Translations under genes and position numbers: made by a program
Notes under the pieces: model-generated
What the model was told of the DNA's origin: nothing
Seen by the model: the letters and a program-made list of their open reading frames with translations, nothing else
The model's database searches: none
Source: an uncultured Candidatus Saccharibacteria bacterium
Lineage (GTDB): Bacteria; Patescibacteriota; Minisyncoccia; Phycocordibacterales; Zambryskibacteraceae
Length of the DNA stretch: 64,000 nt
Direction of reading: 5' to 3'
Assembly: GCA_964582295.1 (NCBI GenBank)
Contig: CAZOQP010000001.1
Location: forward strand, 84,754-148,753
In this document: positions 1 to 64,000 of the stretch, in pieces
Layout of the letters: the number at the start of each line of letters is the position of its first letter
Numbering within the stretch: the first letter of the stretch is position 1

Positions 1-551
1 AATGGTCGTGCCGGAGAGAATACTTTGGAAAGTGCCTGTATCTCTTTTTCAAATTGAAGACCGACATAACTTGGGAGAAATTTGGGTATTGAAACTATAG
101 AAGCGTGCGCCCGGTGAGAAACAGAAAATGCTTCGTTCACATAAACATCCGCGTATGAAGCCAGGTGCTTTGCAAAAACTTCGTCATTTCCTTTTTCCTC
201 TCCGTACTCACGCAAGTTTTCAAGAACAACTATCTTTCCTTCTGAAAAAGCTTCATCTATTTGAGGGTTTTTAGCCGGAAAATAATCTTTTACGAACGAA
301 ACAGGAAAATACTCCTGAAGGAGTGCCACGACCGGAGCCATGGTCGTGGCACCTTCACCATGATTTCCTTCAATATGGCTGGCAATTATTATTTGGGCCC
401 CCGCCTCTTTCAAAAAGGATATGGTGGGCAAGAGCGCCTCTATACGAAAAGTATCTTTAACTCCACCTTCATCGATCGGCACATTAAGATCGGCGCGCAC
501 AAGCACTTTTTTCCCTGCAACAGCGCTTTTATTTTGACTAAGAAATTGCAT
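1..551 (-). CDS. pgk: phosphoglycerate kinase, N-terminal part (gene continues beyond window start)
   Basis: Reverse-strand translation from ATG at 551 gives MQFLSQNKSAVAGKKVLVRADLNVPIDEGG..., the typical PGK N-terminus. No stop before position 1. Overlaps the tpiA stop in a pgk-tpiA operon arrangement. Confidence 0.8.
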   Translation of the reverse strand, partial: MQFLSQNKSAVAGKKVLVRADLNVPIDEGGVKDTFRIEALLPTISFLKEAGAQIIIASHIEGNHGEGATTMAPVVALLQEYFPVSFVKDYFPAKNPQIDEAFSEGKIVVLENLREYGEEKGNDEVFAKHLASYADVYVNEAFSVSHRAHASIVSIPKFLPSYVGLQFEKEIQALSKVFSPARP

Positions 552-1311
552 TGAGTATCCCTTCTATCTCTTTTTTCTTCAAACCAGCCCGACCGACCAA
601 AAATCCCGAGATGTCACCACTTGAAATTATCTCCGCTGCGTTCGCGGGAAAAACCGAACCTCCGTAAATAATATTTAGAGCACGGGCTATCTTGCCGCCA
701 TACATATGAGACAAAATTTTCCTTATGAAAAGCGCTGTTTCAGGTATCTCCTTCGGAGACACGGCCCCTTTAGATTTTTCCCCGACTGCCCATACTGGTT
801 CATATGCAATTATCACTTTGGACACCAACTGTTTGGGTACACCTTTGAAAGATTCTTCCAACTGAACACGAAGCTCGTGCCAGAACTCTCCGGAATGATT
901 CCTTTCTTTTTCACCCACGCATACTATAGGCACAAGACCGGCCTGCAATGCCGTTTTTATTTTTCTTGCGATGGTGGCACTTGTCTCACCAAGAGCCCTT
1001 CTTTCCGAATGCCCCAAAATGACATGGCTCGCCCCCAGACCCAAGAGCTGAATAGGACTGACGAATCCCGTGAAAGCCCCCTCTTTTTCAAAAAAAACGT
1101 CCTGTGCACCCAAAAAAAGATTCCTGGGTCTTTTAGTATCGGCCAAAAGACCTAAGAACGGCATAGGCGGGAATGCCGCAAGAAATATCTTTACCCCGCT
1201 CTTCCCCCCAAAACGCTTGGCAAGCGACACATAATCCTTGAAAAGTCCGCGAGCATCGTCGGCAGAGACCGGGTTCATCTTCCAGTTCCCAGCAAAAAGG
1301 ATTTTTTTCAT
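538..1311 (-). CDS. tpiA: triosephosphate isomerase
   Basis: ORF 538..1362. The likely true start is MKKILFAGNWKMN at 1311, preceded by a GAAGGA Shine-Dalgarno. The upstream extension would overlap repeat element A1. Confidence 0.9.
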   Translation of the reverse strand: MKKILFAGNWKMNPVSADDARGLFKDYVSLAKRFGGKSGVKIFLAAFPPMPFLGLLADTKRPRNLFLGAQDVFFEKEGAFTGFVSPIQLLGLGASHVILGHSERRALGETSATIARKIKTALQAGLVPIVCVGEKERNHSGEFWHELRVQLEESFKGVPKQLVSKVIIAYEPVWAVGEKSKGAVSPKEIPETALFIRKILSHMYGGKIARALNIIYGGSVFPANAAEIISSGDISGFLVGRAGLKKKEIEGILNAIS

Positions 1312-1342
1312 TCCTTCAATTATACAAGGTTTATAACCTGGG

Positions 1343-1458
1343 TAGCGAGAGAATCCTGCCAAAAGAGACTAAGACTTGGGCAAACGCCCCGGAGTGGTCT
1401 CTTTTGGCAGGATTCCCGAGCGACTGCTGTTTGAAAAATGCTGTTGGGTGAGTGGCTT
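1343..1458. repeat. structured intergenic repeat element A, copy 1 (15-bp hairpin stem CCTGCCAAAAGAGAC...GTCTCTTTTGGCAGG plus conserved tail CCCGAGCGACTGCTGTTTGAAA)
   Basis: About 85% identical to 59625..59742. The outer stem differs between copies by compensatory changes. Lies immediately 3' of the pilB stop on the minus strand. Confidence 0.7.
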
Positions 1459-3207
1459 TTACTCAGAAATCCTAAAAACCTCCTCCAAACTTGTAAGTCC
1501 TTCTACTGCTTTAAAAACAGCATCTTCCACAATAGTAAGCATACCTTCGGCACGCGCCTGGCTTTCCACTTCTTCTGCCATATCTTTTGACCTTGCTTTG
1601 GTAATTATGCTTTGCACACCAGCCGATACATACAAAACCTCGTGCACTCCCACATATTCATCTGCTTCTTTATCCATACGCTCATGAAAAGCTTTTACAT
1701 CCTGCCACTCTGCCTTTTTCGCGACTACTTCCTCTTCTTTAAGTGCTGCGAGCACTCTATCCATATCCGCTATTTTATGAAGCGCCCGTAATTCTTCTTT
1801 GGAAATAAGGTGTGCTTCTTTTTCCTTGCCCAGGCGCTTCACTAATTTTCCGCACACCACCACTTTTACAGCGGTAGATACAAGAAACGGCGGTCCTCCC
1901 ATTTCAACCAGATGCGAAAGCGCCTCTGCTGCAGATCCTCCGTTCATTCCGGCAAAAATAGCCCGCCCCGCGAGCACTGCATTCAAAACAACCGAGAGTG
2001 TTTCTTTGTCTCTCAAGTCGCCCACCATCATTGCATCGGCATCTTGCTTCATAAGAGCCCGGAGCCCGAGAGCAAAAGAAAGTCCTGCATCTTCTTTCAC
2101 TTGTGTCTGGTTTATTCTCTCCATCTGATACTCCACCGGATCCTCAATGGTCGCAATATTCACGTTGGGTTTGTTCAAAATATCCAGGATAGTGTAAAGA
2201 GCGGTGGTCTTTCCGGAGCCGGGAGGGCCGGAAACAACTGTTGCACCGCTTCCGCTTTGCATCACGCGATGAAGGTGCTCAAGTCCTGCTCCGTGAAAAC
2301 CTAAAGTTTCCAGAGTAAAGCCCAAAGCTCCCGCTCCAAGCACCCGAAGCAGAACTTTTTCCCCGAAAAGAGTAGGAACTAGAGAAACCCTGAAGGCCGC
2401 CTTCTCATTTTCGTTTTCCATTCTGAAGCGGCCTTCCTGTGGCAGATTTTTTTCATGCAATTCAAGTCCCGCAAGGAATTTCAAGCGAAGGACGATGGGA
2501 AATGCGATCTTTTTCGGCAATACCAGCGCCTCATGAAGCATTCCCCCGATGCGATAGCGCACGCCAAGCTCTTTATCGCGCGGCTCAATATGAATATCTG
2601 CCGCGTGCTGAGCAAGAGCGTGGGAAAGTATCATGTCCACGATATGTGCAATGGCTTTATTATCTGCAAGTTTTTCAAGATCGGCTGCCGGAGAATCTGC
2701 ATCCCCTATCTCCGCCATGCTTTTTGCAAAAATAGCCGCTTCTTTTTCTATTTTCTCGCCAAATTCTTTTTTGAGAACTTTCTGATACACCAAAAGAGCG
2801 TGCTTCATTGAATAGCTGTCCGTAAGGCGCGGCAATATCTTCATCCCCTCTTTTTTCAGGAAGTCCAGAGCGGAAAGTTCTGTGAGATCAAGTAGGGCAA
2901 CCTCAAGCGAGTGCCCACTTTTTTTGAAAGCTACGATGTTTCTGGAGCGGCAAATGGGTTCCGGAACATTTTCCAGAGTTTCAAGGTTGAGAGTTTCTTT
3001 TTTTAGGTCAACGAACGGAATACCTAAAATATGAGCGTGGATGCGGCGAACATCATCCTCCGTCATCAGGCCCTCCTCTCTGAAAATAGAGGTGATATCT
3101 GTTCCCTTTTTCGCAGATTCCTTTTCCGCGCGCGAAAGCTCAGCTTTGGAAACCAATCCAGAGTCTAAAATAAATTCCTTGAACGCCTTTTCGTCAACGT
3201 GCATCAT
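1459..3207 (-). CDS. pilB: type IV pilus assembly / type II secretion ATPase PilB/GspE family
   Basis: N-terminal GspII_E_N-like domain. Walker A VSGPPGSGKTT and the IATIEDPVEY motif. Confidence 0.85.
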   Translation of the reverse strand: MMHVDEKAFKEFILDSGLVSKAELSRAEKESAKKGTDITSIFREEGLMTEDDVRRIHAHILGIPFVDLKKETLNLETLENVPEPICRSRNIVAFKKSGHSLEVALLDLTELSALDFLKKEGMKILPRLTDSYSMKHALLVYQKVLKKEFGEKIEKEAAIFAKSMAEIGDADSPAADLEKLADNKAIAHIVDMILSHALAQHAADIHIEPRDKELGVRYRIGGMLHEALVLPKKIAFPIVLRLKFLAGLELHEKNLPQEGRFRMENENEKAAFRVSLVPTLFGEKVLLRVLGAGALGFTLETLGFHGAGLEHLHRVMQSGSGATVVSGPPGSGKTTALYTILDILNKPNVNIATIEDPVEYQMERINQTQVKEDAGLSFALGLRALMKQDADAMMVGDLRDKETLSVVLNAVLAGRAIFAGMNGGSAAEALSHLVEMGGPPFLVSTAVKVVVCGKLVKRLGKEKEAHLISKEELRALHKIADMDRVLAALKEEEVVAKKAEWQDVKAFHERMDKEADEYVGVHEVLYVSAGVQSIITKARSKDMAEEVESQARAEGMLTIVEDAVFKAVEGLTSLEEVFRISE

Positions 3208-3273
3208 TCTAATTTTACATCAAAACACGTCCGATATGTCGGACGTGTTTTGTAAAAAACTTTTAAGAGAGAT

Positions 3274-5022
3274 TTAGAATTCCTGGAAGACCGGCTTCAC
3301 GTTCACTTGGAGCTGGGATGTGGGGCACTGGGCAGTGGCACCGGTGCCGTCGTTGTCACGCACTGTCACTTGGGCGGTCTTTGAGCCGGTGGTCTGATAA
3401 GTGAATGGGAACGGATTGCTAGATGGTGCGGGATTTGTCGGGAAGTTGGTGCCTGCCCATGTGTATGTGTATCCCGGAGTGCCACCGGCAACCACTGCTG
3501 TCCATGTTACGGGCTGTCCAACCACTGCGGGCGAAGGCGAAGGATTGCATGCTATGGAGAGGATTGGAGATGGATTAATGGTCAAGTTGAATTGAGTGGT
3601 GTGCACAGGAGCTCCCGTTGCGGAGCCGGCAACCGTTATCTGATGAGTCCCCGTTGGAGCGGATGGCTGAACGGTGAATGTAAGAGTGGATGAACAAGTA
3701 GATGTGCACGGATTGTTTGAGGTTGAGACGGAAACTCCTGAAGGTAATCCTGAAATCAGAAGCGAAACGGGCGCCTGCACACCAGAGATGGCGGTACGGG
3801 TCACAGTGTTGGTTGCAAACACATTCGTAGAACTCTTGTCCACGGATTTGTTGCCTCCGTTTGAAAGAGCGTAATCAAAACCGGAACCGGAAGAATAAGT
3901 GATGGTGAAGGATTTACTGTTGCCTGGCAGAAGGTTAAGAGTGGTACCTCCTCCGTCAGAGTTGGTGACGAGAGTTGTGAAATTCGGAATATTGCTTGCG
4001 CTTATGCTGTATGTGGTGCCACCAGACGACGGAAGAAGCTGATACGAACCGGATGTTCCGGAACCTGCGTGGTTCCCTGGATTTATGGTCCAAGAAGAAG
4101 CGGCGTTGTTGGTAAAGACTGAAATGGTACCTGCAGTTTCCGAGCTCACACATTCAAGGCCGTTCCACTCCGTGCCTGCTGGGCATGCACATGTATTTTC
4201 CGTAACATACCAATCTCCCCATCCACAGCCGGGGTATTCTCCTTTGTTCCTCTGATAATCTATTTGTCCCTCCTGATTAGCAGGGCAGGATTCGGTTGAA
4301 GTTTCAGAAAGAGGTTCTTCACACTGCTCTTCCTCGATCGGCATACAGGTGTTTGAAACAGTTTGCCATGTTCCCCACGCAACAGATTCTTCACTGCTCC
4401 AGCATGCCGGCGGATCATTTTTTGTCCTCTCCTGATCTATCTGACCAGTCTCTCCTTCAGCACAAGAGAGAGTTTGGGTGTCTGTTGTAGGAGGTTCACA
4501 TGGGCAGCTTTCTTCATCGACAATACCATCACCATTTATATCTGTTTTGGGAGTCACACCATCTGAACATGTGTCTGGCGGAGGATTACATTCAGGGTTT
4601 AATCCGTCTCCACAAGTTCCCCCACAACTATTATCGCCGCCGCACATGTCCGTACATTGTGGTGTACAGCTTCCACCATCTCCGGGATCATCCTCTAATT
4701 CTTCGCAATACCAATTATGACAATAACCAAATGTCCCATCCGGATCATTCGGGTCTGGTTCATAAGAATAGTAGCTGTCATCTGTCCCGTCAGGATCATC
4801 ACAGTAGCTGTTATGTGTATACCAAATGTCTTCGTAACAAGAATCACCGTCCTCGTTTTGCAAAGCCGTAAGGGCAAATGCTGGAGTGGCTCCAACTGCC
4901 AGAAAATTCGCGGCAATAACGATCGCGATTGCTATTAAAAATGAGAAGAAAAGAGTGAACCCTTTTGGATTCTTTTTTATGTACTGCATATTGAAATTAT
5001 ATATGGGTTTACGCAGAAGCAA
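3274..5022 (-). CDS. secreted Cys/Asp-rich protein with thrombospondin-type-3-like Ca-binding repeats and C-terminal PKD/Ig-like domains
   Basis: N-terminal hydrophobic signal/anchor. DxDxDG-type motifs (DINGDGIVDEE). Two internal Cys-rich modules (SCxxGQIDxxRxK...ENTC). C-terminal YTWAGTNF...VRDNDGTG PKD-like signature. Confidence 0.55.
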   Translation of the reverse strand: MLLRKPIYNFNMQYIKKNPKGFTLFFSFLIAIAIVIAANFLAVGATPAFALTALQNEDGDSCYEDIWYTHNSYCDDPDGTDDSYYSYEPDPNDPDGTFGYCHNWYCEELEDDPGDGGSCTPQCTDMCGGDNSCGGTCGDGLNPECNPPPDTCSDGVTPKTDINGDGIVDEESCPCEPPTTDTQTLSCAEGETGQIDQERTKNDPPACWSSEESVAWGTWQTVSNTCMPIEEEQCEEPLSETSTESCPANQEGQIDYQRNKGEYPGCGWGDWYVTENTCACPAGTEWNGLECVSSETAGTISVFTNNAASSWTINPGNHAGSGTSGSYQLLPSSGGTTYSISASNIPNFTTLVTNSDGGGTTLNLLPGNSKSFTITYSSGSGFDYALSNGGNKSVDKSSTNVFATNTVTRTAISGVQAPVSLLISGLPSGVSVSTSNNPCTSTCSSTLTFTVQPSAPTGTHQITVAGSATGAPVHTTQFNLTINPSPILSIACNPSPSPAVVGQPVTWTAVVAGGTPGYTYTWAGTNFPTNPAPSSNPFPFTYQTTGSKTAQVTVRDNDGTGATAQCPTSQLQVNVKPVFQEF

Positions 5023-5041
5023 TGCGAGCTATGCACATACG

Positions 5042-5085
5042 AAAAAAGCCCCACACGCTGGAATGCGTGGGGGCTTTTGTTTTTC
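5042..5085. terminator. bidirectional rho-independent terminator
   Basis: Hairpin GCCCCACACGC-TGGAA-GCGTGGGGGC flanked by A-run and T-run. Lies downstream of the minus-strand gene 5096..6346. Confidence 0.6.
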
Positions 5086-5095
5086 ATCGACACAA

Positions 5096-6346
5096 CTACT
5101 GGGAACGGGCAACTTCGAAACTTGCTGCTCCGCCCATTGTTATTTCCATGAGCCGAACCTCGCGAACGAGGTGGAACATGGCAACATCCCCGACTGAAAT
5201 CCCGGAGGATGCTTCAGATGCGGAGCACCCTACTGTGGACATGTTGGTCTGCCAACTGCACGTGTGACCGAAGCCAAGTGCATGGAACAACTCGTGAGCT
5301 ACCGTCCTTCGCAAGAGGGGCGGCAATAACCCACCAAACTCGGCATAGAACGGACTCGTGGGAGTGTGCTGATAGGAAGCATTCCACGCCCAACCTTCAC
5401 TCCCCCTAGCACTGTTAAACCTGATATACGCACGACAATTGATGCCATACGTACCAGGTTTGAACATTTGCATACCGAGTTTGGTGTGCAGATGTTCCTC
5501 GATTGCTCCCCAGATGATCGTGGAATCCTGACCTGTGATTGTCTGGTTAGACGCCCCCCTGTTGAAACAGAGAAAATGCGGAAAGTCGGCTACTCCGTGG
5601 ATTGGAGGTTCAGTGGAGCCTGTTGAGAACATCCATGATGTCATGGGCACTCCCTGACTGGGATCGCCCACCATCCGATACATCCCATCTACGGACACAG
5701 GGAATGTCTGCCCTGCGCCGAGCCCCATCGGAGTAACGTACGCCTTTGGGATCATTACGAAGCGATATTCCGCTCCGTTTGTGATGGAGACATCCGTTCG
5801 CGATTCGTCATAACGAGAATCGCCGAACACCCGTACAGTTGCTATAGCGACATTTGCCGGTACCGTGAGAGTCGCCCTGCCATCCGCTCCGATAGGAGCT
5901 TCGACAGAAACGAAACCCGAAGTGATGCGAGCTGTCATACCGATCGGGAACAGCCCCTGGATGAGACCGACCCGCACGGACACGACTTTGTCCTGTGGAA
6001 CGACGACCGGTGTTACCACCACGAAGACGGTTGCCTTGTGGCTCGCGTCTTCCGCCCATGAGGCGGTGATGGTGGTGTTCCCTGTAGTGATACAGGAAAC
6101 CTGGCCGTTCAGTACTGTGGCAACACCAGAATTACTAGTCCCCCACATGATTTGCTGGGAAACGTTCGTCGGTGTTACGGTCGCGGTGAGCGTGATGCTC
6201 TTCCCTGCCTCACAAGACACGGAGGTTTGGGAAACACGGACGGTGACAGGTACTGGATTTGGTCCGGTACCACCATCGCCACTACAGGCCGAGAGACTCA
6301 TGATCGCGCTCGCGATCACAAGGATCGGCAGAGTACGGTAGTTCAT
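5096..6346 (-). CDS. lipoprotein zinc metalloprotease (metzincin-type HExxHxxGxxH) with Big_2 Ig-like domains
   Basis: Lipobox-like N-terminus (SAIMSLSAC). Ig-like repeats. VAHELFHALGFGH motif near the C-terminus. Confidence 0.6.
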   Translation of the reverse strand: MNYRTLPILVIASAIMSLSACSGDGGTGPNPVPVTVRVSQTSVSCEAGKSITLTATVTPTNVSQQIMWGTSNSGVATVLNGQVSCITTGNTTITASWAEDASHKATVFVVVTPVVVPQDKVVSVRVGLIQGLFPIGMTARITSGFVSVEAPIGADGRATLTVPANVAIATVRVFGDSRYDESRTDVSITNGAEYRFVMIPKAYVTPMGLGAGQTFPVSVDGMYRMVGDPSQGVPMTSWMFSTGSTEPPIHGVADFPHFLCFNRGASNQTITGQDSTIIWGAIEEHLHTKLGMQMFKPGTYGINCRAYIRFNSARGSEGWAWNASYQHTPTSPFYAEFGGLLPPLLRRTVAHELFHALGFGHTCSWQTNMSTVGCSASEASSGISVGDVAMFHLVREVRLMEITMGGAASFEVARSQ

Positions 6347-6577
6347 GAAGTCTCCTTGATGGGCTGTTAGTTTGTTGTTGTGTCAAATGACAAAGAACGG
6401 GTTTTGCGCCCTCTATTGTTAGAAGACGCCTCCCTAGGGCCTATTTGACCCTCCTATGGATACTATACACCCAAAGACCATATTTGTCAAGTGTCAAGCT
6501 GTGCCTGGGGATAAGTACCAAAATATGGCTATAAATATAGATTTTTTACTGATGAAGTAAGGTGTTTTTATTGTATA

Positions 6578-6608
6578 GAAAAAGCGACCGGGAATCCCGA
6601 GTCGCTTA
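6578..6608 (-). terminator. rho-independent terminator after tRNA-His
   Basis: Minus-strand hairpin AAGCGACTCGGG-ATT-CCCGGTCGCTT followed by TTTTTC. Confidence 0.55.
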
Positions 6609-6621
6609 ACTACGAAAGGCA

Positions 6622-6694
6622 GGGGTAGGACGGGGCTTGAACCCGCAACCTCCGGATCCACAATCCGGCGCTCCACCAGTTGAGCTACCTACCC
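6622..6694 (-). tRNA. tRNA-His (anticodon GTG)
   Basis: Cloverleaf GGGTAGG..GCTC/GAGC D-arm, anticodon loop TTGTGGA, T-arm GCGGGTTCAAGCCCCGT, perfect 7-bp acceptor stem. Discriminator C; no G-1 and no CCA encoded. Lies directly downstream of hisS on the same strand. Confidence 0.8.
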
Positions 6695-6709
6695 AAACCT
6701 TTTGTAGAA

Positions 6710-8041
6710 TTAAAGAGCCAAAATTCGCTTTACAGTTTCCGGCACGTTTGCGAACGGGACCATTTCTTGCAAACGATCCTTCAATCCTTTGACTTGTGCG
6801 GTACCGGATTCTTTCTCCCTTCCTCCGATAATTACAACTGCCTGGAAGTCACGGCTCACACCGTAGGAAAGCTGTCCTTTAAGCGTAGCTTCCCTGCCAA
6901 GATAGATCTCGGCCGGAATGCCTGCCCTGCGAAGATCTGCAACGACCCCGGCACACAAAGCTTCACATTCGGGATCGAAGTTCAGCACTAGCACTTTGGC
7001 CGTATTCCTCTCTCGCTTTACGAGATCGAGTTTCTCCATCGCCGCGAAGAGACGATCGACGCCGACAGATGCACCTACAGCAGGAACATTTGCCGAACCG
7101 AAACGCTCGACCAGATCATCGTACCGGCCTCCGGAAAAAACACTTCCGATCGCCGGCAAATCCGTGAGGATTGCTTCGAAAACAGGTCCTGTGTAATACC
7201 CCAGTCCGCGGGCAACGGACAAATCTATTGCCCACTTGTCGGCGGGTACACCCATGCCATCCAAGAGGTTGGAGATCTCCTCCAACTCTTTGATTCCCTC
7301 CATTGCCATCGGAGAATTGGACATGAGTGACCTCACGCCGCTTATCGTGTCTCCCTTGCTACCGGATCGAAGTTTGAGGAATCGATCGATAGATGAGATT
7401 TGATCAGCGTTGAAGCCGAGCTCGCTTTCCATATCTTTCGATATCTGGTCCCACTCAACCTTGTCGAGCTTGTCGATAAGACGCAGGACATCGAGTGCTT
7501 TTTCAGACGGAAAGCCTGCGTATTCTGACAGGCCGTTCAGGATTTTGCGGTTGTTGACCCGGATGAGAAAATTCTCAAAACCGAGTTTCCGCATCGTCTC
7601 GTACATGATAGACACGATCTCGGCATCAGCAGTCATTCTGTTTGAGCCGACGATATCCGCATCGAACTGCACGAATTCACGGAAACGTCCCGCTTGCGGT
7701 TTTTCACCGCGCCAAACCTTTCCAGTCTGATAACGCTTGAACGGCCGCACAATCCTGTCTCCATACTGGGCGACGACCCGTGCCAGAGGCACTGTCAGGT
7801 CATATCGGAGAGCGCTCGTTTCATCTTCCGTACCTCGCAACCCTGCCCGGAAAATTTGCATCCGGAAATTAGGGTCGGCGCCTGTGAGAGTTTCTTCGAG
7901 CTCCAAGCCCGGAGTGTCAAGCGGCACAAAACCGAACAGTTCGAATACCGCGCGAATGACATCGAGCATTTTCTGCCGAGGAATCATATCTTCGGGCAGA
8001 TAATCCCGAGTTCCGCCTACTAGCCGTGGTTCAATTGACAT
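6710..8041 (-). CDS. hisS: histidine--tRNA ligase
   Basis: Class II aaRS motifs. N-terminal RDYLPEDMIPRQKMLDVIRAVFELFGF is typical of HisRS. Confidence 0.9.
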   Translation of the reverse strand: MSIEPRLVGGTRDYLPEDMIPRQKMLDVIRAVFELFGFVPLDTPGLELEETLTGADPNFRMQIFRAGLRGTEDETSALRYDLTVPLARVVAQYGDRIVRPFKRYQTGKVWRGEKPQAGRFREFVQFDADIVGSNRMTADAEIVSIMYETMRKLGFENFLIRVNNRKILNGLSEYAGFPSEKALDVLRLIDKLDKVEWDQISKDMESELGFNADQISSIDRFLKLRSGSKGDTISGVRSLMSNSPMAMEGIKELEEISNLLDGMGVPADKWAIDLSVARGLGYYTGPVFEAILTDLPAIGSVFSGGRYDDLVERFGSANVPAVGASVGVDRLFAAMEKLDLVKRERNTAKVLVLNFDPECEALCAGVVADLRRAGIPAEIYLGREATLKGQLSYGVSRDFQAVVIIGGREKESGTAQVKGLKDRLQEMVPFANVPETVKRILAL

Positions 8042-8218
8042 ACAATGAACTCCTATTATGAATGGTTTTCCTGTTGAATTCCACTACATTGATCTTTTTT
8101 AACTTTATCACAAAGAACTCTTCTTGTCAAAATAGTCAGCTGATAATTGACGTGAACGTTTTATATATGTAGATTTGGATTTAGAAAAGGACATTCACAG
8201 ATACATTAGGAGCATCTC

Positions 8219-9064
8219 ATGCAAAAGAAAGGGCTGATCCTGCTCGATATCGACCAGACCATTGTTGACGAACAATATGCCCTGACGGAGGATCTGGGAA
8301 TATTCCGGGCAGAGATCGCCGCTACCCAGTCGGCAGGATTTGAGATCGGCCTTAGTTCTGATTCCGCCATGAGTACGATAAAGAGGTACGCGAAACTTTG
8401 GGGAATAGACGGGCCGTTCGTGGCGGAGCGAGGAGCAATCATTTCCCACGATCACCAATCACCTGATCAGTTTCTGAACAAAACAACAAACAAATTCCCC
8501 GATCTCCGACATAAGTTCATAAGAACACTCATTGACGCCAGCAGTTACGGAGAGACTTTGGTTGTATGCGGGGATGTTAATGAGTTTTCTCACAATCTTC
8601 CTCTACTCTCTGTCGGCGGACATAGTGTAAAGACCGCGATCCTAATCAACGGAATGAGGAGAGCAAGTATTTCATTCTACATTCGCACTCACGAAGAAAG
8701 CGGATGGAGAAAAGATGGTGATACATTGGCTACGACCATTGATCTGTTGAGGCGTTGCATAAGCGATTTTTCTGAGTTGCGGCATACGCATGAGATAGAG
8801 GTGAACGATCTGCATGGACTTTGCATCGTGCATCACCAGGAGACCAAAAAATCTCTTGCTGTAGAGCACCTGTGCCGTTCGTATCCTGATACTCCGATAT
8901 TCATGATCGGTGATAGTGTTTCCGATTTGCTTGGCCATCAGTCTGTCAGGCAATGCGCTGTCGGCAACGCACAACCTGAGTACAAAGAAAGCTGCACCAT
9001 CGTGTCTCACAAAAACATCACCGGAGGAGTAATCGAGCTTCTCGGGAAAATCAGAGATATCTGA
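8219..9064 (+). CDS. HAD-superfamily hydrolase (Cof-like)
   Basis: N-terminal DIDQT (DxDxT) HAD motif I. Size and layout fit the HAD-IIB family. Confidence 0.55.
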   Translation: MQKKGLILLDIDQTIVDEQYALTEDLGIFRAEIAATQSAGFEIGLSSDSAMSTIKRYAKLWGIDGPFVAERGAIISHDHQSPDQFLNKTTNKFPDLRHKFIRTLIDASSYGETLVVCGDVNEFSHNLPLLSVGGHSVKTAILINGMRRASISFYIRTHEESGWRKDGDTLATTIDLLRRCISDFSELRHTHEIEVNDLHGLCIVHHQETKKSLAVEHLCRSYPDTPIFMIGDSVSDLLGHQSVRQCAVGNAQPEYKESCTIVSHKNITGGVIELLGKIRDI

Positions 9065-9065
9065 A

Positions 9066-9797
9066 TTATACGCCCCCCATCTCGTCACGATGGGGGGTTT
9101 GATTTTGGCGGATAAATTTCGCAGTAAGCCTGGTGGCATACTTTACGCTTTCCGTCACTTTTTTCCCTTTAATAAATGATGAGATGAAATAAGCAAAGAA
9201 AGTATCTCCCGCACCTATGGTGTGTCTCGTGCCAATGACGGTCTCAGCTGGCACCTGGGTTGAAGCACTATTTTCAAAAACCGTACAGCCGTTCCTGCCT
9301 TCGGTCATGAGTAATATTTTATTTTTTTGCATGTCCATAAAATCTAAAGGTATGAATTGCGATTCCTGTTTAGTGCATTTGAGACATACGATATTACTAG
9401 TAATATTTTTGGAAGGAACCCATTCTTTTTTCTTGCCAAAATCAACTCCATTCCTCACGTATCCTTGAGCATCAAGGAATATTTGCCCTTTATATTCGCT
9501 AATATTACTTAAATCGAAATCATCTAGAACACTCGAGATGAGGAGGAAAGGCGTTTTTATGGAAGAAAAATCGACCTGCATTGAGGGAAACTCCCTATTC
9601 ATTTTTCCGAACTCCTCGCCATCCTTCAAGAGAATGTCCACACTTAGAACCGGCGGTGAAATCATGGAAAATTCGACATTCTCCTTCTGAAGTGCGGCGG
9701 AAATAAAAAATGCCGGTCCTCCGTTCCGGGATTCAAGCGCGGCGCCAGTCTCGTCTACCAGCTTATCTTCAGCAGATGTCGCCAAAACAGTCAGCAT
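9066..9797 (-). CDS. PfkB-family carbohydrate/nucleoside kinase (short)
   Basis: C-terminal PfkB signature TIGAGDTFFAYF. Confidence 0.55.
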   Translation of the reverse strand: MLTVLATSAEDKLVDETGAALESRNGGPAFFISAALQKENVEFSMISPPVLSVDILLKDGEEFGKMNREFPSMQVDFSSIKTPFLLISSVLDDFDLSNISEYKGQIFLDAQGYVRNGVDFGKKKEWVPSKNITSNIVCLKCTKQESQFIPLDFMDMQKNKILLMTEGRNGCTVFENSASTQVPAETVIGTRHTIGAGDTFFAYFISSFIKGKKVTESVKYATRLTAKFIRQNQTPHRDEMGGV

Positions 9798-9807
9798 CTT
9801 TTTCCTC

Positions 9808-10338
9808 TTATTGTGCTGAAAGTTCCAGAGCTAAAGCGACTGCCTCATCGGGTGTTTTGGCTGACCGTACCTTGAATCTCTGTCTATCATCAATATAAGT
9901 GTCTACCAATTTATCGGCCCAGCCGCCTGTCCCTGCAATTGCAATAACGGGAATATTCAATTGATACGCAATCGCTGCTTCAGTTAAAGTCCCCGACCCT
10001 CCGGACAGGATAATAACGACATCACAAGAATTCACGAGAACGAATTCTCTTCCCCCTCCGCGCTCAAGCCCGCTTGAAATTATGACGTCGGTATTGTTCT
10101 CTTTGTCCCATATATCTTTCCCCTTTCCATATGTTACGCCAACAGTAAGACCACCCGCGCTTTTCGCTCCGCGTGCAGCAGCAGTGGAAAGAGAATCATA
10201 ATCTTTTTCCGCACCATAAATAGTGATGTTGCCAGTCTCGGCGATGCGTTTGCCAATTTCAAAAGCTATTTTTTCTATATCTTTTGTGTACTGGAGATCG
10301 GCAGCCGATCCCATGACACCAATCTGAATTTTTCTCAT
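9808..10338 (-). CDS. LOG / TIGR00725 family Rossmann-fold nucleotide-binding protein
   Basis: IGVMGSA N-terminus and SGGSGTLTE motif resemble the LOG-family GGxGTxxE motif. Confidence 0.55.
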   Translation of the reverse strand: MRKIQIGVMGSAADLQYTKDIEKIAFEIGKRIAETGNITIYGAEKDYDSLSTAAARGAKSAGGLTVGVTYGKGKDIWDKENNTDVIISSGLERGGGREFVLVNSCDVVIILSGGSGTLTEAAIAYQLNIPVIAIAGTGGWADKLVDTYIDDRQRFKVRSAKTPDEAVALALELSAQ

Positions 10339-10413
10339 AAGATGTATTATTCACAAAATTTTCCCAAAAACAAACACCCTCCGCAATCAATAGCAAAGGG
10401 TGTCTGGTAACTC

Positions 10414-11370
10414 TTACAACGCGTCCACCGCTAACTGAAGTGTAGACAAGATCGGTACCATGTCATTGTTCCATCCGAGCGGGCGTCGATCGATATCCCG
10501 ATTGTAGACGACACGCGAAGAAACCAACTGAATTGTCCTCCACAAGTCTATCGACTGATGGAGACAGAAGAGCGACCACTCCCTCACTTTTTCAGGAGGA
10601 ATACTCGCCCACTTCTCCACATCACCAAATGGATGAACATACGACGCCCCCATTTCTGGTACATCAGGGACCGGCTCTCCATTGATCATACGCCCGACAA
10701 GTCGTCCGGAAAGAGGCACGCCGGGATAAAAATCACGCTCGCAGACTTCATCAATGACATTGCCAAGATGGATCGCGGAGTGAATTTTGAGACCTGGATT
10801 ATCCTCACTGCACGAAGTGAGAATATTTTCCTTGCCATCACCGATGGATACCGCCGCGACAATCCGGCCGACCTTGACTCCCGCTTGGTTGAACAGCTTC
10901 ACAACATCAATGATGTTATCTCCGCTGAATACAACATCATCGACGAGCTGGATGTGTTGCCCTGGCGGAAGTTGCTGAACGATACGTTCAATCTGGTCGG
11001 AGATTGATTCTCCGCTTCTGGAACCGTGTCCGATTGGCGTTTTCTGCGAGTCGGCAATCCTGGTCCAGCGGAAATAGTGCCCCCTATCTGTATATACGCG
11101 ATCGAGAGAAATGGTTGGACAGTGCCCATCGACGATCAGGGAATCGAAAGCTTCCATGATTTCTTCCGCTGACAGGAGAACAATCCTGTAATCAGGGAAG
11201 ATACTGGCAAGCTTCGCTTTCATTCTGCGCCGGAGAGCTCTGAAAACCTCATTGCCGGGGCATATGAATCCCCTCTTCTTGCACCACCGCGCCAACAAGA
11301 TATCAATGTCTTGTGACACTACATACTGTTGACGATGGTCATCCTCCTGTATCGAAGTTCTGTAATCCAC
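10414..11370 (-). CDS. phosphoribosyltransferase-domain protein
   Basis: PRT-like motif LVDDVVFSGDN. The remainder is of unknown function. Confidence 0.4.
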   Translation of the reverse strand: MDYRTSIQEDDHRQQYVVSQDIDILLARWCKKRGFICPGNEVFRALRRRMKAKLASIFPDYRIVLLSAEEIMEAFDSLIVDGHCPTISLDRVYTDRGHYFRWTRIADSQKTPIGHGSRSGESISDQIERIVQQLPPGQHIQLVDDVVFSGDNIIDVVKLFNQAGVKVGRIVAAVSIGDGKENILTSCSEDNPGLKIHSAIHLGNVIDEVCERDFYPGVPLSGRLVGRMINGEPVPDVPEMGASYVHPFGDVEKWASIPPEKVREWSLFCLHQSIDLWRTIQLVSSRVVYNRDIDRRPLGWNNDMVPILSTLQLAVDAL

Positions 11371-11487
11371 TGATCTACCCTCCTTCGGGGCTTGTGTTAC
11401 AAGTGACGAATGACGACGAGCAAAAGAGGCCCGTAGGACTCTCGTTTTCTACATCAAGAGTACGGCGATATTGAACATTTGTCAATA

Positions 11488-13005
11488 CTATATGGCTAAG
11501 TTCCTCATCACCTCTCTGACCTTCTCGATATCCTTATGCAGTTCTCTATCATGACTCAAAAAAGGAACTTTCCTGCGGATCGCTTTATAATAAATTTTTG
11601 TGAGTTTGCCCAATTTTTTAGGATTCCTGAAATCTATAGCCTGGCAAGCGGTAAGGAACTCAATTGCCAAAACATTTTCAACATTCTCAATAATCTTAAC
11701 CGCTTTCCGTACAGCAATAGTTCCCATGCTCACATGATCTTCCTGGTTTGCCGATGTTGGTATGGAGTCAACGGAAGCAGGATGGGCAAGAACTTTATTT
11801 TCCGATACCAATGCTGCTGCAGTGTATTGCGAGATCATGAGTCCGCTATGAAGACCCGCCTTGTCAGGCGAGATCAAAAAAGCAGGGAGTCCGTTGCTGG
11901 TTGATGGATCTATGAGTTTTGCAGTACGTCTTTCCGAGATGTTTGCTATCTCAGAAATTGCTATTGCAAGAGTATCGAAAGCGATAGCGATAGGTTCACC
12001 ATGAAAGTTACCTCCCGAGATCGCCTGATCCGGGTTTTGGAATATGAGTGGATTATCGGTTACGGAATTCAGCTCCCTGACGACCGTCTCCTCTACATAT
12101 GCGATGGCGTCTCTCGATGCACCGTGAATTTGAGGTGTGCAGCGTAAAGAATAAGAGTCCTGTATTCTCCCGGGAACCGAATCGATCAGTCGGGAGCCAG
12201 CTATGAATTTCCTTATATTTTCTGCGACCAGTTTTTGGCCGGGATGCGGTCGAAGGTTATGGATGCGTTTATCAAAAGCGGAAGAAACGGCACATGATGC
12301 TTCAAGGGTAAGAGCACATCCGACATCGGCCAGATTTACGAGTTTTTTTGTCTTTACCAAAGCAAGAGCGGCAAGCCCCGTCATTACAGATGTCCCGTTA
12401 TTAAATGCCAAACCCTCTTTTGCAGCCAAAACTGTAGGACTCAAACCGGCTTTTTTCATAGCCGTGCCGCCGGGCATGAGCTTTCCTTTATAAAAAGCCT
12501 TTCCTTCTCCCATAAGTACCAAACCGATATGAGACAAGGGGGCCAAATCTCCGGAGGAGCCCACTGAACCTTGCGATGGTACTGCAGGAATTACATTTCT
12601 ATTGATCATTTCGCAAAACAACTCCAGGAATTCCAGACGTACACCGGAATATCCCTGTGCGAGGGAGTTGAGGCGAACAAGCATGGCCGCTTTTACTTGT
12701 TCTATGGAAAAAAGTTCACCTACTCCTGTCGAATGACTCCTGATCAGATTTTTCTGCAATTCTTCCACATCCTCTGCTGAGATCAACTTGTCCTTAAAAC
12801 TGCCGAAGCCGGTGGTAATTCCATAAACGACTTTCCTCCCTTTCAACATCCTCTCAACTACATCTCTGGATTTTTTGATGCGTCTTTTGGCGATAGCAGA
12901 TAGTTTTACTTTCGCTTTGACGTTATGAGCAACGAGATCTACAGCTTCAGGGGACAGATGGTGGTCTGGGCCAATTTCCAGGTTGCTTGTAGCCATTTTT
13001 ATCAA
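11488..13005 (-). CDS. hutH: aromatic amino acid ammonia-lyase family (histidine ammonia-lyase-like)
   Basis: Lyase_aromatic fold. The MIO-forming region reads GSVGSSGDLAPL, i.e. SSG in place of the canonical ASG. Confidence 0.75.
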   Translation of the reverse strand: MIKMATSNLEIGPDHHLSPEAVDLVAHNVKAKVKLSAIAKRRIKKSRDVVERMLKGRKVVYGITTGFGSFKDKLISAEDVEELQKNLIRSHSTGVGELFSIEQVKAAMLVRLNSLAQGYSGVRLEFLELFCEMINRNVIPAVPSQGSVGSSGDLAPLSHIGLVLMGEGKAFYKGKLMPGGTAMKKAGLSPTVLAAKEGLAFNNGTSVMTGLAALALVKTKKLVNLADVGCALTLEASCAVSSAFDKRIHNLRPHPGQKLVAENIRKFIAGSRLIDSVPGRIQDSYSLRCTPQIHGASRDAIAYVEETVVRELNSVTDNPLIFQNPDQAISGGNFHGEPIAIAFDTLAIAISEIANISERRTAKLIDPSTSNGLPAFLISPDKAGLHSGLMISQYTAAALVSENKVLAHPASVDSIPTSANQEDHVSMGTIAVRKAVKIIENVENVLAIEFLTACQAIDFRNPKKLGKLTKIYYKAIRRKVPFLSHDRELHKDIEKVREVMRNLAI

Positions 13006-13324
13006 TACTAATCCTTGACAAGGTAAAAATCAAATGCCAGACATAATCAAAAATCTGGAATGCAGATAACTTGATTTTTTCGAAAAAATCAGCATAATCA
13101 ATACTGATGCATTACATGCACACAAAACTGAATAATCAGTGGATGACCCCGGCCTACCGTGGTCTTTTCTCCATTGTCTGCGATTGCAGAAACATTTTAT
13201 TCAGCCGTGATAGTTGTAGCGTATAACTCCCCTATCTTTTCTCTCTAGAAAAATCTCGGCTGGATGAAAAAGCCGAGATTTTTCATTTAGCAATGTTCTT
13301 TCTTAAAACTTCACAGGAGAAAAA

Positions 13325-13918
13325 ATGGGGAAGAAAACTGCTGTTCCTAGGATTGTGTTTCGCATGGGTCGGCGTATTTATCTGCGTCCGGTACTCATGG
13401 AAGACATCCCACTTATCACAGTATGGATCAATGATCAGGATGTCACTCAATTCCTGATGGCTTCTATTCCTCTTACACCAGAAGCAGAAGAAACATGGAG
13501 AAAAAATCTGCAAGCAAAAGAAGACCAGGTAATTTTCGCTATCGTCTTGAAAAAAACGGATGAGATCATCGGAATCATGGGACTTCACCATATCAACCAC
13601 AAACACGGAACTGCCACCACTGGCTCTTTCATTGGACGCAAAGATCTATGGAGCAAAGGATACGGTACAGAAGCGAAGATGATAGTTCTCGAGTACGCAT
13701 TCAACACTCTTAATCTCCGAAAAATTTCATCCTCAGTAGCTGATTTCAATCCCCGAAGTAAAAGGTGCTTGGAAAAGTGTGGTTACAAAGTTGAAGGAAC
13801 ACAAAAAGCAGAATACTTCCGTAACGGAAGATATGTGGACAAAATCCTTCTCGCGGTTTTCAAGGATGAATTTCTTCCGTTCTGGAAAAAGTACAAAAAG
13901 GAATTCCTGAAAAACTAA
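13325..13918 (+). CDS. GNAT-family N-acetyltransferase (RimJ/RimL-like)
   Basis: Acetyl-CoA binding region with a GNAT fold pattern. Confidence 0.65.
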   Translation: MGKKTAVPRIVFRMGRRIYLRPVLMEDIPLITVWINDQDVTQFLMASIPLTPEAEETWRKNLQAKEDQVIFAIVLKKTDEIIGIMGLHHINHKHGTATTGSFIGRKDLWSKGYGTEAKMIVLEYAFNTLNLRKISSSVADFNPRSKRCLEKCGYKVEGTQKAEYFRNGRYVDKILLAVFKDEFLPFWKKYKKEFLKN

Positions 13919-13921
13919 AAG

Positions 13922-13955
13922 AAAAACACCGGTTCTCGGCCCGGTGTTTTCTCTT
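13922..13955. terminator. bidirectional terminator between convergent genes
   Basis: AAAAACACCGG-TTCTCGG-CCGGTGTTTT hairpin followed by a T-rich tract. Confidence 0.55.
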
Positions 13956-13971
13956 TGGTATTTTTGCAAAC

Positions 13972-14502
13972 CTACAAAGCTCTATTTATAGAAATGCTTA
14001 CTTCGCGGGTAGCTTCCTCAAGACTTGCGATAGCAATGATTACAGTAGTGCTTACATTCTGAACAGTGCGCCTTGCAAAAATAGTGGCACGTGAGCCGTC
14101 AACCTGGCTTGATGTTACCTCAAAGCCATTCTTCCTCATATATTCAAGATACGCTTCAAAAAGTCCGTTAGAGCTTGAGCTTGTCTTGTAGGTAGTTACA
14201 TAAACATCTGCCATGCGACCGTCTTTTGCCGTAGCGATAGAGTGATGCGAGCGGCTGATGTCCGCATCTTTTACCAAAATAAGATCTTTACTGAATCCCT
14301 CAACCAATTTTCCTGCTGGTGCTGTGTCCTGCAACTGAAGATTGAAATACCTCCCCTCTCCTTTGCCCCACCAGAAACCGGCAGCAATAAGAGCGATGAT
14401 GACTGCAAGAAGAATGAGAAGGGCCGGAACAGGGGATTTCTTCGGCTCTTCTTTGACCGGGGCGAAGCTGCCCATATTCATATTGTTAACTTGAGGTTCC
14501 AT
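13972..14502 (-). CDS. membrane-anchored hypothetical protein
   Basis: ORF 13972..14571. A single TM (PVPALLILLAVIIALIAAGFWW) follows a Lys-rich segment. The start is uncertain; MEPQ at 14502 is used here. Confidence 0.4.
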   Translation of the reverse strand: MEPQVNNMNMGSFAPVKEEPKKSPVPALLILLAVIIALIAAGFWWGKGEGRYFNLQLQDTAPAGKLVEGFSKDLILVKDADISRSHHSIATAKDGRMADVYVTTYKTSSSSNGLFEAYLEYMRKNGFEVTSSQVDGSRATIFARRTVQNVSTTVIIAIASLEEATREVSISINRAL

Positions 14503-14588
14503 ACTACATCCAGTGTAACACCGCCTGAAGTGTGCAATGTTTTTAATCCACAGGTACTTGGGGTAAAGCACCGAAATTCAGTGCCCAG

Positions 14589-14616
14589 TTGACAAAAAAC
14601 ATCGTATGTGTATAAT
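14589..14616 (+). promoter_or_regulatory. sigma70-type promoter for nusA (TTGACA - 16 nt - TGTGTATAAT)
   Basis: Consensus -35 and extended -10 elements, about 65 nt upstream of the nusA ATG. Confidence 0.55.
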
Positions 14617-14634
14617 GCTCACATTAATAGTAAT

Positions 14635-14665
14635 GGTTCGCCCGAAAGGGCGGGCCATTATTTTT
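14635..14665 (+). promoter_or_regulatory. leader hairpin with GAAA tetraloop followed by AUUAUUUUU (possible attenuator) in the nusA 5' leader
   Basis: 9-bp stem GGTTCGCCC/GGGCGGGCC with a GNRA loop and a U-tract. Sits between the promoter -10 and the start codon. Confidence 0.4.
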
Positions 14666-14679
14666 AGACAAAATAAAAC

Positions 14680-15951
14680 ATGTTTGACCTAAAAGTCATC
14701 AATTCAGTGCTCCAGGAGCTTGAAGAAACCCGCGGCATACCGCGTGAAAAAGTTATAGAAGCCATTGAAGCCGCGCTTGCGACCGCCTACCGAAAAGAAT
14801 TCGGCAAGCGCGGCCAGGTTGTGCGCGCCAAATTTGATATTACTACCGGAAAGGTGGACTTTTTCCAGGTGAAAACAGTGGTGGACGACAGCCGTGTGGT
14901 GATGACGGACGAAGACCTCGCCATTGAACGCGTGGAAAATCCTGAATCTCTGCGTGTGCTTTTCAATCCGGAACACGACATCATGATAGATGACGCACGC
15001 CTTATAAAAAGAGATGCGGAAATAGACGGCGAGATAGTCTTCCCTCTTGAAGCCAAAGCTGATTTCGGACGCATCGCATCCCAAACAGCAAAGCAGGTCA
15101 TCATGCAGAAGATCCGCGAAGCTGAAAAAGTATCGGTCGTTGGTGAATTCGGCAAGAGAGAAGGAGAGATTATTTCCGGCACCGTGCAAAGAATTGAACG
15201 CGGCAATATTTTCCTTGACCTCGGGCGTGCCACCGGCCTTCTTTCATACGACGAAAGAATACCAGGCGAACATTTCACACAAGGCGAAAGAGTGCGCGCA
15301 TATCTTTACCGCGTAGAGGAAAGTCCTCGCGGAGTTTTCCTGCGCCTTTCGCGTTCTCATCCTAAATTCGTGGAGAAACTTTTTGAACTTGAATCGCCCG
15401 AAGTGGCAAACGGCACTGTGGTAGTGAAAGCTGTGGCACGAGAAGCCGGCTCCCGCACCAAAATAGCCGCATCTTCAGAAGACCAGCATGTTGACCCAGT
15501 GGGCTCAATGGTTGGCCAGCGCGGCGTGCGTGTTTCAACTGTAATGTCCGAAATAGGCGGAGAAAAAATAGACATCATAGAGTGGTCTGCAGATGCAAAA
15601 CGCTTCATAGAAGACTCTCTTTCCCCTGCAAAAGTCATGAACGTGGAAGTGGACGAGGAAAATCGCCAGGCAACGGTTGAAGTTTCGGAAGACCAGCAGT
15701 CGCTTGCCATCGGCCGCGGCGGGCAGAATGTACGCCTAGCTGCAAAACTCACCGGCTTCAAACTTGATATTCATTCATTGGGCGGTATGGAACTTGCTCA
15801 CGCAGATGTTACCCCCGATGCAACAATTGAGCCGGCACCTATTGCACAAGATATCCATGGAGAAGCGCCTGTAATAGAAGAGACGCTCAAGGACGTGAAG
15901 GAAGCACTTGAAGATTCTAAGGGAGCTTCAGGGGAGGAAACCAAGGCCTAA
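14680..15951 (+). CDS. nusA: transcription termination/antitermination factor NusA
   Basis: NusA N-terminal domain, S1 and KH domains. The MFDLKVINSVLQELEETRGIPREKVIEAIEAAL N-terminus is typical. Confidence 0.9.
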   Translation: MFDLKVINSVLQELEETRGIPREKVIEAIEAALATAYRKEFGKRGQVVRAKFDITTGKVDFFQVKTVVDDSRVVMTDEDLAIERVENPESLRVLFNPEHDIMIDDARLIKRDAEIDGEIVFPLEAKADFGRIASQTAKQVIMQKIREAEKVSVVGEFGKREGEIISGTVQRIERGNIFLDLGRATGLLSYDERIPGEHFTQGERVRAYLYRVEESPRGVFLRLSRSHPKFVEKLFELESPEVANGTVVVKAVAREAGSRTKIAASSEDQHVDPVGSMVGQRGVRVSTVMSEIGGEKIDIIEWSADAKRFIEDSLSPAKVMNVEVDEENRQATVEVSEDQQSLAIGRGGQNVRLAAKLTGFKLDIHSLGGMELAHADVTPDATIEPAPIAQDIHGEAPVIEETLKDVKEALEDSKGASGEETKA

Positions 15952-16033
15952 TTGCGCCCAAGTCTCATAGAGATATAATGTATGCGATACATTGGTATCG
16001 CGCTCTTACCCGCTAACTACCCTACTTAAACTT

Positions 16034-16786
16034 ATGAAAATACAGCCGTTCGTAATAACCGCCGCCATCGCCCTTTCCTTCGCAGTCGCATCGGCCGCAT
16101 TCGCACAGGAGGAAGAAACAAGACCTGAAAGCATAAAAACACCTTTCCGCTCCGCTATTGAAACTGTAAAGGAGAACTTCAAAGCTTCAACCGAACCATT
16201 GCGAAAGGATTTGGATGTACAAAGAGAAGAGGCCAAGAAAAAACTTGAAGCCAGCCGGGCAGAGGTGAAAGAGAAAACAGAGGCCCAAAGAGCAGATATG
16301 AAGCAGAAAGTGGATACCCTGAAGACCGAAAGAAAAGTAGAATTCAGGAAGATCCGTGAAGAAGATAAGGATGTCTCGCGCAAGAATGTAGAGAAGAACC
16401 TTACAAAATACATCGGAAATGCAGTAGAGAGATTGAGCAATGCCGTTACCAATCTTGAAAATGTAGTAACTCGCCTCAATGAACGCATTGAACTTCTTAA
16501 CAATGACGGCAAAGATACCACCGTGGCCTCCGCATTGGTAGCTGAGGCTGTAGCCAAAATAGAATCTGCCAAAACAGGCATTGCGGCTCTTCCTGCGCTT
16601 CAAACAGACGGCTTGCAGGCAGAAAAGCTTTCCGAAGGAATAACTGTTGTCAGGGAATCTCTCAAAAATATCCAGGACGACCTGAAATCTGCTAAAGAGT
16701 CTCTTATAAAGGCACTTCGGGAGGTAAAAGGACTTGGGCCGATAGAGAAAATAGAGGCAGATGCAGGATCTCAAGCAGCAGAATAA
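16034..16786 (+). CDS. secreted coiled-coil protein, hypothetical
   Basis: ORF 15992..16786; the likely start is MKIQPFVITAAIALSFAVASAAFAQ (signal peptide). The rest is Lys/Glu-rich coiled coil. Confidence 0.4.
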   Translation: MKIQPFVITAAIALSFAVASAAFAQEEETRPESIKTPFRSAIETVKENFKASTEPLRKDLDVQREEAKKKLEASRAEVKEKTEAQRADMKQKVDTLKTERKVEFRKIREEDKDVSRKNVEKNLTKYIGNAVERLSNAVTNLENVVTRLNERIELLNNDGKDTTVASALVAEAVAKIESAKTGIAALPALQTDGLQAEKLSEGITVVRESLKNIQDDLKSAKESLIKALREVKGLGPIEKIEADAGSQAAE

Positions 16787-16804
16787 ACTTAAAAATAAAT
16801 CAAC

Positions 16805-17074
16805 ATGTACACACCAGACTACAACAACGCAATGATGCAGAGTGAGCCGGAGGGCGGTTCGTGGGGTTCTCTTATTGCGATAATCGTCATAATAGCGATC
16901 ATCGTTCTCGGAGGAGTATACTTCTGGGGCAAGAATAAAGCGGGTGTCCCAAACGAAGCGAACAACTCGTCTTTAACTACAGATCCGGAAGATATTGAAG
17001 CGGACCTCAATAACACCGACTTAGATATTGAAGCGGACTTGAATGCGATAGATGCTGGCGTACTGGGAAGCTAA
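16805..17074 (+). CDS. small single-TM protein with acidic repeat tail
   Basis: One TM (LIAIIVIIAIIVLGGVYFW) and a repeated DIEADLN motif. Confidence 0.35.
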   Translation: MYTPDYNNAMMQSEPEGGSWGSLIAIIVIIAIIVLGGVYFWGKNKAGVPNEANNSSLTTDPEDIEADLNNTDLDIEADLNAIDAGVLGS

Positions 17075-17094
17075 CTGGAAAAGAAAATAATGGG

Positions 17095-17133
17095 CACACA
17101 AAAAATAGCGACATGTCGCTATTTTTTGTGTGC
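17095..17133 (+). terminator. rho-independent terminator
   Basis: Perfect palindrome AAAAAATAGCGACATGTCGCTATTTTTT followed by GTGTG. Confidence 0.6.
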
Positions 17134-17164
17134 TGGCTTGTGTTTTTAGGTAGTACATTGTAGG

Positions 17165-18205
17165 TTGTCTGTTGTAAGTCAAATACTTATGGCAAAAGCA
17201 TATAAAAAAGTCAGCCTCCAAAAAAGCGACGGTTCCCGCATAAAAATAGCGGCCTCGGTTGAGTGGAAAAAACTTGAAGAGAAGGCCCAGGAAGCCCTGC
17301 AGGCAATGCTCCTATCTGCCGAGCTTCCGGGATTCAGAAAGGGTAAAGTCCCGAAAGACGTTTTCATTGAAAAGGTAGGTGAAATGACCATCCTTGAAGA
17401 AGGTGCCGAAAGAGCTATTGCGGATGCATATCCTGAAATAATCCGCGACCAAAAACTTCTGCCGGTATCACGCCCGATCATTCGCATCACAAAACTGGCT
17501 GCCAAGAACGACCTTGAATTTGAAGCCGAAGTTGAAACCATGCCAGACATTGAACTCCCAGATTACAAAAACATCGCCAAAAGCGTACCCACAGAAGCTC
17601 CGGACACAACTGTTACAGACGAGGAAGTGGACACGGTGCTTCACAATCTCCAGCACCAGGTAATGAAAACCGCGGATGAAAAAGAAAATCATCCAGAGAT
17701 CAATGACGAATTCGCAAAGAAGGTGGGCAATTTTTCATCCCTTGATGAATTGAAAAAACACATCCGTGAAAATATCGTGGTTGAAAAAGAACTGCGCGCA
17801 AAAGACAAACGTCGCGCCGCCATCGCCGAAAAACTCATTTCAGAAACTAAAGGAGATCTGCCGAGTGTTCTTCTAGACGACGAAGCCCGTGCCCTTTTGG
17901 AAAGACTGAAATTTGATCTTGGGAACGCCGGAGTGAAATGGGACGAGTATCTGAAAAATATAAACAAGACCGAACAAGAAATTCTAAAAGAAGTGCGTCC
18001 TGATGCTGAAAAAAGAGTGCGATTGGAAATTGCAGTTGCAAAAATAGCCAAAGCCGAAAAACTTGAGCCCAAAGCGGAAGAAATAAAGGGTGAGGTTGAT
18101 AAAATATTGAAAATGCACGCAAGTGCCGACCCTATCCGCGCCGAAGAATATGTGCGCTCCGTTCTAATGAACAGAGATGTTTTCCGTTTTTTGGAAACTC
18201 TTTAA
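17165..18205 (+). CDS. tig: trigger factor (short form)
   Basis: PGFRKGKVP trigger-factor signature in the N-terminal ribosome-binding domain. Shorter than canonical TF; no obvious PPIase domain. Confidence 0.75.
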   Translation: MSVVSQILMAKAYKKVSLQKSDGSRIKIAASVEWKKLEEKAQEALQAMLLSAELPGFRKGKVPKDVFIEKVGEMTILEEGAERAIADAYPEIIRDQKLLPVSRPIIRITKLAAKNDLEFEAEVETMPDIELPDYKNIAKSVPTEAPDTTVTDEEVDTVLHNLQHQVMKTADEKENHPEINDEFAKKVGNFSSLDELKKHIRENIVVEKELRAKDKRRAAIAEKLISETKGDLPSVLLDDEARALLERLKFDLGNAGVKWDEYLKNINKTEQEILKEVRPDAEKRVRLEIAVAKIAKAEKLEPKAEEIKGEVDKILKMHASADPIRAEEYVRSVLMNRDVFRFLETL

Positions 18206-18220
18206 TTTTTTGTAATGAGG

Positions 18221-18255
18221 AAAGTCCGCCACAACATCGTGAGCGGACTTTTTAC
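18221..18255. terminator. terminator between convergent tig and 18252..18839
   Basis: AAAGTCCGC-loop-GCGGACTTTTT hairpin. Confidence 0.55.
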
Positions 18256-18839
18256 TCGGATGGATGATTCTCCACGTACCCTGCTGGAAGTACTTGTGTC
18301 ATGAGACAAACGGAGTCACCGAACATATTTTCTACCTTGTTTTCTCCGTCTCGGGAAACCCTGTTCTCATGCTCATAGTAGGCCGCGGTATCCAAACGAA
18401 GGAATCTCTGGGACTCTGTTCCTTCAAGACATGGAAGGAGCGGGCCATACTCACTAGCGACAGGATTGCCCAAAGCGAAGATCCTTTGTTCCTTTTGAAG
18501 TTTTGGGAGAAGTTCCGCCAATGCAAGAAGCTCCCATATGGAAGACTTGCGTAACGGCTTCTTCATCTTCCTGCGCAATCTCATGACACTCCGAATTTCC
18601 TTCTGTACTTCGCTCCAAGAAGGCCTGAGCTGGCCTAGAGGAATGAGCTCCAAGCCAACAGAATCTACCCTTTCCCCCCTGCGAGGGAAAAGATCGGAAG
18701 TGAACATTCCTGTCGGAGAATCCTTTGTCCTCCCGGTGATGAGGTCGAAACGCCCCCGTGCCACAACTTCTTCTATTGTTTTCTGCCAGTCAACAACAGC
18801 CGAGTACTCAAGGAACAAACTCCCTATCTTTGTAGGCAT
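18252..18839 (-). CDS. hypothetical protein
   Basis: ORF only. No recognisable motifs. Confidence 0.35.
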   Translation of the reverse strand: MPTKIGSLFLEYSAVVDWQKTIEEVVARGRFDLITGRTKDSPTGMFTSDLFPRRGERVDSVGLELIPLGQLRPSWSEVQKEIRSVMRLRRKMKKPLRKSSIWELLALAELLPKLQKEQRIFALGNPVASEYGPLLPCLEGTESQRFLRLDTAAYYEHENRVSRDGENKVENMFGDSVCLMTQVLPAGYVENHPSE

Positions 18840-18908
18840 ATATCTCTCCTGGAAAAGATCTTCCTACGCTCATTAAATGCCTTTTAGCGGGCGGGGTCAA
18901 CCCCGTAA

Positions 18909-19619
18909 TCAATCAATAGGCGACAGCAGGAAAAGTGCAGCCCCCGCTATAGAAGCCGTTTCAGCCCGGAGGACAGATGGTGAGATTGAAAGCACTTCCA
19001 CTTCCTTTATTTTTGAAACGCTCACTTCCCTCTCGGTGAAACCGCCTTCGGGTCCGATGATAAGACCGACAGGCCCTTCTCCTTTTATATGCGCACTTGA
19101 AATATCTTCTCCTGCCGGATGAAGAAGCATAAGCTTCATGCCTTTGGACTCCGCAAAAACGTTCTCAAAATCTATGGGTTCACGAACTATTGGTATCTCG
19201 GCCCGGCCCGCCTGTTCTGCCGCTTCGCGAACGATCGCAAGCGCACGTTCACGCTTGAATCCTTTTTTCTCGCTCCTATCGGAAACAAATGGCAGGAAAC
19301 GTGAAACTCCGAGCTCTGTTCCCTTTTGAAGGACCCACTCCATGTTGTCCTTTTTTATAAGAGAGAAGATGAGGGTGAGTTCCCGGCGCGGTGCTGTTCT
19401 GCTTTTAGATGCAGAGAGTATCTCGCAGGTTATGGCGTTGTATCCCGCCTCCACGATAAAAGCCATGTATTCATTGCCGGAGCCGTCAAGAAGGATGAGC
19501 TGGCCTCCCACTGTCATCCGTAAGACATTCCTTATCTGGTGCACAAGCTCAGGCTCGCGAAGAATGACCCGCTTGGCCCCGCTCATATCCTCTCCTATGA
19601 AAAAACGATTAAAGCGCAT
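18909..19619 (-). CDS. rsmE: 16S rRNA (uracil1498-N3)-methyltransferase
   Basis: RsmE family N-terminal PUA-like region and C-terminal SPOUT region. Length 236 aa. Confidence 0.75.
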   Translation of the reverse strand: MRFNRFFIGEDMSGAKRVILREPELVHQIRNVLRMTVGGQLILLDGSGNEYMAFIVEAGYNAITCEILSASKSRTAPRRELTLIFSLIKKDNMEWVLQKGTELGVSRFLPFVSDRSEKKGFKRERALAIVREAAEQAGRAEIPIVREPIDFENVFAESKGMKLMLLHPAGEDISSAHIKGEGPVGLIIGPEGGFTEREVSVSKIKEVEVLSISPSVLRAETASIAGAALFLLSPID

Positions 19620-19702
19620 GAGCCTAACTTACAACAAATAACGCATAACGAAAACACATTTGCTTTTGTACGTCATCTGTTATAAGTTTTAGGTTCAAAT
19701 AT

Positions 19703-20302
19703 ATGCTTATACCAACTGTTATAGAAAAAGCTTCCGGAGGAGAGCGCGCTTACGACATATATTCGCGTCTTTTGAAGGAGCGCATCATTTTCCTCGGGGG
19801 GCACATAAACGATGAGGTGGCCAACCTCATCGTGGCCCAGCTTCTTTACCTTGCCAATGAAGATTCCAAAAAAGATATTTCTCTTTATATAAACTCTCCC
19901 GGTGGCTCGGCTTCAGCAACACTTGCCATGATAGACACTATCAACCACATCAAGCCGGATGTTTCGACCGTTTGCGTGGGCTTTGCGGCATCAGGTGGTG
20001 CGTGGCTTCTTTCTTCAGGAGCAAAGGGAAAACGCTACGCCCTCCCAAATGCGGAGATAATGATCCACCAGCCGCTTGGAGGTGCGGAAGGCCAGGCATC
20101 AGACATTGAGATACAGGCAAGGCAGATCCTTGGGCTTAAGGAACGCCTGGCGCGCATAATGTCTAACAACACCGACCAGCCGATAGAAAAGATCCGCAAG
20201 GATATAGAGCGTGATTACTTTATGACGGCGGACGAGGCCGTGAAATACGGAGTGATAGACAAGGTCTACAACGGAAAAGCAAAAATAGATAGTTCAAAAT
20301 AA
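19703..20302 (+). CDS. clpP: ATP-dependent Clp protease proteolytic subunit
   Basis: Typical ClpP sequence ([20 protein letters not shown]..., catalytic Ser/His region). Confidence 0.9.
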
Positions 20303-20463
20303 GTAAAAATTGACTTTAGAGAATAGTTCAAGTAGTGTGAAGAAGTTACTCGTAATTGGCGCCAATTCTTTATTTCCCTCCGCAATACCGACCCTCTGAC
20401 AGAGATTTTGTCTCTTCTGAAAGTCCCTAGCCCGCCCGAAAGAAATATAGGCCGTTAAACAAT

Positions 20464-21993
20464 ATGTCACTTAAGTTAGTGCTTCTCGCGGTCGCTTTGT
20501 CGGCCACAGCGGGAATCGCTTTCGGTTACTTCCTGCGCTGGGTAATTTCTCTAGGCCGCCGCGGCTCAATGGAATTCGACATCAAGCAGATGATGCTTGA
20601 GGCCAAGGAGGAATCCACAAAGATAGTATCCGAAGCGGAAAACAAAGCTGCCGAACTTTTGGAAGAAAGCAGGCAGACAGTAAAAGAAAAAGAAGAAAAG
20701 GCCCTCAAAACAGAGGACCGTCTTTTGAAGCGCGAAGAATTCCTGGACAAGCGTCAGCTTGATCTTGATTCGGAAGCAGGAACGCTTGATGAAAAAATAA
20801 CCGACGCGGAAAAGCTTAAGGAAGAAGCAGAAACCCTTCTTCTTGAAAGGCAGGCGCGGCTTGAAAAGGTCTCGGGGCTCAATCGTGAAGAAGCAAGGAG
20901 CGAGGTCCTGAAGCTCGTGGAAAAACAAGCCGAAGAAGATATAAACTCACGCATGCAGAAGCTTGAGCGCGAAGGTGTTGAAAAACTGGAATACAGGGCG
21001 CGCGACATTCTAGCTTCAAGCATTCAGCGCTTGGCAACCTCCGTGCCCGCCGAACTCCTGACGACCAACGTCCCCATTCCATCCGAGGAAGTGAAAGGTA
21101 AGATCATCGGCAAGGAAGGACGCAACATCAAAACCTTTGAACGTCTCACGGGAGTTGAGGTCATTATTGATGACACCCCGGGCTCTATTACACTCTCCTC
21201 TTTTGATCCGGTACGCAGGCAAATAGCTCGTGTAGCTTTGGAGGAGCTCATAGAGGACGGGCGCATTCAGCCGGCGCGCATTGAAGAAATGATCGCCAAA
21301 GCGGAAGAAGAGATACAGAAGATAATAAAAGAGAAGGGCGACGAAGCCTGCTACGAATGCGGAATACTCAATCTTGATCCACGTGTAGTTTCAATTCTGG
21401 GGCGTCTTCATTTTCGCACCAGCTACGGGCAGAACGTGCTTCAGCATTCCATAGAAATGTCCCACATCGCCCGCATGCTTGCGGAGGAATTAGGAGCAGA
21501 TGCGGCTGTTGCAAAAACCGCAGCTCTTCTTCATGACATAGGCAAAGCCCTGGACCATGAAGTGCCCGGTACCCACGTGGAGATAGGCCGCAGGATATTG
21601 CAAAAATTCGGCGTATCAGAGCCGGTAATAAAGGCCATGCAGGCCCACCACGGAGAATACCCATTTGAAACAGTTGAATCTATTATCGTTGAAGTGGCAG
21701 ACCATATTTCCGGAGGCCGCCCGGGAGCACGCCGCGATACGGTTGAAAACTATGTGAGGCGCCTGAAGGAACTTGAGGCCATTGCTCAGGAATTCCCGGG
21801 AGTTGAGAAATCCTACGCACTACAGGCAGGGCGCGAGATAAGGGTTTTCGTCTCCCCTACTGATGTTTCAGACATTGATGCCAAGCAGTTGGCCAGAAAC
21901 ATCGCCCTGAAAATAGAGCAATCCCTTAAATACCCGGGTGAAATAAAAATAACCGTCATCCGCGAAACGAAAGTAACGGAATACGCAAGATAA
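20464..21993 (+). CDS. rny: ribonuclease Y
   Basis: N-terminal TM, coiled coil, KH domain (IIGKEGRNIKTFERLTGVEVIIDD) and HD domain (LLHDIGKA). Confidence 0.9.
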   Translation: MSLKLVLLAVALSATAGIAFGYFLRWVISLGRRGSMEFDIKQMMLEAKEESTKIVSEAENKAAELLEESRQTVKEKEEKALKTEDRLLKREEFLDKRQLDLDSEAGTLDEKITDAEKLKEEAETLLLERQARLEKVSGLNREEARSEVLKLVEKQAEEDINSRMQKLEREGVEKLEYRARDILASSIQRLATSVPAELLTTNVPIPSEEVKGKIIGKEGRNIKTFERLTGVEVIIDDTPGSITLSSFDPVRRQIARVALEELIEDGRIQPARIEEMIAKAEEEIQKIIKEKGDEACYECGILNLDPRVVSILGRLHFRTSYGQNVLQHSIEMSHIARMLAEELGADAAVAKTAALLHDIGKALDHEVPGTHVEIGRRILQKFGVSEPVIKAMQAHHGEYPFETVESIIVEVADHISGGRPGARRDTVENYVRRLKELEAIAQEFPGVEKSYALQAGREIRVFVSPTDVSDIDAKQLARNIALKIEQSLKYPGEIKITVIRETKVTEYAR

Positions 21994-22149
21994 TAGGAAA
22001 TAGTATGCCGGTTTGGTCAATGTTCACAGCAAAAAGACGGCTGTCTTGCGCGCTTCTTTAGGAAAAGTACAATAAGACCATCCTAGATCCTCCCTTTTGG
22101 CGGAGACGGGAAAGCGGGTCGACTTAAAAGGATAATAAGTTGCCACAAA

Positions 22150-22422
22150 ATGAACAAAGCTACTATTGTTGAACAGGTTTACGCAAAGATCGGCGGAACG
22201 AAAGTTGCAGCCGAACAGGCAGTTGAAACAGTCATTGACTGCATCGTTAACACTTTGAAAAAGGGCGGCGAAGTGTCCATGGCGGGCCTCGGTATCTTCT
22301 CCACGAAGACCAGAGCCGCAAGGCAGGCACGCAATCCGCGCACAGGCGCCACGATTTCAGTTCCGGCTATGCGCGTGCCCAAGTTCAGAGCGGCCAAAGC
22401 CCTCAAGGACGCGGTCAGATAA
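22150..22422 (+). CDS. hup: DNA-binding protein HU
   Basis: 90 aa HU/IHF fold with a conserved arm (RNPRTGATISVPAMRVPKFRAAKALKD). Confidence 0.9.
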   Translation: MNKATIVEQVYAKIGGTKVAAEQAVETVIDCIVNTLKKGGEVSMAGLGIFSTKTRAARQARNPRTGATISVPAMRVPKFRAAKALKDAVR

Positions 22423-22442
22423 TCGCTCCCGCTTTCCAAAAG

Positions 22443-22475
22443 AAAAACCCGCCAACATCTGGTGGGTTTTTCTTT
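22443..22475 (+). terminator. rho-independent terminator after hup
   Basis: AAAAACCCGCCA-ACATC-TGGTGGGTTTTT hairpin followed by a T-tract. Confidence 0.6.
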
Positions 22476-22481
22476 TATCTG

Positions 22482-22552
22482 TGCGGGACGGGAGAATCGG
22501 ACTCCCACCTACAGTTTGGAAAACTGTCGTTCTACCACTAAACTAGTCCCGC
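22482..22552 (-). tRNA. tRNA-Gly (anticodon TCC)
   Basis: GCGGGAC acceptor stem, anticodon loop TTTCCAA, T-arm GGGAGTCCGATTCTCCC. Confidence 0.85.
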
Positions 22553-22574
22553 TTTATGAGCTTTTGAATTATAA

Positions 22575-22862
22575 CTACTCTGCCAATTTCTGCACCTCTT
22601 CAAAATTATCTTCCGGCCGTATGGCCGCATTTCGTTTGAAGCCGCATGAGATGCATTTGTGAATGATCGCAATAGCCACTCCCCCTTTCGTTTCCACCCC
22701 CACCGGTTTCATCATCCCTTCACATAGCTCTGCCCTGTCTCCGGGGTCAACATCCACATGCTTAGACCAGAGGCATTTCGGACAATGGTTGGTATACCCA
22801 TTCCCCTTCACCTCATTCCCGCAATTTTCGCAAATAAAATTTTCTTTGGTCCTTAAAAACAC
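22575..22862 (-). CDS. RNHCP-domain zinc-ribbon protein
   Basis: ORF 22575..22907 contains CENCG...YTNHCPKCLWSKH...CISCG. The track's TTG start lies inside tRNA-Gly(GCC), so the true start is probably the GTG at about 22862. Confidence 0.45.
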   Translation of the reverse strand: MFLRTKENFICENCGNEVKGNGYTNHCPKCLWSKHVDVDPGDRAELCEGMMKPVGVETKGGVAIAIIHKCISCGFKRNAAIRPEDNFEEVQKLAE

Positions 22863-22867
22863 TTTGT

Positions 22868-22938
22868 GCGGCCAGGGAGAATCGGACTCCCATCTCGTCC
22901 TTGGCAAGGACGCGTTCTACCACTAAACCATGGCCGCG
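22868..22938 (-). tRNA. tRNA-Gly (anticodon GCC)
   Basis: GCGGCCA acceptor stem, anticodon loop TTGCCAA, T-arm GGGAGTCCGATTCTCCC. Confidence 0.85.
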
Positions 22939-22987
22939 CATTAAGAACTCTAGCAAAAAAGCACTCCCCTCTCAATTATCAATTATG

Positions 22988-23058
22988 TCGGGCTGCTGGG
23001 AATCGAACCCAGTTCTTGCGAACCCGAATCGCATATACTACCGGTGTACTACAGCCCG
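22988..23058 (-). tRNA. tRNA-Pro (anticodon CGG)
   Basis: CGGGCTG acceptor stem, anticodon stem-loop TGCGA-TTCGGGT-TCGCA, T-arm CTGGGTTCGATTCCCAG. Confidence 0.8.
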
Positions 23059-23144
23059 TCTGTAGAACCTTCAGAATATATCACACAGGCCTTAAATAAA
23101 CATAAATTGAGAGTTTATCGGCTGTAACGTATGATGGCTCACAC

Positions 23145-23216
23145 GCACCCGTGGTGAAATGGATATCACAACGGTCTTCGGAACCGTTGTTGTGGGTTCG
23201 AATCCTGCCGGGTGCA
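23145..23216 (+). tRNA. tRNA-Arg (anticodon TCG)
   Basis: GCACCCG acceptor stem, anticodon stem-loop ACGGT-CTTCGGA-ACCGT, GGGTTCGAATCC T-loop region. Confidence 0.75.
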
Positions 23217-23237
23217 CACGCGAGAAAAACGCACTAG

Positions 23238-23308
23238 CGGGATGTAGTATAGCGGCAGTATTTACCCATGGGGTGGGTAAGGCCCGGGTTCAATTCCCGG
23301 CATCCCGA
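23238..23308 (+). tRNA. tRNA-Pro (anticodon GGG)
   Basis: CGGGATG acceptor stem, anticodon stem-loop TACCC-ATGGGGT-GGGTA, T-arm CCGGGTTCAATTCCCGG. Confidence 0.8.
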
Positions 23309-23358
23309 AATATCTAATTCCGTGCGCTCATGCCAAAACTTTGGCACTATGTAGGCAG

Positions 23359-23429
23359 CGGGACGTAGTATAGTGGCAGTATATATGCTTTGGGAGCATA
23401 GGGTCCGAGTTCGATTCTCGGCGTCCCGA
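23359..23429 (+). tRNA. tRNA-Pro (anticodon TGG)
   Basis: CGGGACG acceptor stem, anticodon stem-loop TATGC-TTTGGGA-GCATA, T-arm CCGAGTTCGATTCTCGG. Confidence 0.8.
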
Positions 23430-23660
23430 AATCAGAAAACAGAATGTGTCCGATTGGTGTCCTAAAGAAAAATGAACCTTTTCACTCCCCTTCCGGAAAA
23501 ACGGCTCTACAGCAAAGAAATTCCACAATATATTCTTTATTTGGGAATGGAATCTGTGGATAAACTTGGGGACATGTGTATTAGAAAGCTTGACTGTCCT
23601 ATAGCTTTATTGCAAAAAGTGGCTGTGGTTAGCCATTTTTGCTTTTGGGTCTCTCACATA

Positions 23661-23676
23661 TGTTTCACGTGAAACA
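23661..23676. promoter_or_regulatory. parS site 1 (TGTTTCACGTGAAACA, perfect, inside a 24-bp palindrome)
   Basis: 16/16 match to the ParB-binding parS consensus TGTTNCACGTGAAACA. Intergenic, upstream of the yraN-like gene. Confidence 0.7.
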
Positions 23677-23722
23677 TATGAGTAATGGTCATTACTAGCT
23701 ATGTAGACGCTCTACTCAACCA

Positions 23723-24106
23723 ATGCTTACACCTAAGAAAATCATAGGTAATAAGGGGGAGGAGCTCGTGGCAAAGTTTCTCGTGAAACAAGGATTCAAG
23801 ATTATGGAGAGAAACTACTTGAGACCATGGGGTGAGATAGATATTGTGGCTAAAAATAAGGGGATTGTGCACTTTATAGAGGTCAAAGCGCAGGAGGTTT
23901 CACATGAAACAGCCGGCCGTAAAGGCTGCTACAGGCCTGAAGATCATATGCACCCATGGAAAGTAAAGAGGTTTAAAAGGATCATAGAAACATGGATTAT
24001 GGACAAGGACTATGAAGGGGAATGGCAGTTAGCCGTAGCCATCGCCTACGTTTCTGAAGATCCAACTCTGCAGTCGATAGAAATGTTCTGGGATGTTGTA
24101 TTCTAG
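23723..24106 (+). CDS. yraN: YraN-family (UPF0102) endonuclease-like protein
   Basis: GNKGEELVAKFLVKQGFKIMERNYLRPWGEIDIVAKNKGIVHFIEVK matches the YraN family pattern. Confidence 0.65.
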   Translation: MLTPKKIIGNKGEELVAKFLVKQGFKIMERNYLRPWGEIDIVAKNKGIVHFIEVKAQEVSHETAGRKGCYRPEDHMHPWKVKRFKRIIETWIMDKDYEGEWQLAVAIAYVSEDPTLQSIEMFWDVVF

Positions 24107-24116
24107 CTAGAGAAAT

Positions 24117-25586
24117 ATGGCAACTTTTCCAATACCCGAACCTGTTTCACGTGTAACAAAAACCCTTACGGATAAGGGTTTTGAGGCATACCTTGTAGGC
24201 GGATGTGTGCGCGATTTATTCCGCGGAGAAACCCCAAAAGACTGGGACGTGGCCACCAATGCAGTGCCTGAAGAGATAGTTGCCATTTTCCCTAAGACTT
24301 TTTATGAAAATTCCTTTGGCACTGTAAGCGTAGTTCAGGAGGATGTAGTAGATGAGCGCCTGAAGGTGATAGAAGTCACCCCTTACCGCACTGAAGGGCC
24401 CTACACAGACAAAAGGCGGCCAGACACCGTATCTTTTGCAAAGCATTTAGAAGATGACCTGTCCCGAAGGGATTTCACTATAAACGCTTTAGCATATTCA
24501 GTGGAGAAAGATGAGCTTATAGACCTCTTTGAAGGGCGAAAAGACCTTATTTCAGGCCATATAAGGGCAGTGGGGAATGCAAAGGAACGCTTCAATGAAG
24601 ACGCCTTGAGAATACTCAGAGGAATACGTCTTCATGCAGAACTTGGGTTTGGTATAGATCCAGAAACCCTCACTGCAATGGGAGAAACTTCAGAACTTTT
24701 GTCTTTTATAGCTAAGGAGCGCATAAAGGACGAATTTAGCCGCATCATCAATTCTCCCAATCCGTCTTTGGGATTAATTTTGTCCGATAGGGTAGGGGCC
24801 CTGACATATATCATTCCAGAGCTTTTGGAAGCCAAAGATATAGCCCAGAACCAGGCACATTCCTTTGATGTTTTCACTCATCTTATGAAATCTTTGGATC
24901 ATGCCGCCCATAAGAAGTATGAGTTTCACGTGAGACTTTCTGCCCTCCTTCACGATATAGGCAAGCCGGCTTCCCGTAGGTGGAGTGATGAGAAAGGGGA
25001 CTGGACTTTCTATGGCCACGAGGTGGTAGGGGCAAGAATGGCTAAAAATATACTTGAAAGACTGAAGTTTTCACGTGAAACAATCACAAAAGTTGTTACC
25101 TTGGTGCGCTGGCATATGTTTTTCTCTGATACGGAGCAGATAACCCTTTCGGCCGTCAGGAGGCTTGTATCTAACGTTGGCAAGGATTTGGTGTGGGACC
25201 TCATTGCAGTGCGCCAGTGCGACAGAATAGGCACAGGGAGGCCCAAGGAAAGCCCTTATCGCCTGCGCAAGTTCCAGTCAATGATAGAGGAAGTGATGAG
25301 AGACCCTGTTTCCGTAGGTATGCTTGCAGTGGATGGAAAAGACCTTATGGAAACGTTTGAGGAGAAGCCGGGCCCTCGCATCGGCTTTATACTTCACGCC
25401 CTTTTGAATGATGTTCTGGACGACCCTTCTAAAAATACAAAGGAAACCCTTATTAAACAGGCAGAAAAATATCACACCCTTGATGATGAGACCCTGAAAA
25501 AACTAGGGGATGAGGGGAAGATGGCTAAAAGCAAGGAGGAGATGGAGGAATTGGCAAAAATACGTTCTAAATACAAGGTTTCTTAA
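24117..25586 (+). CDS. cca: CCA-adding tRNA nucleotidyltransferase / poly(A) polymerase family with HD domain
   Basis: YLVGGCVRDLFRGETPKDWDVATNA nucleotidyltransferase head, followed by an HD region. Confidence 0.85.
   Translation: MATFPIPEPVSRVTKTLTDKGFEAYLVGGCVRDLFRGETPKDWDVATNAVPEEIVAIFPKTFYENSFGTVSVVQEDVVDERLKVIEVTPYRTEGPYTDKRRPDTVSFAKHLEDDLSRRDFTINALAYSVEKDELIDLFEGRKDLISGHIRAVGNAKERFNEDALRILRGIRLHAELGFGIDPETLTAMGETSELLSFIAKERIKDEFSRIINSPNPSLGLILSDRVGALTYIIPELLEAKDIAQNQAHSFDVFTHLMKSLDHAAHKKYEFHVRLSALLHDIGKPASRRWSDEKGDWTFYGHEVVGARMAKNILERLKFSRETITKVVTLVRWHMFFSDTEQITLSAVRRLVSNVGKDLVWDLIAVRQCDRIGTGRPKESPYRLRKFQSMIEEVMRDPVSVGMLAVDGKDLMETFEEKPGPRIGFILHALLNDVLDDPSKNTKETLIKQAEKYHTLDDETLKKLGDEGKMAKSKEEMEELAKIRSKYKVS
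24143..24158. promoter_or_regulatory. parS site 2 (TGTTTCACGTGTAACA, 15/16)
   Basis: Located inside the cca coding sequence. Confidence 0.55.
24922..24937. promoter_or_regulatory. parS-like site 3 (AGTTTCACGTGAGACT, 13/16)
   Basis: Located inside the cca coding sequence. Confidence 0.4.
25067..25082. promoter_or_regulatory. parS site 4 (GTTTTCACGTGAAACA, 14/16)
   Basis: Located inside the cca coding sequence. Confidence 0.5.
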
Positions 25587-25614
25587 AATCCCAGGATAAA
25601 CCTGGGATTTTGGG
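25586..25614 (+). terminator. rho-independent terminator after cca
   Basis: AAAATCCCAGG-ATAAA-CCTGGGATTTT hairpin. Confidence 0.6.
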
Positions 25615-25978
25615 ATTGGATGGGAGATTAAGTTTCACATTGTTTCTACCGTTTCACACTAAACATACATAAACAAAACACCCGCCGCAGTTGCGACAGG
25701 TGTGGTGGAAGGGCGATCGAGATAGGTGCAGGTGCACTCTCTGCGACCCAAAAATTTTAGATGTTTGACGGTGCTGTGAGTTTAAGCGCCCGACATATCA
25801 AGATCGTCTTCCGGCGCGATCGGGCCATAAGGATCTACTGCGTTGGCGATCCTTGAGGGATTGGGTCTCAATTTCTGCCAAGCTTCTAGCCAACATGATA
25901 TACCTAAAGGACAAAATGTCTATGTGGATAACTCAAGGATAAAAGACATTTTGTCCTTTAAATCTAAAAGACGGGCGA

Positions 25979-26755
25979 CTATATTTTTACCTCAAGCTCT
26001 ATAGGACAGTGATCTGAACCGTATATGTTGCTCCACATAAAGCTGTTCTTCACTTTAGGCATTAGCTCTTTAGTAACCACAAAGTAGTCTATTCTCCAGC
26101 CAACATTGCGGTCTCTGGAAAAGCTTTTTTGGTCCCAGTATGTATAAGCCTGCTTTTCATCCGGATGAAGGTGGCGAAAAGTGTCTATGTATCCATGGGA
26201 AAGGAATTTACTCATCCAGGCACGCTCAATAGGGAGAAATCCCACGTGATTGGCATTCTCCTTGGGGCGAGCGATGTCTATTTCGGTATGGGCCACGTTC
26301 ACGTCGCCGCAAACTATGATGTTCTTGTGCTTTTTCCGGAGTTTTTCAGTGAATTTCAAAAATGCTTCGTAAAATTCCAGTTTGTATTTGAGGCGCTCCG
26401 CTGGGCCGCCTCCATTCGGGAAGTAGGTATTTATAAGTACGAAATCCTCATAAATGGCAGTGAGCATCCGACCTTCTTTGTCTAATTTTTCAATACCCAA
26501 GCCGTAAATTACTTCTTTGGGTCTTTCTTTGCTGTATATAGCTACTCCGCTATAGCCCTTTTTCTCTTTAGGCCAGTCAAAAAAAGTGAAGTAACCCTCG
26601 GGCGATGCAAGTTCCGGTGGTATCTGATCAACGCTCGCCTTGGTTTCCTGGAGGCAAATGATGTCCGGAGATTGTTTGAAGAACCACGCGAAGTCGTCGT
26701 TTTTGTGGCTTGCACGTATACCATTCACATTCCAGGAGATGATGCGCATAGGCAT
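25979..26755 (-). CDS. xthA: exodeoxyribonuclease III
   Basis: MRIISWNVNGIRA N-terminus and the ExoIII/EEP family signature. Confidence 0.9.
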   Translation of the reverse strand: MPMRIISWNVNGIRASHKNDDFAWFFKQSPDIICLQETKASVDQIPPELASPEGYFTFFDWPKEKKGYSGVAIYSKERPKEVIYGLGIEKLDKEGRMLTAIYEDFVLINTYFPNGGGPAERLKYKLEFYEAFLKFTEKLRKKHKNIIVCGDVNVAHTEIDIARPKENANHVGFLPIERAWMSKFLSHGYIDTFRHLHPDEKQAYTYWDQKSFSRDRNVGWRIDYFVVTKELMPKVKNSFMWSNIYGSDHCPIELEVKI

Positions 26756-26848
26756 AACTTACCGAAATAACTAACAACTAACAACCTGTAATACAAAACA
26801 ACAGGGGCCGGGCCTCTGTTGTTTTGTTAAAAACGAAAGTTGTCGTGA

Positions 26849-29047
26849 TTAATTGGAAGATGGATTGAGGGACTGGAGCAGAACTTTTAGAGCCTGGTAG
26901 ACACCAGCGATACCTGCTGAAAGGGATGGTCTTGAAGAAACTTCCAGAAGTTGGTCTTCTTCTTCCGAACCAGAGGATGGGTCTTCTGTTGGAGTAGTGC
27001 CTTGGGGGGAAACATTTACCGCCACACTATCTGAAACTGCTGTGCCGTTTGTACCCGAGCATGAGACTGCGAATACTCTGGTGCTGTAGAGGGAGGGTGA
27101 TGTACCGGATTGCGAAACTGTTGGTCCTGAATTGGATACGAAGGTGAGAGGATTGCTGCAGTAGGTAACATTGCTTGCCGTCCAAGACACGCTTACCATG
27201 CCACCGTACGCAACCGTAGCGGTGTTATCCGAACCATTTATTTTGAGGTCAATTGTAGGTCCGGAAGTTGTCGTGGTTTGCGAAGCAACATTCGCAACAA
27301 CACTTCTCGATGCGGATTGTCCGGCTGAATTCACACAGGTAAGAGTGATAGTGGTCGTCTGGGTAAGGGGACCGAACTGGAAACCGAATGCACTTAGATC
27401 TACTGTGTCGTACAGGTGAGAGGCGTTGAGGGAACACGAAGTGGCATTCGACGAGCTCCAGTTGAGAGGCGTGTAGCCATTGTATGGAGTGACGCTTGAT
27501 GACCCGAGAGTGAAGTAGCTAATGGAAGGAGCGGGAACATTTGTGGTTGGCGGCGAAGTAGTTGGAGGGGGGGGTGTTGTTGAAGATATAACGGCCACCG
27601 TTACAGATTTACTTGCCGATACCCCAACACTGTTGAAGCACGTCACCGTGTAGGTGGTCGTCTGGGACGGGTAGACATGGCTGATACCTGTGGTTTTTCC
27701 TGATTCCAAGCCAAAATTACTTGAGGAACAATAGCTCGCATTACTTGAATAAAAAGACAATGCAGATGACTGTCCGAGTGTAACTGTCGTTGGACTAGCT
27801 GTAAGGGTGACGAATGGCACAAGGAAAGTAGGGGTGCGAGTTGGCTCGGTAGCAAGAGAGACACGCACACTGTCTGACACTGTCTCTACAAGGAAACCGC
27901 GCGAATCAAACTTTTTGCAATCTATTGTGTAGGTGGTGTAGCCGTTCGGGTTCCACGATACATTTCCTACCGGATAGAAGCTTGAGCCCGCCGCATAGGC
28001 CGCAGTGTTGTTGTATTGTGCCGTCACCCCAGTTGCGAAAGCACCACTGATGACAGGATGTCCGCTCAAAGTACAGGCGCTTATGCCAGAGGATGCGGAC
28101 CACGCGAGATTAAGTGCTTGTCCTGAAGATAAAGTGACTGGCCCGTCCAAACCATTAGCTTTTATGTCTGCAGAAGATGCTGTGTTAGGAGTAGCTGGTG
28201 GAATTATAGTGGTTGGAGGGTTTGCTGGGGGAGTAGCGGGAGGAGTGGCTGGGGGAGTAGCGGGAGGAGTGGCTGGGGGAGTCGCGGGGATTACGGTTTC
28301 GCCCGGATGTAGATTCTGTCTGTCGAGGAAACTTTCAGAAACCCAGCCGTCCGCACCACCTACGAAGTCTATTCTCCACCATATATGACCGTCTCTTGTT
28401 ACCGGGCCTTGTATAACAGTGCCCCATCTGCCTGCCGGCTGCACACCAACTCGCGCAAAGCCAAGGCCAGAAGCGCTGCGCACATTCACCTGGTCATTGG
28501 TCTTCACAATGTCGCCAATCAGGAATTTAGCGGCGGTGCTAGTAACAGCCGGATTAGCGGGCGCTGTGCCGCTTGAAGTGTTGGCACACGCGAGCTCTTT
28601 CATTTTGGCGAGAGTGGCGGGGCCGGCTGTACCTCTTGCCTCCGTCCCAGATGACAAAGATACATTGACGCTGTAGGCGGTCTGGAAGTTACTTACGGCA
28701 GCATTCGTGTAAATACCGTAATATCCTGTCATGTTATCGGCAGTGAGAAGCCCTAGCGAATTCAGGAAACGCTGGAGATTAGTGACGCTTGCCCCACGAG
28801 AACCAATGGACAGGGTTTGCGTAGGGATGAGTTCGCACATAGATGAACCACCCACTGTAGGCCCCACCAAACCTTGCGCATCTGCAGCGGGAGCGGCCGC
28901 ACCAAACAGCATTACCGAAAGAACAAGGATGAGAGAGAATCGGTTGATAAGTTTCATAATAATTTTTGGCTGCTTATGGCCTCTGGCCTTATTTGTATTT
29001 TTATATTGTACTATCAAGCTCTCACCCAAGATTATTCCTGTCCCCAC
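26849..29047 (-). CDS. large secreted cell-surface protein with peptidoglycan-binding domain, SH3b-like domain, PATPP repeat linker and Ig-like repeats
   Basis: Signal peptide. PG_binding_1-like region (ASVTNLQRFLNSLGLL...GYYGIYTNAAVSNFQ). SH3b-like region (VNVRSASGLGF...WWRIDF). (PATPP)x5. Thr/Ser-rich beta domains. Confidence 0.55.
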   Translation of the reverse strand: MGTGIILGESLIVQYKNTNKARGHKQPKIIMKLINRFSLILVLSVMLFGAAAPAADAQGLVGPTVGGSSMCELIPTQTLSIGSRGASVTNLQRFLNSLGLLTADNMTGYYGIYTNAAVSNFQTAYSVNVSLSSGTEARGTAGPATLAKMKELACANTSSGTAPANPAVTSTAAKFLIGDIVKTNDQVNVRSASGLGFARVGVQPAGRWGTVIQGPVTRDGHIWWRIDFVGGADGWVSESFLDRQNLHPGETVIPATPPATPPATPPATPPATPPANPPTTIIPPATPNTASSADIKANGLDGPVTLSSGQALNLAWSASSGISACTLSGHPVISGAFATGVTAQYNNTAAYAAGSSFYPVGNVSWNPNGYTTYTIDCKKFDSRGFLVETVSDSVRVSLATEPTRTPTFLVPFVTLTASPTTVTLGQSSALSFYSSNASYCSSSNFGLESGKTTGISHVYPSQTTTYTVTCFNSVGVSASKSVTVAVISSTTPPPPTTSPPTTNVPAPSISYFTLGSSSVTPYNGYTPLNWSSSNATSCSLNASHLYDTVDLSAFGFQFGPLTQTTTITLTCVNSAGQSASRSVVANVASQTTTTSGPTIDLKINGSDNTATVAYGGMVSVSWTASNVTYCSNPLTFVSNSGPTVSQSGTSPSLYSTRVFAVSCSGTNGTAVSDSVAVNVSPQGTTPTEDPSSGSEEEDQLLEVSSRPSLSAGIAGVYQALKVLLQSLNPSSN
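28197..28290. repeat. in-frame tandem 24-nt repeat encoding the (PATPP)n linker
   Basis: GGGAGGAGTGGCTGGGGGAGTAGC repeated about 3.5 times within the CDS 26849..29047. Confidence 0.7.
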
Positions 29048-29048
29048 T

Positions 29049-29969
29049 CTATTTGCGTCTTCCGTGGAACTTCTTATGTATTTCTTTCAAATGACTGTCA
29101 GTAAAGTGTGTATATATTTGTGTAGTGGAAATACTGGCATGGCCGAGAAGCATCTGAACGGAACGCAGGTCGGCCCCGTTCGAGAGTAGATCCGTGGCAA
29201 ACATGTGCCGCAAGACATGCGGAGTAACCTTCTTAGAGATACCGGCTTGGATTGCTCTATCCTTGATAATACGTTCAACGGAGCGACTTCCCAAGGGGCC
29301 TGCTACTTTCCCCATTTGAGTAATCCTCACTAGAAGCGCTTCTTCCATGTCCTTGCGAGCTTTCAAATAATCTTTGATAGCTTTGAGTGCCCCCTCGGAG
29401 ATAAAGACCACGCGGATTTTGCCACCCTTACCCTTGATAGGGAACTCGCCAGCCTGGAAATCAATATCTGTCGTGAGCGAACAAAGCTCGGAAACTCGCA
29501 AGCCGGTAGAAAAGAGCAATTCAAGAATTACTCGGTCCCGTAAATTCTTAATATCATCTCCTTTAGGTGAGTCCATGAGCCGGGCAAGCTCGGCGGGAGA
29601 GATGAGATCTAGATGTCTCTCGCTAACCTTAGCGAGGTCGATGTATTCTGCTGCTAGAGTCTTCACTCCCTGTTTGGCTAAGTACTTGAGGAAGGCCCTA
29701 AGAGCAATGAGGTAGTAGTTCTGGGTCTTCCTAGACAGAGTTTCATTGTGTGGCGACTTGTGGCCCGTAGATTGCCTGTTGAGCCAGAGGCGGAATTCCC
29801 GCACTGAATCAGCAGAAATATCCGAAGCATTCTTTATTTTGGAATGTTCCAGAAACCTTGAAAGGTACCTGTCGTAATTTTCAATAGTTTTGAGACTCCG
29901 GCCCTTTTCTATTTCCGTATATTCCAGAAATTGGCGCTTTAATTTTTCAAGTTCGGTTTGAGATGTCAT
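29049..29969 (-). CDS. xerC: tyrosine site-specific recombinase XerC/XerD family
   Basis: C-terminal catalytic region HVLRHMFATDLLSNGADLRSVQMLLGHASISTTQIYTH, carrying the RHRY-type residues. Confidence 0.8.
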   Translation of the reverse strand: MTSQTELEKLKRQFLEYTEIEKGRSLKTIENYDRYLSRFLEHSKIKNASDISADSVREFRLWLNRQSTGHKSPHNETLSRKTQNYYLIALRAFLKYLAKQGVKTLAAEYIDLAKVSERHLDLISPAELARLMDSPKGDDIKNLRDRVILELLFSTGLRVSELCSLTTDIDFQAGEFPIKGKGGKIRVVFISEGALKAIKDYLKARKDMEEALLVRITQMGKVAGPLGSRSVERIIKDRAIQAGISKKVTPHVLRHMFATDLLSNGADLRSVQMLLGHASISTTQIYTHFTDSHLKEIHKKFHGRRK

Positions 29970-30068
29970 GCTTGCCCGTCCATAGCTTCGGCGAAGGAGG
30001 GTCGCACAATATTATAACCTCCACATTAAGACCTTGCAAAAAGGGGTTATGTATGCTATCGTTTAGGG

Positions 30069-30344
30069 GTGATAGCGAAGACCAAAAAGCAGAAAATCAT
30101 CTCGGAAACCCAAATCCACGAAACGGACAGCGGTTCTCCGGAGGTACAGATCTCCCTACTTACAAAGAGAATAGAGGAGCTTGCTTCACATTTGAAAAAA
30201 CACGCTCAGGACCATCATTCGCGTCGCGGTCTTTTGAAAATGGTTTCCATGCGCCAGAAGCACATGAAATATCTGGAAAAGAAAAGCCCGAAGCGTTTTT
30301 CTGCACTCGCCAAAAAGCTCGGGATGAAGAAAAAGACAGGCTAA
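30069..30344 (+). CDS. rpsO: 30S ribosomal protein S15
   Basis: GTG start. The HLKKHAQDHHSRRGLLKMVSMRQKHMKYL stretch is the typical S15 core. Confidence 0.9.
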   Translation: MIAKTKKQKIISETQIHETDSGSPEVQISLLTKRIEELASHLKKHAQDHHSRRGLLKMVSMRQKHMKYLEKKSPKRFSALAKKLGMKKKTG

Positions 30345-30408
30345 CACCCTACAACTGGCAACAAAATAAGATAATCAATTTTCATAATTTTGCTCCCAGT
30401 CGTTCGTT

Positions 30409-31047
30409 GTGAGTCATTTATCAAGAACTTTAAATAATTTTATGTCAGTAGTAAAACATGCAGAACAGCGCGTGGCCGTGCTCATAGACACGCAGAATCT
30501 TTATCACAGTGCGAAGAATCTTTACAGAGCTAAAGTCAATTTCAAGAACGTTCTTGAAGAATCGGTAGCTGGAAGGATCATTATCAGAGCAGTGGCTTAT
30601 GTCATTACCACAGAAGGAGGCGAGGAAAAGCCCTTTTTTGAGGCGCTTGAAAAGAACGGAATAGAGACAAAGACCAAGAACCTTCAAATATTCGCAGGTG
30701 GTGCCAAAAAAGCCGACTGGGATGTAGGCCTTGCGATAGATGCGGTCAAACTCGGGCCAAAAGTGGATGCGCTAGTGATAGTTTCAGGCGACGGCGATTT
30801 CGTGCCGCTCGTTGAATACTTAAAAAACACCCATGGATGCCAGGTTGAGGTAGCCGCTTTCGGCCGCTCAACATCTGCGCGCCTTATAGAAGTGGCAGAC
30901 GACTTCATAGACCTTGATGACAACCCTAAGAAATTTCTAATGCGTATGGGACCGTTACGTGGAGGAATGAAAAGGACACAGGATAATATTTCTGCTCCTG
31001 CCGAAGAAATGGATGGTGAGGCAGCAGAGAACGTCGTGTTAGAATAG
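30409..31047 (+). CDS. NYN-domain (LabA/YacP-like, PIN-related) protein
   Basis: VAVLIDTQNLYHS ... VIVSGDGDFVPLVEYL pattern of the NYN family. Confidence 0.65.
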   Translation: MSHLSRTLNNFMSVVKHAEQRVAVLIDTQNLYHSAKNLYRAKVNFKNVLEESVAGRIIIRAVAYVITTEGGEEKPFFEALEKNGIETKTKNLQIFAGGAKKADWDVGLAIDAVKLGPKVDALVIVSGDGDFVPLVEYLKNTHGCQVEVAAFGRSTSARLIEVADDFIDLDDNPKKFLMRMGPLRGGMKRTQDNISAPAEEMDGEAAENVVLE

Positions 31048-31052
31048 AGAGA

Positions 31053-32459
31053 ATGAATGGCGATAATACTCGCGAAAACACAGGACCTTCGGATGGTGCG
31101 AAAGAAATAAAACCCGTTTCCGGCACACCTCAATTTGAAGATGACACTGTGCAGGCGCTTCTCGCCAAAGCACGGGAAGAAGCTCAAAAAAGGGCTCGCA
31201 TAACAGAGCAAAGCGGGGGAGTAATGCCAAATGTGGTGCCTGGGGTAAGAACACAGATCCGTGAGGAAGCGCCGGGAGCAAAGATCGCCTCTCCGGCGGA
31301 ACCTGAACCGCAAACTATTGTTATTGAGAGTGAAGAGGTAAAAGAGCCGCAACCAAAGGCGCCTTTGGTTGCGGCTCAAACCCCGCCCCCGCCTTCTGTA
31401 CAAGAAATTCCCTCTATACCAACAGAGTCTCCAGTTGCCGCAGAGCCGGCATACAAATCTCCCCTTAAAAATCTGCGCACTTACCAGGGAGATGTGGCGG
31501 AGGCCCTGAAGGACAGCAATGCTTCAATGCTCTCTATCTCCCTTGCGGCACGAAAGAAAAAAGAAAAAGAGCCGCCACCCACACAAACACCAATTGAAAG
31601 AAAGCGGGAGAAGAAAAACACCATGCTTGCATTGAGTTCGGCACTCCTTTTGGTCATCGGCCTTTCAATATTGGGAAGTTTGTATTACGTACATGTCCAA
31701 AATCTTCCGGTGCCTGTCATTGAGCCGCCGCGAAGCATCATTAGTTTTGACAGAGAGACGGAAATTCTTTCGAATGGACTGACAAAAGAAAAATTCCTTT
31801 CTGTAGTGGAGGATATAAAGAACGACCCCAAAGAAAAAAATAAACCGGCCAGCAGCATCACCTATCTTCATATAGTAAAGCGCGCAAGCACTACTCCAAC
31901 TATCATCGTTACTGATTCCATAAACGGATCAGAATTTTTATCTTTACTGAAAAGCCGCGCCCCTATTTCACTTACGAGATCTTTCGTATCCTCTTTCATG
32001 CTCGGCCTTTATCGCGGCAGAAATAACGACGCTTTCATTCTTATAGAACTGTCTTCCTACGAAAATGCTTTTGATGGGATGCTTTCGTGGGAAAAAAATA
32101 TGTGGGGAGACATAGGTGCCTTGATGTCTCCGAAAATTATTTCTGTGGTGAGCGCACCGAATGCGCCTCTTGCAACAACAACCGCGAGCACTACAGCTGT
32201 TGCCACAACCACACCTGGGACAGTCGCCACAACAACAGCAACTACTACTCCTATAGTTCCTTTAGTCCCCGTAATATCAGTGAAAGAATCCTTCATTGAT
32301 AAGGTCATATCAAACAAGGACACAAGGGTGCTTTCCACTTCCTTCGGGGAAACTGTCCTGGTTTACGGCTTTGTAACCAAGGACCTCCTTCTCATAGCAT
32401 CATCGGAGGAAACCTTTAAAGCTATACTTGACAGGGCTTTCGCCGCAGAAGCCCAATAG
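31053..32459 (+). CDS. membrane-anchored hypothetical protein with Pro-rich N-terminus and Thr-rich segment
   Basis: Single TM (LALSSALLLVIGLSILGSLYYV). Low-complexity ATTTASTTAVATTT region. Confidence 0.4.
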   Translation: MNGDNTRENTGPSDGAKEIKPVSGTPQFEDDTVQALLAKAREEAQKRARITEQSGGVMPNVVPGVRTQIREEAPGAKIASPAEPEPQTIVIESEEVKEPQPKAPLVAAQTPPPPSVQEIPSIPTESPVAAEPAYKSPLKNLRTYQGDVAEALKDSNASMLSISLAARKKKEKEPPPTQTPIERKREKKNTMLALSSALLLVIGLSILGSLYYVHVQNLPVPVIEPPRSIISFDRETEILSNGLTKEKFLSVVEDIKNDPKEKNKPASSITYLHIVKRASTTPTIIVTDSINGSEFLSLLKSRAPISLTRSFVSSFMLGLYRGRNNDAFILIELSSYENAFDGMLSWEKNMWGDIGALMSPKIISVVSAPNAPLATTTASTTAVATTTPGTVATTTATTTPIVPLVPVISVKESFIDKVISNKDTRVLSTSFGETVLVYGFVTKDLLLIASSEETFKAILDRAFAAEAQ

Positions 32460-32515
32460 CAAAGCAAATAATAAAGGTAGAGCAGAATGCTTTTCCAATC
32501 TGGTATCATAATAAA

Positions 32516-32875
32516 ATGGATCAAACATCACACATGGAACTGAAAAATAAACTTGAGGAGGAGAAAAAGCTCCTGGAAAAAGAGCTTGGCGCAGTTGCCA
32601 AAAGAGACCCTGAAAATCCGGGGGACTGGGTTCCTGCAGTAGGAATGAAAGACCAATCAACTGCAGATGAGAATACGGTAGCGGACACTTTTGAAGAACT
32701 TGAGAACAATACAGGTGTGGTCACGCGCCTGGAGAACCGCCTCACCGATGTAACGGACGCTCTCACAAAAATACAAAACGGCACTTACGGAATATGTGAA
32801 AAGGGGGATCACCCCATAGAAGCCGACAGACTGGAAGCCAATCCTGCAGCCCGCACCTGCAAGGAGCATATGTAG
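32516..32875 (+). CDS. DksA/TraR-family C4 zinc-finger protein
   Basis: N-terminal coiled coil and C-terminal GICEKGDHPIEADRLEANPAARTCKEH zinc-finger pattern. Confidence 0.55.
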   Translation: MDQTSHMELKNKLEEEKKLLEKELGAVAKRDPENPGDWVPAVGMKDQSTADENTVADTFEELENNTGVVTRLENRLTDVTDALTKIQNGTYGICEKGDHPIEADRLEANPAARTCKEHM

Positions 32876-32895
32876 GTAACCTGCATAAACCAAAA

Positions 32896-34458
32896 ATGAG
32901 CTTTGCGAAAGTACACAGCGCTCAAACAAGAATGCTTTCCGCAGACATCATTGATGTAGAAGTGGATCTTTCGCGCGGACTTCATTCATTTTCAATAGTG
33001 GGCTTGCCCGACAAAGCAACCGAAGAAGCCAAGGACCGCATAAGTGCCGCCATAAAAAATTCCGGTTTCACTTCTCCCAAACAGAAAAATCAGAAAATAG
33101 TCATTGCACTCGCCCCGGCCGAGATAAAGAAAGAGGGTTCAGGTTTTGATGTGGCGATGGCGCTCGGATATCTGATGGCAATAGGCGATCTTGAAGAGAG
33201 TATGGAAAAAGATGCATTGTCGGCGGAAGAAGTGCTGAAGAAAACAGTATTTTTGGGAGAGCTTTCTCTAGATGGCATCTTGCGGCCTGTCAAAGGAGCT
33301 ATTGCCCTTGCGCAAGTAGCCCGCACCAACGGTTTCGCGGAAGTAGTGGTTCCTTTTGAGAACAGGGAGGAAGCGGCGCTCATTGACGGCATAAATGTCA
33401 TCCCTGCTCGCACGCTCACTGACGTTATTAATCATGTGCGCGGCGAAAAGATTCCGACACAGCCAAAGACCGAAGTGAAATTCCCGGAACGAGAAGAAGA
33501 AATAACATTTGATGATATCGCAAGCCAGGAAAGTGCAAAAAGAGCCCTTCTCATAGCGGCGGCAGGCATGCATAACATTGGCCTTTACGGCCCGCCCGGC
33601 ACAGGAAAAACCATGCTCGCGAAAGCTTTCCGTTCTCTTTTGCCACCGCTCTCTGACGACGAGATATTGGAAGCCACGAGTATTCATTCCATTGCCGGCA
33701 CTTTGAAAGAACCGTATATGGTGGAGCCGCCTTTCCGCTCTCCGCATCACACAGCATCTTACGTGGCGCTTGTTGGCGGTGGAGCAAATGTGAGACCGGG
33801 TGAGATTACTTTGGCGCACAGAGGGGTTCTGTTTTTGGATGAATTCGCAGAATTTGAAACACGCGTACTTGAAACTTTGCGTGAGCCGCTTGAAGAAAGA
33901 AAAATTTCCGTATCACGAGCAAAAGGAAGCGCCGTTTTTCCCGCGCATTTCATATTGGTAGCAGCTCTCAATCCATGCCCTTGCGGAAACCGGGGATTCA
34001 AAGGACCTGCGTGCGTCTGCGCAGGGAAAGATCTGATGCGATATGAAAGAAAGATATCAGGGCCGATACTTGACCGTATTGATATGTGGATTTCAGTACC
34101 GCGAATAGAGCATGAAAAACTGCTTTCAAAAAATGAGAACAAAGAAAATGAAAGGTTCAAAGAGGAAGTGAAAAAAGCGAGAGCGAAGCAAAGAGAAAGG
34201 GCAGGAAAATTAGGCTTGCAGGGTATGTGGAACGGAGCTTTAGGGGTGCGAGACGTGGTGAGGCATCTCACTTTGTCTGAAAACATTAAAAATGTTCTGA
34301 ACAATGCGGCAAAAACAATGAATCTTTCGCCGCGCGGATATCACAAAGTGGTAAAACTCGCGCGAACCATTGCGGATGTTAAAGAAAGAGAAAATATAGA
34401 AGAAGAGGACATTTTGGAAGCGCTAAGCTTCAGACCTCCGAAGACTGCTTTGGGATGA
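32896..34458 (+). CDS. comM: Mg-chelatase-like AAA+ ATPase YifB/ComM family
   Basis: Lon-like N-domain, Walker A GPPGTGKTMLAKA, Mg-chelatase subunit ChlI-like core and C-terminal domain. Confidence 0.85.
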   Translation: MSFAKVHSAQTRMLSADIIDVEVDLSRGLHSFSIVGLPDKATEEAKDRISAAIKNSGFTSPKQKNQKIVIALAPAEIKKEGSGFDVAMALGYLMAIGDLEESMEKDALSAEEVLKKTVFLGELSLDGILRPVKGAIALAQVARTNGFAEVVVPFENREEAALIDGINVIPARTLTDVINHVRGEKIPTQPKTEVKFPEREEEITFDDIASQESAKRALLIAAAGMHNIGLYGPPGTGKTMLAKAFRSLLPPLSDDEILEATSIHSIAGTLKEPYMVEPPFRSPHHTASYVALVGGGANVRPGEITLAHRGVLFLDEFAEFETRVLETLREPLEERKISVSRAKGSAVFPAHFILVAALNPCPCGNRGFKGPACVCAGKDLMRYERKISGPILDRIDMWISVPRIEHEKLLSKNENKENERFKEEVKKARAKQRERAGKLGLQGMWNGALGVRDVVRHLTLSENIKNVLNNAAKTMNLSPRGYHKVVKLARTIADVKERENIEEEDILEALSFRPPKTALG

Positions 34459-34468
34459 AGACGTCGCT

Positions 34469-34634
34469 CAGATAATACCCTTTTTCACACAGCAGTCGCT
34501 CGGGGTGATGACGAAAAGAGTACGCATAAAAATCTGCTGATTTTTTGCTCACCCTCGCGCCGTCGCGCTGCACAGCCTCTTTTCGTCATCACCCCTCGCT
34601 CTAAATAACTCTAGTGTGAAAAAGGGTATTATCT
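34469..34634. repeat. nested palindromic MITE-like repeat element B, copy 1 (outer IR AGATAATACCCTTTTTCACAC/GTGTGAAAAAGGGTATTATCT; inner 25-bp stem GTCGCTCGGGGTGATGACGAAAAGAG)
   Basis: Inner 108 bp is 98% identical to 59469..59576. The left edge CACACAGCAGTCGCTCGGG is shared with the reverse complement of element A. Confidence 0.7.
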
Positions 34635-34666
34635 TCGCTTCTTAAGTACCAGAACTTAAAGCGAGG

Positions 34667-34699
34667 AAAATATACGTAGGACAGTCCTACGTATATTTT
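34667..34699. terminator. bidirectional terminator (serves the M23 peptidase gene on the minus strand)
   Basis: ATATACGTAGGAC-AGT-CCTACGTATAT hairpin with T-tracts on both strands. Confidence 0.55.
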
Positions 34700-34733
34700 G
34701 TAGCGGAGGACATGACTCGCTCCTTAAGTAAAA

Positions 34734-35729
34734 CTAAAATGGATTCTTCGCGCCACGAACTTCAAAGTGGAGGTGGGGGCCGGTGGTTTTTCCGGTTAAT
34801 CCAACATATCCGATGACCTGGCCTTTATTTACAGATTCACCGGCGGATACGCTGTTTGAGCGATTGTGTGAATACAAAGTCTGAGTGCCGTTCGGATGTT
34901 CAATAACGATGTAATTTCCATATCCGCTGTTCCAGCCACCCTGGCGGGAAATGATAACGCGGCCTGCAGCTGCTGCCACGATAGGTGTACCAACGGGGGA
35001 AGCGAGGTCAACACCGTTGTGGCCGTGAATGCCCTGGGTGCGACGGCCAGGAACGGGCTTCATATAGTATCCGCTTGCAACATTGCTGGTGGTTTCCACG
35101 AACCTTACGGGGGTAGTAGCTGAAGTGGTTACAAGTTCGCCGTCAGGAACGATAACAACATCTCCCACGGCAAGTTTTGTTTCATTCGTAATGTCGTTGT
35201 ACGTCAAAATGTCGTCAATGCCAGCTTTGTATATCTTGGAGATGGATTGTGCTGTGTCTCCTTTCTTCACTACGTGGCGCACGCCCGATACAGGCAAAAT
35301 GGTAAGTGTTTGACCTTCTGAAATTACACTTCCTTTAAGATCGTTCGCCCAGCGAATAGTGTTCACTGACACATTAAACATTTGTGCGATAACTGAAAGA
35401 GTGTCGCCCTTTCGCACAACATATACGGAGATCTGATCAGAAGAAGGTCTGTCCTTAAGGTTTTCAGCAAGACCTCCAGCGGGAGAATCCTGCGCTACCA
35501 GCGCTCCGCCCTGCACTAATATTTCAGCGCCACCGGTGTTAGGTGCTGTATCAATGTTCAAAGGTGCCTGAAGCAGGGGAAGGTTCTGCGAATTGTAAGA
35601 CTTCACCACTTGAGCTTCGGCTGGTTTGAAAATACCACTTATGAATTCAACAAGGCCCGCGTGTGTAGCCGCGGGAGAAATGGAAAAGAGAGAGGCCGAA
35701 AGAAGGGCGGAAAAAATAGAACGCCTCAA
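34734..35729 (-). CDS. M23-family peptidoglycan endopeptidase with LysM domains
   Basis: Two LysM repeats (YVVRKGDTLSVIAQMFNVSVNTIRWAN; HVVKKGDTAQSISKIYKAGIDDILTYN). C-terminal M23 motif (HNGVDL...HLHFEV). Confidence 0.85.
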   Translation of the reverse strand: MRRSIFSALLSASLFSISPAATHAGLVEFISGIFKPAEAQVVKSYNSQNLPLLQAPLNIDTAPNTGGAEILVQGGALVAQDSPAGGLAENLKDRPSSDQISVYVVRKGDTLSVIAQMFNVSVNTIRWANDLKGSVISEGQTLTILPVSGVRHVVKKGDTAQSISKIYKAGIDDILTYNDITNETKLAVGDVVIVPDGELVTTSATTPVRFVETTSNVASGYYMKPVPGRRTQGIHGHNGVDLASPVGTPIVAAAAGRVIISRQGGWNSGYGNYIVIEHPNGTQTLYSHNRSNSVSAGESVNKGQVIGYVGLTGKTTGPHLHFEVRGAKNPF

Positions 35730-35973
35730 AACTCTGGATATGGTCCGGCGGTTCTTAGGAGAACGACCGGGCTTCGCGGGGGTGGAAGAAATAAAGTCTT
35801 TTTATATGGTAACTCTCCCGGGCGGGCGTGTAGGACGTTCGGCGTATCTGAAGAGTTACATTATAACCCTTCCATACCTGTTTTCAATTGACAAAGGGCA
35901 CAAATACGGTGGAGAAAGGCCAAAAAATGGCTTAAATGCTGGATTTTATGAAAATTTGCCGTAAGATGCCTTT

Positions 35974-37923
35974 ATGGACACCACCCCCAGCACCTTAAAT
36001 CCCCACCAGAAAGAGGCCTCCGAACACCTGGAAGGCCCTCTTCTTATATTGGCGGGTGCCGGAGCAGGCAAAACCAAGACCATTACGGAGAGGATAGCCA
36101 ACCTTATAAGGCACGGAGTTGCAGCCGAATCAGTCCTTGCCATCACTTTTACAAATAAAGCCGCCAAAGAAATGCGGGAAAGAGTGCTTACACGGCTGGG
36201 ACGCGAGATGCCACGCTCATTTGAGGCGTATGGAGCTTTCGGGATACCCTTCGTCTCCACTTTTCATTCCCTTTGCGTTTTCATATTAAGGAACGAGTAC
36301 GAAGCTGTCGGCATCCCTCGGCATTTCAAGATATTTGATAAAGCTGATCAGAAAAAAGCCGTAAAGGATGCCCTCATTAAAATAGATGTTGACCCGAAAG
36401 AATATGAGCCGGGGCGCATCGCCTCCATCATCTCCAGAATGAAAAATGATTTCCTGACGCCCGACCAGGCGCGGGAAAAAGCAGAAAGCAATATATCAGA
36501 GGTCGCGGCCTCCGCTTATGCGCAGTACGAAAAAATACTCCGTGAAGAAAAAGCTCTGGATTTTGACGATCTTCTTTTCAAAACTGCAACGCTTTTCAGG
36601 AAACACGAAAATATTCTTGAACGTTATCAAAATAAATGGCTTTACATCCATATAGATGAATATCAGGACAGCAATGAAGTGCAATACGAGCTTGCACGCA
36701 TGCTTTCACTCAAGAGCCGCAACTTGTGCGTGGTCGGAGATGCGGACCAGAATATTTATTCATGGCGCGGAGCGAGTCTGAAACACATCCTGCGTTTTGA
36801 AAAAGATTATCCGGAAGCTAAAGTGATAGTTCTTGAGGAAAACTACCGCTCAACCAAACGCATTTTAGATGCCGCGAACACCGTTATCGCAAAAAATGTA
36901 CTTCGCAAAGAAAAGAATCTCTTCACCAAAAATTCTGAAGGGGAGCTTATAGGAGTGCTCGCTGCTTTTGATGAAGCGACGGAAGCGCGTTTCGCGGCGG
37001 AAACCGCTTCTTCCCTGATACGGCAGGGCACGCCACCCGAAGATATCGCCGTGCTTTACCGCGCAAACTTCCAGTCGCGGCCATTAGAGGAAGCTTTCAT
37101 ACATAATTCAGTTCCATACGAGCTGGTGGGTACAAAATTCTTTGAGCGCGAGGAAGTGAAGCATGCAGTGGCTTATATGCGCCTGCTTCTTGAGGAAACT
37201 CCCGCCGATCTAACACGTGTTGCAAACGTACCAGCACGAGGTCTCACTAAAGTTTCAGTGCTTAAAATTTTGGGCGGACAGGAAGAAGCTCTTTCACCTG
37301 CAGCTAAAAAATCCCTGGCAACTTTCAGAAATCTCATATCAAGCGGCCGCGCGTTTCTTCAGAACCACACGCCTAAAGAAACTTTGGAGCATATGCTGAA
37401 CATCTCCGGATTGGCTAACTATTACGAGGAGCGGGGCCGCGCCGGCTTAGCGGAAGATGAAGAGAAGTTTTACAACCTCCGCGAACTCGTGAACTTATCC
37501 TCGCGCTTTGAAGGGACGGGTATGGATCCTCTTATGAATTTCTTGTCCGAAGCTGCATTGCAAACGGGAGAAGACGATGCGAAAGGGGAAGGAGTGCGAC
37601 TGATGACAGTTCATTCCGCCAAGGGATTGGAGTTCTCATATGTTTTCATTGTCGGCCTTGAGGAAGGCCTTTTCCCTCACGAAAGGATGCATGAGGAGCA
37701 TCTTTCGGAAGAAGAGCGCGAGGAAGAGCGCCGCCTTTTTTACGTAGCTCTAACGCGCGCCAAGCAGAAACTTTATCTCACCTGGGCACAGACCCGCCTG
37801 GTGTTCGGATCGCGCGAAGTGAATATTCCTTCTTCATTCCTTCTTGATATTCCTTCCGAACATCTGGAAACCATTGAAAGCGAGTACGGCGGTCGCAAAT
37901 CTCTTCTCTCAATAGATTTCTAA
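35974..37923 (+). CDS. uvrD: ATP-dependent DNA helicase UvrD/PcrA family
   Basis: Walker A AGAGAGKTKTI and helicase motifs I-VI of SF1 UvrD/Rep. Confidence 0.9.
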   Translation: MDTTPSTLNPHQKEASEHLEGPLLILAGAGAGKTKTITERIANLIRHGVAAESVLAITFTNKAAKEMRERVLTRLGREMPRSFEAYGAFGIPFVSTFHSLCVFILRNEYEAVGIPRHFKIFDKADQKKAVKDALIKIDVDPKEYEPGRIASIISRMKNDFLTPDQAREKAESNISEVAASAYAQYEKILREEKALDFDDLLFKTATLFRKHENILERYQNKWLYIHIDEYQDSNEVQYELARMLSLKSRNLCVVGDADQNIYSWRGASLKHILRFEKDYPEAKVIVLEENYRSTKRILDAANTVIAKNVLRKEKNLFTKNSEGELIGVLAAFDEATEARFAAETASSLIRQGTPPEDIAVLYRANFQSRPLEEAFIHNSVPYELVGTKFFEREEVKHAVAYMRLLLEETPADLTRVANVPARGLTKVSVLKILGGQEEALSPAAKKSLATFRNLISSGRAFLQNHTPKETLEHMLNISGLANYYEERGRAGLAEDEEKFYNLRELVNLSSRFEGTGMDPLMNFLSEAALQTGEDDAKGEGVRLMTVHSAKGLEFSYVFIVGLEEGLFPHERMHEEHLSEEEREEERRLFYVALTRAKQKLYLTWAQTRLVFGSREVNIPSSFLLDIPSEHLETIESEYGGRKSLLSIDF

Positions 37924-37924
37924 T

Positions 37925-38719
37925 ATGAAACATTTTCCTAAAAAATACTTGGGTCAGCATTTTTTGAGATCAGACCCAGCTCTGAAAGCGATCGCGGATG
38001 CGGGAGAGGTGGGCAGGCAGGATGTTGTTCTTGAAATAGGGCCGGGTGAAGGAGCTCTCACTCTAAAACTTTTGCAAAAAGCCGGGAAAGTGTTCGCTGT
38101 CGAGAAAGATATTCAGTTGGTGGCCATGCTCCAGGAAAAATTTTCAACGGAAATAAATAACGGCGAACTGGAAGTTTTACATACTGATATACGTAATTTT
38201 GATCCCGCCAAAGAATTCACAGATAAGGAATACAAGCTCATTGCCAACATTCCGTATTACATAACAGGGGAAATATTGAGAATGTTTTTGGAAACAAAAA
38301 AGCAGCCGGAAAAAATGGTTCTTCTGATACAGAAAGAAGTGGCTCAAAGGATCATGGCACGCGACGGAAAAGAAAGCATTCTCTCTATTTCTATAAAAGC
38401 GTACGGAACTCCTAAAATAATAAAAACGGTTAAGGCCGGTTCATTCCATCCGGCGCCAAAAGTTGATTCGGCGATACTTGCCATTGAAAAAATATCCAAA
38501 GACAAATTTCACGCGGCCGGAGTATCCGAAAAAAGTTTTTTTGAAGTCGTCAAAAAAGGGTTCTCGAGCAAACGCAAAAAACTTTCATCAAATATGGATG
38601 TCGGAAAAGAAAAATGGACGGAGATTGCTGGGAAATTAAAAATCCGAGAGGACATCCGCGCGGAAAATGTTTCCCTTGAGGAATGGTTTGAAATAACCTC
38701 TCTTATCTTAAAAGCCTAA
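37925..38719 (+). CDS. rsmA: 16S rRNA (adenine1518/1519-N6)-dimethyltransferase
   Basis: KKYLGQHFL...VLEIGPGEGALT, the KsgA/Dim1 family SAM motif. Confidence 0.9.
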   Translation: MKHFPKKYLGQHFLRSDPALKAIADAGEVGRQDVVLEIGPGEGALTLKLLQKAGKVFAVEKDIQLVAMLQEKFSTEINNGELEVLHTDIRNFDPAKEFTDKEYKLIANIPYYITGEILRMFLETKKQPEKMVLLIQKEVAQRIMARDGKESILSISIKAYGTPKIIKTVKAGSFHPAPKVDSAILAIEKISKDKFHAAGVSEKSFFEVVKKGFSSKRKKLSSNMDVGKEKWTEIAGKLKIREDIRAENVSLEEWFEITSLILKA

Positions 38720-39133
38720 GAATGCGGGGCGACTGGTACCAACCCGGAACATAACCCCGAGATCGGGAAGAGGGACGCAGGAGGTAAGTAGACCAAATAG
38801 ACCAGTAGGCACCAAAATTAAACAAGTGTTAGTGATAGGAAAATAATCCCCCAGGTACCAAATGCCTGGGATGCCTGCCAGTCCATGTGCGTAAGGAATA
38901 CTTGGGCCTGTGGGCACAGGTCTATATGTGAGGGCCCCTCCAGGAATAAACTTGTTCCCCCCGAGATAAAGTAGCTCATATTGAACCCAAATACCGCCAG
39001 AACATGTACATGGAACGATTTTGGTCGCAAATCCACCGAAAGGTAGAGCAAGAGAGGTCGCAAAAGTGGACACAGGGAGGAGGCATAACACGCAAATGCA
39101 CAAAAAACGTATGAATGAGGGGCGAAATATCAT
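38708..39133 (-). CDS. small Cys/Gly/Pro-rich secreted hydrophobic protein, hypothetical
   Basis: Signal-like N-terminus (FLCICVLCLLPVSTFA) and a second hydrophobic segment. Fills an otherwise 450-nt gap. Could be spurious. Confidence 0.3.
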   Translation of the reverse strand: MIFRPSFIRFLCICVLCLLPVSTFATSLALPFGGFATKIVPCTCSGGIWVQYELLYLGGNKFIPGGALTYRPVPTGPSIPYAHGLAGIPGIWYLGDYFPITNTCLILVPTGLFGLLTSCVPLPDLGVMFRVGTSRPAFLGF

Positions 39134-39175
39134 TTTCGTTTCCTCATTCTAGCATGAGCGTGATATTCTTTATTC

Positions 39176-39991
39176 ATGAAGAACCTCCTTTCAGACAAGA
39201 TAACGGTGGCACTTTCCGCATCAATACTCATTTTGAGCGGAAGCACCGGCTATGCGATAGCACAAAGCCCCCGTTCCGACACCTCTCCTTTGGGGATCCG
39301 GACCGAAAATGAAAAGCAGGACATTGGAAGCCTTATAAGCGCAGAAAACGTGGAAAACTCGGTAAGCGATAACTCATCGCTTTTCACTCCAAGCACTTTC
39401 ACGGCACGTTTCGGCCAAAACGCTTTTTCCCGATTTGTACAAGCATCTCAAAGAGAGGAGGAGGTAAATGCTTCCGACATCATGGAGATCTCTAACAAGG
39501 TGGCTTCAGATCTGGCAGCAAACAGCAATATTAAGTTTACAGAATACTCCTTGGTAGACCTCTCCATAATTTCTGCTCCTACCACAAGCGACTGGCAGAA
39601 ATTCATTTCTGACATAAACACAATACGCAGCAAATATGCTTCGATATTCCGCTCTTCCACAAATTTAGGAGGTCTGGCGACACTTGGCCCAAATAATATC
39701 CCCTCAATACTCAAGGCCGGAGATCTATATTCTCAAATGGCCGAGGAGCTTTTGACAACCCCGGTGCCCGCGCCGGCCTTACAAAGTTTTTTAAAGTTGG
39801 TAAATGCTTATTCAAAAGCGGCTGCAGGACTACCCGCGTTTAAATATCTATCTGATGATCCAGTAAGAGTGATCCCCGGCCTAAGTTTGTATTCGGAAAG
39901 CCAAGACGATGAGTCCGCAGCGCTTAGTGAAATCCAGGTTCTTCTTATAAGCAATGGTATAATTTTTTCTGGGACATACCTCGCTCCCTAA
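39176..39991 (+). CDS. secreted hypothetical protein (first gene of T4SS-like operon)
   Basis: Signal peptide MKNLLSDKITVALSASILILSGSTGYAIAQ. No known motifs. Confidence 0.4.
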   Translation: MKNLLSDKITVALSASILILSGSTGYAIAQSPRSDTSPLGIRTENEKQDIGSLISAENVENSVSDNSSLFTPSTFTARFGQNAFSRFVQASQREEEVNASDIMEISNKVASDLAANSNIKFTEYSLVDLSIISAPTTSDWQKFISDINTIRSKYASIFRSSTNLGGLATLGPNNIPSILKAGDLYSQMAEELLTTPVPAPALQSFLKLVNAYSKAAAGLPAFKYLSDDPVRVIPGLSLYSESQDDESAALSEIQVLLISNGIIFSGTYLAP

Positions 39992-39994
39992 AGC

Positions 39995-41812
39995 ATGAAA
40001 AAGAAAATTTTACTTTTTATACTCTTATTCTCTATATTGGGAAGTCTTTTAATTCCATCAACTACCCAGGCCCAGGGAATAAATATCCCACCACTTACCG
40101 GACTTAGCGAAACTATTCCTCCTGTACCCGTAGGAGATGCTGCCATAAGGAAAAAAGAGGTGGGCTTTACTATTTTTGGAATAGACACGGGTATTTCATG
40201 GGACAGCATAGTGATTATGCTTGGCAGGGCGATGCTAGACAACATATTTGACAGTATGACCGACTGGGTGAACCGCGGATTTGAAGGCAATCCGACTTTC
40301 GCAACAGATCTTAATGATTATTTGTCTAAGGTTGGGGATGTTGTGATAGGAGACGCCTTGAATGAAATAACCAACGGCTTCGCCTGTGAGCCTTTTCGCC
40401 TGGAGATAAGAGCTGCCATAGAAAGAGACTTCGGGGCCGGGGGGCAAGGCAAAATTTTCAAAAACTCCTGCACTTTGAGCGAGATAGAAGCGAACGTGGA
40501 TAATTTTTTGGATGGAAGTTTTGTTGATGGCGGGTGGCCGGCATGGTTCAGGATAACCCAAGTTGATGAGAACAATCCTTACGGCTCATATTTAGAAGCA
40601 AGAGGCGCCATCACTGCAAGTATTGAAGGAGCGCGAAGTGTGGAGCTTGCTAAATTAAGCTGGAGCCAGGGATTCATAGATACACGTGAATGCCTGGAAT
40701 ATCAGACGACCGTAATGATGACAGCGGCAGGTCCTGTTCCTGTTCCTACACAGATATGTAATAAATGGGGGCCGGTAAAAACCCCCGGTGCAGTTATTGC
40801 AAACCAGGTAAATAAACAATTCGGAGCATCAACAGATCAGTTAATAACTGCAGACGAATTGGACGAATTTTTCGCGGCTGTCGTAAACCAGCTCCAGAAC
40901 ATGGTGTTCAGTAGAGATGGAATATTCCGTACGGGAGGAGCACCAAGAATTTCAGGAGCGGCAGGAGATTACAATAGACAGCCGTTCGATCTAGGAACAG
41001 GAGCTTGCACAGTCGAACCCCCCGCACCGATCGTGGTAGGTAGTGACACCACATGGAGAATAACAACTGCCGTAAACGGATCGAATCCTCAATATGTATG
41101 GAGTGGTACGGATATGAGTTCCACCACCAACGCATCCTCGCTAAAGGTTTCTTACTCAATACCCGGCGACAAAAATATGTCGGTTACCCTTTCATATGAC
41201 GAGATCGATCAATCTCAAAGTCCTGATCCAACAACTGGTCAGTATCCGACAACACGAAAAACCCAGAATGTTTCTTGCCCCACCATTCTCGTAACCCCAC
41301 CACCTCTTGCTATTTCATGCATATTAGCTCCACTGGTTATAAACTCTCCTTCCTCTACAAATCATCGTATCTCCCCTACAGATCAAAATGACAGCGTGTG
41401 GGATGGCCCGAATGATCCGGATAATATGTATGCGAGGTACAGGAACGGCACCCTTACGGAAACTGATAAAAAATATCTGGTGGTCTGGCAGGTCACTATC
41501 TCGGGCGGCTCAGGCAAACTTGACCGTATTACTGTCGAAAAGGATAGCGGTATCAATATTGGTGTGAACAGCCAGCTCCCTCCATATCTTCCGAGCCTTA
41601 ATTACTCCCCGGCAGCCGGTATCCCTGTTCAAGGCAACCCCCCATCTATCACCTTAAGACTGCCGGCCTGGTATGAAGAGAGTAATATATTTGCAAGACA
41701 GAACTTAAATGTTGATAAAACCTTAAGAATAAGCGTTCTTGATTCAGATCAGAGCATTGCGAACGGCTTTGTGAACCAATCCTGCCAATCCGTTAAAGTA
41801 ATAGGCCCATAG
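39995..41812 (+). CDS. secreted hypothetical protein, 605 aa
   Basis: Signal peptide MKKKILLFILLFSILGSLLIPSTTQAQG. Gap of 4 nt from the upstream gene. Confidence 0.4.
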   Translation: MKKKILLFILLFSILGSLLIPSTTQAQGINIPPLTGLSETIPPVPVGDAAIRKKEVGFTIFGIDTGISWDSIVIMLGRAMLDNIFDSMTDWVNRGFEGNPTFATDLNDYLSKVGDVVIGDALNEITNGFACEPFRLEIRAAIERDFGAGGQGKIFKNSCTLSEIEANVDNFLDGSFVDGGWPAWFRITQVDENNPYGSYLEARGAITASIEGARSVELAKLSWSQGFIDTRECLEYQTTVMMTAAGPVPVPTQICNKWGPVKTPGAVIANQVNKQFGASTDQLITADELDEFFAAVVNQLQNMVFSRDGIFRTGGAPRISGAAGDYNRQPFDLGTGACTVEPPAPIVVGSDTTWRITTAVNGSNPQYVWSGTDMSSTTNASSLKVSYSIPGDKNMSVTLSYDEIDQSQSPDPTTGQYPTTRKTQNVSCPTILVTPPPLAISCILAPLVINSPSSTNHRISPTDQNDSVWDGPNDPDNMYARYRNGTLTETDKKYLVVWQVTISGGSGKLDRITVEKDSGINIGVNSQLPPYLPSLNYSPAAGIPVQGNPPSITLRLPAWYEESNIFARQNLNVDKTLRISVLDSDQSIANGFVNQSCQSVKVIGP

Positions 41813-41818
41813 GACAAT

Positions 41819-44149
41819 TTGTGTGGACGGCGCGTCCAATTTTTGTCCTTTATCGGATACTATAGGAGTATGAGTTCTTCATGGAAAATACTAATTTCCT
41901 GCTTTTTGGTGTTTTCAATGGCAACAATAGTTTTCCTTCCTTTACCCGCCCACGCTCTATCTCTATTCGGTTTTGCTGCGGGGGCTATCGAGAGTGCGGT
42001 CGCGACACTTGCAAACATGGTTTTGAAGTTCTTTGCTTTCCTGTTGGGAATATGCGCTGTACTACTAGATTACTCCTTGAATCTTACGGTAGTACAGCTA
42101 AGTGAAAACCTCAAAAGTCTTACTGCTATAAACGAAACATGGTCCACCATAAGAGACTTAATAAACCTTTCATTCATATTCATTCTCCTCTTCGCAGCAA
42201 TACGCACAATTCTTGGGCTGGAATCTCCTGTAAAAGTAATAAAAAATATTGTACTCGCTGCGCTCTTCATAAATTTTTCCATGTTCTTCACGCGCGTGAT
42301 GATAGACGCCTCAAACTCTGTAGCCCTGTTCTTTTATGAACGTATAACTTCGGCAATTGTTGACACGAGTGGTTTGGGATCCGCAGCAAATATGTTATTG
42401 AGCGAGCGAGGGAAAACTTTAAGCGCCCTGTATGCCAATCCGCTTAGACTGGGAACTTTATACAAAGCGGCAGACGGAACCGCATCCCAGGTCGTAAATT
42501 CCACAAACATATACACTATCGGACTTATGGGCTCTATGATGCTCGCTTTAGTGGCTTTCGTATTTTTAACCATAGCCATAATGTTTGTTATCCGCTATGC
42601 CGCACTTATTGTTCTTCTGATATTTTCGCCGCTTGGTTTCATAAGCAAGGATCTGCCGATGATAGGGGAGTACAACCAGCAATGGTGGGGTATGCTCAAA
42701 TCACAACTCTTGTTTCCGCCCGTGTTCATGATAATGACCTGGATAACGATCAAGGTCATAAACTCGCCAGGCATTCTGGGGATATGCAAGGACCCGGGAG
42801 ATTGTAATTTTAGAGGCGCTTTGGCAGCAAGCGGGGATATTCCTGATGTGAGTGGAGTGGGCCTCATGATAAATTTTGCGGTAATAATGGCGCTCATCGT
42901 GATGTCTCTTCTTATATCAATTCAGACCGCATCCAAGGGAGCGGAGGCATTTTCAGGTCTCTACAAAAAGGCCAGCAAATGGGCAGGAGGTGCCATGTTT
43001 GGCGGCGCATCTCTTATCGGAAGACAGACGTTTGGTAGGGGATCGGAGATGCTGAAAAATACCAATATGTACACGAAGTGGGAGGCGAAATCTAAGGACA
43101 GTATGATGGCCCGTCTTGCTCTGAACACGGTAGACCAGACCAGGACCGGTTCCATGGACACGCGTGGTTCAAAGTTTGGAAAAGCATTTGCCGGGATGAC
43201 GGGCCTTGATGCGGGAGAAGCTGTGGGACAAGGTGGATTTGAAGCAGATAGAAAGGCCTACAAAGAATATTTTGCAAGACCTGGCTCAGAAGCTAAAAGG
43301 GAGAGGGACGAAAGAGCGGCTAAAGCTACGGCCGTGCTCGACATTGAGGCAGCTCAGGATCTTGATCCGGCTCAAATTGATGCAATAAGAGCTCTCGTAG
43401 GACCTCGAACACCCGACCAGCAGGAAATGGTAGATAAGATGGACAAAATGGAAAAAGCCCTTGCACGCATGACGGATAAGGAGGTGGAGGCAATAGTATC
43501 AAGCAACAAGAAACTTCTTGATAAAGAAGCATTTGCTCAAAAATTAAGCGTTCAACAACTGGAAACTATAAATAAGAGCGATAAATTCTCGGATGAAGAA
43601 AAGAGGGTCTTCAACGACAACCGCTTCAAGCAAATATCCTCAATTATTGAGGCCGCCCAAAGGACTGGAACACCAATTAGTTCTACTGATGCCAAAAAGA
43701 TTGCTGGACTTACAGATAAAGAACTTGAATACGTACCTTCAGACATCATCAACAATAAAAACTTCGTCGGAGCGTTGCGATCTTCACATATGGACTACGT
43801 AAAGAAGAGCACCAAATTCACATCTTCACAGAAAGATGCGATTAAGAATTCTCGCCAGGACGCTCTATTAGGTAGAGTCCAAACTACTCCGTCAGAAATA
43901 GCTAAATTAGATCCAAAAGACGTGGCCAGTCTATTTGACCGGGGAGTACTTACGGATCCTATATATCTAGAACATCTTAATCCTAAAAAGTTAAAGAGTA
44001 TTGGTAAGGAAATAGACGATGAGAGGAAAATAGATCAGATAAAAGCCGCAATTACTGCAGCACCTGGAGGCCCGGCAGGAGGCCCTCCAACAGGAATAGA
44101 TAGATTACAGACATGGCAAGGAAGCCCGGACTATCAAAATAATTTCTAA
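41819..44149 (+). CDS. VirB6/TrbL-like (TcpH/ConG-type) polytopic membrane protein with large C-terminal hydrophilic coiled-coil domain
   Basis: About 8 predicted TM helices in the first ~400 aa. A ~370-aa charged C-terminal region ends in a Pro/Gly-rich tail. This architecture is typical of Gram-positive T4SS VirB6 homologs. Confidence 0.5.
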   Translation: MCGRRVQFLSFIGYYRSMSSSWKILISCFLVFSMATIVFLPLPAHALSLFGFAAGAIESAVATLANMVLKFFAFLLGICAVLLDYSLNLTVVQLSENLKSLTAINETWSTIRDLINLSFIFILLFAAIRTILGLESPVKVIKNIVLAALFINFSMFFTRVMIDASNSVALFFYERITSAIVDTSGLGSAANMLLSERGKTLSALYANPLRLGTLYKAADGTASQVVNSTNIYTIGLMGSMMLALVAFVFLTIAIMFVIRYAALIVLLIFSPLGFISKDLPMIGEYNQQWWGMLKSQLLFPPVFMIMTWITIKVINSPGILGICKDPGDCNFRGALAASGDIPDVSGVGLMINFAVIMALIVMSLLISIQTASKGAEAFSGLYKKASKWAGGAMFGGASLIGRQTFGRGSEMLKNTNMYTKWEAKSKDSMMARLALNTVDQTRTGSMDTRGSKFGKAFAGMTGLDAGEAVGQGGFEADRKAYKEYFARPGSEAKRERDERAAKATAVLDIEAAQDLDPAQIDAIRALVGPRTPDQQEMVDKMDKMEKALARMTDKEVEAIVSSNKKLLDKEAFAQKLSVQQLETINKSDKFSDEEKRVFNDNRFKQISSIIEAAQRTGTPISSTDAKKIAGLTDKELEYVPSDIINNKNFVGALRSSHMDYVKKSTKFTSSQKDAIKNSRQDALLGRVQTTPSEIAKLDPKDVASLFDRGVLTDPIYLEHLNPKKLKSIGKEIDDERKIDQIKAAITAAPGGPAGGPPTGIDRLQTWQGSPDYQNNF

Positions 44150-44157
44150 AATAATCC

Positions 44158-44787
44158 ATGATAATCTCCAAAGAAAAAAGACGAGCTGCATACCAACAAC
44201 TTCCTGAAAAAATCAGAGAATATATTTCATCTGGCGGCAGTATAGAAAAAACAGATACCCTAGCGCAAAAATTTTCCTTAACCCCAAATCAGGACATTGT
44301 CCTTGATGACGAGATCACTCTTGTTCTTATGGGACTTGAAACGAAAGACGATATGCTTGCATCACTTCAGGAAAAGACGGGGATTGGAAAGAACAAGTGC
44401 CTGGAAATAATAATGGAAGCTGATAAATTTATTTTTCAGCAATTCAAACAGTGGATACCAAAACAAAATCAGGGGGCAATTAAACTAAATGCCCTAGAAC
44501 AATTGCCTCAACAACTGAAAACAATAAAGCTCCCAGATGGAGCAGCGGGTTCTTTGCCGGACCACGAAGAGATAATTAAAAATCCTATCGTAATGCCATC
44601 CAATCCTGTAATTGCAGCTGCACCAGTACCCCAAAAACCTGAAGCATCTAAGAATCTGCCTCCGATAGATAATCTTTCATGGGAAGAGAGGAAAAAGCGT
44701 GCTGAAGAAGCCCTGAAAAACATAGCGCCTACGGAAAACAAAAAGTACCCAGGCGGAGCAGATCCCTACAGGGAGCCAATCTCGTAA
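44158..44787 (+). CDS. hypothetical soluble protein in T4SS-like operon
   Basis: ORF only, tightly packed in the operon. Confidence 0.4.
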   Translation: MIISKEKRRAAYQQLPEKIREYISSGGSIEKTDTLAQKFSLTPNQDIVLDDEITLVLMGLETKDDMLASLQEKTGIGKNKCLEIIMEADKFIFQQFKQWIPKQNQGAIKLNALEQLPQQLKTIKLPDGAAGSLPDHEEIIKNPIVMPSNPVIAAAPVPQKPEASKNLPPIDNLSWEERKKRAEEALKNIAPTENKKYPGGADPYREPIS

Positions 44788-44802
44788 GCAGAGCTTACGA
44801 GA

Positions 44803-45261
44803 TTGGCGGGTTATAATATCTTTATGCGTTTTCAAGTACCACAGTTCATTGAAGTTGAAGACAAGATATTCGGACCCTTCACGTTCAAACAATTCGTTTA
44901 TCTTGCAGGTGGGGCAGGGATGATAGCTATTGCCTTCACGTTTCTTCCTAAGTTCTTGGCTTTTCTTGTAGCCCTTCCTATTGCAGGACTTGCGGCAGCC
45001 CTTACTTTTTACAAAGTGAATAACCGTCCTTTCATTTACACACTGGAGGCATACCTCAACTATCTGCTCACTAAAAAACTTTTCGTATGGAAAACCAGGC
45101 AAAGGACGGCGCAAGCCCATCCTTCGGCCGACACAAATTCTGAAAGACCGCAGGTGCAAGTGCCTAAAATTTCAGGGAGCAGACTTCGCGACCTTACATG
45201 GGATCTGAGCGTTAAAGGACGGACCGACATAAATCAAACAAAAGACACGGATACCGTTTAA
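44803..45261 (+). CDS. VirB3-like / TcpE-like small 2-TM protein
   Basis: FGPFTFKQFVYLAGGAGMIAIAFTFLPKFLAFLVALPIAGLAAALTFY. Two TM helices, directly upstream of the VirB4 genes as in Gram-positive T4SS. Confidence 0.4.
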   Translation: MAGYNIFMRFQVPQFIEVEDKIFGPFTFKQFVYLAGGAGMIAIAFTFLPKFLAFLVALPIAGLAAALTFYKVNNRPFIYTLEAYLNYLLTKKLFVWKTRQRTAQAHPSADTNSERPQVQVPKISGSRLRDLTWDLSVKGRTDINQTKDTDTV

Positions 45262-45291
45262 TACTATAATTACGGCTGGAGAATATTCACA

Positions 45292-45924
45292 ATGCCAATA
45301 TCCGCACAATCTACACAAGACTTCGTACCTATAAAAGACGTGCGCGACGGAGTCGTCATTTTAAAAGACGGAGGATTGAGAAGTATCCTGATGACATCAT
45401 CTGTCAATTTTTCCCTGAAGTCGGAGGACGAGAAGACCGCCATCATTTATCAGTTCCAGGATTTTCTGAATTCCCTTGATTTCTCAGTGCAAATACTGAT
45501 GCAGTCCCGCAAGCACGACATCAGACCTTACTTGGCTCTCCTTGAAGGCCGCAAAAAAGAGCAGATGAACGATCTTTTGAAGATCCAAATACAGGAATAC
45601 ATAGAGTTCATAAAAACTTTTACAGAACGCCAGAACATAATGACGAAAAGTTTTTTCGTGGTAGTGCCCTATACTCCGAATGCCCTTAATAACTCCAATT
45701 TCATGCAGAAAGTCATGCCTGGAAAAGGAACACCCACCCAAAAGAAAGAAGGGAAATTTGAAGAGGACGTCGTTCAGCTTGATCAGCGCCTCTCTGTTGT
45801 AATGCAGGGGCTTTCGCGCTGCGGCTTGCGAGCAGTTCGCCTTGGCACAGAAGAGGTAATCGAGCTTTTCTACAAAGTTTTCAACCCCGGGGAAACAGAG
45901 AAGCCGATCCAGATGCAATCATAA
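45292..45924 (+). CDS. VirB4-family N-terminal domain protein (separate ORF)
   Basis: FVPIKDVRDGVVILKDGGLRSILMTSSVNFSLKSEDEKTAIIYQFQDFLNSL resembles the N-terminal region of Gram-positive VirB4/TrsE/ConE ATPases. Ends with TAA 2 nt before the next ATG, in a different frame. Confidence 0.45.
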   Translation: MPISAQSTQDFVPIKDVRDGVVILKDGGLRSILMTSSVNFSLKSEDEKTAIIYQFQDFLNSLDFSVQILMQSRKHDIRPYLALLEGRKKEQMNDLLKIQIQEYIEFIKTFTERQNIMTKSFFVVVPYTPNALNNSNFMQKVMPGKGTPTQKKEGKFEEDVVQLDQRLSVVMQGLSRCGLRAVRLGTEEVIELFYKVFNPGETEKPIQMQS

Positions 45925-45926
45925 AT

Positions 45927-47765
45927 ATGTCTTTCCTAGATATTTTCAAATCAAAAAATAAAGAGGGGAATGCACCAGCGCCCGGCAATATTCTTCCTAA
46001 AGAAGTGTACGACTCAAGTGTGCTTGACCTTAAAGACATCATCGCACCAAGCGCTCTTAAGATAGGCCAGAAGCATCTTGATCTCGGAGACAAAGTGGTT
46101 AGAAGTTTTTTCGTAATTTCTTATCCGCGCTTTCTTGCAGAAGGATGGTTCGCCCCCATCATCAATCTGGACAAGGTTTTTGACGTTTCCATATTCGTAC
46201 ACCCAGCTGAAACCTCAACCGTATTAAGGCAATTCCAAAAGAAAGTGGCTGAAGTCCAAAGCCAGATACACGAAAGGGAGGAGAAGGGCCTGGTTCGCGA
46301 TCCTATGCTTGATGTGGCTTACCAGGACCTTGAAAATCTCCGCGATCAGCTTCAGCAGGCGCAGGAACGCCTCTTTGATGTCGGCCTTTACATCTCTATT
46401 TACGCGGACAATGAATCAGAGCTAGACAAAATAGAATCCGAGATGAAATCCATCCTTGAAGCGAAGATGGTGTATATTAAGCCCGCACTTTTCCAGCAGA
46501 ATGACGGCTTCGCTTCCTCTCTTCCTATCTGCGAAGATGCACTCAAAGTAAACCAGAAGCTCAATTCTTCGCCTTTATCATCTCTTTTCCCGTTCATTTC
46601 CTTTGACCTCACATCAGACCGCGGCGTACTTTACGGAATAAACCGCCACAATTCATCCCTCGTCTTGTTTGATCGCTTCTCTCTTGAAAACTACAACTCC
46701 ATCACCTTCGCAAAATCCGGTGCCGGAAAATCTTATGCGACCAAGCTTGAAATATTGCGCTCCCTTATGTTCGAGACCGATGTCATTGTCATTGATCCGG
46801 AGCGTGAATACGAATACCTGGCAGAAGCCGTGGGTGGGCGCTACTTCAACATTTCCCTCAATTCGGAGCACCACATAAACCCCTTTGAATTGCCGCTTCC
46901 CGGGCCTGATGAATCGGCTGCAAGCGTTTTGCGTTCAAACATTGTGAATCTGGTGGGGCTTTTCCGACTAATGCTCGGAGGACTTACCCCAGAAGAGGAT
47001 GCTCTTATAGACAGAGCATTAAGCGAAACATATGCCCTCAAAGACATCACTCCCGATTCCGATTTCAGAAATATAGAGCCACCACTTCTTTCAGACTTTG
47101 AGCTGGTGCTTTCAGGGCTTGAGGGAGGAGAATCTCTTGCACAGCGCCTTTCCAAATACACCAAAGGAACTTGGGCTGGCTTCATCAACCGCCCTTCTAA
47201 TGTGGATATCAACAAAAAATTCGTGGTCTTTTCTCTCCGCGATATGGAAGATGAACTGAAGCCTATTGCCATGTACATCGTGACCCACTTCATATGGAGC
47301 GCCGTCAGAAAGGAGTTGAAGAAACGCCTGCTTGTCATAGACGAGGCATGGTGGATGATGAAATCAGAAGACACAGCATCTTTCCTTTTGAACATGGCAA
47401 AACGTGGCAGAAAATATTTCCTGGGGCTTGCAACCATCACCCAAGACGTTGACGACTTCCTGAAATCGCCCTACGGAACGCCTATTATCACAAACTCGTC
47501 CATTCAAATACTTTTAAAACAATCCCCGACGGCAATCGACCGTCTTCAGGAGGTCTTCAATCTGACAGATGAAGAAAAATATCTCCTTCTTGAATCAGGG
47601 GTAGGAGAGGGCATTTTCTTCGCAGGTCTCAAGCATGTCGCCATAAAAATAATCGCCTCCTACACAGAAGACCAGATAATCACTTCCGACCCATCACAGC
47701 TCCTCGCTATCGCAAAATCAAAACAGGAAGCTAAAAATACAAATGAAGGAACGGCGATTCTCTAA
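45927..47765 (+). CDS. virB4: type IV secretion VirB4-family ATPase
   Basis: YPRFLAEGW N-domain motif, Walker A AKSGAGKSY, Walker B LLVIDEAWWMM (the VirB4 DEAW motif), and the C-terminal ATPase core. Confidence 0.8.
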   Translation: MSFLDIFKSKNKEGNAPAPGNILPKEVYDSSVLDLKDIIAPSALKIGQKHLDLGDKVVRSFFVISYPRFLAEGWFAPIINLDKVFDVSIFVHPAETSTVLRQFQKKVAEVQSQIHEREEKGLVRDPMLDVAYQDLENLRDQLQQAQERLFDVGLYISIYADNESELDKIESEMKSILEAKMVYIKPALFQQNDGFASSLPICEDALKVNQKLNSSPLSSLFPFISFDLTSDRGVLYGINRHNSSLVLFDRFSLENYNSITFAKSGAGKSYATKLEILRSLMFETDVIVIDPEREYEYLAEAVGGRYFNISLNSEHHINPFELPLPGPDESAASVLRSNIVNLVGLFRLMLGGLTPEEDALIDRALSETYALKDITPDSDFRNIEPPLLSDFELVLSGLEGGESLAQRLSKYTKGTWAGFINRPSNVDINKKFVVFSLRDMEDELKPIAMYIVTHFIWSAVRKELKKRLLVIDEAWWMMKSEDTASFLLNMAKRGRKYFLGLATITQDVDDFLKSPYGTPIITNSSIQILLKQSPTAIDRLQEVFNLTDEEKYLLLESGVGEGIFFAGLKHVAIKIIASYTEDQIITSDPSQLLAIAKSKQEAKNTNEGTAIL

Positions 47766-48102
47766 AAATACCAGGAGGATACTTTTTACCGCCGCCATCA
47801 TCCTTGAGCTTGCTCAATTCTCCGTACAAGCGCTTCCTGTAGTCGGGCAGGTAATGGGTTCAGTAATTGGAGGAGTATTTTTTGCTTTTTCTTTTATAGT
47901 GGCAAAAGTTCACGGCATCAAATTCGTAAAGCCGAAAAAGGTTTTAGGGCTGGGTGTCGTTACTTTTATTGAACTCATGCCCCTCATAGGCGCTCTGCCC
48001 GGATGGACCATATATGTGTGGAGATTAGTTGCAGATAACAAGAAAAACACAGAGCCACCTGTGGGGGAAAAGACGGCGGCGCAAGAAACAAACAGGATAT
48101 AA
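47743..48102 (+). CDS. small 3-TM membrane protein in T4SS-like operon
   Basis: Hydrophobic helices ILFTAAIILELAQF, VIGGVFFAFSFIVA, LGVVTFIELMPLIGALPGW. Overlaps the virB4 3' end by 23 nt. Confidence 0.4.
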   Translation: MKERRFSKNTRRILFTAAIILELAQFSVQALPVVGQVMGSVIGGVFFAFSFIVAKVHGIKFVKPKKVLGLGVVTFIELMPLIGALPGWTIYVWRLVADNKKNTEPPVGEKTAAQETNRI

Positions 48103-48109
48103 TAGAAAT

Positions 48110-49111
48110 ATGAGATCGCTCTTCACTTTAGGCGCGTGCCTCTTCATATTTTTTTCATCGTCTGTAAATGCCAACGCCCAGATTGATGGGGCAACCATCA
48201 AAACCATAAGAGAGAATGGTATAACTCTTTCCGCCCGGCCGGAATTCCCTAAACCCGGGGAAACCGTAGTGGTTTCGCTTTCCGCCACTTCAGTAGATTT
48301 AGATAGCGCCACCATCACGTGGTTCGTAAACGAGAGAGTGATAGTTAAAGGTATAGGGGAAAAACAAGTGAGCATATCCGCTCCTTCGGCAGGAACTATA
48401 ACTTCCGTGAGGGTTTCCATATCAAGCGGAGGATTCATATACGAAAAAAGTACCACTGTAAATGGGGCCGGGGTTTCTCTTATATGGGAGGCCCGCTCCT
48501 ATGTTCCGCCTCTTTTCTACGGCAAAGCGCTCCCTACCCGCGGTTCTTTCATTGTGTTGCAGGCCATTCCGCATTTCAAAAGCGGGGGCGTATCCGTCAG
48601 TCCTCAAAATCTTGTCTTTACCTGGAAACAGGATGGGGCTGTCATTCAAAACCGTTCCGGCTACGGAAAAGATTCTTTCAACTTCATGAACGACAGTTTC
48701 AAGGACACAACAACGATAGAGGTTTCGGCCAAAACTCTTGATGATAGATTTACCGCGTCTGATTCAATAACCATCACGCGCCAAAACCCTCGCATAGGCC
48801 TTTACCGCTTTTCTCTTCTTTACGGCAGTCTTTTGCAAGAAGAAGAATCTAACCAGAACCTGGTGGGGGAAAGGGAGATCGGAATCCGTGCTGTGCCATG
48901 GTACTCTCCCATTAATCCGTCTTTCCGTTTTCAAGTCCCGAATCTGAATTGGATGGTGGGGAAAACCAGTGCCAGCAATAACGGCCTTACGTATCTAATG
49001 ATAGAGAACCGAAATGGAACGGCCAATACGGGAACTGTTTCGGTATCCATCAAAGAACCAAAGCATTTTGGTGAAGACAAAGTTTCTTCGGTCAATCTGC
49101 AATTTGAGTAA
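48110..49111 (+). CDS. secreted beta-rich hypothetical protein
   Basis: ORF 48029..49111. Likely start MRSLFTLGACLFIFFSSSVNANAQ (signal peptide) at 48110. Confidence 0.4.
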   Translation: MRSLFTLGACLFIFFSSSVNANAQIDGATIKTIRENGITLSARPEFPKPGETVVVSLSATSVDLDSATITWFVNERVIVKGIGEKQVSISAPSAGTITSVRVSISSGGFIYEKSTTVNGAGVSLIWEARSYVPPLFYGKALPTRGSFIVLQAIPHFKSGGVSVSPQNLVFTWKQDGAVIQNRSGYGKDSFNFMNDSFKDTTTIEVSAKTLDDRFTASDSITITRQNPRIGLYRFSLLYGSLLQEEESNQNLVGEREIGIRAVPWYSPINPSFRFQVPNLNWMVGKTSASNNGLTYLMIENRNGTANTGTVSVSIKEPKHFGEDKVSSVNLQFE

Positions 49112-49112
49112 T

Positions 49113-50081
49113 ATGAAAAAATTACATACTAAAATACTTATCTCTTTCGTACTACTGTCTTTAGTGTTCGCGTTCACCACGGCAGTGCAGGCACAAAATA
49201 CTCCGGAGCCTATAAAATATGTACCCCTTGAACAAGTGCCGGGTTTAACTGTAGGATCGGGAGAAACTGCTTACATTGACCTTGCTCAATATCTTCCAAA
49301 TCTAATTAAGTTGGCCATAGGCCTTGCCGCGGCGCTTTCTGTTATTTACATAATCGTAGGAGGGTTCCAGTATCTTTCAACGGACGCTATTTCAGGCAAA
49401 AGCGAGGGGAAGGAAAAAATACAGAATGCTCTCTGGGGTTTGGCTCTTGCCATCGGCTCGTGGGTGATACTCAATACTATTAACCCGGCCTTGGTAAATA
49501 TAAATTTGGATATTCAGCCAACAGCTCCATTAGCCGCCCCATCTCCTGGAGAAACTATTGGGGGCGGCCCGGGAGATTCATGCCCGCGTATGCAGGGGGG
49601 CAGTACCGAACCATGTATATGTGTTGATTGTGTGGACGGTCCAATTGGAGTTAGATTCAAATCGGCAGGGCATAAAATGAATGCCAGCCTCGCCACCAAA
49701 TTACAAAGGGCAATGGAAGGTTTTTTCCTTGAAGGACCCACTTCAGCAGATGAACCTGTCCCAACAAAGATACCTATAGAGTGGTGGGTAACTGAAGCTT
49801 GGGCCCCCAGATCAGCACATCAAAGCAGATGCCACTACAATGGTGCATGTATTGATCTCAATACTATCCCCGGGTTCACATCCGGCTCTACCCCAACAAG
49901 AGTGCTCGCCGAAAAACTTAATATAATAGCTGATGAGCTTAAAAGTGAGGGCCTTAGCGTTGTAATTTTTGAAGTGAAGACACAGCAAGACATGGACCGT
50001 TTAACTGGAGTGGGAGTAAGAAGAGATTTCTTACGTTTAAATCCAGGGGCATCGGAATCTCATTTCCATATTGGACTGTAA
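49113..50081 (+). CDS. VirB2/TrbC-like pilin domain fused to Cys-rich C-terminal extracellular domain
   Basis: Signal peptide, then two hydrophobic helices (LIKLAIGLAAALSVIYIIVGGFQYL; LWGLALAIGSWVILNTINPAL) separated by a charged loop (SGKSEGKEKIQNA). C-terminal ~200 aa carry CPRMQGGSTEPCICVDCVDG...RCHYNGACID. Start at MKKLHTK (49113). Confidence 0.45.
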   Translation: MKKLHTKILISFVLLSLVFAFTTAVQAQNTPEPIKYVPLEQVPGLTVGSGETAYIDLAQYLPNLIKLAIGLAAALSVIYIIVGGFQYLSTDAISGKSEGKEKIQNALWGLALAIGSWVILNTINPALVNINLDIQPTAPLAAPSPGETIGGGPGDSCPRMQGGSTEPCICVDCVDGPIGVRFKSAGHKMNASLATKLQRAMEGFFLEGPTSADEPVPTKIPIEWWVTEAWAPRSAHQSRCHYNGACIDLNTIPGFTSGSTPTRVLAEKLNIIADELKSEGLSVVIFEVKTQQDMDRLTGVGVRRDFLRLNPGASESHFHIGL

Positions 50082-50087
50082 ATTATC

Positions 50088-51284
50088 GTGAACAAAAAAC
50101 TTATAATTTTAATTCTTGTTGTGATCCTCATCGGGGGAGGAATTTCGTTTTTCTTTCTCTCTAAAAATACGACGACGGCACCCGCTGTAGTTACCGGGAC
50201 TGACAGTCCTTTTGGTGTGGGGAGAGCGGGGGAAAGGGCGGGCGAGCCGGCAGAGCAAAATAATAATGAGAATACTAATTCAATATCCGTAAATCAGGAC
50301 GGAGTGGTCATAAAGAAAATAGTTTCAGAGCCGGTAGCCGGTTTCATATTTATAGGCAAAGGAGCTTCAACTACTATCCGGTATGCCGAACGCGGGAGCG
50401 GACGCGTGAATGATATTTCTCTAGGTACCACTCCTGAAACCCAAAAAGTAACAGGTGACACCCAATCTCGCATCGTATCTGCTGTATTCCTAGAACAAGG
50501 GAAAGGTCTTTTGAGGTTCAAAGAAACCGATACGGGATCAGTTACCGCCTTGTATTCAAAAGTAGCCACATCCTCAGTAAGTAAGGAGATATCAGGAACT
50601 ATTTTAGACCTTGATGTCACAGCGGATGGGAATAAAGTCATATTCGTATTTGAAGACGAACTTGGCTCTGCCATAACAACCGCGAACGGGGACGGGACAG
50701 GCGCCCAAGTGGCATGGAGAAGCTCTCTTCAGGAATGGCTTGTGCAAGGTCTTAATAAAAATGTCATCTCTATTCAGACAAAGTCCGCAAGGGGTATGCC
50801 TGGATCAGCATTTATTATTTCGGGCGGCGCCTCCGAATTATATCTTTCAGGGCAAAGCGGTTTCAGAGCCATGGTAAGCCCAGACGGAATGTTCGCGGTC
50901 TTCAGCGACTATACAAACACGGCTTCGCCCGTGCAGATTTATGATAAAGAGGCGGAAGAAAAACGCGGACTATTTCTCAATACTCTTCCTGAAAAATGCG
51001 TGTGGTCCAATATAAAAGCAGACGGTCTTTATTGCATAGAATTCGCCGGACGGAACACTGGTCTTCCGGACATTTGGTACAGAGGAGAAATATTTTTGAA
51101 TGCAGGCAAAGTGTGGAGAATATCCGCCAAGACAAACATTGAAGAATCTTTGGCCGACCTCGGAAGCTTGAATGAAGCTATTGATGCGATAGAGCTTGGC
51201 TTATCTTCAGACGAACAGTGGCTCGGATTTATGAATAAAAGAGATTACTCTCTGTGGGTGATAGATCTCTCGGGAGCTAACTAG
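50088..51284 (+). CDS. membrane-anchored exported protein, beta-propeller-like, hypothetical
   Basis: N-terminal TM anchor (LIILILVVILIGGGISFFFL). TolB/WD40-like segments (VSPDGMFAVFSDY). Confidence 0.4.
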   Translation: MNKKLIILILVVILIGGGISFFFLSKNTTTAPAVVTGTDSPFGVGRAGERAGEPAEQNNNENTNSISVNQDGVVIKKIVSEPVAGFIFIGKGASTTIRYAERGSGRVNDISLGTTPETQKVTGDTQSRIVSAVFLEQGKGLLRFKETDTGSVTALYSKVATSSVSKEISGTILDLDVTADGNKVIFVFEDELGSAITTANGDGTGAQVAWRSSLQEWLVQGLNKNVISIQTKSARGMPGSAFIISGGASELYLSGQSGFRAMVSPDGMFAVFSDYTNTASPVQIYDKEAEEKRGLFLNTLPEKCVWSNIKADGLYCIEFAGRNTGLPDIWYRGEIFLNAGKVWRISAKTNIEESLADLGSLNEAIDAIELGLSSDEQWLGFMNKRDYSLWVIDLSGAN

Positions 51285-52008
51285 TCGCAACAGTTATATT
51301 TTGTCCGCCAGCTGGCGGAGCAAATTTTTTCTTTAGATAAAGATCCTGAATGATGGTTAAAATATTTGAAGTCGTCCAATAAAGACCAACTACGCCGGAT
51401 ATCTGCCACGACACAACGAAAGCAAGGATGGGGAATATCACTCTCATTTGGATTTTCATCATGCGCGCAAGCGCTTCGTTCTTGCCTCCTATATCCTGGG
51501 CCGCGCTTGAAAGATGTATCTGGATGTAGCTCGTAATACCTGCAAGGATAGCAAGGACGAGACTTTTCTCAGTAAGCACTGCTAGCCCTAAGAAAGACAT
51601 ATCTATAGCCGCAGGATACGGAATGAAGCTATACAGAAGGTCAGCATTAATAACAGGTAAACCGGACTGGACCAGAATGTAGTAGAGGCCGAAGATGATC
51701 GGTATCTGGAGAAAAAGAACCACGATGCCGGAGAATGGATTGGTTTTTGATTCCGAATAAACCTCCATTATTTTTTTTGCCTGCATTTCCTTATCGTTGG
51801 GGTACTCGGCTTTGATGGCTTCCATCTTCGGCTGGAGACGTTTCATTTCCATTTGCGAGCGATAAGCTTTTTTTGAAAGAGGGAAGAGTATGAGACGCAC
51901 TATAAAAGTGAAAATGATGACCAGAAATCCTGCATCAAGAGCCGGGAAGAGGTCCGCGAGAAGAATGAAGATGTTGTAGAGCGGCTGGGATATAAGGGTG
52001 CGGAACAT
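51277..52008 (-). CDS. yidC: membrane protein insertase YidC (short Gram-positive type)
   Basis: YidC/Oxa1 core helices. Position immediately downstream of rnpA. Confidence 0.85.
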   Translation of the reverse strand: MFRTLISQPLYNIFILLADLFPALDAGFLVIIFTFIVRLILFPLSKKAYRSQMEMKRLQPKMEAIKAEYPNDKEMQAKKIMEVYSESKTNPFSGIVVLFLQIPIIFGLYYILVQSGLPVINADLLYSFIPYPAAIDMSFLGLAVLTEKSLVLAILAGITSYIQIHLSSAAQDIGGKNEALARMMKIQMRVIFPILAFVVSWQISGVVGLYWTTSNILTIIQDLYLKKKFAPPAGGQNITVATS

Positions 52009-52015
52009 ATATGTA

Positions 52016-52351
52016 TTATGTATTTTTTACGGAAAGAAGTCCTGCGGAGCGGAGAAGATCTATTGCATCTTTCTCAAGAACTTCTCTTTCAGCACGGGAT
52101 TGTATGGAAAAGAAAATACGGGCGAGAGGAATATCTTTTTTCACGGAAGCGATGGCCCTATAGACGGCGCGCCTCATGCGATTCCTCGCCACTGCCGACT
52201 TTGCCACTTTTTTTGAAACGGAAACTCCGGCCTGAAGAACGTTTGCCGGAGAAACGTATTTCAAAAAAAGAACTTTTCCGCGTAAAGACCTGCCGCGTGA
52301 GACCACACTAAGGACATCTTTTCTCGACAGACGATTTTTCTTTGCGAGCAT
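52016..52351 (-). CDS. rnpA: ribonuclease P protein component
   Basis: KKNRLSRKDVLSVVSRGRSLRGKVLFLKY ... RNRMRRAVYRAI is the typical RnpA sequence. Confidence 0.85.
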   Translation of the reverse strand: MLAKKNRLSRKDVLSVVSRGRSLRGKVLFLKYVSPANVLQAGVSVSKKVAKSAVARNRMRRAVYRAIASVKKDIPLARIFFSIQSRAEREVLEKDAIDLLRSAGLLSVKNT

Positions 52352-52485
52352 TAGACGGAGAGGCTCTTTCTGCCCTTTCTCCTCCGGCGAAGGAGGGTTT
52401 TTCGGCCTCCGGGGGTTGCCTTGCGGGTCAAAAACCCGTGGCTTCGCTTTCTTTTTTTCTTTTTAGGCTGGTATGTCTGCGACAT
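52351..52485 (-). CDS. rpmH: 50S ribosomal protein L34
   Basis: Not in the ORF track (44 aa). Manual translation gives [44 protein letters not shown]. Its stop overlaps the rnpA start (TAATG). Confidence 0.85.
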
Positions 52486-52613
52486 GTTGTCTTGATTTAA
52501 GAGTTATGTTGTTATTTTCTTATGCACATTTCGTCCACACATTATTACCACAATTAACGGATATCTTCAACTGTACGTGGCGTCTCCCACCTATATACTT
52601 AACGTCCAAGATT

Positions 52614-53954
52614 ATGGACACCCGAGTACTCTGGAACAACATTTTAAACGATATCGAGCTAGCTGTCTCCAAAGCCACTTTCAATACATGGTTCCGGGAC
52701 ACTTTCATACTCAAGTATGACGACGGCACCGTTTCCGTAGCTGTCCCCAACAATTTTGTAGAAGAGTGGCTCAAAACCAAGCATCACGGCCTTATTTTGA
52801 AGCTCCTACGCACTAAAGATGACTCCGTGCACGCACTGGAATACGTGATCGCCAAGGATGATCGCCTGAAGAGAAGGGAAAAGGAGATGCGTATAGACAG
52901 AGAGTCGTCTTCTCTCCCTCTAGGCGACCTTATAAACCGGGATGACAACCTCAACCCACGTTATACATTTGATTCATTTGTCATCGGACCGTTCAATGAG
53001 CTTGCTCACGCCGCAGCACAAGCCATCATTCGCCAGCCAGGCCTCACATACAACCCCCTTTTCATATACGGCAACACTGGCCACGGCAAAACCCACCTTA
53101 TCCAATCAATAGGCAACGCCCTCAAGGCCGCACACAAAGAAAAGAGAGTTCTTTACATCACGTCGGAACGCTTCGCATCAGACATCACAAGCTCCATTCA
53201 GACGGGCAAGATTGCCCAAGTGAAGGATAAGTACCGCACCTTTGATACTTTGATCATGGACGACATCCAATTTTTTGCGAACAAGGAAAAAACCCAAGAA
53301 GAACTTTTTCATCTTTTCAATTCCCTATACGACAACAACAAGCAGATAGTCTTTTCATCAGACAAGCACCCGAATCTCATCCCGAACCTTGAAGACCGGC
53401 TGAAATCGCGCTTTGCTCAGGGAATGACCGTTGACATCCAACCACCTGATTTTGAATCACGTCTGGCGATCCTTGCTAAAAAAGCGGAGCTTATGGGTTT
53501 TTGCCTCGGGGAAGAGGTGTGCGGATTCCTTGCGAACACCATTACGGGAAATATCCGGGAGCTTGAAGGTATTTTAAACTCCATTGTCATGCAGACACAG
53601 CTTAAGGGAAAGGAGCTCACCATAAACGACATCCGCAACCTTGTGAAAAGCAACCTGAAACCAAAGAGAATGATCGCTCCTAAGGAAGTAGTGAAGATGA
53701 TCGCAGATTTTTATCATGTGGAAGAGGAAAGCATCTATGAAAAGACACGCAGGAAGGAAGTTATAAAGCCGAGGCAGATAGCCATGTACATTTTGCGCGA
53801 GGATTTCAATATTTCTTATCCGTCCATTGGAGAGAAGCTTGGTGGAAGGGACCATACCACAGTCATACACTCGTGCGAGAAAATAAAAAATGACATCAAG
53901 CTCAATACGGAGCTTTTGGAGGAGATAAACCAACTCCGCACCATGATCACCTGA
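52614..53954 (+). CDS. dnaA: chromosomal replication initiator protein DnaA
   Basis: ORF 52473..53954. Likely start MDTRVLWNNILNDIELAVSKATFNTWF (domain I). AAA+ Walker A GNTGHGKTHL. C-terminal DNA-binding domain IV. Confidence 0.9.
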   Translation: MDTRVLWNNILNDIELAVSKATFNTWFRDTFILKYDDGTVSVAVPNNFVEEWLKTKHHGLILKLLRTKDDSVHALEYVIAKDDRLKRREKEMRIDRESSSLPLGDLINRDDNLNPRYTFDSFVIGPFNELAHAAAQAIIRQPGLTYNPLFIYGNTGHGKTHLIQSIGNALKAAHKEKRVLYITSERFASDITSSIQTGKIAQVKDKYRTFDTLIMDDIQFFANKEKTQEELFHLFNSLYDNNKQIVFSSDKHPNLIPNLEDRLKSRFAQGMTVDIQPPDFESRLAILAKKAELMGFCLGEEVCGFLANTITGNIRELEGILNSIVMQTQLKGKELTINDIRNLVKSNLKPKRMIAPKEVVKMIADFYHVEEESIYEKTRRKEVIKPRQIAMYILREDFNISYPSIGEKLGGRDHTTVIHSCEKIKNDIKLNTELLEEINQLRTMIT

Positions 53955-54190
53955 TAAAAATGTGTGTATAGGGTGTGGAAAGGTGGGGGTACTCACGGTG
54001 TGGAAATTCTTGATAAAAAAAGTAAGGTGGGGAAGGGGGTTGTAAGATTTATTCTTCTCAACCGTCTTACACTCCCTAATCACCACCAAGACAGATTGAG
54101 TTAGATGATAAAAACGGCTTAAAATATAGGTATTACAGAATTATCCACACATCCACACCCCTAAGAGTAGTAATTATCTTCTTATATAAA
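53955..54190. other. candidate oriC (dnaA-dnaN spacer with DnaA boxes and AT-rich unwinding region)
   Basis: Perfect TTATCCACA at 54141..54149. Box-like TGTGGAAAG/TGTGGAAAT at about 53973 and 54000. AT-rich tract just before dnaN. Confidence 0.5.
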
Positions 54191-55288
54191 ATGAAAATAG
54201 AATGTATTAAAGAAAAGATTTTGGATGCAGTAAGTAAAGCTGAAAGATTTACTGGTAGGAATGCTACCCTTCCTACTCTTTCAGGAATTCTTCTTGAGGC
54301 ATCAGAGGGAGAATTAAAAATAAAAGCTACGAACCTTGATCTTGGTGTGGAAATATCCATTCCATGCAAGGTTCTGAAAGAAGGAAAAGTTTTGGTGCCT
54401 GGTACCCCTTTTCTACAATTCCTTTCCCATGTCCGTGGAGAAAAGAATGTTGTCCTAGAACTCAAAAACGATGTGCTTTCATTTTCTTCACAACTTGAAG
54501 ATGTGAAATTTAAAACACTTTCTCATGAAGATTTCCCTGTTATTCCAAGAACTCAAACTTCTTCCATTCTCTCCATTGATGCCAATCTCCTTTCTTCGGG
54601 CTTAAAAGGGGCCGCCTTTGCAGCTTCGCCCTCCAGTATGAAGCCGGAGCTGTCGAGCGTTTATTTGTACGGTGAAGGGGAGAATGGAGTGTGTGTAGGC
54701 ACCGACTCTTTCCGTCTCGCTGAAAAGAAAGTGAAGCTTAAGGATTCTTTTGATGGTGCCATTCTTATCCCATTCAAAAACGTTACAGAACTTTCCCGCA
54801 TTCTTGATTCAATGCACGGAAAAGTGGATCTTGGTATCTCAAAAAATCAGATATCCCTTGAAGCCGATGGGGTTTATGTGGTTTCCCGCACAGTTGAAGG
54901 ATCTTATCCTGATTACCGACAGATAATTCCCAAGGAGCCGACCACTGAAATAGTTTGCCTCAGAGAAGACTTGGAAGACGTGCTTAGAGCGGCAAGCCCC
55001 TTCACTGATAGGTTCCACCAAATCACTTTTGAAGTTGATCCGAAACAGAAACAATTCTCCATTTCAAGCCGAAGCCAGGACACGGGTGAATTAACGGAGA
55101 AAATAGAAGCCGCAATTTCGGGTGACCCTATAACCATTCATTTTAACCACAAGTATGTTTCAGATGGTCTGCAGGCCGTAACCGGCGACAGCGTGTCTAT
55201 TTCCCTTAATGGCGCAGGCAAGCCGGCTATTCTCAAAGGAGTGGGGGACCAGAATTTCCTATATGTAATGATGCCGATGAATCGGTAA
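54191..55288 (+). CDS. dnaN: DNA polymerase III beta sliding clamp
   Basis: Three-domain clamp. N-terminus MKIECIKEKILDAVSKAERFTGRNATLPTLSGILLEA. Confidence 0.9.
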   Translation: MKIECIKEKILDAVSKAERFTGRNATLPTLSGILLEASEGELKIKATNLDLGVEISIPCKVLKEGKVLVPGTPFLQFLSHVRGEKNVVLELKNDVLSFSSQLEDVKFKTLSHEDFPVIPRTQTSSILSIDANLLSSGLKGAAFAASPSSMKPELSSVYLYGEGENGVCVGTDSFRLAEKKVKLKDSFDGAILIPFKNVTELSRILDSMHGKVDLGISKNQISLEADGVYVVSRTVEGSYPDYRQIIPKEPTTEIVCLREDLEDVLRAASPFTDRFHQITFEVDPKQKQFSISSRSQDTGELTEKIEAAISGDPITIHFNHKYVSDGLQAVTGDSVSISLNGAGKPAILKGVGDQNFLYVMMPMNR

Positions 55289-55300
55289 GAAAAGGAAAGC

Positions 55301-55555
55301 ATGGAACCTATTTCAAAATTCCTAGAACGTTTCAAGAAAGTCCTTGTAACAGCACAGGGTACAGAAGATTCATTTAGGCAGGCAGCCGAGCTTGTGATAG
55401 GGGTTGATATCGGTTTTTTCTCTCTTACCCAAAAAGGTAATATTTTGATGATACGCGCCACTCCGGCCGCTAAAAACGCCATCCTTATGAAGCAAGACAA
55501 GATCCTTGAAGAGTTCAAGGTACGCTCCGGGCTTTCTTTTTCAGAAATAAAATAG
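55301..55555 (+). CDS. small DUF721-like (possible DciA-like) protein downstream of dnaN
   Basis: 84 aa. GNILMIRATPAAKNAILMKQDKILEEF resembles DUF721, and the position after dnaN fits. Confidence 0.35.
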   Translation: MEPISKFLERFKKVLVTAQGTEDSFRQAAELVIGVDIGFFSLTQKGNILMIRATPAAKNAILMKQDKILEEFKVRSGLSFSEIK

Positions 55556-55564
55556 GAAGAAGAT

Positions 55565-57733
55565 CTAGATACCGAATCCGTTCTGAATTGCCCACAGTCT
55601 TACACCGTATTCCCATAATCTGAACTGAGGGTCGCCTTGAGGATTTAGTGGGTATGGCCCCCGTGGGTTGTCTTTGTCCACCCAGTAAAGAATTGAATGC
55701 ACTCCACCCGAAAGACTTTCGTTAGGTGAGATTGAAATGTTGGTTCCTGGTATGAACACGGGAGCTGTTGATGTGAAAGATGCAATACCTCCCTGCCATT
55801 GTCCGCGAAGGACGGGCTTTAAGCTTGATGGGTCGTCGCGCACTATTGCCGGGAAAGATTCGTTCGGAAGACGAGAGAGAATGAAATCCATATATGCCCG
55901 CCACATCGGAGCTACAATGAAGCCCGCCACTTTTTTCTCCATTGGAGTGTTGTCGTTGTTGCCGGCCCAGGCGCCCAAAACTACGGACGGAGTGTATCCG
56001 ATTATCCAGGCATCCCTGTAATCGTTGGTAGTTCCTGTTTTCACAGCCACATCCCTGTCCGAAAAATGAAGCGCTGAAGTTTCTCCGAACGCAGGTGCTC
56101 GTGCCACGTTGTCTGAAAGAATGTCTGATATCAAAGATGCAACCTCTTGCGGTATCACCCGGCGGGTTTTTTCTTCATATTTTTCAAGAACGCTTCCGCG
56201 ACCATCCCGCACTTCAATTATGGGAGTCGGATTATTGCGCACACCGCCTGATGCGAACACTCCGTAAGCACCCGTCATTTCAAGAGGAGAAACTTCGCCG
56301 CCTCCAAGTACCAGAGTGAGACCGTATTGTGACGCATCTCCCAAACTTGAAACTCCCATATTGCGTGCAAGGGTCAGAGAGTCTTCAAGCCCTGCAAGAT
56401 ATAAAGTTTTGACGGATGTAATGTTTATTGATTGAGCTAGCGATTCCCGCATGGAGACAGGTCCGCGGAATTTGCCGTCGTAATCAACGGGAGAGTAGCA
56501 GCCGTTCTCGCTTGTGTAATTGTCAGGAGCGCAGGCCGAGGCGAACTGTGTGCGCACGTCAAAAAGCATTGTTTCGGGGGTGTAGCCCTTTATAAAGGCC
56601 TCTGCGTACACGAATGGCTTGAAGGTTGAGCCCGGCTGGCGTTTGGAGGTTGCTACATTGAAATTACCCTGTATGCGGTTGTCAAAATAATCCCGCGAAC
56701 CGATCATGGCGAGTATCTGGCCGCTTCTAGGGTCTATAACCACGAAGGCAGCATTTTCTGCGTTGAAGGTCTTTTCATTTTCCAAAGCGTAATCCCTGGC
56801 TATTTCCTCGCCTCTTTCCTGTATCTCCGCATCAAGTGTCGTAACCACTCTCAATCCCCCTGATTCAAGCACGTCCTCCCCGTATTTTCTTTGAAGATAA
56901 TCAGTTACATAAAAAACAAAGTGGGGTGCACGGATACCAGCTGTTTGTTTTGTTTGGAACTTAACGTCTTCACTCAATGCTTTCTGGTACTCCTCCTCAA
57001 TGATGAAACCGGACTCTTTCATTTCCGCAAGCACCAGATTTTTTCTATCATCAAGTTTGTCGCGGTTTTCTCCGTGCGGCGAATAATAAGTGGGAGCTTG
57101 GGGGATAGCTGAAATATATGCCGCTTCGGCTAGCGTTACATCGGAAGCGTTCTTACCGAAAAAAGATTGTGCGGCTTCTTCCACTCCGTAAATGCTTCCT
57201 CCGTATGGTATTTCATTGAAATAAAGTGTGAGTATCTCGTCCTTTGAGATGGCGCGCTCGAGCTTGAGCGACAAAACTATCTCTTTAAGTTTACGGGTGA
57301 TAGTTTTGTCGCTTGAAAGAAGAACGTTCTTTACCACCTGCTGGGTGATGGTTGAGCCGCCTTGGCTAAATCCGAAAGAAGTGAGGTTCGCAATGACCGC
57401 TCTCATGAAAGAAGAAATGCGTATACCTTTGTGAGTGTAGAAGGCCTTGTCTTCTATTGCTATCGTGCCTCTTTGGATGTAGGGAGATATCTCGGATAGA
57501 GCGACACTGGTACGACGGCTGTTCTTTGAAACGTCATAAAGCAAAACTTCACCGGTGCGGTCGTATATCTTGGTGGACTGCTCTATGCGGCGCGAGACCA
57601 CCCCTTGAAGTGTTGGAAGGGAAAGATTTGAAAGCCAGAAAAGGGAAAGTCCTAGGAAAACGAGGGCCACACTTGCGATCGCGAGGGTGCGCGTCTTTAG
57701 CCGTTTTTTTCTCATATAAGCCAATAATACCAT
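55565..57733 (-). CDS. mrcA: class A penicillin-binding protein (transglycosylase/transpeptidase, PBP1A)
   Basis: N-terminal TM, GT51 motifs (EDKAFYTHKGI; GGSTITQQ), and a transpeptidase domain. Confidence 0.85.
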   Translation of the reverse strand: MVLLAYMRKKRLKTRTLAIASVALVFLGLSLFWLSNLSLPTLQGVVSRRIEQSTKIYDRTGEVLLYDVSKNSRRTSVALSEISPYIQRGTIAIEDKAFYTHKGIRISSFMRAVIANLTSFGFSQGGSTITQQVVKNVLLSSDKTITRKLKEIVLSLKLERAISKDEILTLYFNEIPYGGSIYGVEEAAQSFFGKNASDVTLAEAAYISAIPQAPTYYSPHGENRDKLDDRKNLVLAEMKESGFIIEEEYQKALSEDVKFQTKQTAGIRAPHFVFYVTDYLQRKYGEDVLESGGLRVVTTLDAEIQERGEEIARDYALENEKTFNAENAAFVVIDPRSGQILAMIGSRDYFDNRIQGNFNVATSKRQPGSTFKPFVYAEAFIKGYTPETMLFDVRTQFASACAPDNYTSENGCYSPVDYDGKFRGPVSMRESLAQSINITSVKTLYLAGLEDSLTLARNMGVSSLGDASQYGLTLVLGGGEVSPLEMTGAYGVFASGGVRNNPTPIIEVRDGRGSVLEKYEEKTRRVIPQEVASLISDILSDNVARAPAFGETSALHFSDRDVAVKTGTTNDYRDAWIIGYTPSVVLGAWAGNNDNTPMEKKVAGFIVAPMWRAYMDFILSRLPNESFPAIVRDDPSSLKPVLRGQWQGGIASFTSTAPVFIPGTNISISPNESLSGGVHSILYWVDKDNPRGPYPLNPQGDPQFRLWEYGVRLWAIQNGFGI

Positions 57734-57762
57734 TCTGCCGCCGCCATATCCTTTGTGTTAGG

Positions 57763-59175
57763 ATGGAAAGAATGCTGTTAAAAAAGAAAGACGCCGTAGT
57801 GGAGGATCTCCTTTCACGCGGAGTGGAGACTTTTGTTGATCCGGAAGGACTTTTTGAGAAAAAGCTTCTGGAAAACCCCTCGGAACTCGTGATAAAGCTC
57901 GGGGCCGATCCGACAAGGCCGGACCTTCACCTTGGCCACGCAGTCGTCCTACGGAAGCTCCGCCAGCTTCAAGACAGGGGCGCCAGAGTAATATTTGTTC
58001 TCGGCGATTTCACTGCCCGCATAGGCGACCCAACAGGCAAAGATAAAACCAGGCCTGAGCTTACCCATGAACTTATAGAAAAAAATTCGGAAACCTATCG
58101 CAAGCAGGTGGGGAAGATACTTCGTACAGACCCGGAAGTTTTCACTATTATAAAAAACTCGGACTGGTATACCAATATTACAGATATGTCCGCTCCTCCC
58201 GGCACAGCTGTTAAGGTTTCCGTGTCCGGTCCGTCGGGCCAGACGGAAATCCCTTTTGATGCCAACTCTTTTATAGGCAAGGCCATTCTTTATGAAGAAT
58301 CGCGCATGCAGGTGAAGGATCTTAAGATGAAGCAAGGCATCGCCGTCGTAACTCTGCGAACACTTTTTGAAACGCTTCGCCGTATTACTCATGCCCGCCT
58401 TATTGAACGCGATATGTTCGCGGAGCGTCTGGCAAAAGGCGGCGAGCTTTATCTTCATGAAATGCTTTACCCTGTGATGCAGGCCATTGACTCGGCTGTT
58501 ATCCATATGATATTCGGCTCGTGTGATATGGAAATAGGCGGCACCGACCAGACTTTCAACATGCTTCTCGGGCGTGATGTAATGCGTTCAAACGATCAGC
58601 CACCGCAGGCCGTGATGTCCATGCGCATTCTCACAGGATTAGACGGCAAAGAGAAAATGTCTAAAAGCTTGGAAAATTATATTTCGGTTACGGATGAGCC
58701 CAATGATATGTACGGCAAGGTGATGTCAATTCCGGATGCTTTGATGCCCGAATATTTTGAACTGGCCACCTATGCTCCGCGCGCCGTTTTTGAGAAAACT
58801 TTGAACGATCTTTCTTCAGGAAAGCTTCATCCTAAAAAAGCTAAGATGCGCCTCGCACACGAAATCACTTCCATTTATCACGGCGAAGCAGCGGCGGAAA
58901 AAGCCGGAAAATCTTTTTCCGAAACTTTCTCCGAAAAGAAAACCCCTTCGGACATGCCTTCTGTAAAGGCGTCCAAGGGGGCTCTCTTGGGAGAAGTTCT
59001 AAAAAACAACTCTCTCGTGCCGTCGCTCTCCCAGTTCAGGCGGCTTATTTCGCAAGGAGCGGTAGAAGATGTAGAAAAAGGAGAAAAGATATCCGATGCG
59101 GATTACGTTCTCACTCATTCCATAAAACTTCGTATAGGTAAAAAGACTTTCGTATCAGTCGTTGTTGAGGAATAG
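57763..59175 (+). CDS. tyrS: tyrosine--tRNA ligase
   Basis: ORF 57457..59175. Likely start MERMLLKK at 57763. HLGH and KMSKS motifs; C-terminal S4-like domain. Confidence 0.85.
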   Translation: MERMLLKKKDAVVEDLLSRGVETFVDPEGLFEKKLLENPSELVIKLGADPTRPDLHLGHAVVLRKLRQLQDRGARVIFVLGDFTARIGDPTGKDKTRPELTHELIEKNSETYRKQVGKILRTDPEVFTIIKNSDWYTNITDMSAPPGTAVKVSVSGPSGQTEIPFDANSFIGKAILYEESRMQVKDLKMKQGIAVVTLRTLFETLRRITHARLIERDMFAERLAKGGELYLHEMLYPVMQAIDSAVIHMIFGSCDMEIGGTDQTFNMLLGRDVMRSNDQPPQAVMSMRILTGLDGKEKMSKSLENYISVTDEPNDMYGKVMSIPDALMPEYFELATYAPRAVFEKTLNDLSSGKLHPKKAKMRLAHEITSIYHGEAAAEKAGKSFSETFSEKKTPSDMPSVKASKGALLGEVLKNNSLVPSLSQFRRLISQGAVEDVEKGEKISDADYVLTHSIKLRIGKKTFVSVVVEE

Positions 59176-59179
59176 CTTC

Positions 59180-59416
59180 CTATACCTCGTCTTCGTCCTT
59201 GCCGAAGCCGTGGCCGAACTGGTCTTTCTCATCATCGTCATCCTCTTCATCAAGCTCTTTCGCGATGACTTCGTCTATATCAACAATCTCCGGGTCATCA
59301 AGGTCGCCCGGTAGGACCTCATCGGCTTCTTCCTCTTCCTCCTCTTCTTCTGCCTGAAATTCTGGTATATCGTTGTCGCTCATATTTTTATTTTTAAGGG
59401 TTTCCCCGTACGCCAT
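59180..59416 (-). CDS. small highly acidic hypothetical protein
   Basis: ORF 59180..59503; the upstream part overlaps repeat B2, so the start is probably MAYGE (59416). Poly-Glu/Asp stretch EEEEEEEEADE...DEEDDDDEKD. Confidence 0.35.
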   Translation of the reverse strand: MAYGETLKNKNMSDNDIPEFQAEEEEEEEEADEVLPGDLDDPEIVDIDEVIAKELDEEDDDDEKDQFGHGFGKDEDEV

Positions 59417-59468
59417 TTGTATCAAACGAGTACCATTTTGCAATAGAGATAAAGAGGGGGTGTGGATT

Positions 59469-59576
59469 ACGTCGCTCGGAGTGATGACGAAAAGAGTACG
59501 CATAAAAATCTGCTGATTTTTTGCTCACCCTCGCGCCGTCGCGCTGCACAGCCTCTTTTCGTCATCGCCCCTCGCT
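59469..59576. repeat. repeat element B, copy 2 (inner palindrome only)
   Basis: 106/108 identical to 34493..34601. Confidence 0.7.
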
Positions 59577-59624
59577 CCTTGAGAATTTTAAAGCGAAGCC
59601 AACAACATCTTTCATACTAGAGCT

Positions 59625-59742
59625 ATTTAGAGTGAGAGAGTCCCACTAAAAGAGACTAAGACCCGGGGCACGCCCCGGAGTGGTCTCTTTTAGTGGGACT
59701 CCCGAACGACTGCTGTTTGAAAGATACTGTTGGCTGAGCGAC
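59625..59742. repeat. structured intergenic repeat element A, copy 2 (17-bp stem GTCCCACTAAAAGAGAC/GTCTCTTTTAGTGGGAC)
   Basis: Matches 1343..1458 with compensatory stem changes. Ends at the ruvC stop codon. Confidence 0.7.
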
Positions 59743-60228
59743 TTACCTAGCACACGCACTGTGGGTCAAGGCAACTGCAATAGCATCGTATTCATCATCA
59801 AGGCGTTTCTTTTTGGTGTCTGGCATTTTTATCATGCGCGGAATGAGAGCCATCATCTGGTGCTTGTCCGCTTTGCCGTAGCCTGTGAGACCTATTTTTA
59901 CTTCCTGCGGAGAATATTCAAATACCGGAAGTCCTGCTTCTGCTGCAGCTGCGATGATGACCCCTCTTGCTTCAGCCACTTTCAAAGCGCTGGTGGTGCT
60001 TTGATTGAAAAACATCTTTTCTATACATAGCACCTTCGGCTCAAATTCTTTAATCGTTTTTTTTATTTCGCGCGCTATCTGCCCCAAGCGCTCCGCGTGC
60101 GTATCTTTTCTGTTCGTCACGATGCAGAATGAATGAAGGAGTGTTTCCTTGCTTCGTGCGCCTTCTATTATGGCAACACCTACTCGATCAAAACCCGGAT
60201 CTATTCCGATAATTCTATTCTCCCGCAT
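59743..60228 (-). CDS. ruvC: crossover junction endodeoxyribonuclease RuvC
   Basis: IIGIDPGFDRVGVAIIE...CIEKMFF RuvC catalytic core. ORF 59743..60291; the start probably lies near 60228, overlapping the yebC end. Confidence 0.8.
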   Translation of the reverse strand: MRENRIIGIDPGFDRVGVAIIEGARSKETLLHSFCIVTNRKDTHAERLGQIAREIKKTIKEFEPKVLCIEKMFFNQSTTSALKVAEARGVIIAAAAEAGLPVFEYSPQEVKIGLTGYGKADKHQMMALIPRMIKMPDTKKKRLDDEYDAIAVALTHSACAR

Positions 60229-60748
60229 TGGTGTAAACATCCTGAACGTCATCAAGTTCATCCAAATCCCCGATAAGAGTTTCAAGTACACTTTTATCCG
60301 TATCAGATAAAGGCACTGTCATAGTGGGGGAATATCCGTCTTCTCCTTTTGAAAATGCCCAGGCCGCAGAGCCCGGTGCCGCTAATTCAAAACCATTTTT
60401 TGAAAGGGCATGTTTCACTTCCTGCGCCGCGCGATTGCGATTATCTGTAAGTGCCTCTATTAAAATTGCGCATCCTCCTGGGCCATACGCCTCGTACACC
60501 ACTCCTTCCAGATTGTCGCTTTCGCCTCCAGCGCCTTTCTTCACCGCGCGGTCAATATTATCATTCGGCATGTTCTCGGCCTTTGCGCGCTCAATGACTG
60601 CTTTAAGAGACGGAGAATTCACATTGCCAACCACCTTTTTGGACTCCAGTGCGATAAGTCGCGCGTATTTCCCGAAAATCTTGGATTTCTGCCCATCCGT
60701 GACGGCTTTCCTATTCTTTATTTTTGACCACTTATTATGTCCGGACAT
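60215..60748 (-). CDS. yebC: YebC/PmpR-family transcriptional regulator (short form)
   Basis: MSGHNKWSKIKNRKA ... YEAYGPGGCAILIEALTDNRNRAAQEV is the typical YebC sequence. Confidence 0.8.
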   Translation of the reverse strand: MSGHNKWSKIKNRKAVTDGQKSKIFGKYARLIALESKKVVGNVNSPSLKAVIERAKAENMPNDNIDRAVKKGAGGESDNLEGVVYEAYGPGGCAILIEALTDNRNRAAQEVKHALSKNGFELAAPGSAAWAFSKGEDGYSPTMTVPLSDTDKSVLETLIGDLDELDDVQDVYTNAGE

Positions 60749-60752
60749 ATTT

Positions 60753-61793
60753 TTATAAAAGTTTTCCAGGCCTAGTTTTAACTCCGTGTTTTTTCATATG
60801 CTCTTCGGCGGCAGATGTGGCCGCCCGGCCGCGCGGCGTGCGTTCAATGAATCCTATTTGCAGAAGATATGGCTCATTGAATTCTTCAATAGCATCTTCA
60901 TCTTCAGAAAGTGCGGCTGCGATGGTGCCAAGTCCCACAGGCCCGCCCGAGAATTTTTCTATGATCGCTGAAAGCAATTGGCGGTCGGAAGGAAAAAGCC
61001 CTCTGTCGTCAACACCAAGCATTAAAAGGGCGCCGTGAACAGTTTCTTCAGAAACCGGCATTTCTTTAACCTGTGCAAAATCGCGCACTCTTTTCAAAAG
61101 ATAATTCGCCGTTCTTGGAGTGAAGCGGCTTCTGCCCGCCACTATTTGCGCCGCTTTTTCAGGAATGGTGAGCCCGAGAATTTTTGCCGAACGCGAAACG
61201 ATGCGCGCTATCTCTTCTTCGGTATAAAAATCCAGACGGAAAACTCCTCCTGAAAAACGACTGCGAAGGGGAGAGGAAACCATGGCGATACGCGTGGTGG
61301 CGCCGATAAGAGTGAAAGGGGGCAGTGGAAGCTCTATCGTGCGTGCTGAAGGGCCTTTGCCTATCACGATATCAAGAGAGCCAGATTCCATTGCCGGATA
61401 AAGAACTTCCTCAATGGTTTTATTGAGGCGGTGTATCTCATCTATGAAAAGTATTTCTCCAGGCGTGAGATTGGTAAGGATAGAAGCGAGGTCGGCTACG
61501 CGCTCAATTGCGGGGCCAGAGGTAGCGCGCATGGAAGCGCCAGTCTCCTTTGCCACTAGATGGGCAAGGGTGGTTTTTCCGAGGCCGGGGGGGCCATAAA
61601 AAAGCAGGTGTTCCGGCGGGTGGTTTCGCTGTTTTGCGGCTGTCAGGAGAACGGAGAGGTTTTCCTTGAGATTTTCCTGGCCTACGTAGTCTGCAAAGGT
61701 GTCGGGGCGTAGTTCCGCATCAATACGCTGGATATCCTCCGGGGAAACATCCGGAATAGGCGTAAAAGGGGTCTTTGATTTGGCACTTGACAT
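60753..61793 (-). CDS. ruvB: Holliday junction branch migration ATPase RuvB
   Basis: AAA+ Walker A GPPGLGKTTLA and the RuvB winged-helix C-terminus. Confidence 0.9.
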   Translation of the reverse strand: MSSAKSKTPFTPIPDVSPEDIQRIDAELRPDTFADYVGQENLKENLSVLLTAAKQRNHPPEHLLFYGPPGLGKTTLAHLVAKETGASMRATSGPAIERVADLASILTNLTPGEILFIDEIHRLNKTIEEVLYPAMESGSLDIVIGKGPSARTIELPLPPFTLIGATTRIAMVSSPLRSRFSGGVFRLDFYTEEEIARIVSRSAKILGLTIPEKAAQIVAGRSRFTPRTANYLLKRVRDFAQVKEMPVSEETVHGALLMLGVDDRGLFPSDRQLLSAIIEKFSGGPVGLGTIAAALSEDEDAIEEFNEPYLLQIGFIERTPRGRAATSAAEEHMKKHGVKTRPGKLL

Positions 61794-62074
61794 ATAAAGG
61801 GCGTTATGATAGTATATAAAAAGCGCAGTATTTGAGCAAGTTCTCTAAAGCCCCGAAAGCCGATCTATGAATCGAGGGCATAAATTTCCCAAGCAACGTC
61901 CCGCTCCGGCGGGGTTAAGAGTCTTGACGAGGATGTTTCTGGTTACCCTTGTGGTCTCTGGTTCTCTCCTTAGTGAAGCTAGTAGCTTTTTGAAGGAATT
62001 TGGAAAGTGCTGCTTGGGAAATTTATACTCTTGATCTATCTCTCATTATTCATGCCCCGTTTACTCGTGCAATA

Positions 62075-62118
62075 GTTTTTCTGAAGAAAACACACATTTG
62101 GCTTCACTGCCAAATGTG
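62075..62118. terminator. strong hairpin terminator downstream of the second pilB-like gene
   Basis: GAAAACACACATTTGGC-TTCACT-GCCAAATGTGTGTTTTC followed by TTTTACT on the plus strand. Confidence 0.5.
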
Positions 62119-62127
62119 TGTTTTCTT

Positions 62128-63855
62128 TTACTCAATCGCGAATTTACTGAGGTCCACTACGCGCTCAAGCTCGGAGAGGGAAGTGCGGCCCTGAAGGACT
62201 TTCAAAATACCGTCTTCAGGAAGAGAAAGTATCTTCTGGGGGCGGGCCGCATCGGCTATTTCCCTTTCGCTCGGATTGTCCCTCACCGCTTTTTCTATCG
62301 TTTCATCCATGATGATGCCTTCATATATGCCGATGCGGCCCTTGTAGCCAGTATGATTGCACGCGGCGCACCCTTCTCCCGGCTCAAATGCTTTGTCTGT
62401 CGCAACGCCTTCAAAAAAGCTTTTATCAGGCACTCCCGCAATTACTTTCTCCACCATTTTTTTCTGAACACCTTCCAAAGTCACTTCTTTCCTGCATTCC
62501 GTGCAAAGAGTTCTCACTAATCTCTGAGCGATAGCTATGTTTATTGCAGAAGAAAGAATTTTCGGATTAATACCAAGATCTATAAGGCGCGGGAAAGTGC
62601 CCGCAGCATCATTTGTATGCAAAGTGGAAAAAACGAGGTGACCAGTGAGCGCCGAGTTTATGGCGATCTCCGCGGTTTCTTCATCACGAATTTCTCCGAC
62701 CATTATCACGTCCGGGTCTTGGCGAAGGGCGCTTCTCAAGCCCTCGGCAAAGGTGTATCCGGTGTCTGTATTGGTCTGGGTCTGCACGATGCCAGGCAGG
62801 TGATATTCAATAGGGTTTTCAATGGTTATTATTTTCACGCCGGGCGCATGTATTTTTTTGAGGAATGCATAAAGGGTAGTGGTTTTTCCGGAGCCAGTAG
62901 GGCCTGTTGTGAGTATCATCCCGTTCGGTTTAGCTATCTCTTTCATTAAAATATCCAGGAGATGCGGATGAATGCCGAGATTTTCAAGAGACACCGAGAT
63001 GGAGCGAGGGTTAAGTACGCGAAGAACTATTGATTCAAAATATGCGCCCGGCAAAAGGGAAGTTCGTATCTCTATATCCCCCTCGGGAAGTTTTATGGAA
63101 AAGCGCCCGTCTTGGGATGAACCCACATTAAGTTTCAGATTTGAAATAAGTTTCACCCGTGAGACCAAAAGCTTGTATGTGTCGCGGTCAAAGGTCAGAA
63201 CGTCCTGCAAAACCCCGTCCAGGCGGTAACGCAGGCGCACATAATCTTCCTCGGGCTCCAGGTGAACGTCGGATGCGTTCAAAGCGAGCGCTCCTGCAAT
63301 GATAATCTCCAAAATGCGGGAGATGCGATAGCTTTTTTTTGCGGATAGGACCGTTTGTATGAGCTCTGTAATATCTTTCAGAGTTGAAGTTTTTTTCAGA
63401 AGGTCGGTTATCTCTTCGTTTGAAATATCAAGCGCTCCGGAATGCGTTTCAAAAGAATATGAAAGATCTTTATACCTGTCCCACACTTTGTTCATGCTCT
63501 GATGCGAGACCATAAAAAGGGTAGGGGCGTATCCTTCTTTCTTCAGGTTTTCTATCGCCTCAAGTGTTTTAGGATTATTGGGCGAGATAATGGCGACATC
63601 CAGTTTTTTATCAACTTCGTTGAAAACGGCAATATCCGCTTCCCGTGCCGCATCTTCATGAATGAGGCGGAGCGCGTCTATATTTATTGGCTGAAGTGAA
63701 AGATCTAAATATCCGAGGCCATATTTTTGGGCAAGAACCCGCGCGAGTTCCTCCTCCTCGTGTTTTTTTAGGTCTTCCACGCGGCGAAGCTGTTTTTCCT
63801 CCGGAAATTGAGCGTGGCCGTCGCCAGAATTAGTTGACTGGTCGTTATCTGACAT
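62128..63855 (-). CDS. second PilB/GspE-family secretion ATPase
   Basis: GspII_E_N-like N-domain, Walker A TTGPTGSGKTTT, ITIENPIEY motif, and a C-terminal CxxC...CxxC zinc motif (CTECRKE...CAACNHTGYKGR). Confidence 0.85.
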   Translation of the reverse strand: MSDNDQSTNSGDGHAQFPEEKQLRRVEDLKKHEEEELARVLAQKYGLGYLDLSLQPINIDALRLIHEDAAREADIAVFNEVDKKLDVAIISPNNPKTLEAIENLKKEGYAPTLFMVSHQSMNKVWDRYKDLSYSFETHSGALDISNEEITDLLKKTSTLKDITELIQTVLSAKKSYRISRILEIIIAGALALNASDVHLEPEEDYVRLRYRLDGVLQDVLTFDRDTYKLLVSRVKLISNLKLNVGSSQDGRFSIKLPEGDIEIRTSLLPGAYFESIVLRVLNPRSISVSLENLGIHPHLLDILMKEIAKPNGMILTTGPTGSGKTTTLYAFLKKIHAPGVKIITIENPIEYHLPGIVQTQTNTDTGYTFAEGLRSALRQDPDVIMVGEIRDEETAEIAINSALTGHLVFSTLHTNDAAGTFPRLIDLGINPKILSSAINIAIAQRLVRTLCTECRKEVTLEGVQKKMVEKVIAGVPDKSFFEGVATDKAFEPGEGCAACNHTGYKGRIGIYEGIIMDETIEKAVRDNPSEREIADAARPQKILSLPEDGILKVLQGRTSLSELERVVDLSKFAIE

Positions 63856-63920
63856 ACGGAAATTGTAACATGCAAAAAACGCCCATTTTCAGGGTTATTT
63901 TAGGTATCCGGAGGGTCTAC

Positions 63921-63949
63921 TTGACAAACAGTCTGAATGGGTGTATAAT
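63921..63949 (+). promoter_or_regulatory. consensus sigma70 promoter (TTGACA - 17 nt - TGTATAAT) for a plus-strand gene starting at about 63996
   Basis: Perfect -35 and -10 hexamers. GGAGG Shine-Dalgarno and an ATG at the window end. Confidence 0.55.
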
Positions 63950-64000
63950 GGAAAAAGATACAGGATAAGGTAAACAATCTACCTACGGAGGGCGCCATGC

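Follow-up and report, generated by a model that had tools for sequence, protein, structure and literature searches.

The structured element lying immediately 3′ of pilB and ruvC belongs to a family of repeats whose most likely identity is that of a miniature mobile element, a kind already known, and not of a conserved regulatory RNA. We consider it probable that the members are lineage-specific, non-coding, non-autonomous palindromic repeats of the MITE/BIME/REPIN class in a Patescibacteria host. The family was studied in 74 kb of DNA, i.e., the 64-kb window (the whole stretch of DNA that was analysed) and the 10 kb to its left (short Logan contigs, SRR6868922), in which it has four copies at three loci, in two subtypes (A and B) with different apical modules; the mobile reading rests on these four copies. 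Within the genome, units were copied or relocated and went in beside or into gene 3′ ends, with their stems kept paired through two-sided changes. The first-pass annotation had left the choice between a 3′-UTR element, a protein-binding site, and a mobile MITE-like repeat. Its MITE-like option is now favoured because there are four copies at three loci, a core that is 98% identical in unrelated flanks, an empty site in relatives, and a 4-bp flanking repeat, and its option of a conserved 3′-UTR RNA element is weakened by the lack of the element in the closest relatives and in the searched collections and by the equally good folding of both strands. The host is Paceibacteria-like, of a poorly sampled lineage within the Patescibacteria, and the named top matches of its PilB and RuvB are from Parcubacteria, Zambryskibacteria, and Paceibacterota.

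The two copies originally described (here A1 and A2) were said to be about 85% identical, and the likeness is real. Aligned in register (A1 1344-1458 against A2 ~59631-59744), 94 of ~113 positions are the same (~83%), with ungapped blocks of 87% identity over 75 nt and 81% over 37 nt; a global alignment of 1343-1458 with 59625-59742 gives 78%, because the start at 59625 shifts the second copy by ~5 nt (it is in register from ~59630). Both copies form a 21-bp stem (1351-1371 with 1395-1415 in A1; 59638-59658 with 59681-59701 in A2), and single hairpins are far more stable than their shuffles (z −5 to −6.8; 0 of 200 shuffles equally stable). The stem strings had been quoted correctly (CCTGCC/GGCAGG vs CCCACT/AGTGGG): four pairs differ, all of them on both sides, by transitions, and with Watson-Crick pairing in both copies, and one-sided changes are absent. 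As claimed, the two copies match exactly in the conserved loop and in the tail CGACTGCTGTTTGAAA. The abutment on the two minus-strand genes also holds, with Pfam supporting the identity of both: A1 and A2 begin 0-2 nt past the stops of a PilB-type ATPase gene (1459-3207, minus; stop 1459-1461) and of ruvC (59743-60291, minus; stop 59743-59745). Downstream of A1 lies the triosephosphate isomerase gene tpiA, whose start at 1311 agrees, as does the pilB stop, with the gene calls on Logan contigs. What did not stand was the description as a two-copy element with the ends then given, since two further members lie in opposite orientation at 34463-34640 and 59471-59577, and the unit runs beyond those ends into a second, outer stem.

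The B copies came to light through a match, with one mismatch, between the conserved tail and the opposite strand at 34483-34498. The pattern GTCGYTCGG-N8-12-AAAAGAG-N28-58-CTCTTTT matches at the four copies only (0 expected by chance), and homology between subtypes A and B extends along their entire length (nhmmer E = 7e-12). Frame pattern, nhmmer, and covariance model R1 revealed no additional copy anywhere in the 74 kb, whether in the window or in the 10 kb on its left side, and the window has no further TCGCTY clusters or AAAAGAG...CTCTTTT hairpins beyond the loci of the known copies.

All copies follow a common plan, read here in the B orientation (the minus strand for A1 and A2). The 5′ half consists of GTCGCTC and AG, an outer arm of ~20 nt, AGCA, GTCGCTC, GG(G), a 9-nt variable block, and AAAAGAG; after the apex, the 3′ half continues with CTCTTTT, the complement of the variable block, CYC, TCGCTC, TAAATARCTCTA, the complement of the outer arm, and TCGCTT. 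The basic unit is thus a hairpin of ~95-108 nt with GG(G)/C(Y)C at the stem base, and full copies are nested hairpins of 150-180 nt, in which this core sits inside a second, outer 21-bp hairpin with the same bracketing motif. Direct TCGCTC motifs flank every hairpin at a fixed 2-3 nt from the stem foot. The apex is 31 nt with a small G+C-rich hairpin in subtype A and an unrelated 56 nt in subtype B. Conservation among copies is highest in the internal-loop region and the loop-proximal stem, and the outermost arm bases differ. Units are 107-178 nt long, stops interrupt most frames, and no frame is open across all copies.

Copy A1 (1335-1458, minus; 97 bits with model R1) occupies the interval between pilB and tpiA and comprises a 5′ outer arm (1429-1448; CCCAACAGCATTTTTCAAAC on the minus strand, homologous to the A2 outer arm) and a core hairpin (1351-1415), its 3′ outer arm being missing or degenerate. 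The core stem encloses an apical mini-hairpin (1372-1394) and holds the variable 9-bp block (1352-1360 with 1406-1414; AATCCTGCC/GGCAGGATT) and the loop-proximal constant block AAAAGAG/CTCTTTT. Its brackets are GTCGCTC on the minus strand 5′ of the core (1418-1424; GAGCGAC on the plus strand) and, 3′ of the core, 1344-1349, where the plus strand reads AGCGAG. Copy A2 (59591-59742, minus) is a full nested element directly past the ruvC stop, with an outer stem (59597-59617 with 59715-59735; arms 86% complementary), the core stem already given, AGTCCCACT/AGTGGGACT as its variable block, and brackets GAGCGAC at 59736-59742 and AAGCGA at 59591-59596; it folds as a single long hairpin (MFE −78.5 kcal/mol, z −9.3). 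Inverted relative to it and 13 nt away is B2 (59471-59577, plus), a core-only copy of subtype B with the 56-nt apical module, a stem of 59478-59496 with 59553-59571, and brackets GTCGCTC (59471-77) and CTCGCTC (59571-77). Together A2 and B2 make a composite of 272 nt (59471-59742, minus) whose ends, GTCGCTC...GAGCGAC, are a perfect 7-bp inverted repeat.

The remaining copy, B1 (34463-34640, plus), is a full nested element of subtype B that begins 4 nt past the comM stop (34456-58), in the spacer of the convergent comM and LysM-M23 peptidase genes. Its outer stem (34470-34490 with 34614-34634; 21 bp) and the stem of its core (core 34495-34602; stem 34502-34520 with 34577-34595; 19 bp) are both perfect, its variable block GTGATGACG is common to B2, its brackets start at 34463, 34495, 34597, and 34634, and the full copy again forms a single long hairpin (MFE −85.3 kcal/mol, z −11.6). 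Beside it lies a mosaic of the motifs (34634-34731) made up of a mini-palindrome (34634-34664; TCGCTTCTTAAGT-ACCAGA-ACTTAAAGCGA), a terminator-like hairpin (34666-34700), and a second TCGCTCCTTAAGTA (34717-34730). The B1 spacer has six TCGCTY sites in 254 nt (cluster P ~0.006 under a uniform null). Overall, GTCGCTC occurs at 11 sites vs 6 expected, with 6 of the 11 within elements, and a DNA-uptake sequence was rejected on the finding that GTCGCTC is not enriched outside the elements.

That pairing is preserved through two-sided stem changes, which had been argued from A1 and A2, is strengthened by the larger comparison. In a four-copy alignment with both helices imposed, both sides have changed at 14 of 40 pairs and pairing holds in 92.5% of cells; for the inner helix, the values are 8 of 19 pairs and 98.7%. 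None of 500 shuffles matched the four-copy values for pairing and covariation, and pairing falls to ~45-56% when the 3′ partner is slid by 1-3 columns. Because the real register exceeds both the shuffles and the slid registers, we conclude that pairing is either under active maintenance or re-established by a templated process. The two differences between B1 and B2 are both uncompensated single transitions, as expected of recent mutations.

Such clean compensatory changes do not in themselves amount to evidence of a functional RNA, because palindromic mobile DNA gives the same pattern. Compensatory changes across REPIN arms have been described as common (PMC3116915), RNA-level compensatory changes have been reported for the bcr1 MITE, and MITEs typically are long stem-loops that lie at gene 3′ ends and are co-transcribed (PMC3184786). 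Covariation by itself is not what identifies a functional RNA here; its source could be selection on the hairpin as an enzyme substrate, as has been put forward for REPINs (PMC3116915), arm-to-arm correction in extruded hairpins, or selection on a transcript. No RNA strand is indicated, because both strands fold equally well: their RNA folds are about equally stable, G-U pairs in the predicted folds favour neither consistently, and a manual tally of single-side transitions gave four for one strand and four for the other. As single-stranded DNA, the half-elements fold no better than shuffles (z −0.2 to +0.4).

At the ruvC locus, one of the three, a filled and an empty orthologous site can be compared. 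A RuvB search identified a clade of closer relatives (76-84% identity), and four of these were compared at ruvC (L016, L020, L024, L025; RuvB 78-82% identical). In all four, 77-87 nt without a hairpin separate the ruvC stop from a small acidic protein gene, the spacer consisting of 8-12 nt, a conserved promoter-like block (TATTGCA...TTTGATAAAAAAGGCGTACGGGG), and the ATG. The promoter-like block is retained here, but the 272 nt of the composite (59471-59742, A2 and inverted B2) are interposed, and when these and one GTAA are removed, the locus aligns collinearly with all four relatives. The composite is flanked by a direct 4-bp repeat, GTAA (plus strand TTAC, 59467-59470 and 59743-59746), and the chance of a 4-nt match at such pre-defined boundaries is ~0.004; the relatives' empty site reads T(T/A)ATCCACA.

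The insertion also changed the end of the gene. The left GTAA (59743-59746) supplies the present ruvC stop codon, and downstream of the insert is AATCCACA, which matches the relatives' TATCCACA and is a remnant of the ancestral ruvC 3′ end; in the relatives, TATCCACA encodes a YPQ(K) tail that is C-terminal in the RuvC of three of the four. RuvC here ends THS-ACAR*, compared with THS or THN followed by 7-11 more residues in the four relatives, so that its C terminus is 3-7 residues shorter than theirs. At this locus, A2 thus abuts the stop codon because the insertion entered the very 3′ end of ruvC. The polarity of the event, a gain here and not a loss elsewhere, would follow by parsimony over four fairly distant relatives, and absence at that distance may also be compatible with a young host function. 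The TCGCTC brackets do not represent target duplications, since TCGCTC is missing from the empty sites. At B1 and A1, no flanking duplication is recognisable, leaving one of three loci with such a repeat.

Copying of a defined unit is seen in the two B copies, which are 98% identical over 107 nt bounded exactly by GTCGCTC...CTCGCT and have unrelated flanks; the core was therefore recently copied as a unit. The surroundings of A1 point to a rearrangement. Two distant relatives have the order pilB-pilC-4 or 5 pilin-like genes-tpiA-pgk-HIT-recJ, and the order here is pilB-[A1]-tpiA-pgk-HIT-recJ, with no pilC found in the 74 kb. A1 ends exactly after its 3′ TCGCT, and together these features suggest that it marks the deletion junction of the pilC-pilin block.

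The searches made beyond this genome brought up no copy. Against Rfam 15 at gathering thresholds, only tRNAs were found and the copies match no family; at E ≤ 10, sub-threshold hits were mostly to eukaryotic miRNA and snoRNA models, with at most 24 bits against thresholds of 37.6-118 bits. The exact frame patterns GCAGTCGYTCGG-N10-AAAAGAG and GTCGYTCGG-N8-12-AAAAGAG-N28-58-CTCTTTT gave 3 and 6 matches in GTDB species genomes, JGI metagenomes, and IMG/VR, all attributable to chance and with arms that are not complementary. Neither two viral scans with the apical sequences nor blastn against plasmids and phages gave a match, and concatenated six-frame translations, meant to reveal spurious ORFs called over other copies, found nothing among 5.8 billion predicted proteins even at E ≤ 10. 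With model R1 and nhmmer, no copy was detected in ~65 kb of non-redundant DNA from the closer relatives (L016-L025) or in the distant relatives' loci (L013-L015), where a 17-bit match in L014/L015 proved to be an ordinary terminator. The first-pass annotation had named confinement to two loci, absence from relatives, and lack of covariation as outcomes that would speak against it; the element is indeed absent from the relatives, but it occupies more than two loci and its covariation is clear. The Logan contigs (SRR6868922) end at the hairpin apex at both A1 and A2.

We infer that the units depend for their movement on an enzyme acting in trans from another part of the genome, and two kinds of enzyme are candidates. 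A DDE transposase would leave a 3-4-bp (G)TAA duplication and fits the ruvC site because of the inverted ends and the (G)TAA duplication there. An HUH/Y1 enzyme would recognise the hairpin in single-stranded DNA and cut at TCGCT^C, and it fits because of the direct brackets at fixed distance, the limits of B1/B2 identity, the nesting and motif cluster, and the variable stem; each fits parts of the 74-kb data. With either enzyme, pairing would be kept since the hairpin or inverted repeat is what is recognised, or alternatively through arm-to-arm correction in an extruded hairpin. Counting against a mobile element are the lack of any mobilising-enzyme gene in the 74 kb and the flanking duplication at only one of three loci. 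By Pfam, none of the ~60 ORFs scanned in the window encodes a transposase, Y1/RAYT, TnpB, reverse transcriptase, or integron integrase, and the 10 kb to its left hold no transposase, RAYT/Y1, or TnpB gene; the sole recombinase in the window is XerC/D-like (29049-29969). A PrgI/TraG conjugation-like cluster is present at 44.8-47.8 kb. A further point against a mobile element is the pattern of a conserved internal loop with variable termini, which is the reverse of that of a typical DDE-type MITE and resembles a structured RNA with conserved internal loops.

The strongest of the alternatives, unlikely as it is, is a variant that concerns how the units are mobilised: the hairpins would be single-stranded DNA substrates of an IS200/IS605- or RAYT-type transposase, cut and rejoined at TCGCT^C on both sides, and each insertion would bring a new TCGCTC site, producing the nesting and the direct-repeat brackets. 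It would account for the placement of direct TCGCTC 2-3 nt from every stem foot, for the 98% B1/B2 identity that stops exactly at the motifs, for a nested and mosaic architecture with six motif sites per 254 nt, and for stems whose sequence varies freely provided that pairing holds, and the parallel with IS608 and REPIN has been drawn (PMC3116915). The lack of TCGCTC from the relatives' empty sites can be read in both directions, in its favour because the motif therefore travels with the unit, and against it in that the ancestral ruvC target, as seen in relatives, has no TCGCTC. It is further opposed by the absence of a Y1/RAYT gene from the 74 kb, by arms that are not REP-like palindromes, and by the classical-looking 4-bp GTAA duplication around A2 and B2, which HUH transposons do not make.

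Somewhat further down we place a cis-acting RNA element under host selection, which we regard as improbable. Here a 3′-UTR or intercistronic hairpin of pilB, ruvC, and comM transcripts would shield the upstream mRNA from 3′ exonucleases or serve as an RNase III site or insulator, and the covariation would reflect selection on the RNA fold; a mobile origin is compatible with it. Three of the four copies are co-oriented with the upstream gene and start 0-4 nt past its stop, the perfect 19-21-bp stems and the 21-bp outer stem are long enough for RNase III, and the internal-loop sequences are best conserved as the helices covary. B1 lies upstream of the separate terminator-like hairpin at 34666-34700 and would therefore fall inside the comM 3′ UTR. 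There is also precedent, as effects on mRNA stability or RNase processing have been reported for ERIC and Correia repeats (PMC3184786, PMC2649163). However, none of the relatives' DNA examined contains the element, the orthologous ruvC site of four relatives included, B2 runs antisense to the genes beside it, and the two strands fold equally, with no consistent strand bias in predicted G-U pairs. No U-tract terminator is predicted within any copy, and further genes of competence or recombination within the 74 kb (comEC, recJ, a second pilB-like gene, and uvrD) have no copy. On the preferred reading as mobile palindromic repeats, the copies are probably co-transcribed as 3′-UTR or intercistronic hairpins, given their position between a stop codon and either the next promoter (A1, A2/B2) or a terminator-like hairpin (B1); an effect on mRNA stability or processing is possible and would be secondary.

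Two bolder versions of these ideas deserve mention. An undescribed self-nesting hairpin transposon of CPR bacteria, excised and reinserted at TCGCT^C by an HUH-type or other enzyme, is improbable. Each insertion would make a new target and so build nested, mosaic arrays, which would reshape the 3′ ends of genes (the new ruvC stop) and give rise to deletions or inversions (the pilC-pilin loss at A1). Less likely than this is a structured 3′-UTR RNA whose conserved, asymmetric internal loop recruits a protein to co-regulate genes of DNA uptake and recombination (pilB, comM, and ruvC).

It is very improbable that the elements are independent plus-strand sRNA genes antisense to pilB and ruvC. The plus strand of 131-133-nt segments of A1 and A2 does fold 6-7 kcal/mol better, and two U-G pairs of the A1 apical hairpin are possible on that strand only, but full-length A2 folds equally on both strands, the B copies are oppositely oriented, no promoter-like site is predicted on either strand of A1 or A2, and there is neither an Rfam match nor conservation in relatives. 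Integron attC-like sites, or another tyrosine-recombinase site, are effectively refuted by the context: the copies are imperfect palindromes right after ORFs with structure conserved above sequence and a variable apical module, and the A-type outer arms come near core sites (GTTGGGT fits GTTRRRY; AGCCAAC is one position off RYYYAAC), but B1 and B2 have no R′/R″ core sites, the copies neighbour single-copy housekeeping genes (tpiA, pilB, comM, and ruvC) and not cassettes, there is no intI or cassette array, and the Xer-like recombinase lies ~5 kb from B1 and ~28-30 kb from the other copies. Other candidates were rejected outright: an intrinsic terminator (none is predicted inside any copy, and the 3′ arms are followed by CYCTCGCT and not a U tract), a REP doublet (the half-elements are not themselves palindromes), and diversity-generating (DGR) template/variable repeats and retron msr/msd, given that copy differences show no adenine specificity and that a reverse transcriptase is lacking nearby. 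No sigma-70-like promoter is predicted inside the copies.

Genomes of CPR/Patescibacteria are small and usually regarded as poor in mobile DNA. The insertion at the ruvC end, together with A1 at the position of the missing pilus block, would show miniature mobile elements shaping such reduced genomes. An independent short-read assembly from the same sample breaks at the hairpin apex of both A-type copies, and such repeats may therefore hinder assembly. The family is also a caution for the discovery of non-coding RNA, especially from covariation in two-copy comparisons, and should a distinct transposition chemistry lie behind the TCGCTC-bracketed nesting, the family would help in tracing the enzyme involved. 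In a two-term search of one literature collection, miniature inverted-repeat elements and Patescibacteria came up together in two incidental co-mentions only.

The nearest named comparators are the hairpin MITEs, i.e., Correia/CREE of Neisseria, ERIC/IRU of Enterobacteria, bcr1 of the Bacillus cereus group, RUP, and Nezha. Like these, the present elements are non-coding near-palindromes of 100-180 nt with inverted arms, confined to intergenic DNA, often at gene 3′ ends where they would be co-transcribed, with size variants through an internal module, compensatory changes that keep the fold, presence or absence among relatives, and one insertion with a short T/A-rich flanking repeat. Terminal inverted repeats are also shared (perfect 21-bp arms in B1; GTCGCTC...GAGCGAC at the ends of the composite of A2 and B2). 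Unlike the hairpin MITEs, these copies have no sequence similarity in the searched collections, termini that are less conserved than the internal loop, the same direct TCGCTC around each hairpin, hairpin nested in hairpin, no cognate IS or transposase in the 74 kb, and a CPR/Patescibacteria host.

Integron attC sites share a conserved fold with variable stem sequence and apex directly 3′ of an ORF, but they differ in having R/L boxes, which are not found across our copies, and an integrase and cassette array in place of housekeeping neighbours. PATEs, which derive from IS200/IS605, are similar in that recognition would need a hairpin with a short cleavage motif at a set distance and in that elements can target specific short sequences; PATEs have a left-end and a right-end subterminal hairpin, which differ from each other and are in direct orientation, and make no target duplication, whereas the present element is one symmetric foldback, with a 4-bp repeat flanking one insertion. 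From REPINs the family departs in that its halves are not REP palindromes, GTAG is not conserved (it occurs in A1 alone among the copies), the brackets are direct and not inverted, the 74 kb hold no RAYT, and the copy number is apparently low (about one locus per 25 kb). With REPINs and BIMEs (REP doublets; RAYT Y1) it nevertheless shares a long hairpin of inverted halves, conserved blocks with a covarying stem between them, a short conserved motif at the stem foot, alternating orientation (A2/B2), and a plausible single-stranded DNA hairpin substrate. The family stands outside every named family; its departures from textbook MITEs are the less conserved termini, the direct motif at each hairpin, and the nesting, and in size, position, foldback shape, modular size variants, compensatory changes, and presence or absence among relatives it behaves like the bacterial MITE/BIME/REPIN class.

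In four of the closer relatives (loci L016, L020, L024 and L025), the genes around ruvC and ruvB follow the order ruvC(-), yebC(-), tsaE(-), PilB2(+), ruvB(+), polA(+), where PilB2 is a second PilB-like ATPase gene adjoining ruvB. In the corresponding region of the window (59743-63855), the PilB2-spacer-ruvB block is inverted relative to these loci, all genes lie on the minus strand, and tsaE, unlike in the relatives, is absent between yebC and ruvB. This is an inversion or rearrangement specific to this lineage, and it lies within 1-4 kb of the insertion of A2 and B2, two copies of the MITE-like nested hairpin repeat family. Copy B2 is itself overlapped by a 107-aa mechanical ORF at 59180-59503. 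Alignment with relatives places the true start of the encoded small acidic protein near 59383 (MSDND...), giving an EEEE-rich product of ∼68 aa without a Pfam match; a conserved promoter-like block, TATTGCA-N17-TGATA(C/A)AAA, lies upstream of this start.

At the other end of the window, the pilB-tpiA junction (1311-1459) holds the truncated copy A1. In two distant relatives, pilB and tpiA are separated by pilC (T2SSF) together with four or five genes that are pilin-like or unannotated (L013 3053-8258; L014/L015 11761-16187), and this block of ∼4.4-5.2 kb was not found in the 74 kb examined here, comprising the window and the 10 kb to its left.

A short-read assembly made independently from the same sample (SRR6868922, Logan) breaks at the hairpin apex in both A1 and A2 (end of L011, start of L012 and end of L004), and the two contig ends at A1 overlap by only 15 nt. 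Because A1 and A2 share no exact match longer than 22 nt, which is less than the Logan k-mer size of ∼31, the breaks suggest either hairpin-related coverage loss or further near-identical copies elsewhere in the genome.

The spacer between PilB2 and ruvB (61794-62127), 280-420 nt long, is kept in all relatives (L016 9650-10000, L020 9684-10000, L021 493-829, L024 5340-5618 and L025 5613-6035). Inside it is a conserved structured region of ∼170 nt (core ∼61860-62040), closed by a 25-nt stem pairing 61871-61895 with 62011-62035; in the RNAalifold prediction, 8 of the 55 pairs are changed on both sides. Rfam gave no match to the spacer in the window, where the region was searched at E≤1, or in the loci of three relatives at gathering thresholds. 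The structured region is a candidate for an unannotated ncRNA of this CPR clade.

Several perfect palindromes of 17-20 bp were seen in the window (17094-17133, 31344-31377, 25905-25960 and 62084-62127), two of them without any loop spacing and the last directly 3' of the PilB2 stop codon. These palindromes resemble bidirectional terminators and share no sequence relationship with the hairpin repeat family. Six tRNA genes of 71-72 nt, on both strands, are clustered within 1 kb (22480-23430), and two of them (22482-22552 and 22867-22937) share 74% identity. Cumulative GC skew, which is weak in this genome, reaches its minimum near 16-20 kb and not at the yidC-rnpA/dnaA-dnaN arrangement (51277-55288), which is typical of a replication origin region. 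In one relative, at 18684-20064 of L016 (ENA ERZ1292616, contig Hain_H52_01um_R1_72), a bAvd gene adjoins a reverse transcriptase (RVT_1) gene, a pairing that is the hallmark of diversity-generating retroelements; nothing similar occurs in the window.

Follow-up and report, generated by a model that had tools for sequence, protein, structure and literature searches.

The window, that is, the whole stretch of 64 kb of DNA analysed here, contains the yraN gene and, downstream of it on the same strand, the cca gene (Table 1). Homologues of the CCA enzyme belong to the Parcubacteria/Paceibacteria, and in most relatives yraN adjoins cca as well, mostly on the opposite strand. An exact look-up of the cca protein returned only one 5-kb Logan contig, and that of the genes at the edges of the window gave no record. 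The region of 23.4-26.05 kb gave no Rfam match at E ≤ 1. Rfam matched only tRNAs in the window; therefore, the intergenic regions of yraN and cca are not known RNA genes.

Table 1. Coordinates of genes, parS sites and DnaA boxes in the window
Feature	Position	Strand	Description
tandem DnaA-box pair	23555..23583	-	minus-strand reading TAATACACA-N11-TTATCCACA
parS-1	23661..23676	none	16/16; intergenic, 47 bp upstream of yraN; top weight-matrix score in the window
yraN (UPF0102 family)	23723..24106	+	Pfam PF02021, E=4e-16; carries parS-2 and parS-3
parS-2	23775..23790	none	AGTTTCTCGTGAAACA, 14/16; inside yraN, codons K-F-L-V-K-Q
parS-3	23896..23911	none	GGTTTCACATGAAACA, 14/16; inside yraN, codons E-V-S-H-E-T
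cca (CCA-adding tRNA nucleotidyltransferase)	24117..25586	+	Pfam PolyA_pol, PolyA_pol_RNAbd, HD, tRNA_NucTran2_2; carries parS-4, parS-5 and parS-6
parS-4	24143..24158	none	15/16; inside cca, codons P-V-S-R-V-T, residues 9-14
parS-5	24922..24937	none	13/16; inside cca, codons E-F-H-V-R-L, residues 269-274; weakest of the six
parS-6	25067..25082	none	14/16; inside cca, codons K-F-S-R-E-T, residues 317-322
lone parS half-site	25631-25638		cca-exoIII intergenic region
parS-7	25650..25665	none	CGTTTCACACTAAACA, weak 12/16; cca-exoIII intergenic; 7th-ranked weight-matrix score
perfect DnaA box	25923-25931		TGTGGATAA; within a 17-nt perfect inverted repeat, TAAAGGACAAAATGTCT / AGACATTTTGTCCTTTA, 25905..25960 (I2)
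dnaA	52473-53954		28.4 kb from cca; dnaN also confirmed
perfect DnaA box	54141..54149	+	dnaA-dnaN intergenic; canonical oriC candidate

The parS cluster of the window

The window was searched for the canonical 16-mer TGTTTCACGTGAAACA with up to three mismatches, and shuffled sequences served as the null. Six matches were found, as against 0.31 expected, and none of 100 shuffles reached six. All of them are located within a span of 1.4 kb (23661-25082), and the window is otherwise devoid of matches at this threshold. The perfect site is intergenic, two sites are in yraN and three in cca; a seventh, weak site follows at 25650. The consensus of the Firmicute-type chromosomal parS is TGTTNCACGTGAAACA, as reportedly given by Lin and Grossman in 1998 and by Livny et al. 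in 2007. Compared with it, one site matches at 16/16, one at 15/16, three at 14/16, one at 13/16 and one at 12/16. An independent repeat finder recovered the same family with a seventh member at 25651-25665 (family D1), and with a weight matrix built from the relatives the seven sites take the top seven scores of the whole window. Of 14 half-sites (GTTTCAC/GTGAAAC) in the window, 9 are inside 23662-25651.

The sequence-only reading had described four sites at 23661, 24143, 24922 and 25067, with 16, 15, 13 and 14 of 16 matching positions. These positions and counts are correct, as is the placement of the three near-copies within the cca reading frame, which the Pfam domains identify as such. 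The number itself was an undercount: there are six to seven sites, including the overlooked ones at 23775 and 23896 in yraN. Two half-sites had also been named. The one at 25631 is a true half-site; that at 25650 is a 12/16 site instead, since both the repeat finder and the weight matrix place it in the parS family. The sites with three or four mismatches (24922 and 25650) may bind ParB weakly or not at all.

The perfect site forms the centre of a perfect 24-bp palindrome, CATATGTTTCACGTGAAACATATG, at 23657-23680 (inverted repeat I16), as had been noticed from the letters, and sits between a terminator-like hairpin and the start of yraN. The spacings between successive sites are irregular (114, 121, 247, 779, 145 and 583 bp). 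Together with the lack of any tandem array in 22-27 kb, this led us to reject a plasmid-type centromere of tandem iterons, such as sopC of F. Binding sites of Noc (NBS, ATTTCCCGGGAAAT) have a CCCGGG core and A at half-site position 2. In the sites described here the core is CACGTG and half-site position 2 is G; an assignment as NBS was therefore rejected.

Conservation of the cluster and selection on its DNA

The cca loci of 80 related Paceibacteria genomes (GTDB representatives) were compared at cut-offs of two or three mismatches. At up to two mismatches, 117 of 118 parS-like sites are located between -2.5 and +2.7 kb relative to the start of cca, an interval that sums to 372 kb over the 80 genomes, and the remaining 857 kb of sequence from these genomes holds one. 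At up to three mismatches, 74 of the 80 genomes have at least one site at the cca locus. No parS match was found in 550 kb around dnaA of 80 metagenomic relatives, and the motif is nearly lacking from about 1.4 Mb of the relatives' sequence outside the cca locus. The three closest relatives, L082-L084 (67-82% identity of the CCA enzyme), have three to six sites each, solely at this locus.

Sites corresponding to those of the window recur to different extents. Intergenic sites, perfect or with one mismatch, occupy the place equivalent to parS-1. The yraN position homologous to parS-2 carries a parS-like site in eight genomes including the window, among them the close relatives L083 and L084, and the 'xVSxET' stretch, the place of parS-3, does so in about 36 yraN genes. 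With the window included, parS-4 recurs in 12 genomes and parS-6 in 19. The site parS-5 is present at the same offset (+805) in L082-L084, and around the offset of parS-7 (+1470 to +1580) relatives show sites with two or three mismatches. Mismatches pile up at positions 1, 2, 8/9, 12 and 16, and conservation reaches about 98% at T4, C6, G11, A13 and A14. Individual positions shift between lineages and the cluster as a whole persists: clustered parS is kept at the yraN-cca locus across the class Paceibacteria.

This pattern bears on the possibility that the sites are operators of an unrelated dimeric transcription factor acting on yraN, cca and the nearby tRNA genes, with a convergent likeness to parS. 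The location of parS-1, 47 bp upstream of yraN and past the terminator-like hairpin, would suit such an operator; however, most sites are deep within genes, as far as 950 bp from the start of cca, and also past its stop codon. Operators are not normally kept as arrays of three to nine over 2 kb, nor would a change of positions with persistence of the cluster be in keeping with them. Since the 16-mer is, in addition, the exact pan-bacterial parS consensus, the operator explanation seems very improbable.

The sites in the genes are spelled in two reading frames, and their codons were examined in the related sequences. In 19 sequences with FSRET at parS-6, serine is TCA in 18 (p=1.6e-11; background of TCA for Ser 0.22), arginine is CGT in 14 and glutamate is GAA in 18. 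In 21 sequences with VSxVT at parS-4, GTT and GTA are used in all 21, TCA in 18 and ACA in 17, where the backgrounds are 0.22-0.28. Taken over FSRET, VSxVT, HVSRER and VGSRVT, the codons almost always follow the parS spelling (p per codon between 1e-13 and 4e-3). The yraN gene shows the same codon pattern toward the parS spelling at its sites. Furthermore, other lineages have unrelated residues at these four cca columns. At the parS-6 columns, other family members read, for example, KFPKKT or KYPTKI; at parS-5 the FHV residues are derived, other members having SLEIRL, DFDIRL and the like.

The in-gene copies could in principle be by-products of conserved amino-acid motifs, which would make the cluster coincidental, and VS[RH]VT, KFSRET and [FL]HVRL do recur in the alignment of the CCA family. 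The fixation of the codons to the parS spelling, far above background, refutes this explanation, many family members have wholly different residues at these columns, and perfect copies exist in intergenic DNA with almost none elsewhere in 1.4 Mb of related sequence, so that hardly any weight can be given to it. Selection acts on the DNA, because the codons are fixed far beyond the needs of the protein and because substitutions in the enzyme created the motif. The in-gene parS copies are thus maintained by selection on the nucleotide sequence, which alters residues of both YraN and the CCA enzyme.

An even scatter of the motif would have pointed to a dispersed repeat or a restriction-related motif. 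The window has 12 copies of CACGTG, and the full motif is restricted to the cluster; the relatives are alike. Such a repeat is ruled out for the window and the relatives' sequence, since the motif is clustered at one locus and nearly absent elsewhere, and since its in-gene copies are kept by selection on DNA.

DnaA boxes and the position of the origin

The sequence-only reading had placed dnaA about 28 kb away, which agrees with the distance in Table 1. A distance of 23-43 genes separates cca from dnaA in published genomes of Parcubacteria (PMC4508563, Supplementary Table 1). The intergenic region of dnaA and dnaN contains a perfect DnaA box and after it a run rich in C, TAG/TAA triplets and AT-rich DNA, which is the typical layout of an unwinding region. 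In 77 dnaA loci of the relatives, the first 250 bp after dnaA contain 205 boxes with up to one mismatch, about 2.7 boxes per locus.

DnaA boxes are also located on both sides of the parS cluster. The tandem pair upstream is 78 bp from parS-1, edge to edge, and its perfect box 113 bp, start to start. Of the 66 relatives whose upstream sequence is long enough, 55 have the same pair, with a spacing of 20-21 bp, 60-200 bp from parS (median offset 149 bp) and on one constant side. Past the cca stop codon, a box with up to one mismatch is present within 700 bp in 70 of 79 loci, with flanking copies of the 9-mer TAAAGGACA. Perfect boxes in the relatives' cca loci number 108, as against 9.8 expected, and nearly all flank cca. 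This enrichment is strong across the relatives, yet each genome has just two to three strong boxes. The 9-mer itself has many copies at the locus, partly overprinted on the cca coding sequence. It was rejected as a Xer/dif site because the spacing of its arms varies from 0 to 13 bp, and a literature search on it gave matches of primer type only.

Since the conserved DnaA boxes and the 9-mer share the locus with the palindromes, the latter may belong to a larger control region with a main role other than segregation. In such a region, the parS array, the one-sided tandem DnaA pair, the box enclosed in an inverted repeat and the TAAAGGACA copies would make up a composite element around cca; we propose this tentatively and with considerable doubt. 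Between it and dnaA there are 25-40 genes, and parB is distant. If the proposal is true, replication of these genomes might actually start at the cca locus, and not at dnaA as the literature has it. Another possibility is that DnaA, ParB and a further factor couple replication to segregation there, in a lineage that may lack ParA.

A related proposal takes parS as a module of a replication-control region, either the true oriC or an auxiliary DnaA locus, in which ParB mainly modulates DnaA or vice versa and segregation is secondary. It overlaps with a centromere at the same place rather than opposing it. The constant tandem pair, the second box past cca and the excess of perfect boxes all agree with it. 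There is also a precedent in Caulobacter, where DnaA is said to act at the centromere, as reported by Mera et al. in PNAS in 2014 (cited in PMC6667618); the conserved DnaA boxes beside parS parallel this, with DnaA binding at the present locus being a prediction. The GC skew at third codon positions (GC3) of the window shifts at about 23.5 kb rather than at dnaA. However, the strand-controlled GC3 skew of the pooled relatives shows similar shifts at both the cca and dnaA loci, so that this measure is confounded and was dropped as an origin discriminator; the whole-sequence GC skew tracks gene orientation. In addition, the relatives' dnaA-dnaN region has a denser box cluster of its own, and the unwinding-type layout of the window's dnaA-dnaN region, with its box-GC-trio, was not found beside the cca-side boxes. 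We regard this related proposal as unlikely.

The arrangement may also be compared with the bipartite origins of B. subtilis and Helicobacter, in which oriC1 and oriC2, clusters of DnaA boxes, flank dnaA. Conserved boxes on both sides of cca and an AT-rich spacer resemble these origins. In contrast to them, only 2+1 strong boxes are present, no clear unwinding element was seen, and a separate cluster exists at dnaA-dnaN. The term origin-proximal, which had been applied to the parS cluster, is correct in that the cluster is 28.4 kb from the oriC candidate at dnaA-dnaN and its DnaA-box cluster. It takes the caveat that the parS cluster is itself flanked by conserved DnaA boxes.

A putative centromere and its possible partners

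Pfam identified neither ParA nor ParB among all 58 ORFs of at least 80 aa in the window. Six-frame tblastn used Spo0J of B. subtilis and of T. thermophilus, Soj of B. subtilis and ParB of C. crescentus as queries. Nothing was found at E ≤ 0.1 in the window or in the 1.9 Mb of 164 related loci, and a first subset of these gave no ParA or ParB even at E ≤ 10. The absence of parA and parB from the window, observed previously, thus holds under both searches. In the relatives, neither gene was found within 10 kb of cca or within 4 kb of dnaA.

It should be mentioned that 13 of 17 Parcubacteria genomes have a gene of the ParB family, COG1475, and 14 of 17 have smc (PMC4508563, Supplementary Table 1), although membership of COG1475 in this 2015 table is not proof of a canonical, parS-specific ParB. 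The genomes with COG1475 and smc include C7867-004 (PMC4508563), which is locus L051 of our set and has a parS-like site at cca. The ParB-family gene is 166 genes from cca in RAAC4, and the two are 375 genes apart in the C7867-004 assembly by locus-tag numbering (PMC4508563). COG1192 (ParA/Soj) is not on the Parcubacteria core list, whose entries each occur in 13 or more of the 17 genomes (PMC4508563). A list with the ParB family and smc and without COG1192 fits a role centred on SMC loading.

From the sequence evidence, the cluster is probably the chromosomal centromere of a bacterium of the Parcubacteria (class Paceibacteria), a dense array in which one perfect parS site and five to six degenerate ones extend over about 2 kb near the origin region; we put the probability at roughly 0.8. 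This interpretation, which the sequence-only reading had also proposed, is supported by the identity of the sites with canonical parS, their clustering in 2 kb, the same locus throughout the class, the selection on DNA, the distance of 28 kb from dnaA-dnaN, and the published occurrence of COG1475 and smc. We infer ParB as the binder, and segregation and SMC loading as the functions. ParB dimers of the canonical type, encoded elsewhere in the genome, would nucleate at the strong sites. Upon binding of CTP, ParB would close to a clamp and slide onto the flanking DNA, giving a partition complex (the mechanism of ParB-CTP clamps and SMC loading is reviewed in PMC7333895). This complex would mark the origin-proximal region for segregation and load SMC. 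The process might run with or without ParA.

The Spo0J sites of B. subtilis comprise degenerate copies beside a perfect one, are origin-proximal, and include one inside spo0J. The present sites have the identical 16-bp palindrome, the same mixture of a perfect copy and copies with one to three mismatches, partly in coding sequence, and an origin-proximal location. They differ in that six to seven sites occupy 2 kb, whereas those of B. subtilis are spread over hundreds of kb, and in that the hosts are yraN and cca instead of parB, with no parAB operon found within 10 kb. In Caulobacter crescentus, Myxococcus xanthus and Corynebacterium glutamicum, from several to about 24 parS sites are located within a few to tens of kb. 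The array proposed here resembles theirs, in which several sites work together as one centromere at a distance of a few kb to tens of kb from oriC. However, those clusters adjoin parAB, and the ParB-family gene of Parcubacteria is reported far off. Streptococcus pneumoniae has a ParB-parS-SMC system without ParA. The Parcubacteria core list, which covers genes in at least 13 of 17 genomes, resembles it in having a ParB-family gene and smc and lacking COG1192.

Centromeres of this kind are ordinary in bacteria; we found none on record for this uncultured lineage. Our literature searches found no published parS/ParB or centromere organisation for CPR, Patescibacteria or Parcubacteria. Most members of the CPR have not been cultured, which leaves cis-elements as one of the few approaches to their cell cycle. 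The locus supplies short, defined DNA substrates for in vitro tests of ParB, DnaA and SMC. It also presents a clear natural case of a protein-binding DNA motif that constrains, and even alters, the sequence of an essential enzyme. A centromere locus fixed across the class would be a landmark by which metagenome-assembled genomes can be oriented and checked, and its position at cca gives a reason to revisit the assumed origin at dnaA in these genomes.

parS sites at the cca locus

Six matches to the parS motif TGTTTCACGTGAAACA, with up to three mismatches, were found in the 64-kb window, all within 23661-25082; 0.31 were expected from shuffled sequences, and none of 100 shuffles gave six. The sequence-only reading had placed four sites at 23657-25082, three of them inside cca. 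All four are present as described, and the three do lie within cca; two further 14/16 sites, at 23775 and 23896, had been overlooked. The same family was recovered by an independent repeat finder (family D1), together with a weak seventh copy, and the seven top-scoring positions of a weight matrix from related genomes are exactly these seven sites. The 24-bp perfect palindrome noted around the perfect site was recovered as well (pair I16), with the site at its centre. Of the seven, yraN contains two and cca three, one is intergenic, and the weak one follows cca; the sites in genes use two different reading frames. Furthermore, nine of the 14 GTTTCAC/GTGAAAC half-sites in the window fall inside this 2-kb stretch.

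Positions of sites, repeats and genes in the window
Feature	Position	Strand	Remark
ClpP, RNase Y, HU			first in local order, before tRNA cluster
Six-tRNA cluster	22481-23429		Gly x2, Pro x3, Arg; two divergent groups
Perfect DnaA box	23555		flanks parS cluster
Tandem DnaA-box pair	23555-23583	-	TAATACACA-N11-TTATCCACA
12-nt perfect inverted repeat	23593-23604, 25999-26010		ACTGTCCTATAG/CTATAGGACAGT
parS	23661		16/16
yraN/UPF0102	23723-24106	+	
parS	23775		14/16
parS	23896		14/16
cca	24117-25586	+	
parS	24143		15/16
parS	24922		13/16
parS	25067		14/16
parS, weak	25651		3' of cca
9-mer, exact	25905, 25952		
9-mer, 1 mismatch	23595, 24700, 24724, 25940, 26000		
17-nt perfect inverted repeat	25905-25960		encloses DnaA box
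Perfect DnaA box	25923-25931		flanks parS cluster; convergent cca-exoIII spacer
Exonuclease III	after cca	-	
Peptidoglycan-binding protein	26849-29047	-	after exonuclease III
XerC-like recombinase			next
T4SS-like cluster	39176-47765		between cca and dnaA
PrgI family	44803-45261		
VirB4/TraG-type ATPase	45927-47765		
rnpA, yidC		-	after T4SS-like cluster
dnaA	52473-53954		dnaN next
dnaA-dnaN spacer	53955-54190		
Perfect DnaA box	54141		between dnaA and dnaN

The motif was compared across the cca loci of 80 species-representative genomes, each taken with flanks of up to 10 kb (1.23 Mb). With up to two mismatches there are 118 sites against about 0.3 expected, and 117 of them lie in a zone from -2.5 to +2.7 kb relative to the start of cca, which makes up 372 kb over all loci; the other 857 kb hold a single site. 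With up to three mismatches, 276 sites fall within this zone and 13 outside, and 74 of the 80 loci have at least one, typically two to five. In 80 dnaA loci from metagenomes (550 kb), no site with up to two mismatches was found. Since nearly all sites are confined to the cca locus and none with up to two mismatches is in the dnaA loci, a dispersed repeat is ruled out, and the motif marks a single locus conserved class-wide. The sequence-only reading had named even scattering as the case against it; such scattering was not seen in the relatives. Each of the three closest relatives, whose CCA identity is 67-82%, has 3-6 sites, at the cca locus only. Some of their positions recur in the window (+26, +805, +950, those in yraN and the one upstream of yraN), and others were gained or lost.

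The gene content of the window is of the Parcubacteria/Paceibacteria type. CCA homologues of 55-82% identity occur in MAGs labelled Zambryski-, Adler-, Taylor-, Kaiser-, Yonath- and Nomurabacteria and 'Paceibacterota', and the order TF-RsmE-ClpP-RNaseY-HU-tRNAs-RNHCP-YraN-cca-ExoIII-XerC-NYN is kept in relatives. The tRNA cluster directly adjoins the predicted centromere and the gene of the CCA-adding enzyme; the relatives have tRNA genes between the DnaA-box pair and cca. The 732-aa peptidoglycan-binding protein also has an SH3-like domain and an (A/P)TPP repeat tract (ATPPATPPATPP...); most relatives do not conserve this protein here. The gene yraN, with its module of parS sites and DnaA boxes (23430-24106), is on the plus strand in the window and in two of the closest relatives (L083 and L084); the third (L082) is without yraN. 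In most Paceibacteria (loci L002-L081 compared), yraN and cca are divergent, with yraN on the minus strand. This difference of strand points to a putative local inversion in the window's clade.

Selection on the parS spelling

When 82 cca genes were aligned by codon, with background codon use taken from the same genes, recurrent parS-like sites were found at about eight positions (window residues 9, 76, 197, 269, 288, 304, 317 and 412/413), and each lineage occupies its own subset. They likewise recur at both window positions in yraN. At residue 317, 19 sequences have FSRET, spelled with TTT in 17 (background 0.59), TCA in 18 (0.22; p=1.6e-11), CGT in 14 (0.19) and GAA in 18 (0.57); it should be mentioned that codon p-values overstate independence, as the sequences are related. 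All other sequences have unrelated residues here, e.g. KFPKKT or KYPTKI. At residue 9, the 21 VSxVT sequences use GTT (21/21), TCA (18/21), GTA (21/21) and ACA (17/21).

The residues themselves also differ. At two sites of other lineages, parS-bearing genes have HVSRER (residue 197) and VGSRVT (residue 304), whereas the family norms are KISKER and VGARMT. At residue 269, the window's clade has EFHVRL against SLEIRL, DFDIRL and others elsewhere. In the pooled sites, conservation is about 98% at T4, C6, G11, A13 and A14, and mismatches are absorbed by positions 1, 2, 8/9, 12 and 16. The parS spelling is kept although synonymous sites are saturated at 55-65% protein identity; it therefore reflects selection at the DNA level, and this selection was strong enough to change the proteins.

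DnaA boxes, a 9-mer and the replication origin

Three perfect DnaA boxes (TTATCCACA) are in the window. In 83 related cca loci, 108 were found against 9.8 expected, nearly all directly upstream or downstream of cca. A tandem pair with a spacing of 20-21 bp (..TGTCYTT-TATACACA-N11-TTATCCACAG) is upstream in 55 of the 66 loci with enough sequence; it lies about 200-2100 bp from cca in the relatives (L002-L084) and is essentially unique in each ±10 kb locus. The parS sites are always on one side of this pair (57 versus none opposite; median 149 bp), and the module is inverted in the window as well as in its nearest relatives, with yraN wherever yraN is present. A downstream box lies within 700 bp after the cca stop in 70 of 79 related loci. 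Mera et al. reportedly found in 2014 that DnaA binds at the centromere in Caulobacter (cited in PMC6667618); this is a precedent, whereas DnaA binding here is predicted from the boxes.

In addition, the 83 related cca loci hold 275 exact copies of a 9-mer, TAAAGGACA/TGTCCTTTA, where 9.8 would be expected. The dnaA loci of relatives show no such enrichment (12 versus 4.2 expected), and a literature search gave no description of the 9-mer. At the upstream pair, it overlaps the first 'box'; the downstream box is flanked by two direct copies and an inverted one; and within cca, near residues 130-146, the 9-mer is overprinted in two frames. The 12-nt inverted repeat, with arms 2394 nt apart that each hold a variant of the 9-mer, brackets the entire yraN-cca segment.

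The conserved boxes on both sides of cca make this locus, as against dnaA-dnaN, a candidate for the replication origin. The cumulative GC skew of the window has its minimum at 15-23 kb and climbs from 23 kb, and the third-position skew, controlled for strand, has its shift near 23.5 kb, not at dnaA (52.5 kb). The skew of the window is hard to reconcile with a dnaA origin; pooled over relatives, the shifts are similar at cca and dnaA loci, so that gene-specific codon usage confounds the test there. However, the dnaA-dnaN spacer of relatives has the denser cluster: 205 boxes (up to one mismatch) in 77 loci, about 2.7 per locus. In the window, this spacer (TTATCCACAcatCCACAcccc, then TAAGAGTAGTAATTATC, then an AT-rich run up to the dnaN start) holds a box followed by a C-rich run and TAG/TAA triplets, and looks like the canonical layout of an unwinding region. 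The Patescibacteria literature equates the origin with dnaA, and reports T4SS genes near dnaA (PMC12102498); the T4SS-like block of the window, which also holds several unannotated ORFs, agrees with the latter.

The predicted centromere and ParB

The parS cluster is predicted, with a probability of about 0.8, to be a chromosomal ParB-loading centromere, because of its exact identity with pan-bacterial parS, the single conserved cluster, the DNA-level selection and the nearness to dnaA. Every testable sequence-level feature that defines chromosomal parS centromeres is present, and the locus is predicted to belong to this known class. It differs from the textbook examples in its density (6-7 sites in 2 kb), in its hosts (yraN and cca, with demonstrable overprinting), in the separation of the sites from parB, and in the fixed pairing with DnaA boxes and the 9-mer TAAAGGACA. 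A literature search gave no earlier description of parS in this radiation. By analogy with model systems (review PMC7333895), ParB would nucleate at parS, bind CTP, close into a clamp and slide to flanking DNA; the ParB-DNA complex would be segregated and recruit SMC.

As had been stated from the sequence, there is no ParA or ParB in the window that Pfam, or tblastn of four model proteins in six frames, could detect. In relatives, no ParB was found within 10 kb of cca, nor within 4 kb of dnaA. According to Nelson & Stegen (2015; PMC4508563, Supplementary Table 1), 13 of 17 Parcubacteria genomes have the ParB-family COG1475 and 14 have smc; COG1192 (ParA/Soj) is absent from the core gene list of that table, which holds only genes present in at least 13 of the 17. 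The neighbours of the COG1475 gene are miaA and dprA; from cca and dnaA it is about 166-375 genes away (PMC4508563). In C7867-004 (our cca locus L051), cca and dnaA are 25 genes apart and the COG1475 gene is 375 genes off by locus-tag numbering; the values for the RAAC4 genome are 36 and 166, and the cca-dnaA distance is 23-43 genes over the table (PMC4508563, Supplementary Table 1). From these counts and distances, both ParB and SMC appear to occur in the lineage, with parB lying apart from its sites, unlike in most model bacteria. The predicted centromere and its presumed binder ParB are thus unlinked, and the lineage may lack ParA or do without it. If the parS array, the DnaA boxes and the 9-mer are confirmed to form one composite region, the locus would be of greater interest.

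Follow-up and report, generated by a model that had tools for sequence, protein, structure and literature searches.

Nested hairpin repeats bounded by TCGCTC hexamers in intergenic spacers of a Patescibacterial chromosome

Four copies of a hairpin repeat, built on a common scaffold and referred to here as A1, A2, B1 and B2, have been found between the genes of a member of the Patescibacteria. The window analyzed, which is the whole stretch of 64 kb, is chromosomal DNA from Patescibacteria / Minisyncoccia (Parcubacteria). The basic unit of the family is a hairpin with a co-oriented TCGCTC on both sides. Hairpins bounded by this hexamer, a B1/B2 identity bounded by the same hexamer, the flanks of B2, stems that vary and stay paired, and turnover between genomes together point to a hairpin repeat. 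The copies are best regarded, at a probability of roughly 0.55, as lineage-specific, non-autonomous palindromic intergenic repeats of the REP/BIME/MITE/ERIC kind, with a likely incidental effect on mRNA as 3' hairpins. We infer that the family is mobile.

Patescibacteria (CPR) have very small, gene-dense genomes. That a persistent, structured repeat family exists here, in more than one genus and with turnover and inversion at fixed spacers, shows that REP-like selfish or regulatory DNA occurs even in CPR genomes. A search of the literature found no description of dispersed repeats in Patescibacteria. The genes of the window include housekeeping genes, dnaA/dnaN, a tRNA cluster and a T4SS-like cluster, and the ComM protein encoded there is only 70-73% identical to its closest relatives in a collection of 5.8 billion proteins. 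All four copies are intergenic. The elements have arms of 19-21 bp, measure 107-177 nt and contain no notable ORF; when the open frames of B were concatenated and compared with the same 5.8 billion proteins, no match was found. Three junctions between an element and a gene (ComM-B1, RuvC-A2 and A1-TIM) were recovered in independent Logan assemblies of the same organism (SRR6868922; L121, L131 and L133), and the elements are therefore not an assembly artefact.

B1 (34495-34601) and B2 (59471-59577) form a direct repeat of 107 nt, of which 105 are identical (98%). The two mismatches lie at 34504 (G/A) and 34591 (A/G). The identity ends abruptly on both sides, with G-TCGCTC as its left limit and TCGCTC as its right limit. 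An earlier note on this DNA had reported two near-identical B copies with two mismatches; the copies and the mismatches were confirmed, with coordinates shifted by about 2 nt, and so was a structured loop of 56 nt, which contains two small internal hairpins. The 25-bp stem described there (GTCGCTCGGGGTGATGACGAAAAGAG) was not recovered. Only 19 bp pair (GGGGTGATGACGAAAAGAG / CTCTTTTCGTCATCACCCC), and the outer hexamers, (G)TCGCTC to the left and TCGCTC to the right, repeat in the same direction and do not pair, so that what was called a 108-bp palindrome is in fact a 19-bp hairpin between direct hexamer repeats. B1 is a complete copy, and the second, 21-bp inverted repeat noted at its locus (AGATAATACCCTTTTTCACAC) is 100% complementary. 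B2 has no outer arms, and its stem includes two imperfect pairs. The 98% identity of B1 and B2 may reflect transposition, with gene conversion or partial duplication as alternatives. Recent mobility, as suggested before, applies at most to B: A1 and A2 are about 87% identical with compensated stem changes, which marks them as old copies.

An alignment of B1(+), B2(+), A1(-) and A2(-) revealed the scaffold common to A and B. Its left half consists of G-TCGCTC (h1), an outer 5' arm of 21 nt, CAGCAG-TCGCTC(h2)-GGG, and nine variable nucleotides followed by AAAAGAG. After the loop, its right half consists of CTCTTTT plus 9 nt, CYC-TCGCTC(h3)-TAAATARCTCTAG, the outer 3' arm and TCGCTT (h4). A full element thus has four co-oriented TCGCTY hexamers and the form of a Russian doll, in which the inner unit sits within the loop of the outer unit and two conserved junction modules join them (Table 1). 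The left module (CAGCAGTCGCTCGGG), which runs into a stem with AAAAGAG at its end, was found in three places, none with more than one mismatch, a result that upholds the proposal that the left edge of B and the reverse complement of A have a module in common. The right module (CTCRCTCTAAATARCTCTAG) is found twice in the window versus 0 times expected by chance. The junction modules are 93-100% identical between copies, and the combined inner pattern matches exactly the four copies in the window. The placement of A and B in one family is borne out by these conserved modules, by stems that differ in compensated fashion, and by a member in a related genome (L122) that is kept in another (L138). 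The second common module, the homology of the A2 outer stem to that of B1 and the four hexamers of a full element go beyond the earlier note. B2 and A2 do lie side by side, as stated there, and are placed tail to tail at 59.47-59.74 kb with 13 nt between them.

Table 1. Features of the repeat copies and their surroundings in the window, with lengths of the ComM-LysM spacer in the window and in relatives
Feature	Position	Strand	Remark
B1 start	4 nt past ComM stop (TGA 34456-34458)		sense to ComM
B1 hexamer h1, G-TCGCTC	34463-34469	+
B1 outer stem 5' arm, AGATAATACCCTTTTTCACAC	34470-34490	+	21/21 complementary to 34614-34634
B1 left junction module CAGCAG-TCGCTC-GGG	34490-34504	+	includes hexamer h2 (34496-34501); 0 mismatches
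B1 inner stem 5' arm, GGG + 9 variable nt + AAAAGAG	34502-34520	+
B1 terminal loop, 56 nt	34521-34576	+	2 small internal hairpins
B1 inner stem 3' arm	34577-34595	+	19/19 complementary
B1 right junction module CTCGCTCTAAATAACTCTAG	34595-34614	+	includes hexamer h3 (34596-34601)
B1 outer stem 3' arm	34614-34634	+	complementary to 5' arm
B1 hexamer h4, TCGCTT	34635-34640	+
Hairpin CUUCGCUUCUUAAGU...ACUUAAAGCGAGG	34633-34666	+	ComM-LysM spacer beyond B1
16-bp perfect hairpin, A + T tracts	34667-34699	+	terminator-like, separate from B1
Uninterrupted GAC-TCGCTC-CTTAAGTA	34714-34730	+	resembles B1/B2 flanks with nothing inserted
B2: G-TCGCTC, 19-bp stem, 56-nt loop, TCGCTC	59471-59577	+	inner unit only (h2 to h3)
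A2, complete composite	59591-59742	-
A2 start	immediately past RuvC stop (59743-59745)		sense to RuvC
A2 hexamer h1	59736-59741	-
A2 hexamer h4	59591-59596	-
A2 outer arms	59715-59735 / 59597-59617	-	homologous to B1 outer stem
A2 left module	59701-59715	-	1 mismatch
A2 right module	59617-59636	-
A2 inner arms	59683-59701 / 59638-59656	-
A1, composite	1343-1455	-	right module and 3' outer arm lost
A1 start	3 nt past stop (1459-1461) of PilB-like T2SSE ATPase gene		sense to that gene
A1 h1-like CCACTC	1450-1455	-
A1 h3-like TCGCTA	1343-1348	-
A1 outer 5' arm	1429-1449	-
A1 left module	1415-1429	-	0 mismatches
A1 inner arms	1397-1417 / 1349-1369	-
ComM-LysM spacer, L122			21 bp
ComM-LysM spacer, L138			196 bp
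ComM-LysM spacer, L127			200 bp
ComM-LysM spacer, L125			229 bp
ComM-LysM spacer, window			275 bp

Direct copies of TCGCTC flank every unit. In a scan for TCGCTC-like hexamers in the same orientation on both sides of a hairpin, the order hexamer, hairpin of at least 14 bp, hexamer matched the known units only, with no false positives in ~200 kb of Minisyncoccia DNA (both strands), and the rule was obeyed by outer and inner hairpins alike. The outermost flanks of B1 read GAC-G-TCGCTC ... TCGCTT-CTTAAGTA (ACG ... CTTAAG). Those of B2 read AC-G-TCGCTC ... TCGCTC-CTTGAG (ACG ... CTTGAG) and match both the outermost flanks of B1 and the uninterrupted motif at 34714. Past B1, the last 100 nt of the ComM-LysM spacer contain two further hairpins, which brings the spacer to three successive hairpins in all. 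Where the right module and 3' outer arm of A1 would lie, a -10-like box and the ribosome-binding site of the TIM gene are found.

Direct hexamers around inverted repeats invite comparison with classical MITEs moved by a DDE transposase, with a 6-bp target duplication and one MITE nested in another. Each hairpin has terminal inverted repeats and flanking direct TCGCTC copies, the elements are shorter than 200 bp and fold into long hairpins, and hairpin, inverted repeats and flanking direct copies make up the standard MITE signature (PMC3184786). This origin is nonetheless quite unlikely. Four different 'terminal repeat' sequences (A-inner, B-inner, A-outer and B-outer) and a fifth in L122 would have to go with one and the same flanking hexamer, and the conserved parts lie outside the arms, whereas with a transposase that binds terminal repeats the arms themselves should be conserved. 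The imperfect pair of h1 (TCGCTC) and h4 (TCGCTT) is identical in A2 and B1, which argues that the hexamers are an inherited part of the scaffold and not fresh target duplications. In about 77 kb, moreover, no parent IS was found.

The stems of the family have diverged in a way that preserves pairing. Over both helices, 14 of 40 pairs are changed on both sides, and 96.8% of cells pair versus ~50% with slid partners. When the L122 member is included, 10 of the 19 pairs of the inner helix are compensatory and 98.9% of cells pair. The 9-bp variable segment has four unrelated versions (GTGATGACG, AATCCTGCC, AGTCCCACT and CACTCAATT) and is always paired. The outer arms of B1 (AGATAATACCCTTTTTCACAC) and A2 (AGCCAACAGTATCTTTCAAAC) have 13 of 21 positions in common, each being complementary to its own partner. 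Between A1 and A2, changes are concentrated in the 9-bp segment (8/18 positions versus 10/89 elsewhere; Fisher p = 0.002), where they amount to four fully compensated transitions, a pattern that fits long-term selection on structure. The B1 region folds far more stably than expected by chance, at -84 kcal/mol as RNA (181 nt; z = -10.9) and -50 kcal/mol as DNA (186 nt; z = -10.6).

Hypervariable segments of 9 nt between conserved sequences could also be read as the specificity determinants of a programmable RNA, such as a TIGR-Tas tigRNA, an IS110 bridge RNA or a retron ncRNA. TIGR systems have 9-nt spacers and occur in parasitic bacteria (PMC12045711), GUGAUGA is present in B, and there are weak, sub-threshold matches to C/D boxes. 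This reading is hardly credible, since the copies are dispersed singletons rather than a tandem array, the two 9-mers of a copy are mutually complementary inside a perfect stem, and GUGAUGA is absent as a conserved feature from A and the L122 member. The window and the 12.5 kb beyond it revealed no Nop/Tas gene, IS110 recombinase or reverse transcriptase nearby. C/D-box RNA, retron, bridge RNA, attC, ribozyme and TIGR-Tas classes were each considered for the family and rejected.

Perfect stems are in agreement with quasipalindrome correction as well, and this bears on the proposal that the copies are immobile, terminator-like palindromes that formed in place and were homogenized by gene conversion or template switching among a few loci. 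Few copies are known, namely four at three loci in about 77 kb of the host genome plus one or two in a relative, and the intergenic regions here are rich in unrelated perfect palindromes. Yet non-palindromic modules of 15 nt and 20 nt are conserved across loci 25-58 kb apart, a member occupies an unrelated site in another genome, and the hairpins have no U-tracts, all of which makes formation in place highly improbable.

The position of the elements relative to genes is regular. The full copies, together with the L122/L138 member, start 0-4 nt past a stop codon in sense orientation (after ComM, RuvC, the PilB-like gene and a XerC-like integrase gene), which suggests that they are co-transcribed. 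Their orientation tracks the upstream gene and not the direction of replication. B2 is the exception, being antisense to the local genes and adjoining A2. G-U wobbles are biased 5:1 towards one strand, which is the sense strand of the upstream gene. The wobble bias and the gene-following orientation lean towards a role at the RNA level. The sense placement, the excess of wobbles and the compensated changes could just as well stem from purifying selection on the sites and the manner in which inserts are tolerated, and covariation could come from template switching inside a DNA palindrome without selection on RNA.

These observations are the ground on which a cis-acting structured RNA has to be weighed. 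Under this explanation, a conserved 3'-UTR or intercistronic element is kept by selection as an mRNA stabilizer, as a site of processing or as a platform that offers four single-stranded UCGCUC motifs to proteins, and its duplicates are rare accidents rather than products of transposition. Besides the placement after stop codons and the wobble pairs that fit the sense strand, it would accommodate the A1/A2 stem changes, all of which are compensated transitions, the highly conserved junction modules and the persistence of the L122 member in L138. It is on balance unlikely, jointly for all of these roles, because B2 is antisense and lacks the outer arms yet is 98% identical to B1, and because the copies of the window and of L122 stand at non-orthologous sites, with the ComM spacer empty in L122. 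No Rfam family matches the elements, no U-tract terminator follows the hairpins, and intrastrand template switching in a perfect DNA palindrome also yields covariation without RNA selection.

The comparison with related genomes favors a mobile hairpin repeat. A covariance model was built from the four window copies and then run on the DNA of relatives. In L122, a genome with 71% ComM identity to the window host, the model detected a clear family member at 3856-3928 on the - strand (40.6 bits, E about 1e-8). It reads TCGCTC-GGG-CACTCAATT-AAAAAAG-(23-nt loop)-CTTTTTT-AATTGAGTG-CCC-TCGCTC and starts 2 nt past the stop of the XerC-like integrase gene, in sense orientation. L138, which has 90% ComM identity to L122, has the same element downstream of its copy of this integrase gene, with 4 differences over about 50 nt. 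The corresponding spacers of the window contain no family member, and the two lineages therefore carry their copies at sites that are not orthologous. Another hairpin of L122 (2643-2729) reached 24 bits with the covariance model, and plain alignment of it to A2 or B1 was not significant. Its 31-nt loop is common to the L122 member at 3856-3928 (29/31), while its stem is different and it has no hexamers; it is a tentative family member, possibly an 'empty outer unit'.

The spacer between ComM and LysM varies in length across the clade (Table 1). An insert is present in L138 and absent in L122, despite their 90% ComM identity, and the L138 insert is the nested palindrome of L127 in inverted orientation, with about 81% identity over the alignment. 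These length differences and the L138/L127 inversion indicate that, within the clade, palindromic inserts have been acquired and lost at this spacer and have also been inverted there. B1 showed no significant homology to the L127 spacer, and its similarity to the L125 spacer was marginal (9/500 shuffles).

A mechanism can be proposed for the spread of such a repeat. An enzyme whose gene lies elsewhere would copy units in trans and may recognize the folded hairpin together with the conserved junction sequence and cut or join at TCGCTC; action at this hexamer would mimic a target duplication. The common left module may be a recognition site, as the earlier note had it. Nesting would arise when a unit inserts into a resident one, at the TCGCTC in its loop, and the whole composite could then have spread as a unit to give A1, A2 and B1. 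A2 and B1 would have the same imperfect h1/h4 pair because the composite propagated as a unit. For B2, two origins can be envisaged: a recent copy of the inner unit only, or a composite stripped of both arms through recombination between hexamers 1/2 and 3/4. The preferred candidate for the enzyme would be a hairpin-recognizing single-strand HUH/Y1 transposase (RAYT or IS200/IS605-like).

The search for a cognate transposase advised in the earlier note gave a negative result: no transposase, RAYT, IS200, TnpB or IS was detected in the 64-kb window or in the 12.5 kb beyond it (L131/L132; Logan contig SRR6868922_1393), and that contig added no copy of the repeat in its 12.5 kb. The sole tyrosine recombinase of the window (29049-29969) is XerC/D-like and syntenic in relatives. 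In Rfam searches of the window only tRNAs reached the gathering threshold, and permissive searches returned generic hairpin noise. A search for terminator and promoter signals found no promoter or U-tract terminator at the elements. Phage and plasmid sequences gave no match by blastn, and pattern scans of viral sequences gave 0 matches. The full inner pattern had 0 matches in metagenomes, where it needed AAAGAG/CTCTTT and would miss the L122-type AAAAAAG/CTTTTTT. The right module had only two chance matches in metagenomes (L129 and L130), and the 16-mer ACAGCAGTCGCTCGGG, which is too short, had 120 chance matches in genome contigs of unrelated phyla, none of them with the second module.

In behavior, the family fits the class of REP/BIME/REPIN, ERIC and MITE repeats (PMC3116915, PMC3337134, PMC3184786), and it has the defining features of no named family. 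Like the REP/BIME/REPIN repeats mobilized by RAYT Y1 transposases in Proteobacteria, the elements are short intergenic hairpins, found at the 3' ends of genes and where two genes converge, either alone or in mosaics whose inverted units are joined by conserved linkers, and they persist for a long time in a lineage. An HUH enzyme that recognizes hairpins would need just such a conserved foot below a variable hairpin. The structure of BIMEs is matched by the tail-to-tail B2/A2 pair, the three hairpins in the B1 spacer and the conserved junction modules. REPs differ in their conserved GTAG foot, which is replaced here by TCGCTC-GGG ... CYC-TCGCTC, with GTAG present only by chance beside A1. Their stems are doublets of 10-15 bp, whereas those described here are nested and have 19-21 bp, a direct hexamer bounds each unit, and the host is a Patescibacterium. 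REP/REPIN families have tens to hundreds of copies per genome versus four in ~77 kb here, and their single-copy RAYT is usually flanked by repeats, whereas no RAYT was seen in the window or L131/L132. REP/BIME repeats are co-transcribed and stabilize the upstream mRNA (PMC3116915, PMC3337134, PMC3184786). By analogy, the copies of the present family probably have a side effect in transcripts, where their very stable hairpins, in a 3' UTR or between cistrons, would shield the 3' end of the mRNA.

Other classes match in part. The 19-21-bp terminal inverted repeats, the length of 107-177 nt and the lack of a transposase gene are MITE-like, whereas the arms differ wholly between subfamilies while the junctions are conserved, and no parent IS was found. 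ERIC/IRU-type elements likewise are modular, have the form of imperfect palindromes (100-180 bp) and lie in intergenic DNA that is transcribed, with size variants that arise by internal insertion or deletion at fixed points (PMC3184786). Effects on mRNA stability have been reported for ERIC/IRU, Correia, RUP and BOX elements (PMC3184786). There is no sequence similarity to the ERIC/IRU type, the flanks are TCGCTC here versus TA there, and the conserved parts are junctions here versus terminal repeats there. PATEs of IS200/IS605 combine a hairpin with a short, specific flank on one strand and no internal transposase, and their insertion beside a fixed short target can look like a duplication. 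PATEs, however, have distinct subterminal hairpins at their left and right ends, are cleaved at a different site on each side and insert 3' of a fixed tetra- or pentanucleotide without duplication, whereas the present units have one symmetric hairpin and the same hexamer twice, and no TnpA or TnpB was seen in the window or the 12.5 kb beyond. For nesting, a precedent of mobile DNA that specifically targets the loop or center of resident palindromic units is offered by IS1397 and ISKpn1 (cited in PMC3184786); these are full insertion sequences with a transposase gene, whereas the inserted unit here is a small hairpin. Integron attC sites (R''/L''-L'/R' boxes with GTTRRRY, in cassette arrays with IntI) are unlike the elements, which have no GTTRRRY core and form no array. 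TIGR-Tas arrays consist of tandem units of ~36 nt (edge, spacer A, loop, spacer B) beside a Tas gene with a Nop domain; here the units are dispersed and single, and no Nop-domain protein was detected. Intrinsic terminators pair a GC-rich short-loop hairpin with a T-run, and no terminator-like site coincides with the elements.

A further proposal is that the scaffold, with its four co-oriented hexamers, its two junction modules and its hypervariable yet paired 9-bp segment, is the substrate of a new, Minisyncoccia-specific recombinase or nuclease that recognizes hairpins, or of an RNA-binding protein, with the variable 9 bp as a specificity or identity code. This is very unlikely. If it were true, nesting would be programmed insertion into the TCGCTC-bearing loops of resident units, and the family, instead of being an analogue of REPs or MITEs, would constitute a new class of elements, either mobile or regulatory. 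The hexamer-hairpin-hexamer rule and the covarying 9-bp stem give the family a precise signature for searches, by which the responsible enzyme could be traced.

Repeats of this kind interrupt short-read assemblies. All three of the Logan contigs that reach an element end within it. Such contig ends were considered as a sign of further copies and rejected as such, since one contig also breaks off within a palindrome of the ordinary terminator type. Unrelated perfect palindromes are abundant in the intergenic regions of the window, for example at 17094-17133, 62084-62127 and 34667-34699.

The nested palindromic repeats bounded by TCGCTC hexamers (the A/B family) were compared with C/D-box RNAs. 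The box C consensus GUGAUGA lies within the variable stem segment of B (window 34505-34511), and CUGA is found in its loop. Permissive Rfam searches returned C/D-box matches only below threshold, with E values of 3-5. GUGAUGA is kept neither in A nor in the family member of L122, a locus from a related genome, and was therefore judged coincidental. The C/D-box identity of B was rejected as a chance likeness.

The L122 member (3856-3928) is one of two hairpins 1.2 kb apart, one on each side of the Exo_endo_phos gene. The other, at 2643-2729, is a tentative member. The two have a 31-nt loop in common (29 of 31 positions identical), and their stems are wholly unlike. Within the loop at 3856-3928 lies GAGCGAC, which is the flanking GTCGCTC read on the opposite strand. 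The Exo_endo_phos and XerC-like integrase genes are directly neighbouring in L122 and in two further related loci (L125 and L127), whereas in the window they are split by a gene for a 732-aa protein (table).

The ComM-LysM spacer, which holds a B copy in the window, was also seen to carry a nested palindromic element, distinct from those of the window, in L127 (11528-11727) and in L138 (7754-7949), another related locus. These two elements are oppositely oriented and show ~81% identity over their alignment after one is reverse-complemented. The element is missing from the L122 spacer (11525-11545), and ComM is 90% identical between L122 and L138.

Features of the window, including palindromes unrelated to the A/B family
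Feature	Window position	Strand	Remarks
732-aa protein	26849-29047	-	peptidoglycan-binding domain only; between Exo_endo_phos and XerC-like integrase genes
PilB-like T2SSE ATPase paralogues (2)	1459-3207; 62128-63855	-	short identical stretches in common
tRNA genes (6)	22481-23429	both	Gly x2, Pro x3, Arg
T4SS-like cluster	39176-51284		~12 kb; genes mostly unannotated; PrgI-like and VirB4/TraC-like matches
yidC, rnpA, dnaA, dnaN	51277-55288
Long-range-closed fold	61830-62075	-	334-bp intergenic region, RuvB start to second PilB-like gene's stop
Perfect 16-20-bp palindrome	17094-17133		40 nt, no loop; upstream of trigger-factor gene
Perfect 16-20-bp palindrome	31344-31377
Perfect 16-20-bp palindrome	34667-34699		A and T tracts; bidirectional-terminator-like
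Perfect 16-20-bp palindrome	62084-62127

The region between RuvB and the second PilB-like gene may encode an unannotated small RNA. The predicted fold of this candidate is multi-branched (-71.7 kcal/mol, z = -3.8) and is closed by a long-range inverted repeat of 25 nt (61871-61895 / 62011-62035). An Rfam search of the region gave zero matches.

The grouping of yidC, rnpA, dnaA and dnaN suggests that the chromosomal replication origin region probably lies inside the window, near 52.4 kb. GC skew is weak. Synteny of the T4SS-like cluster with relatives is partial. Logan contig L133, one of those from the window's own organism, ends within the second PilB-like paralogue.
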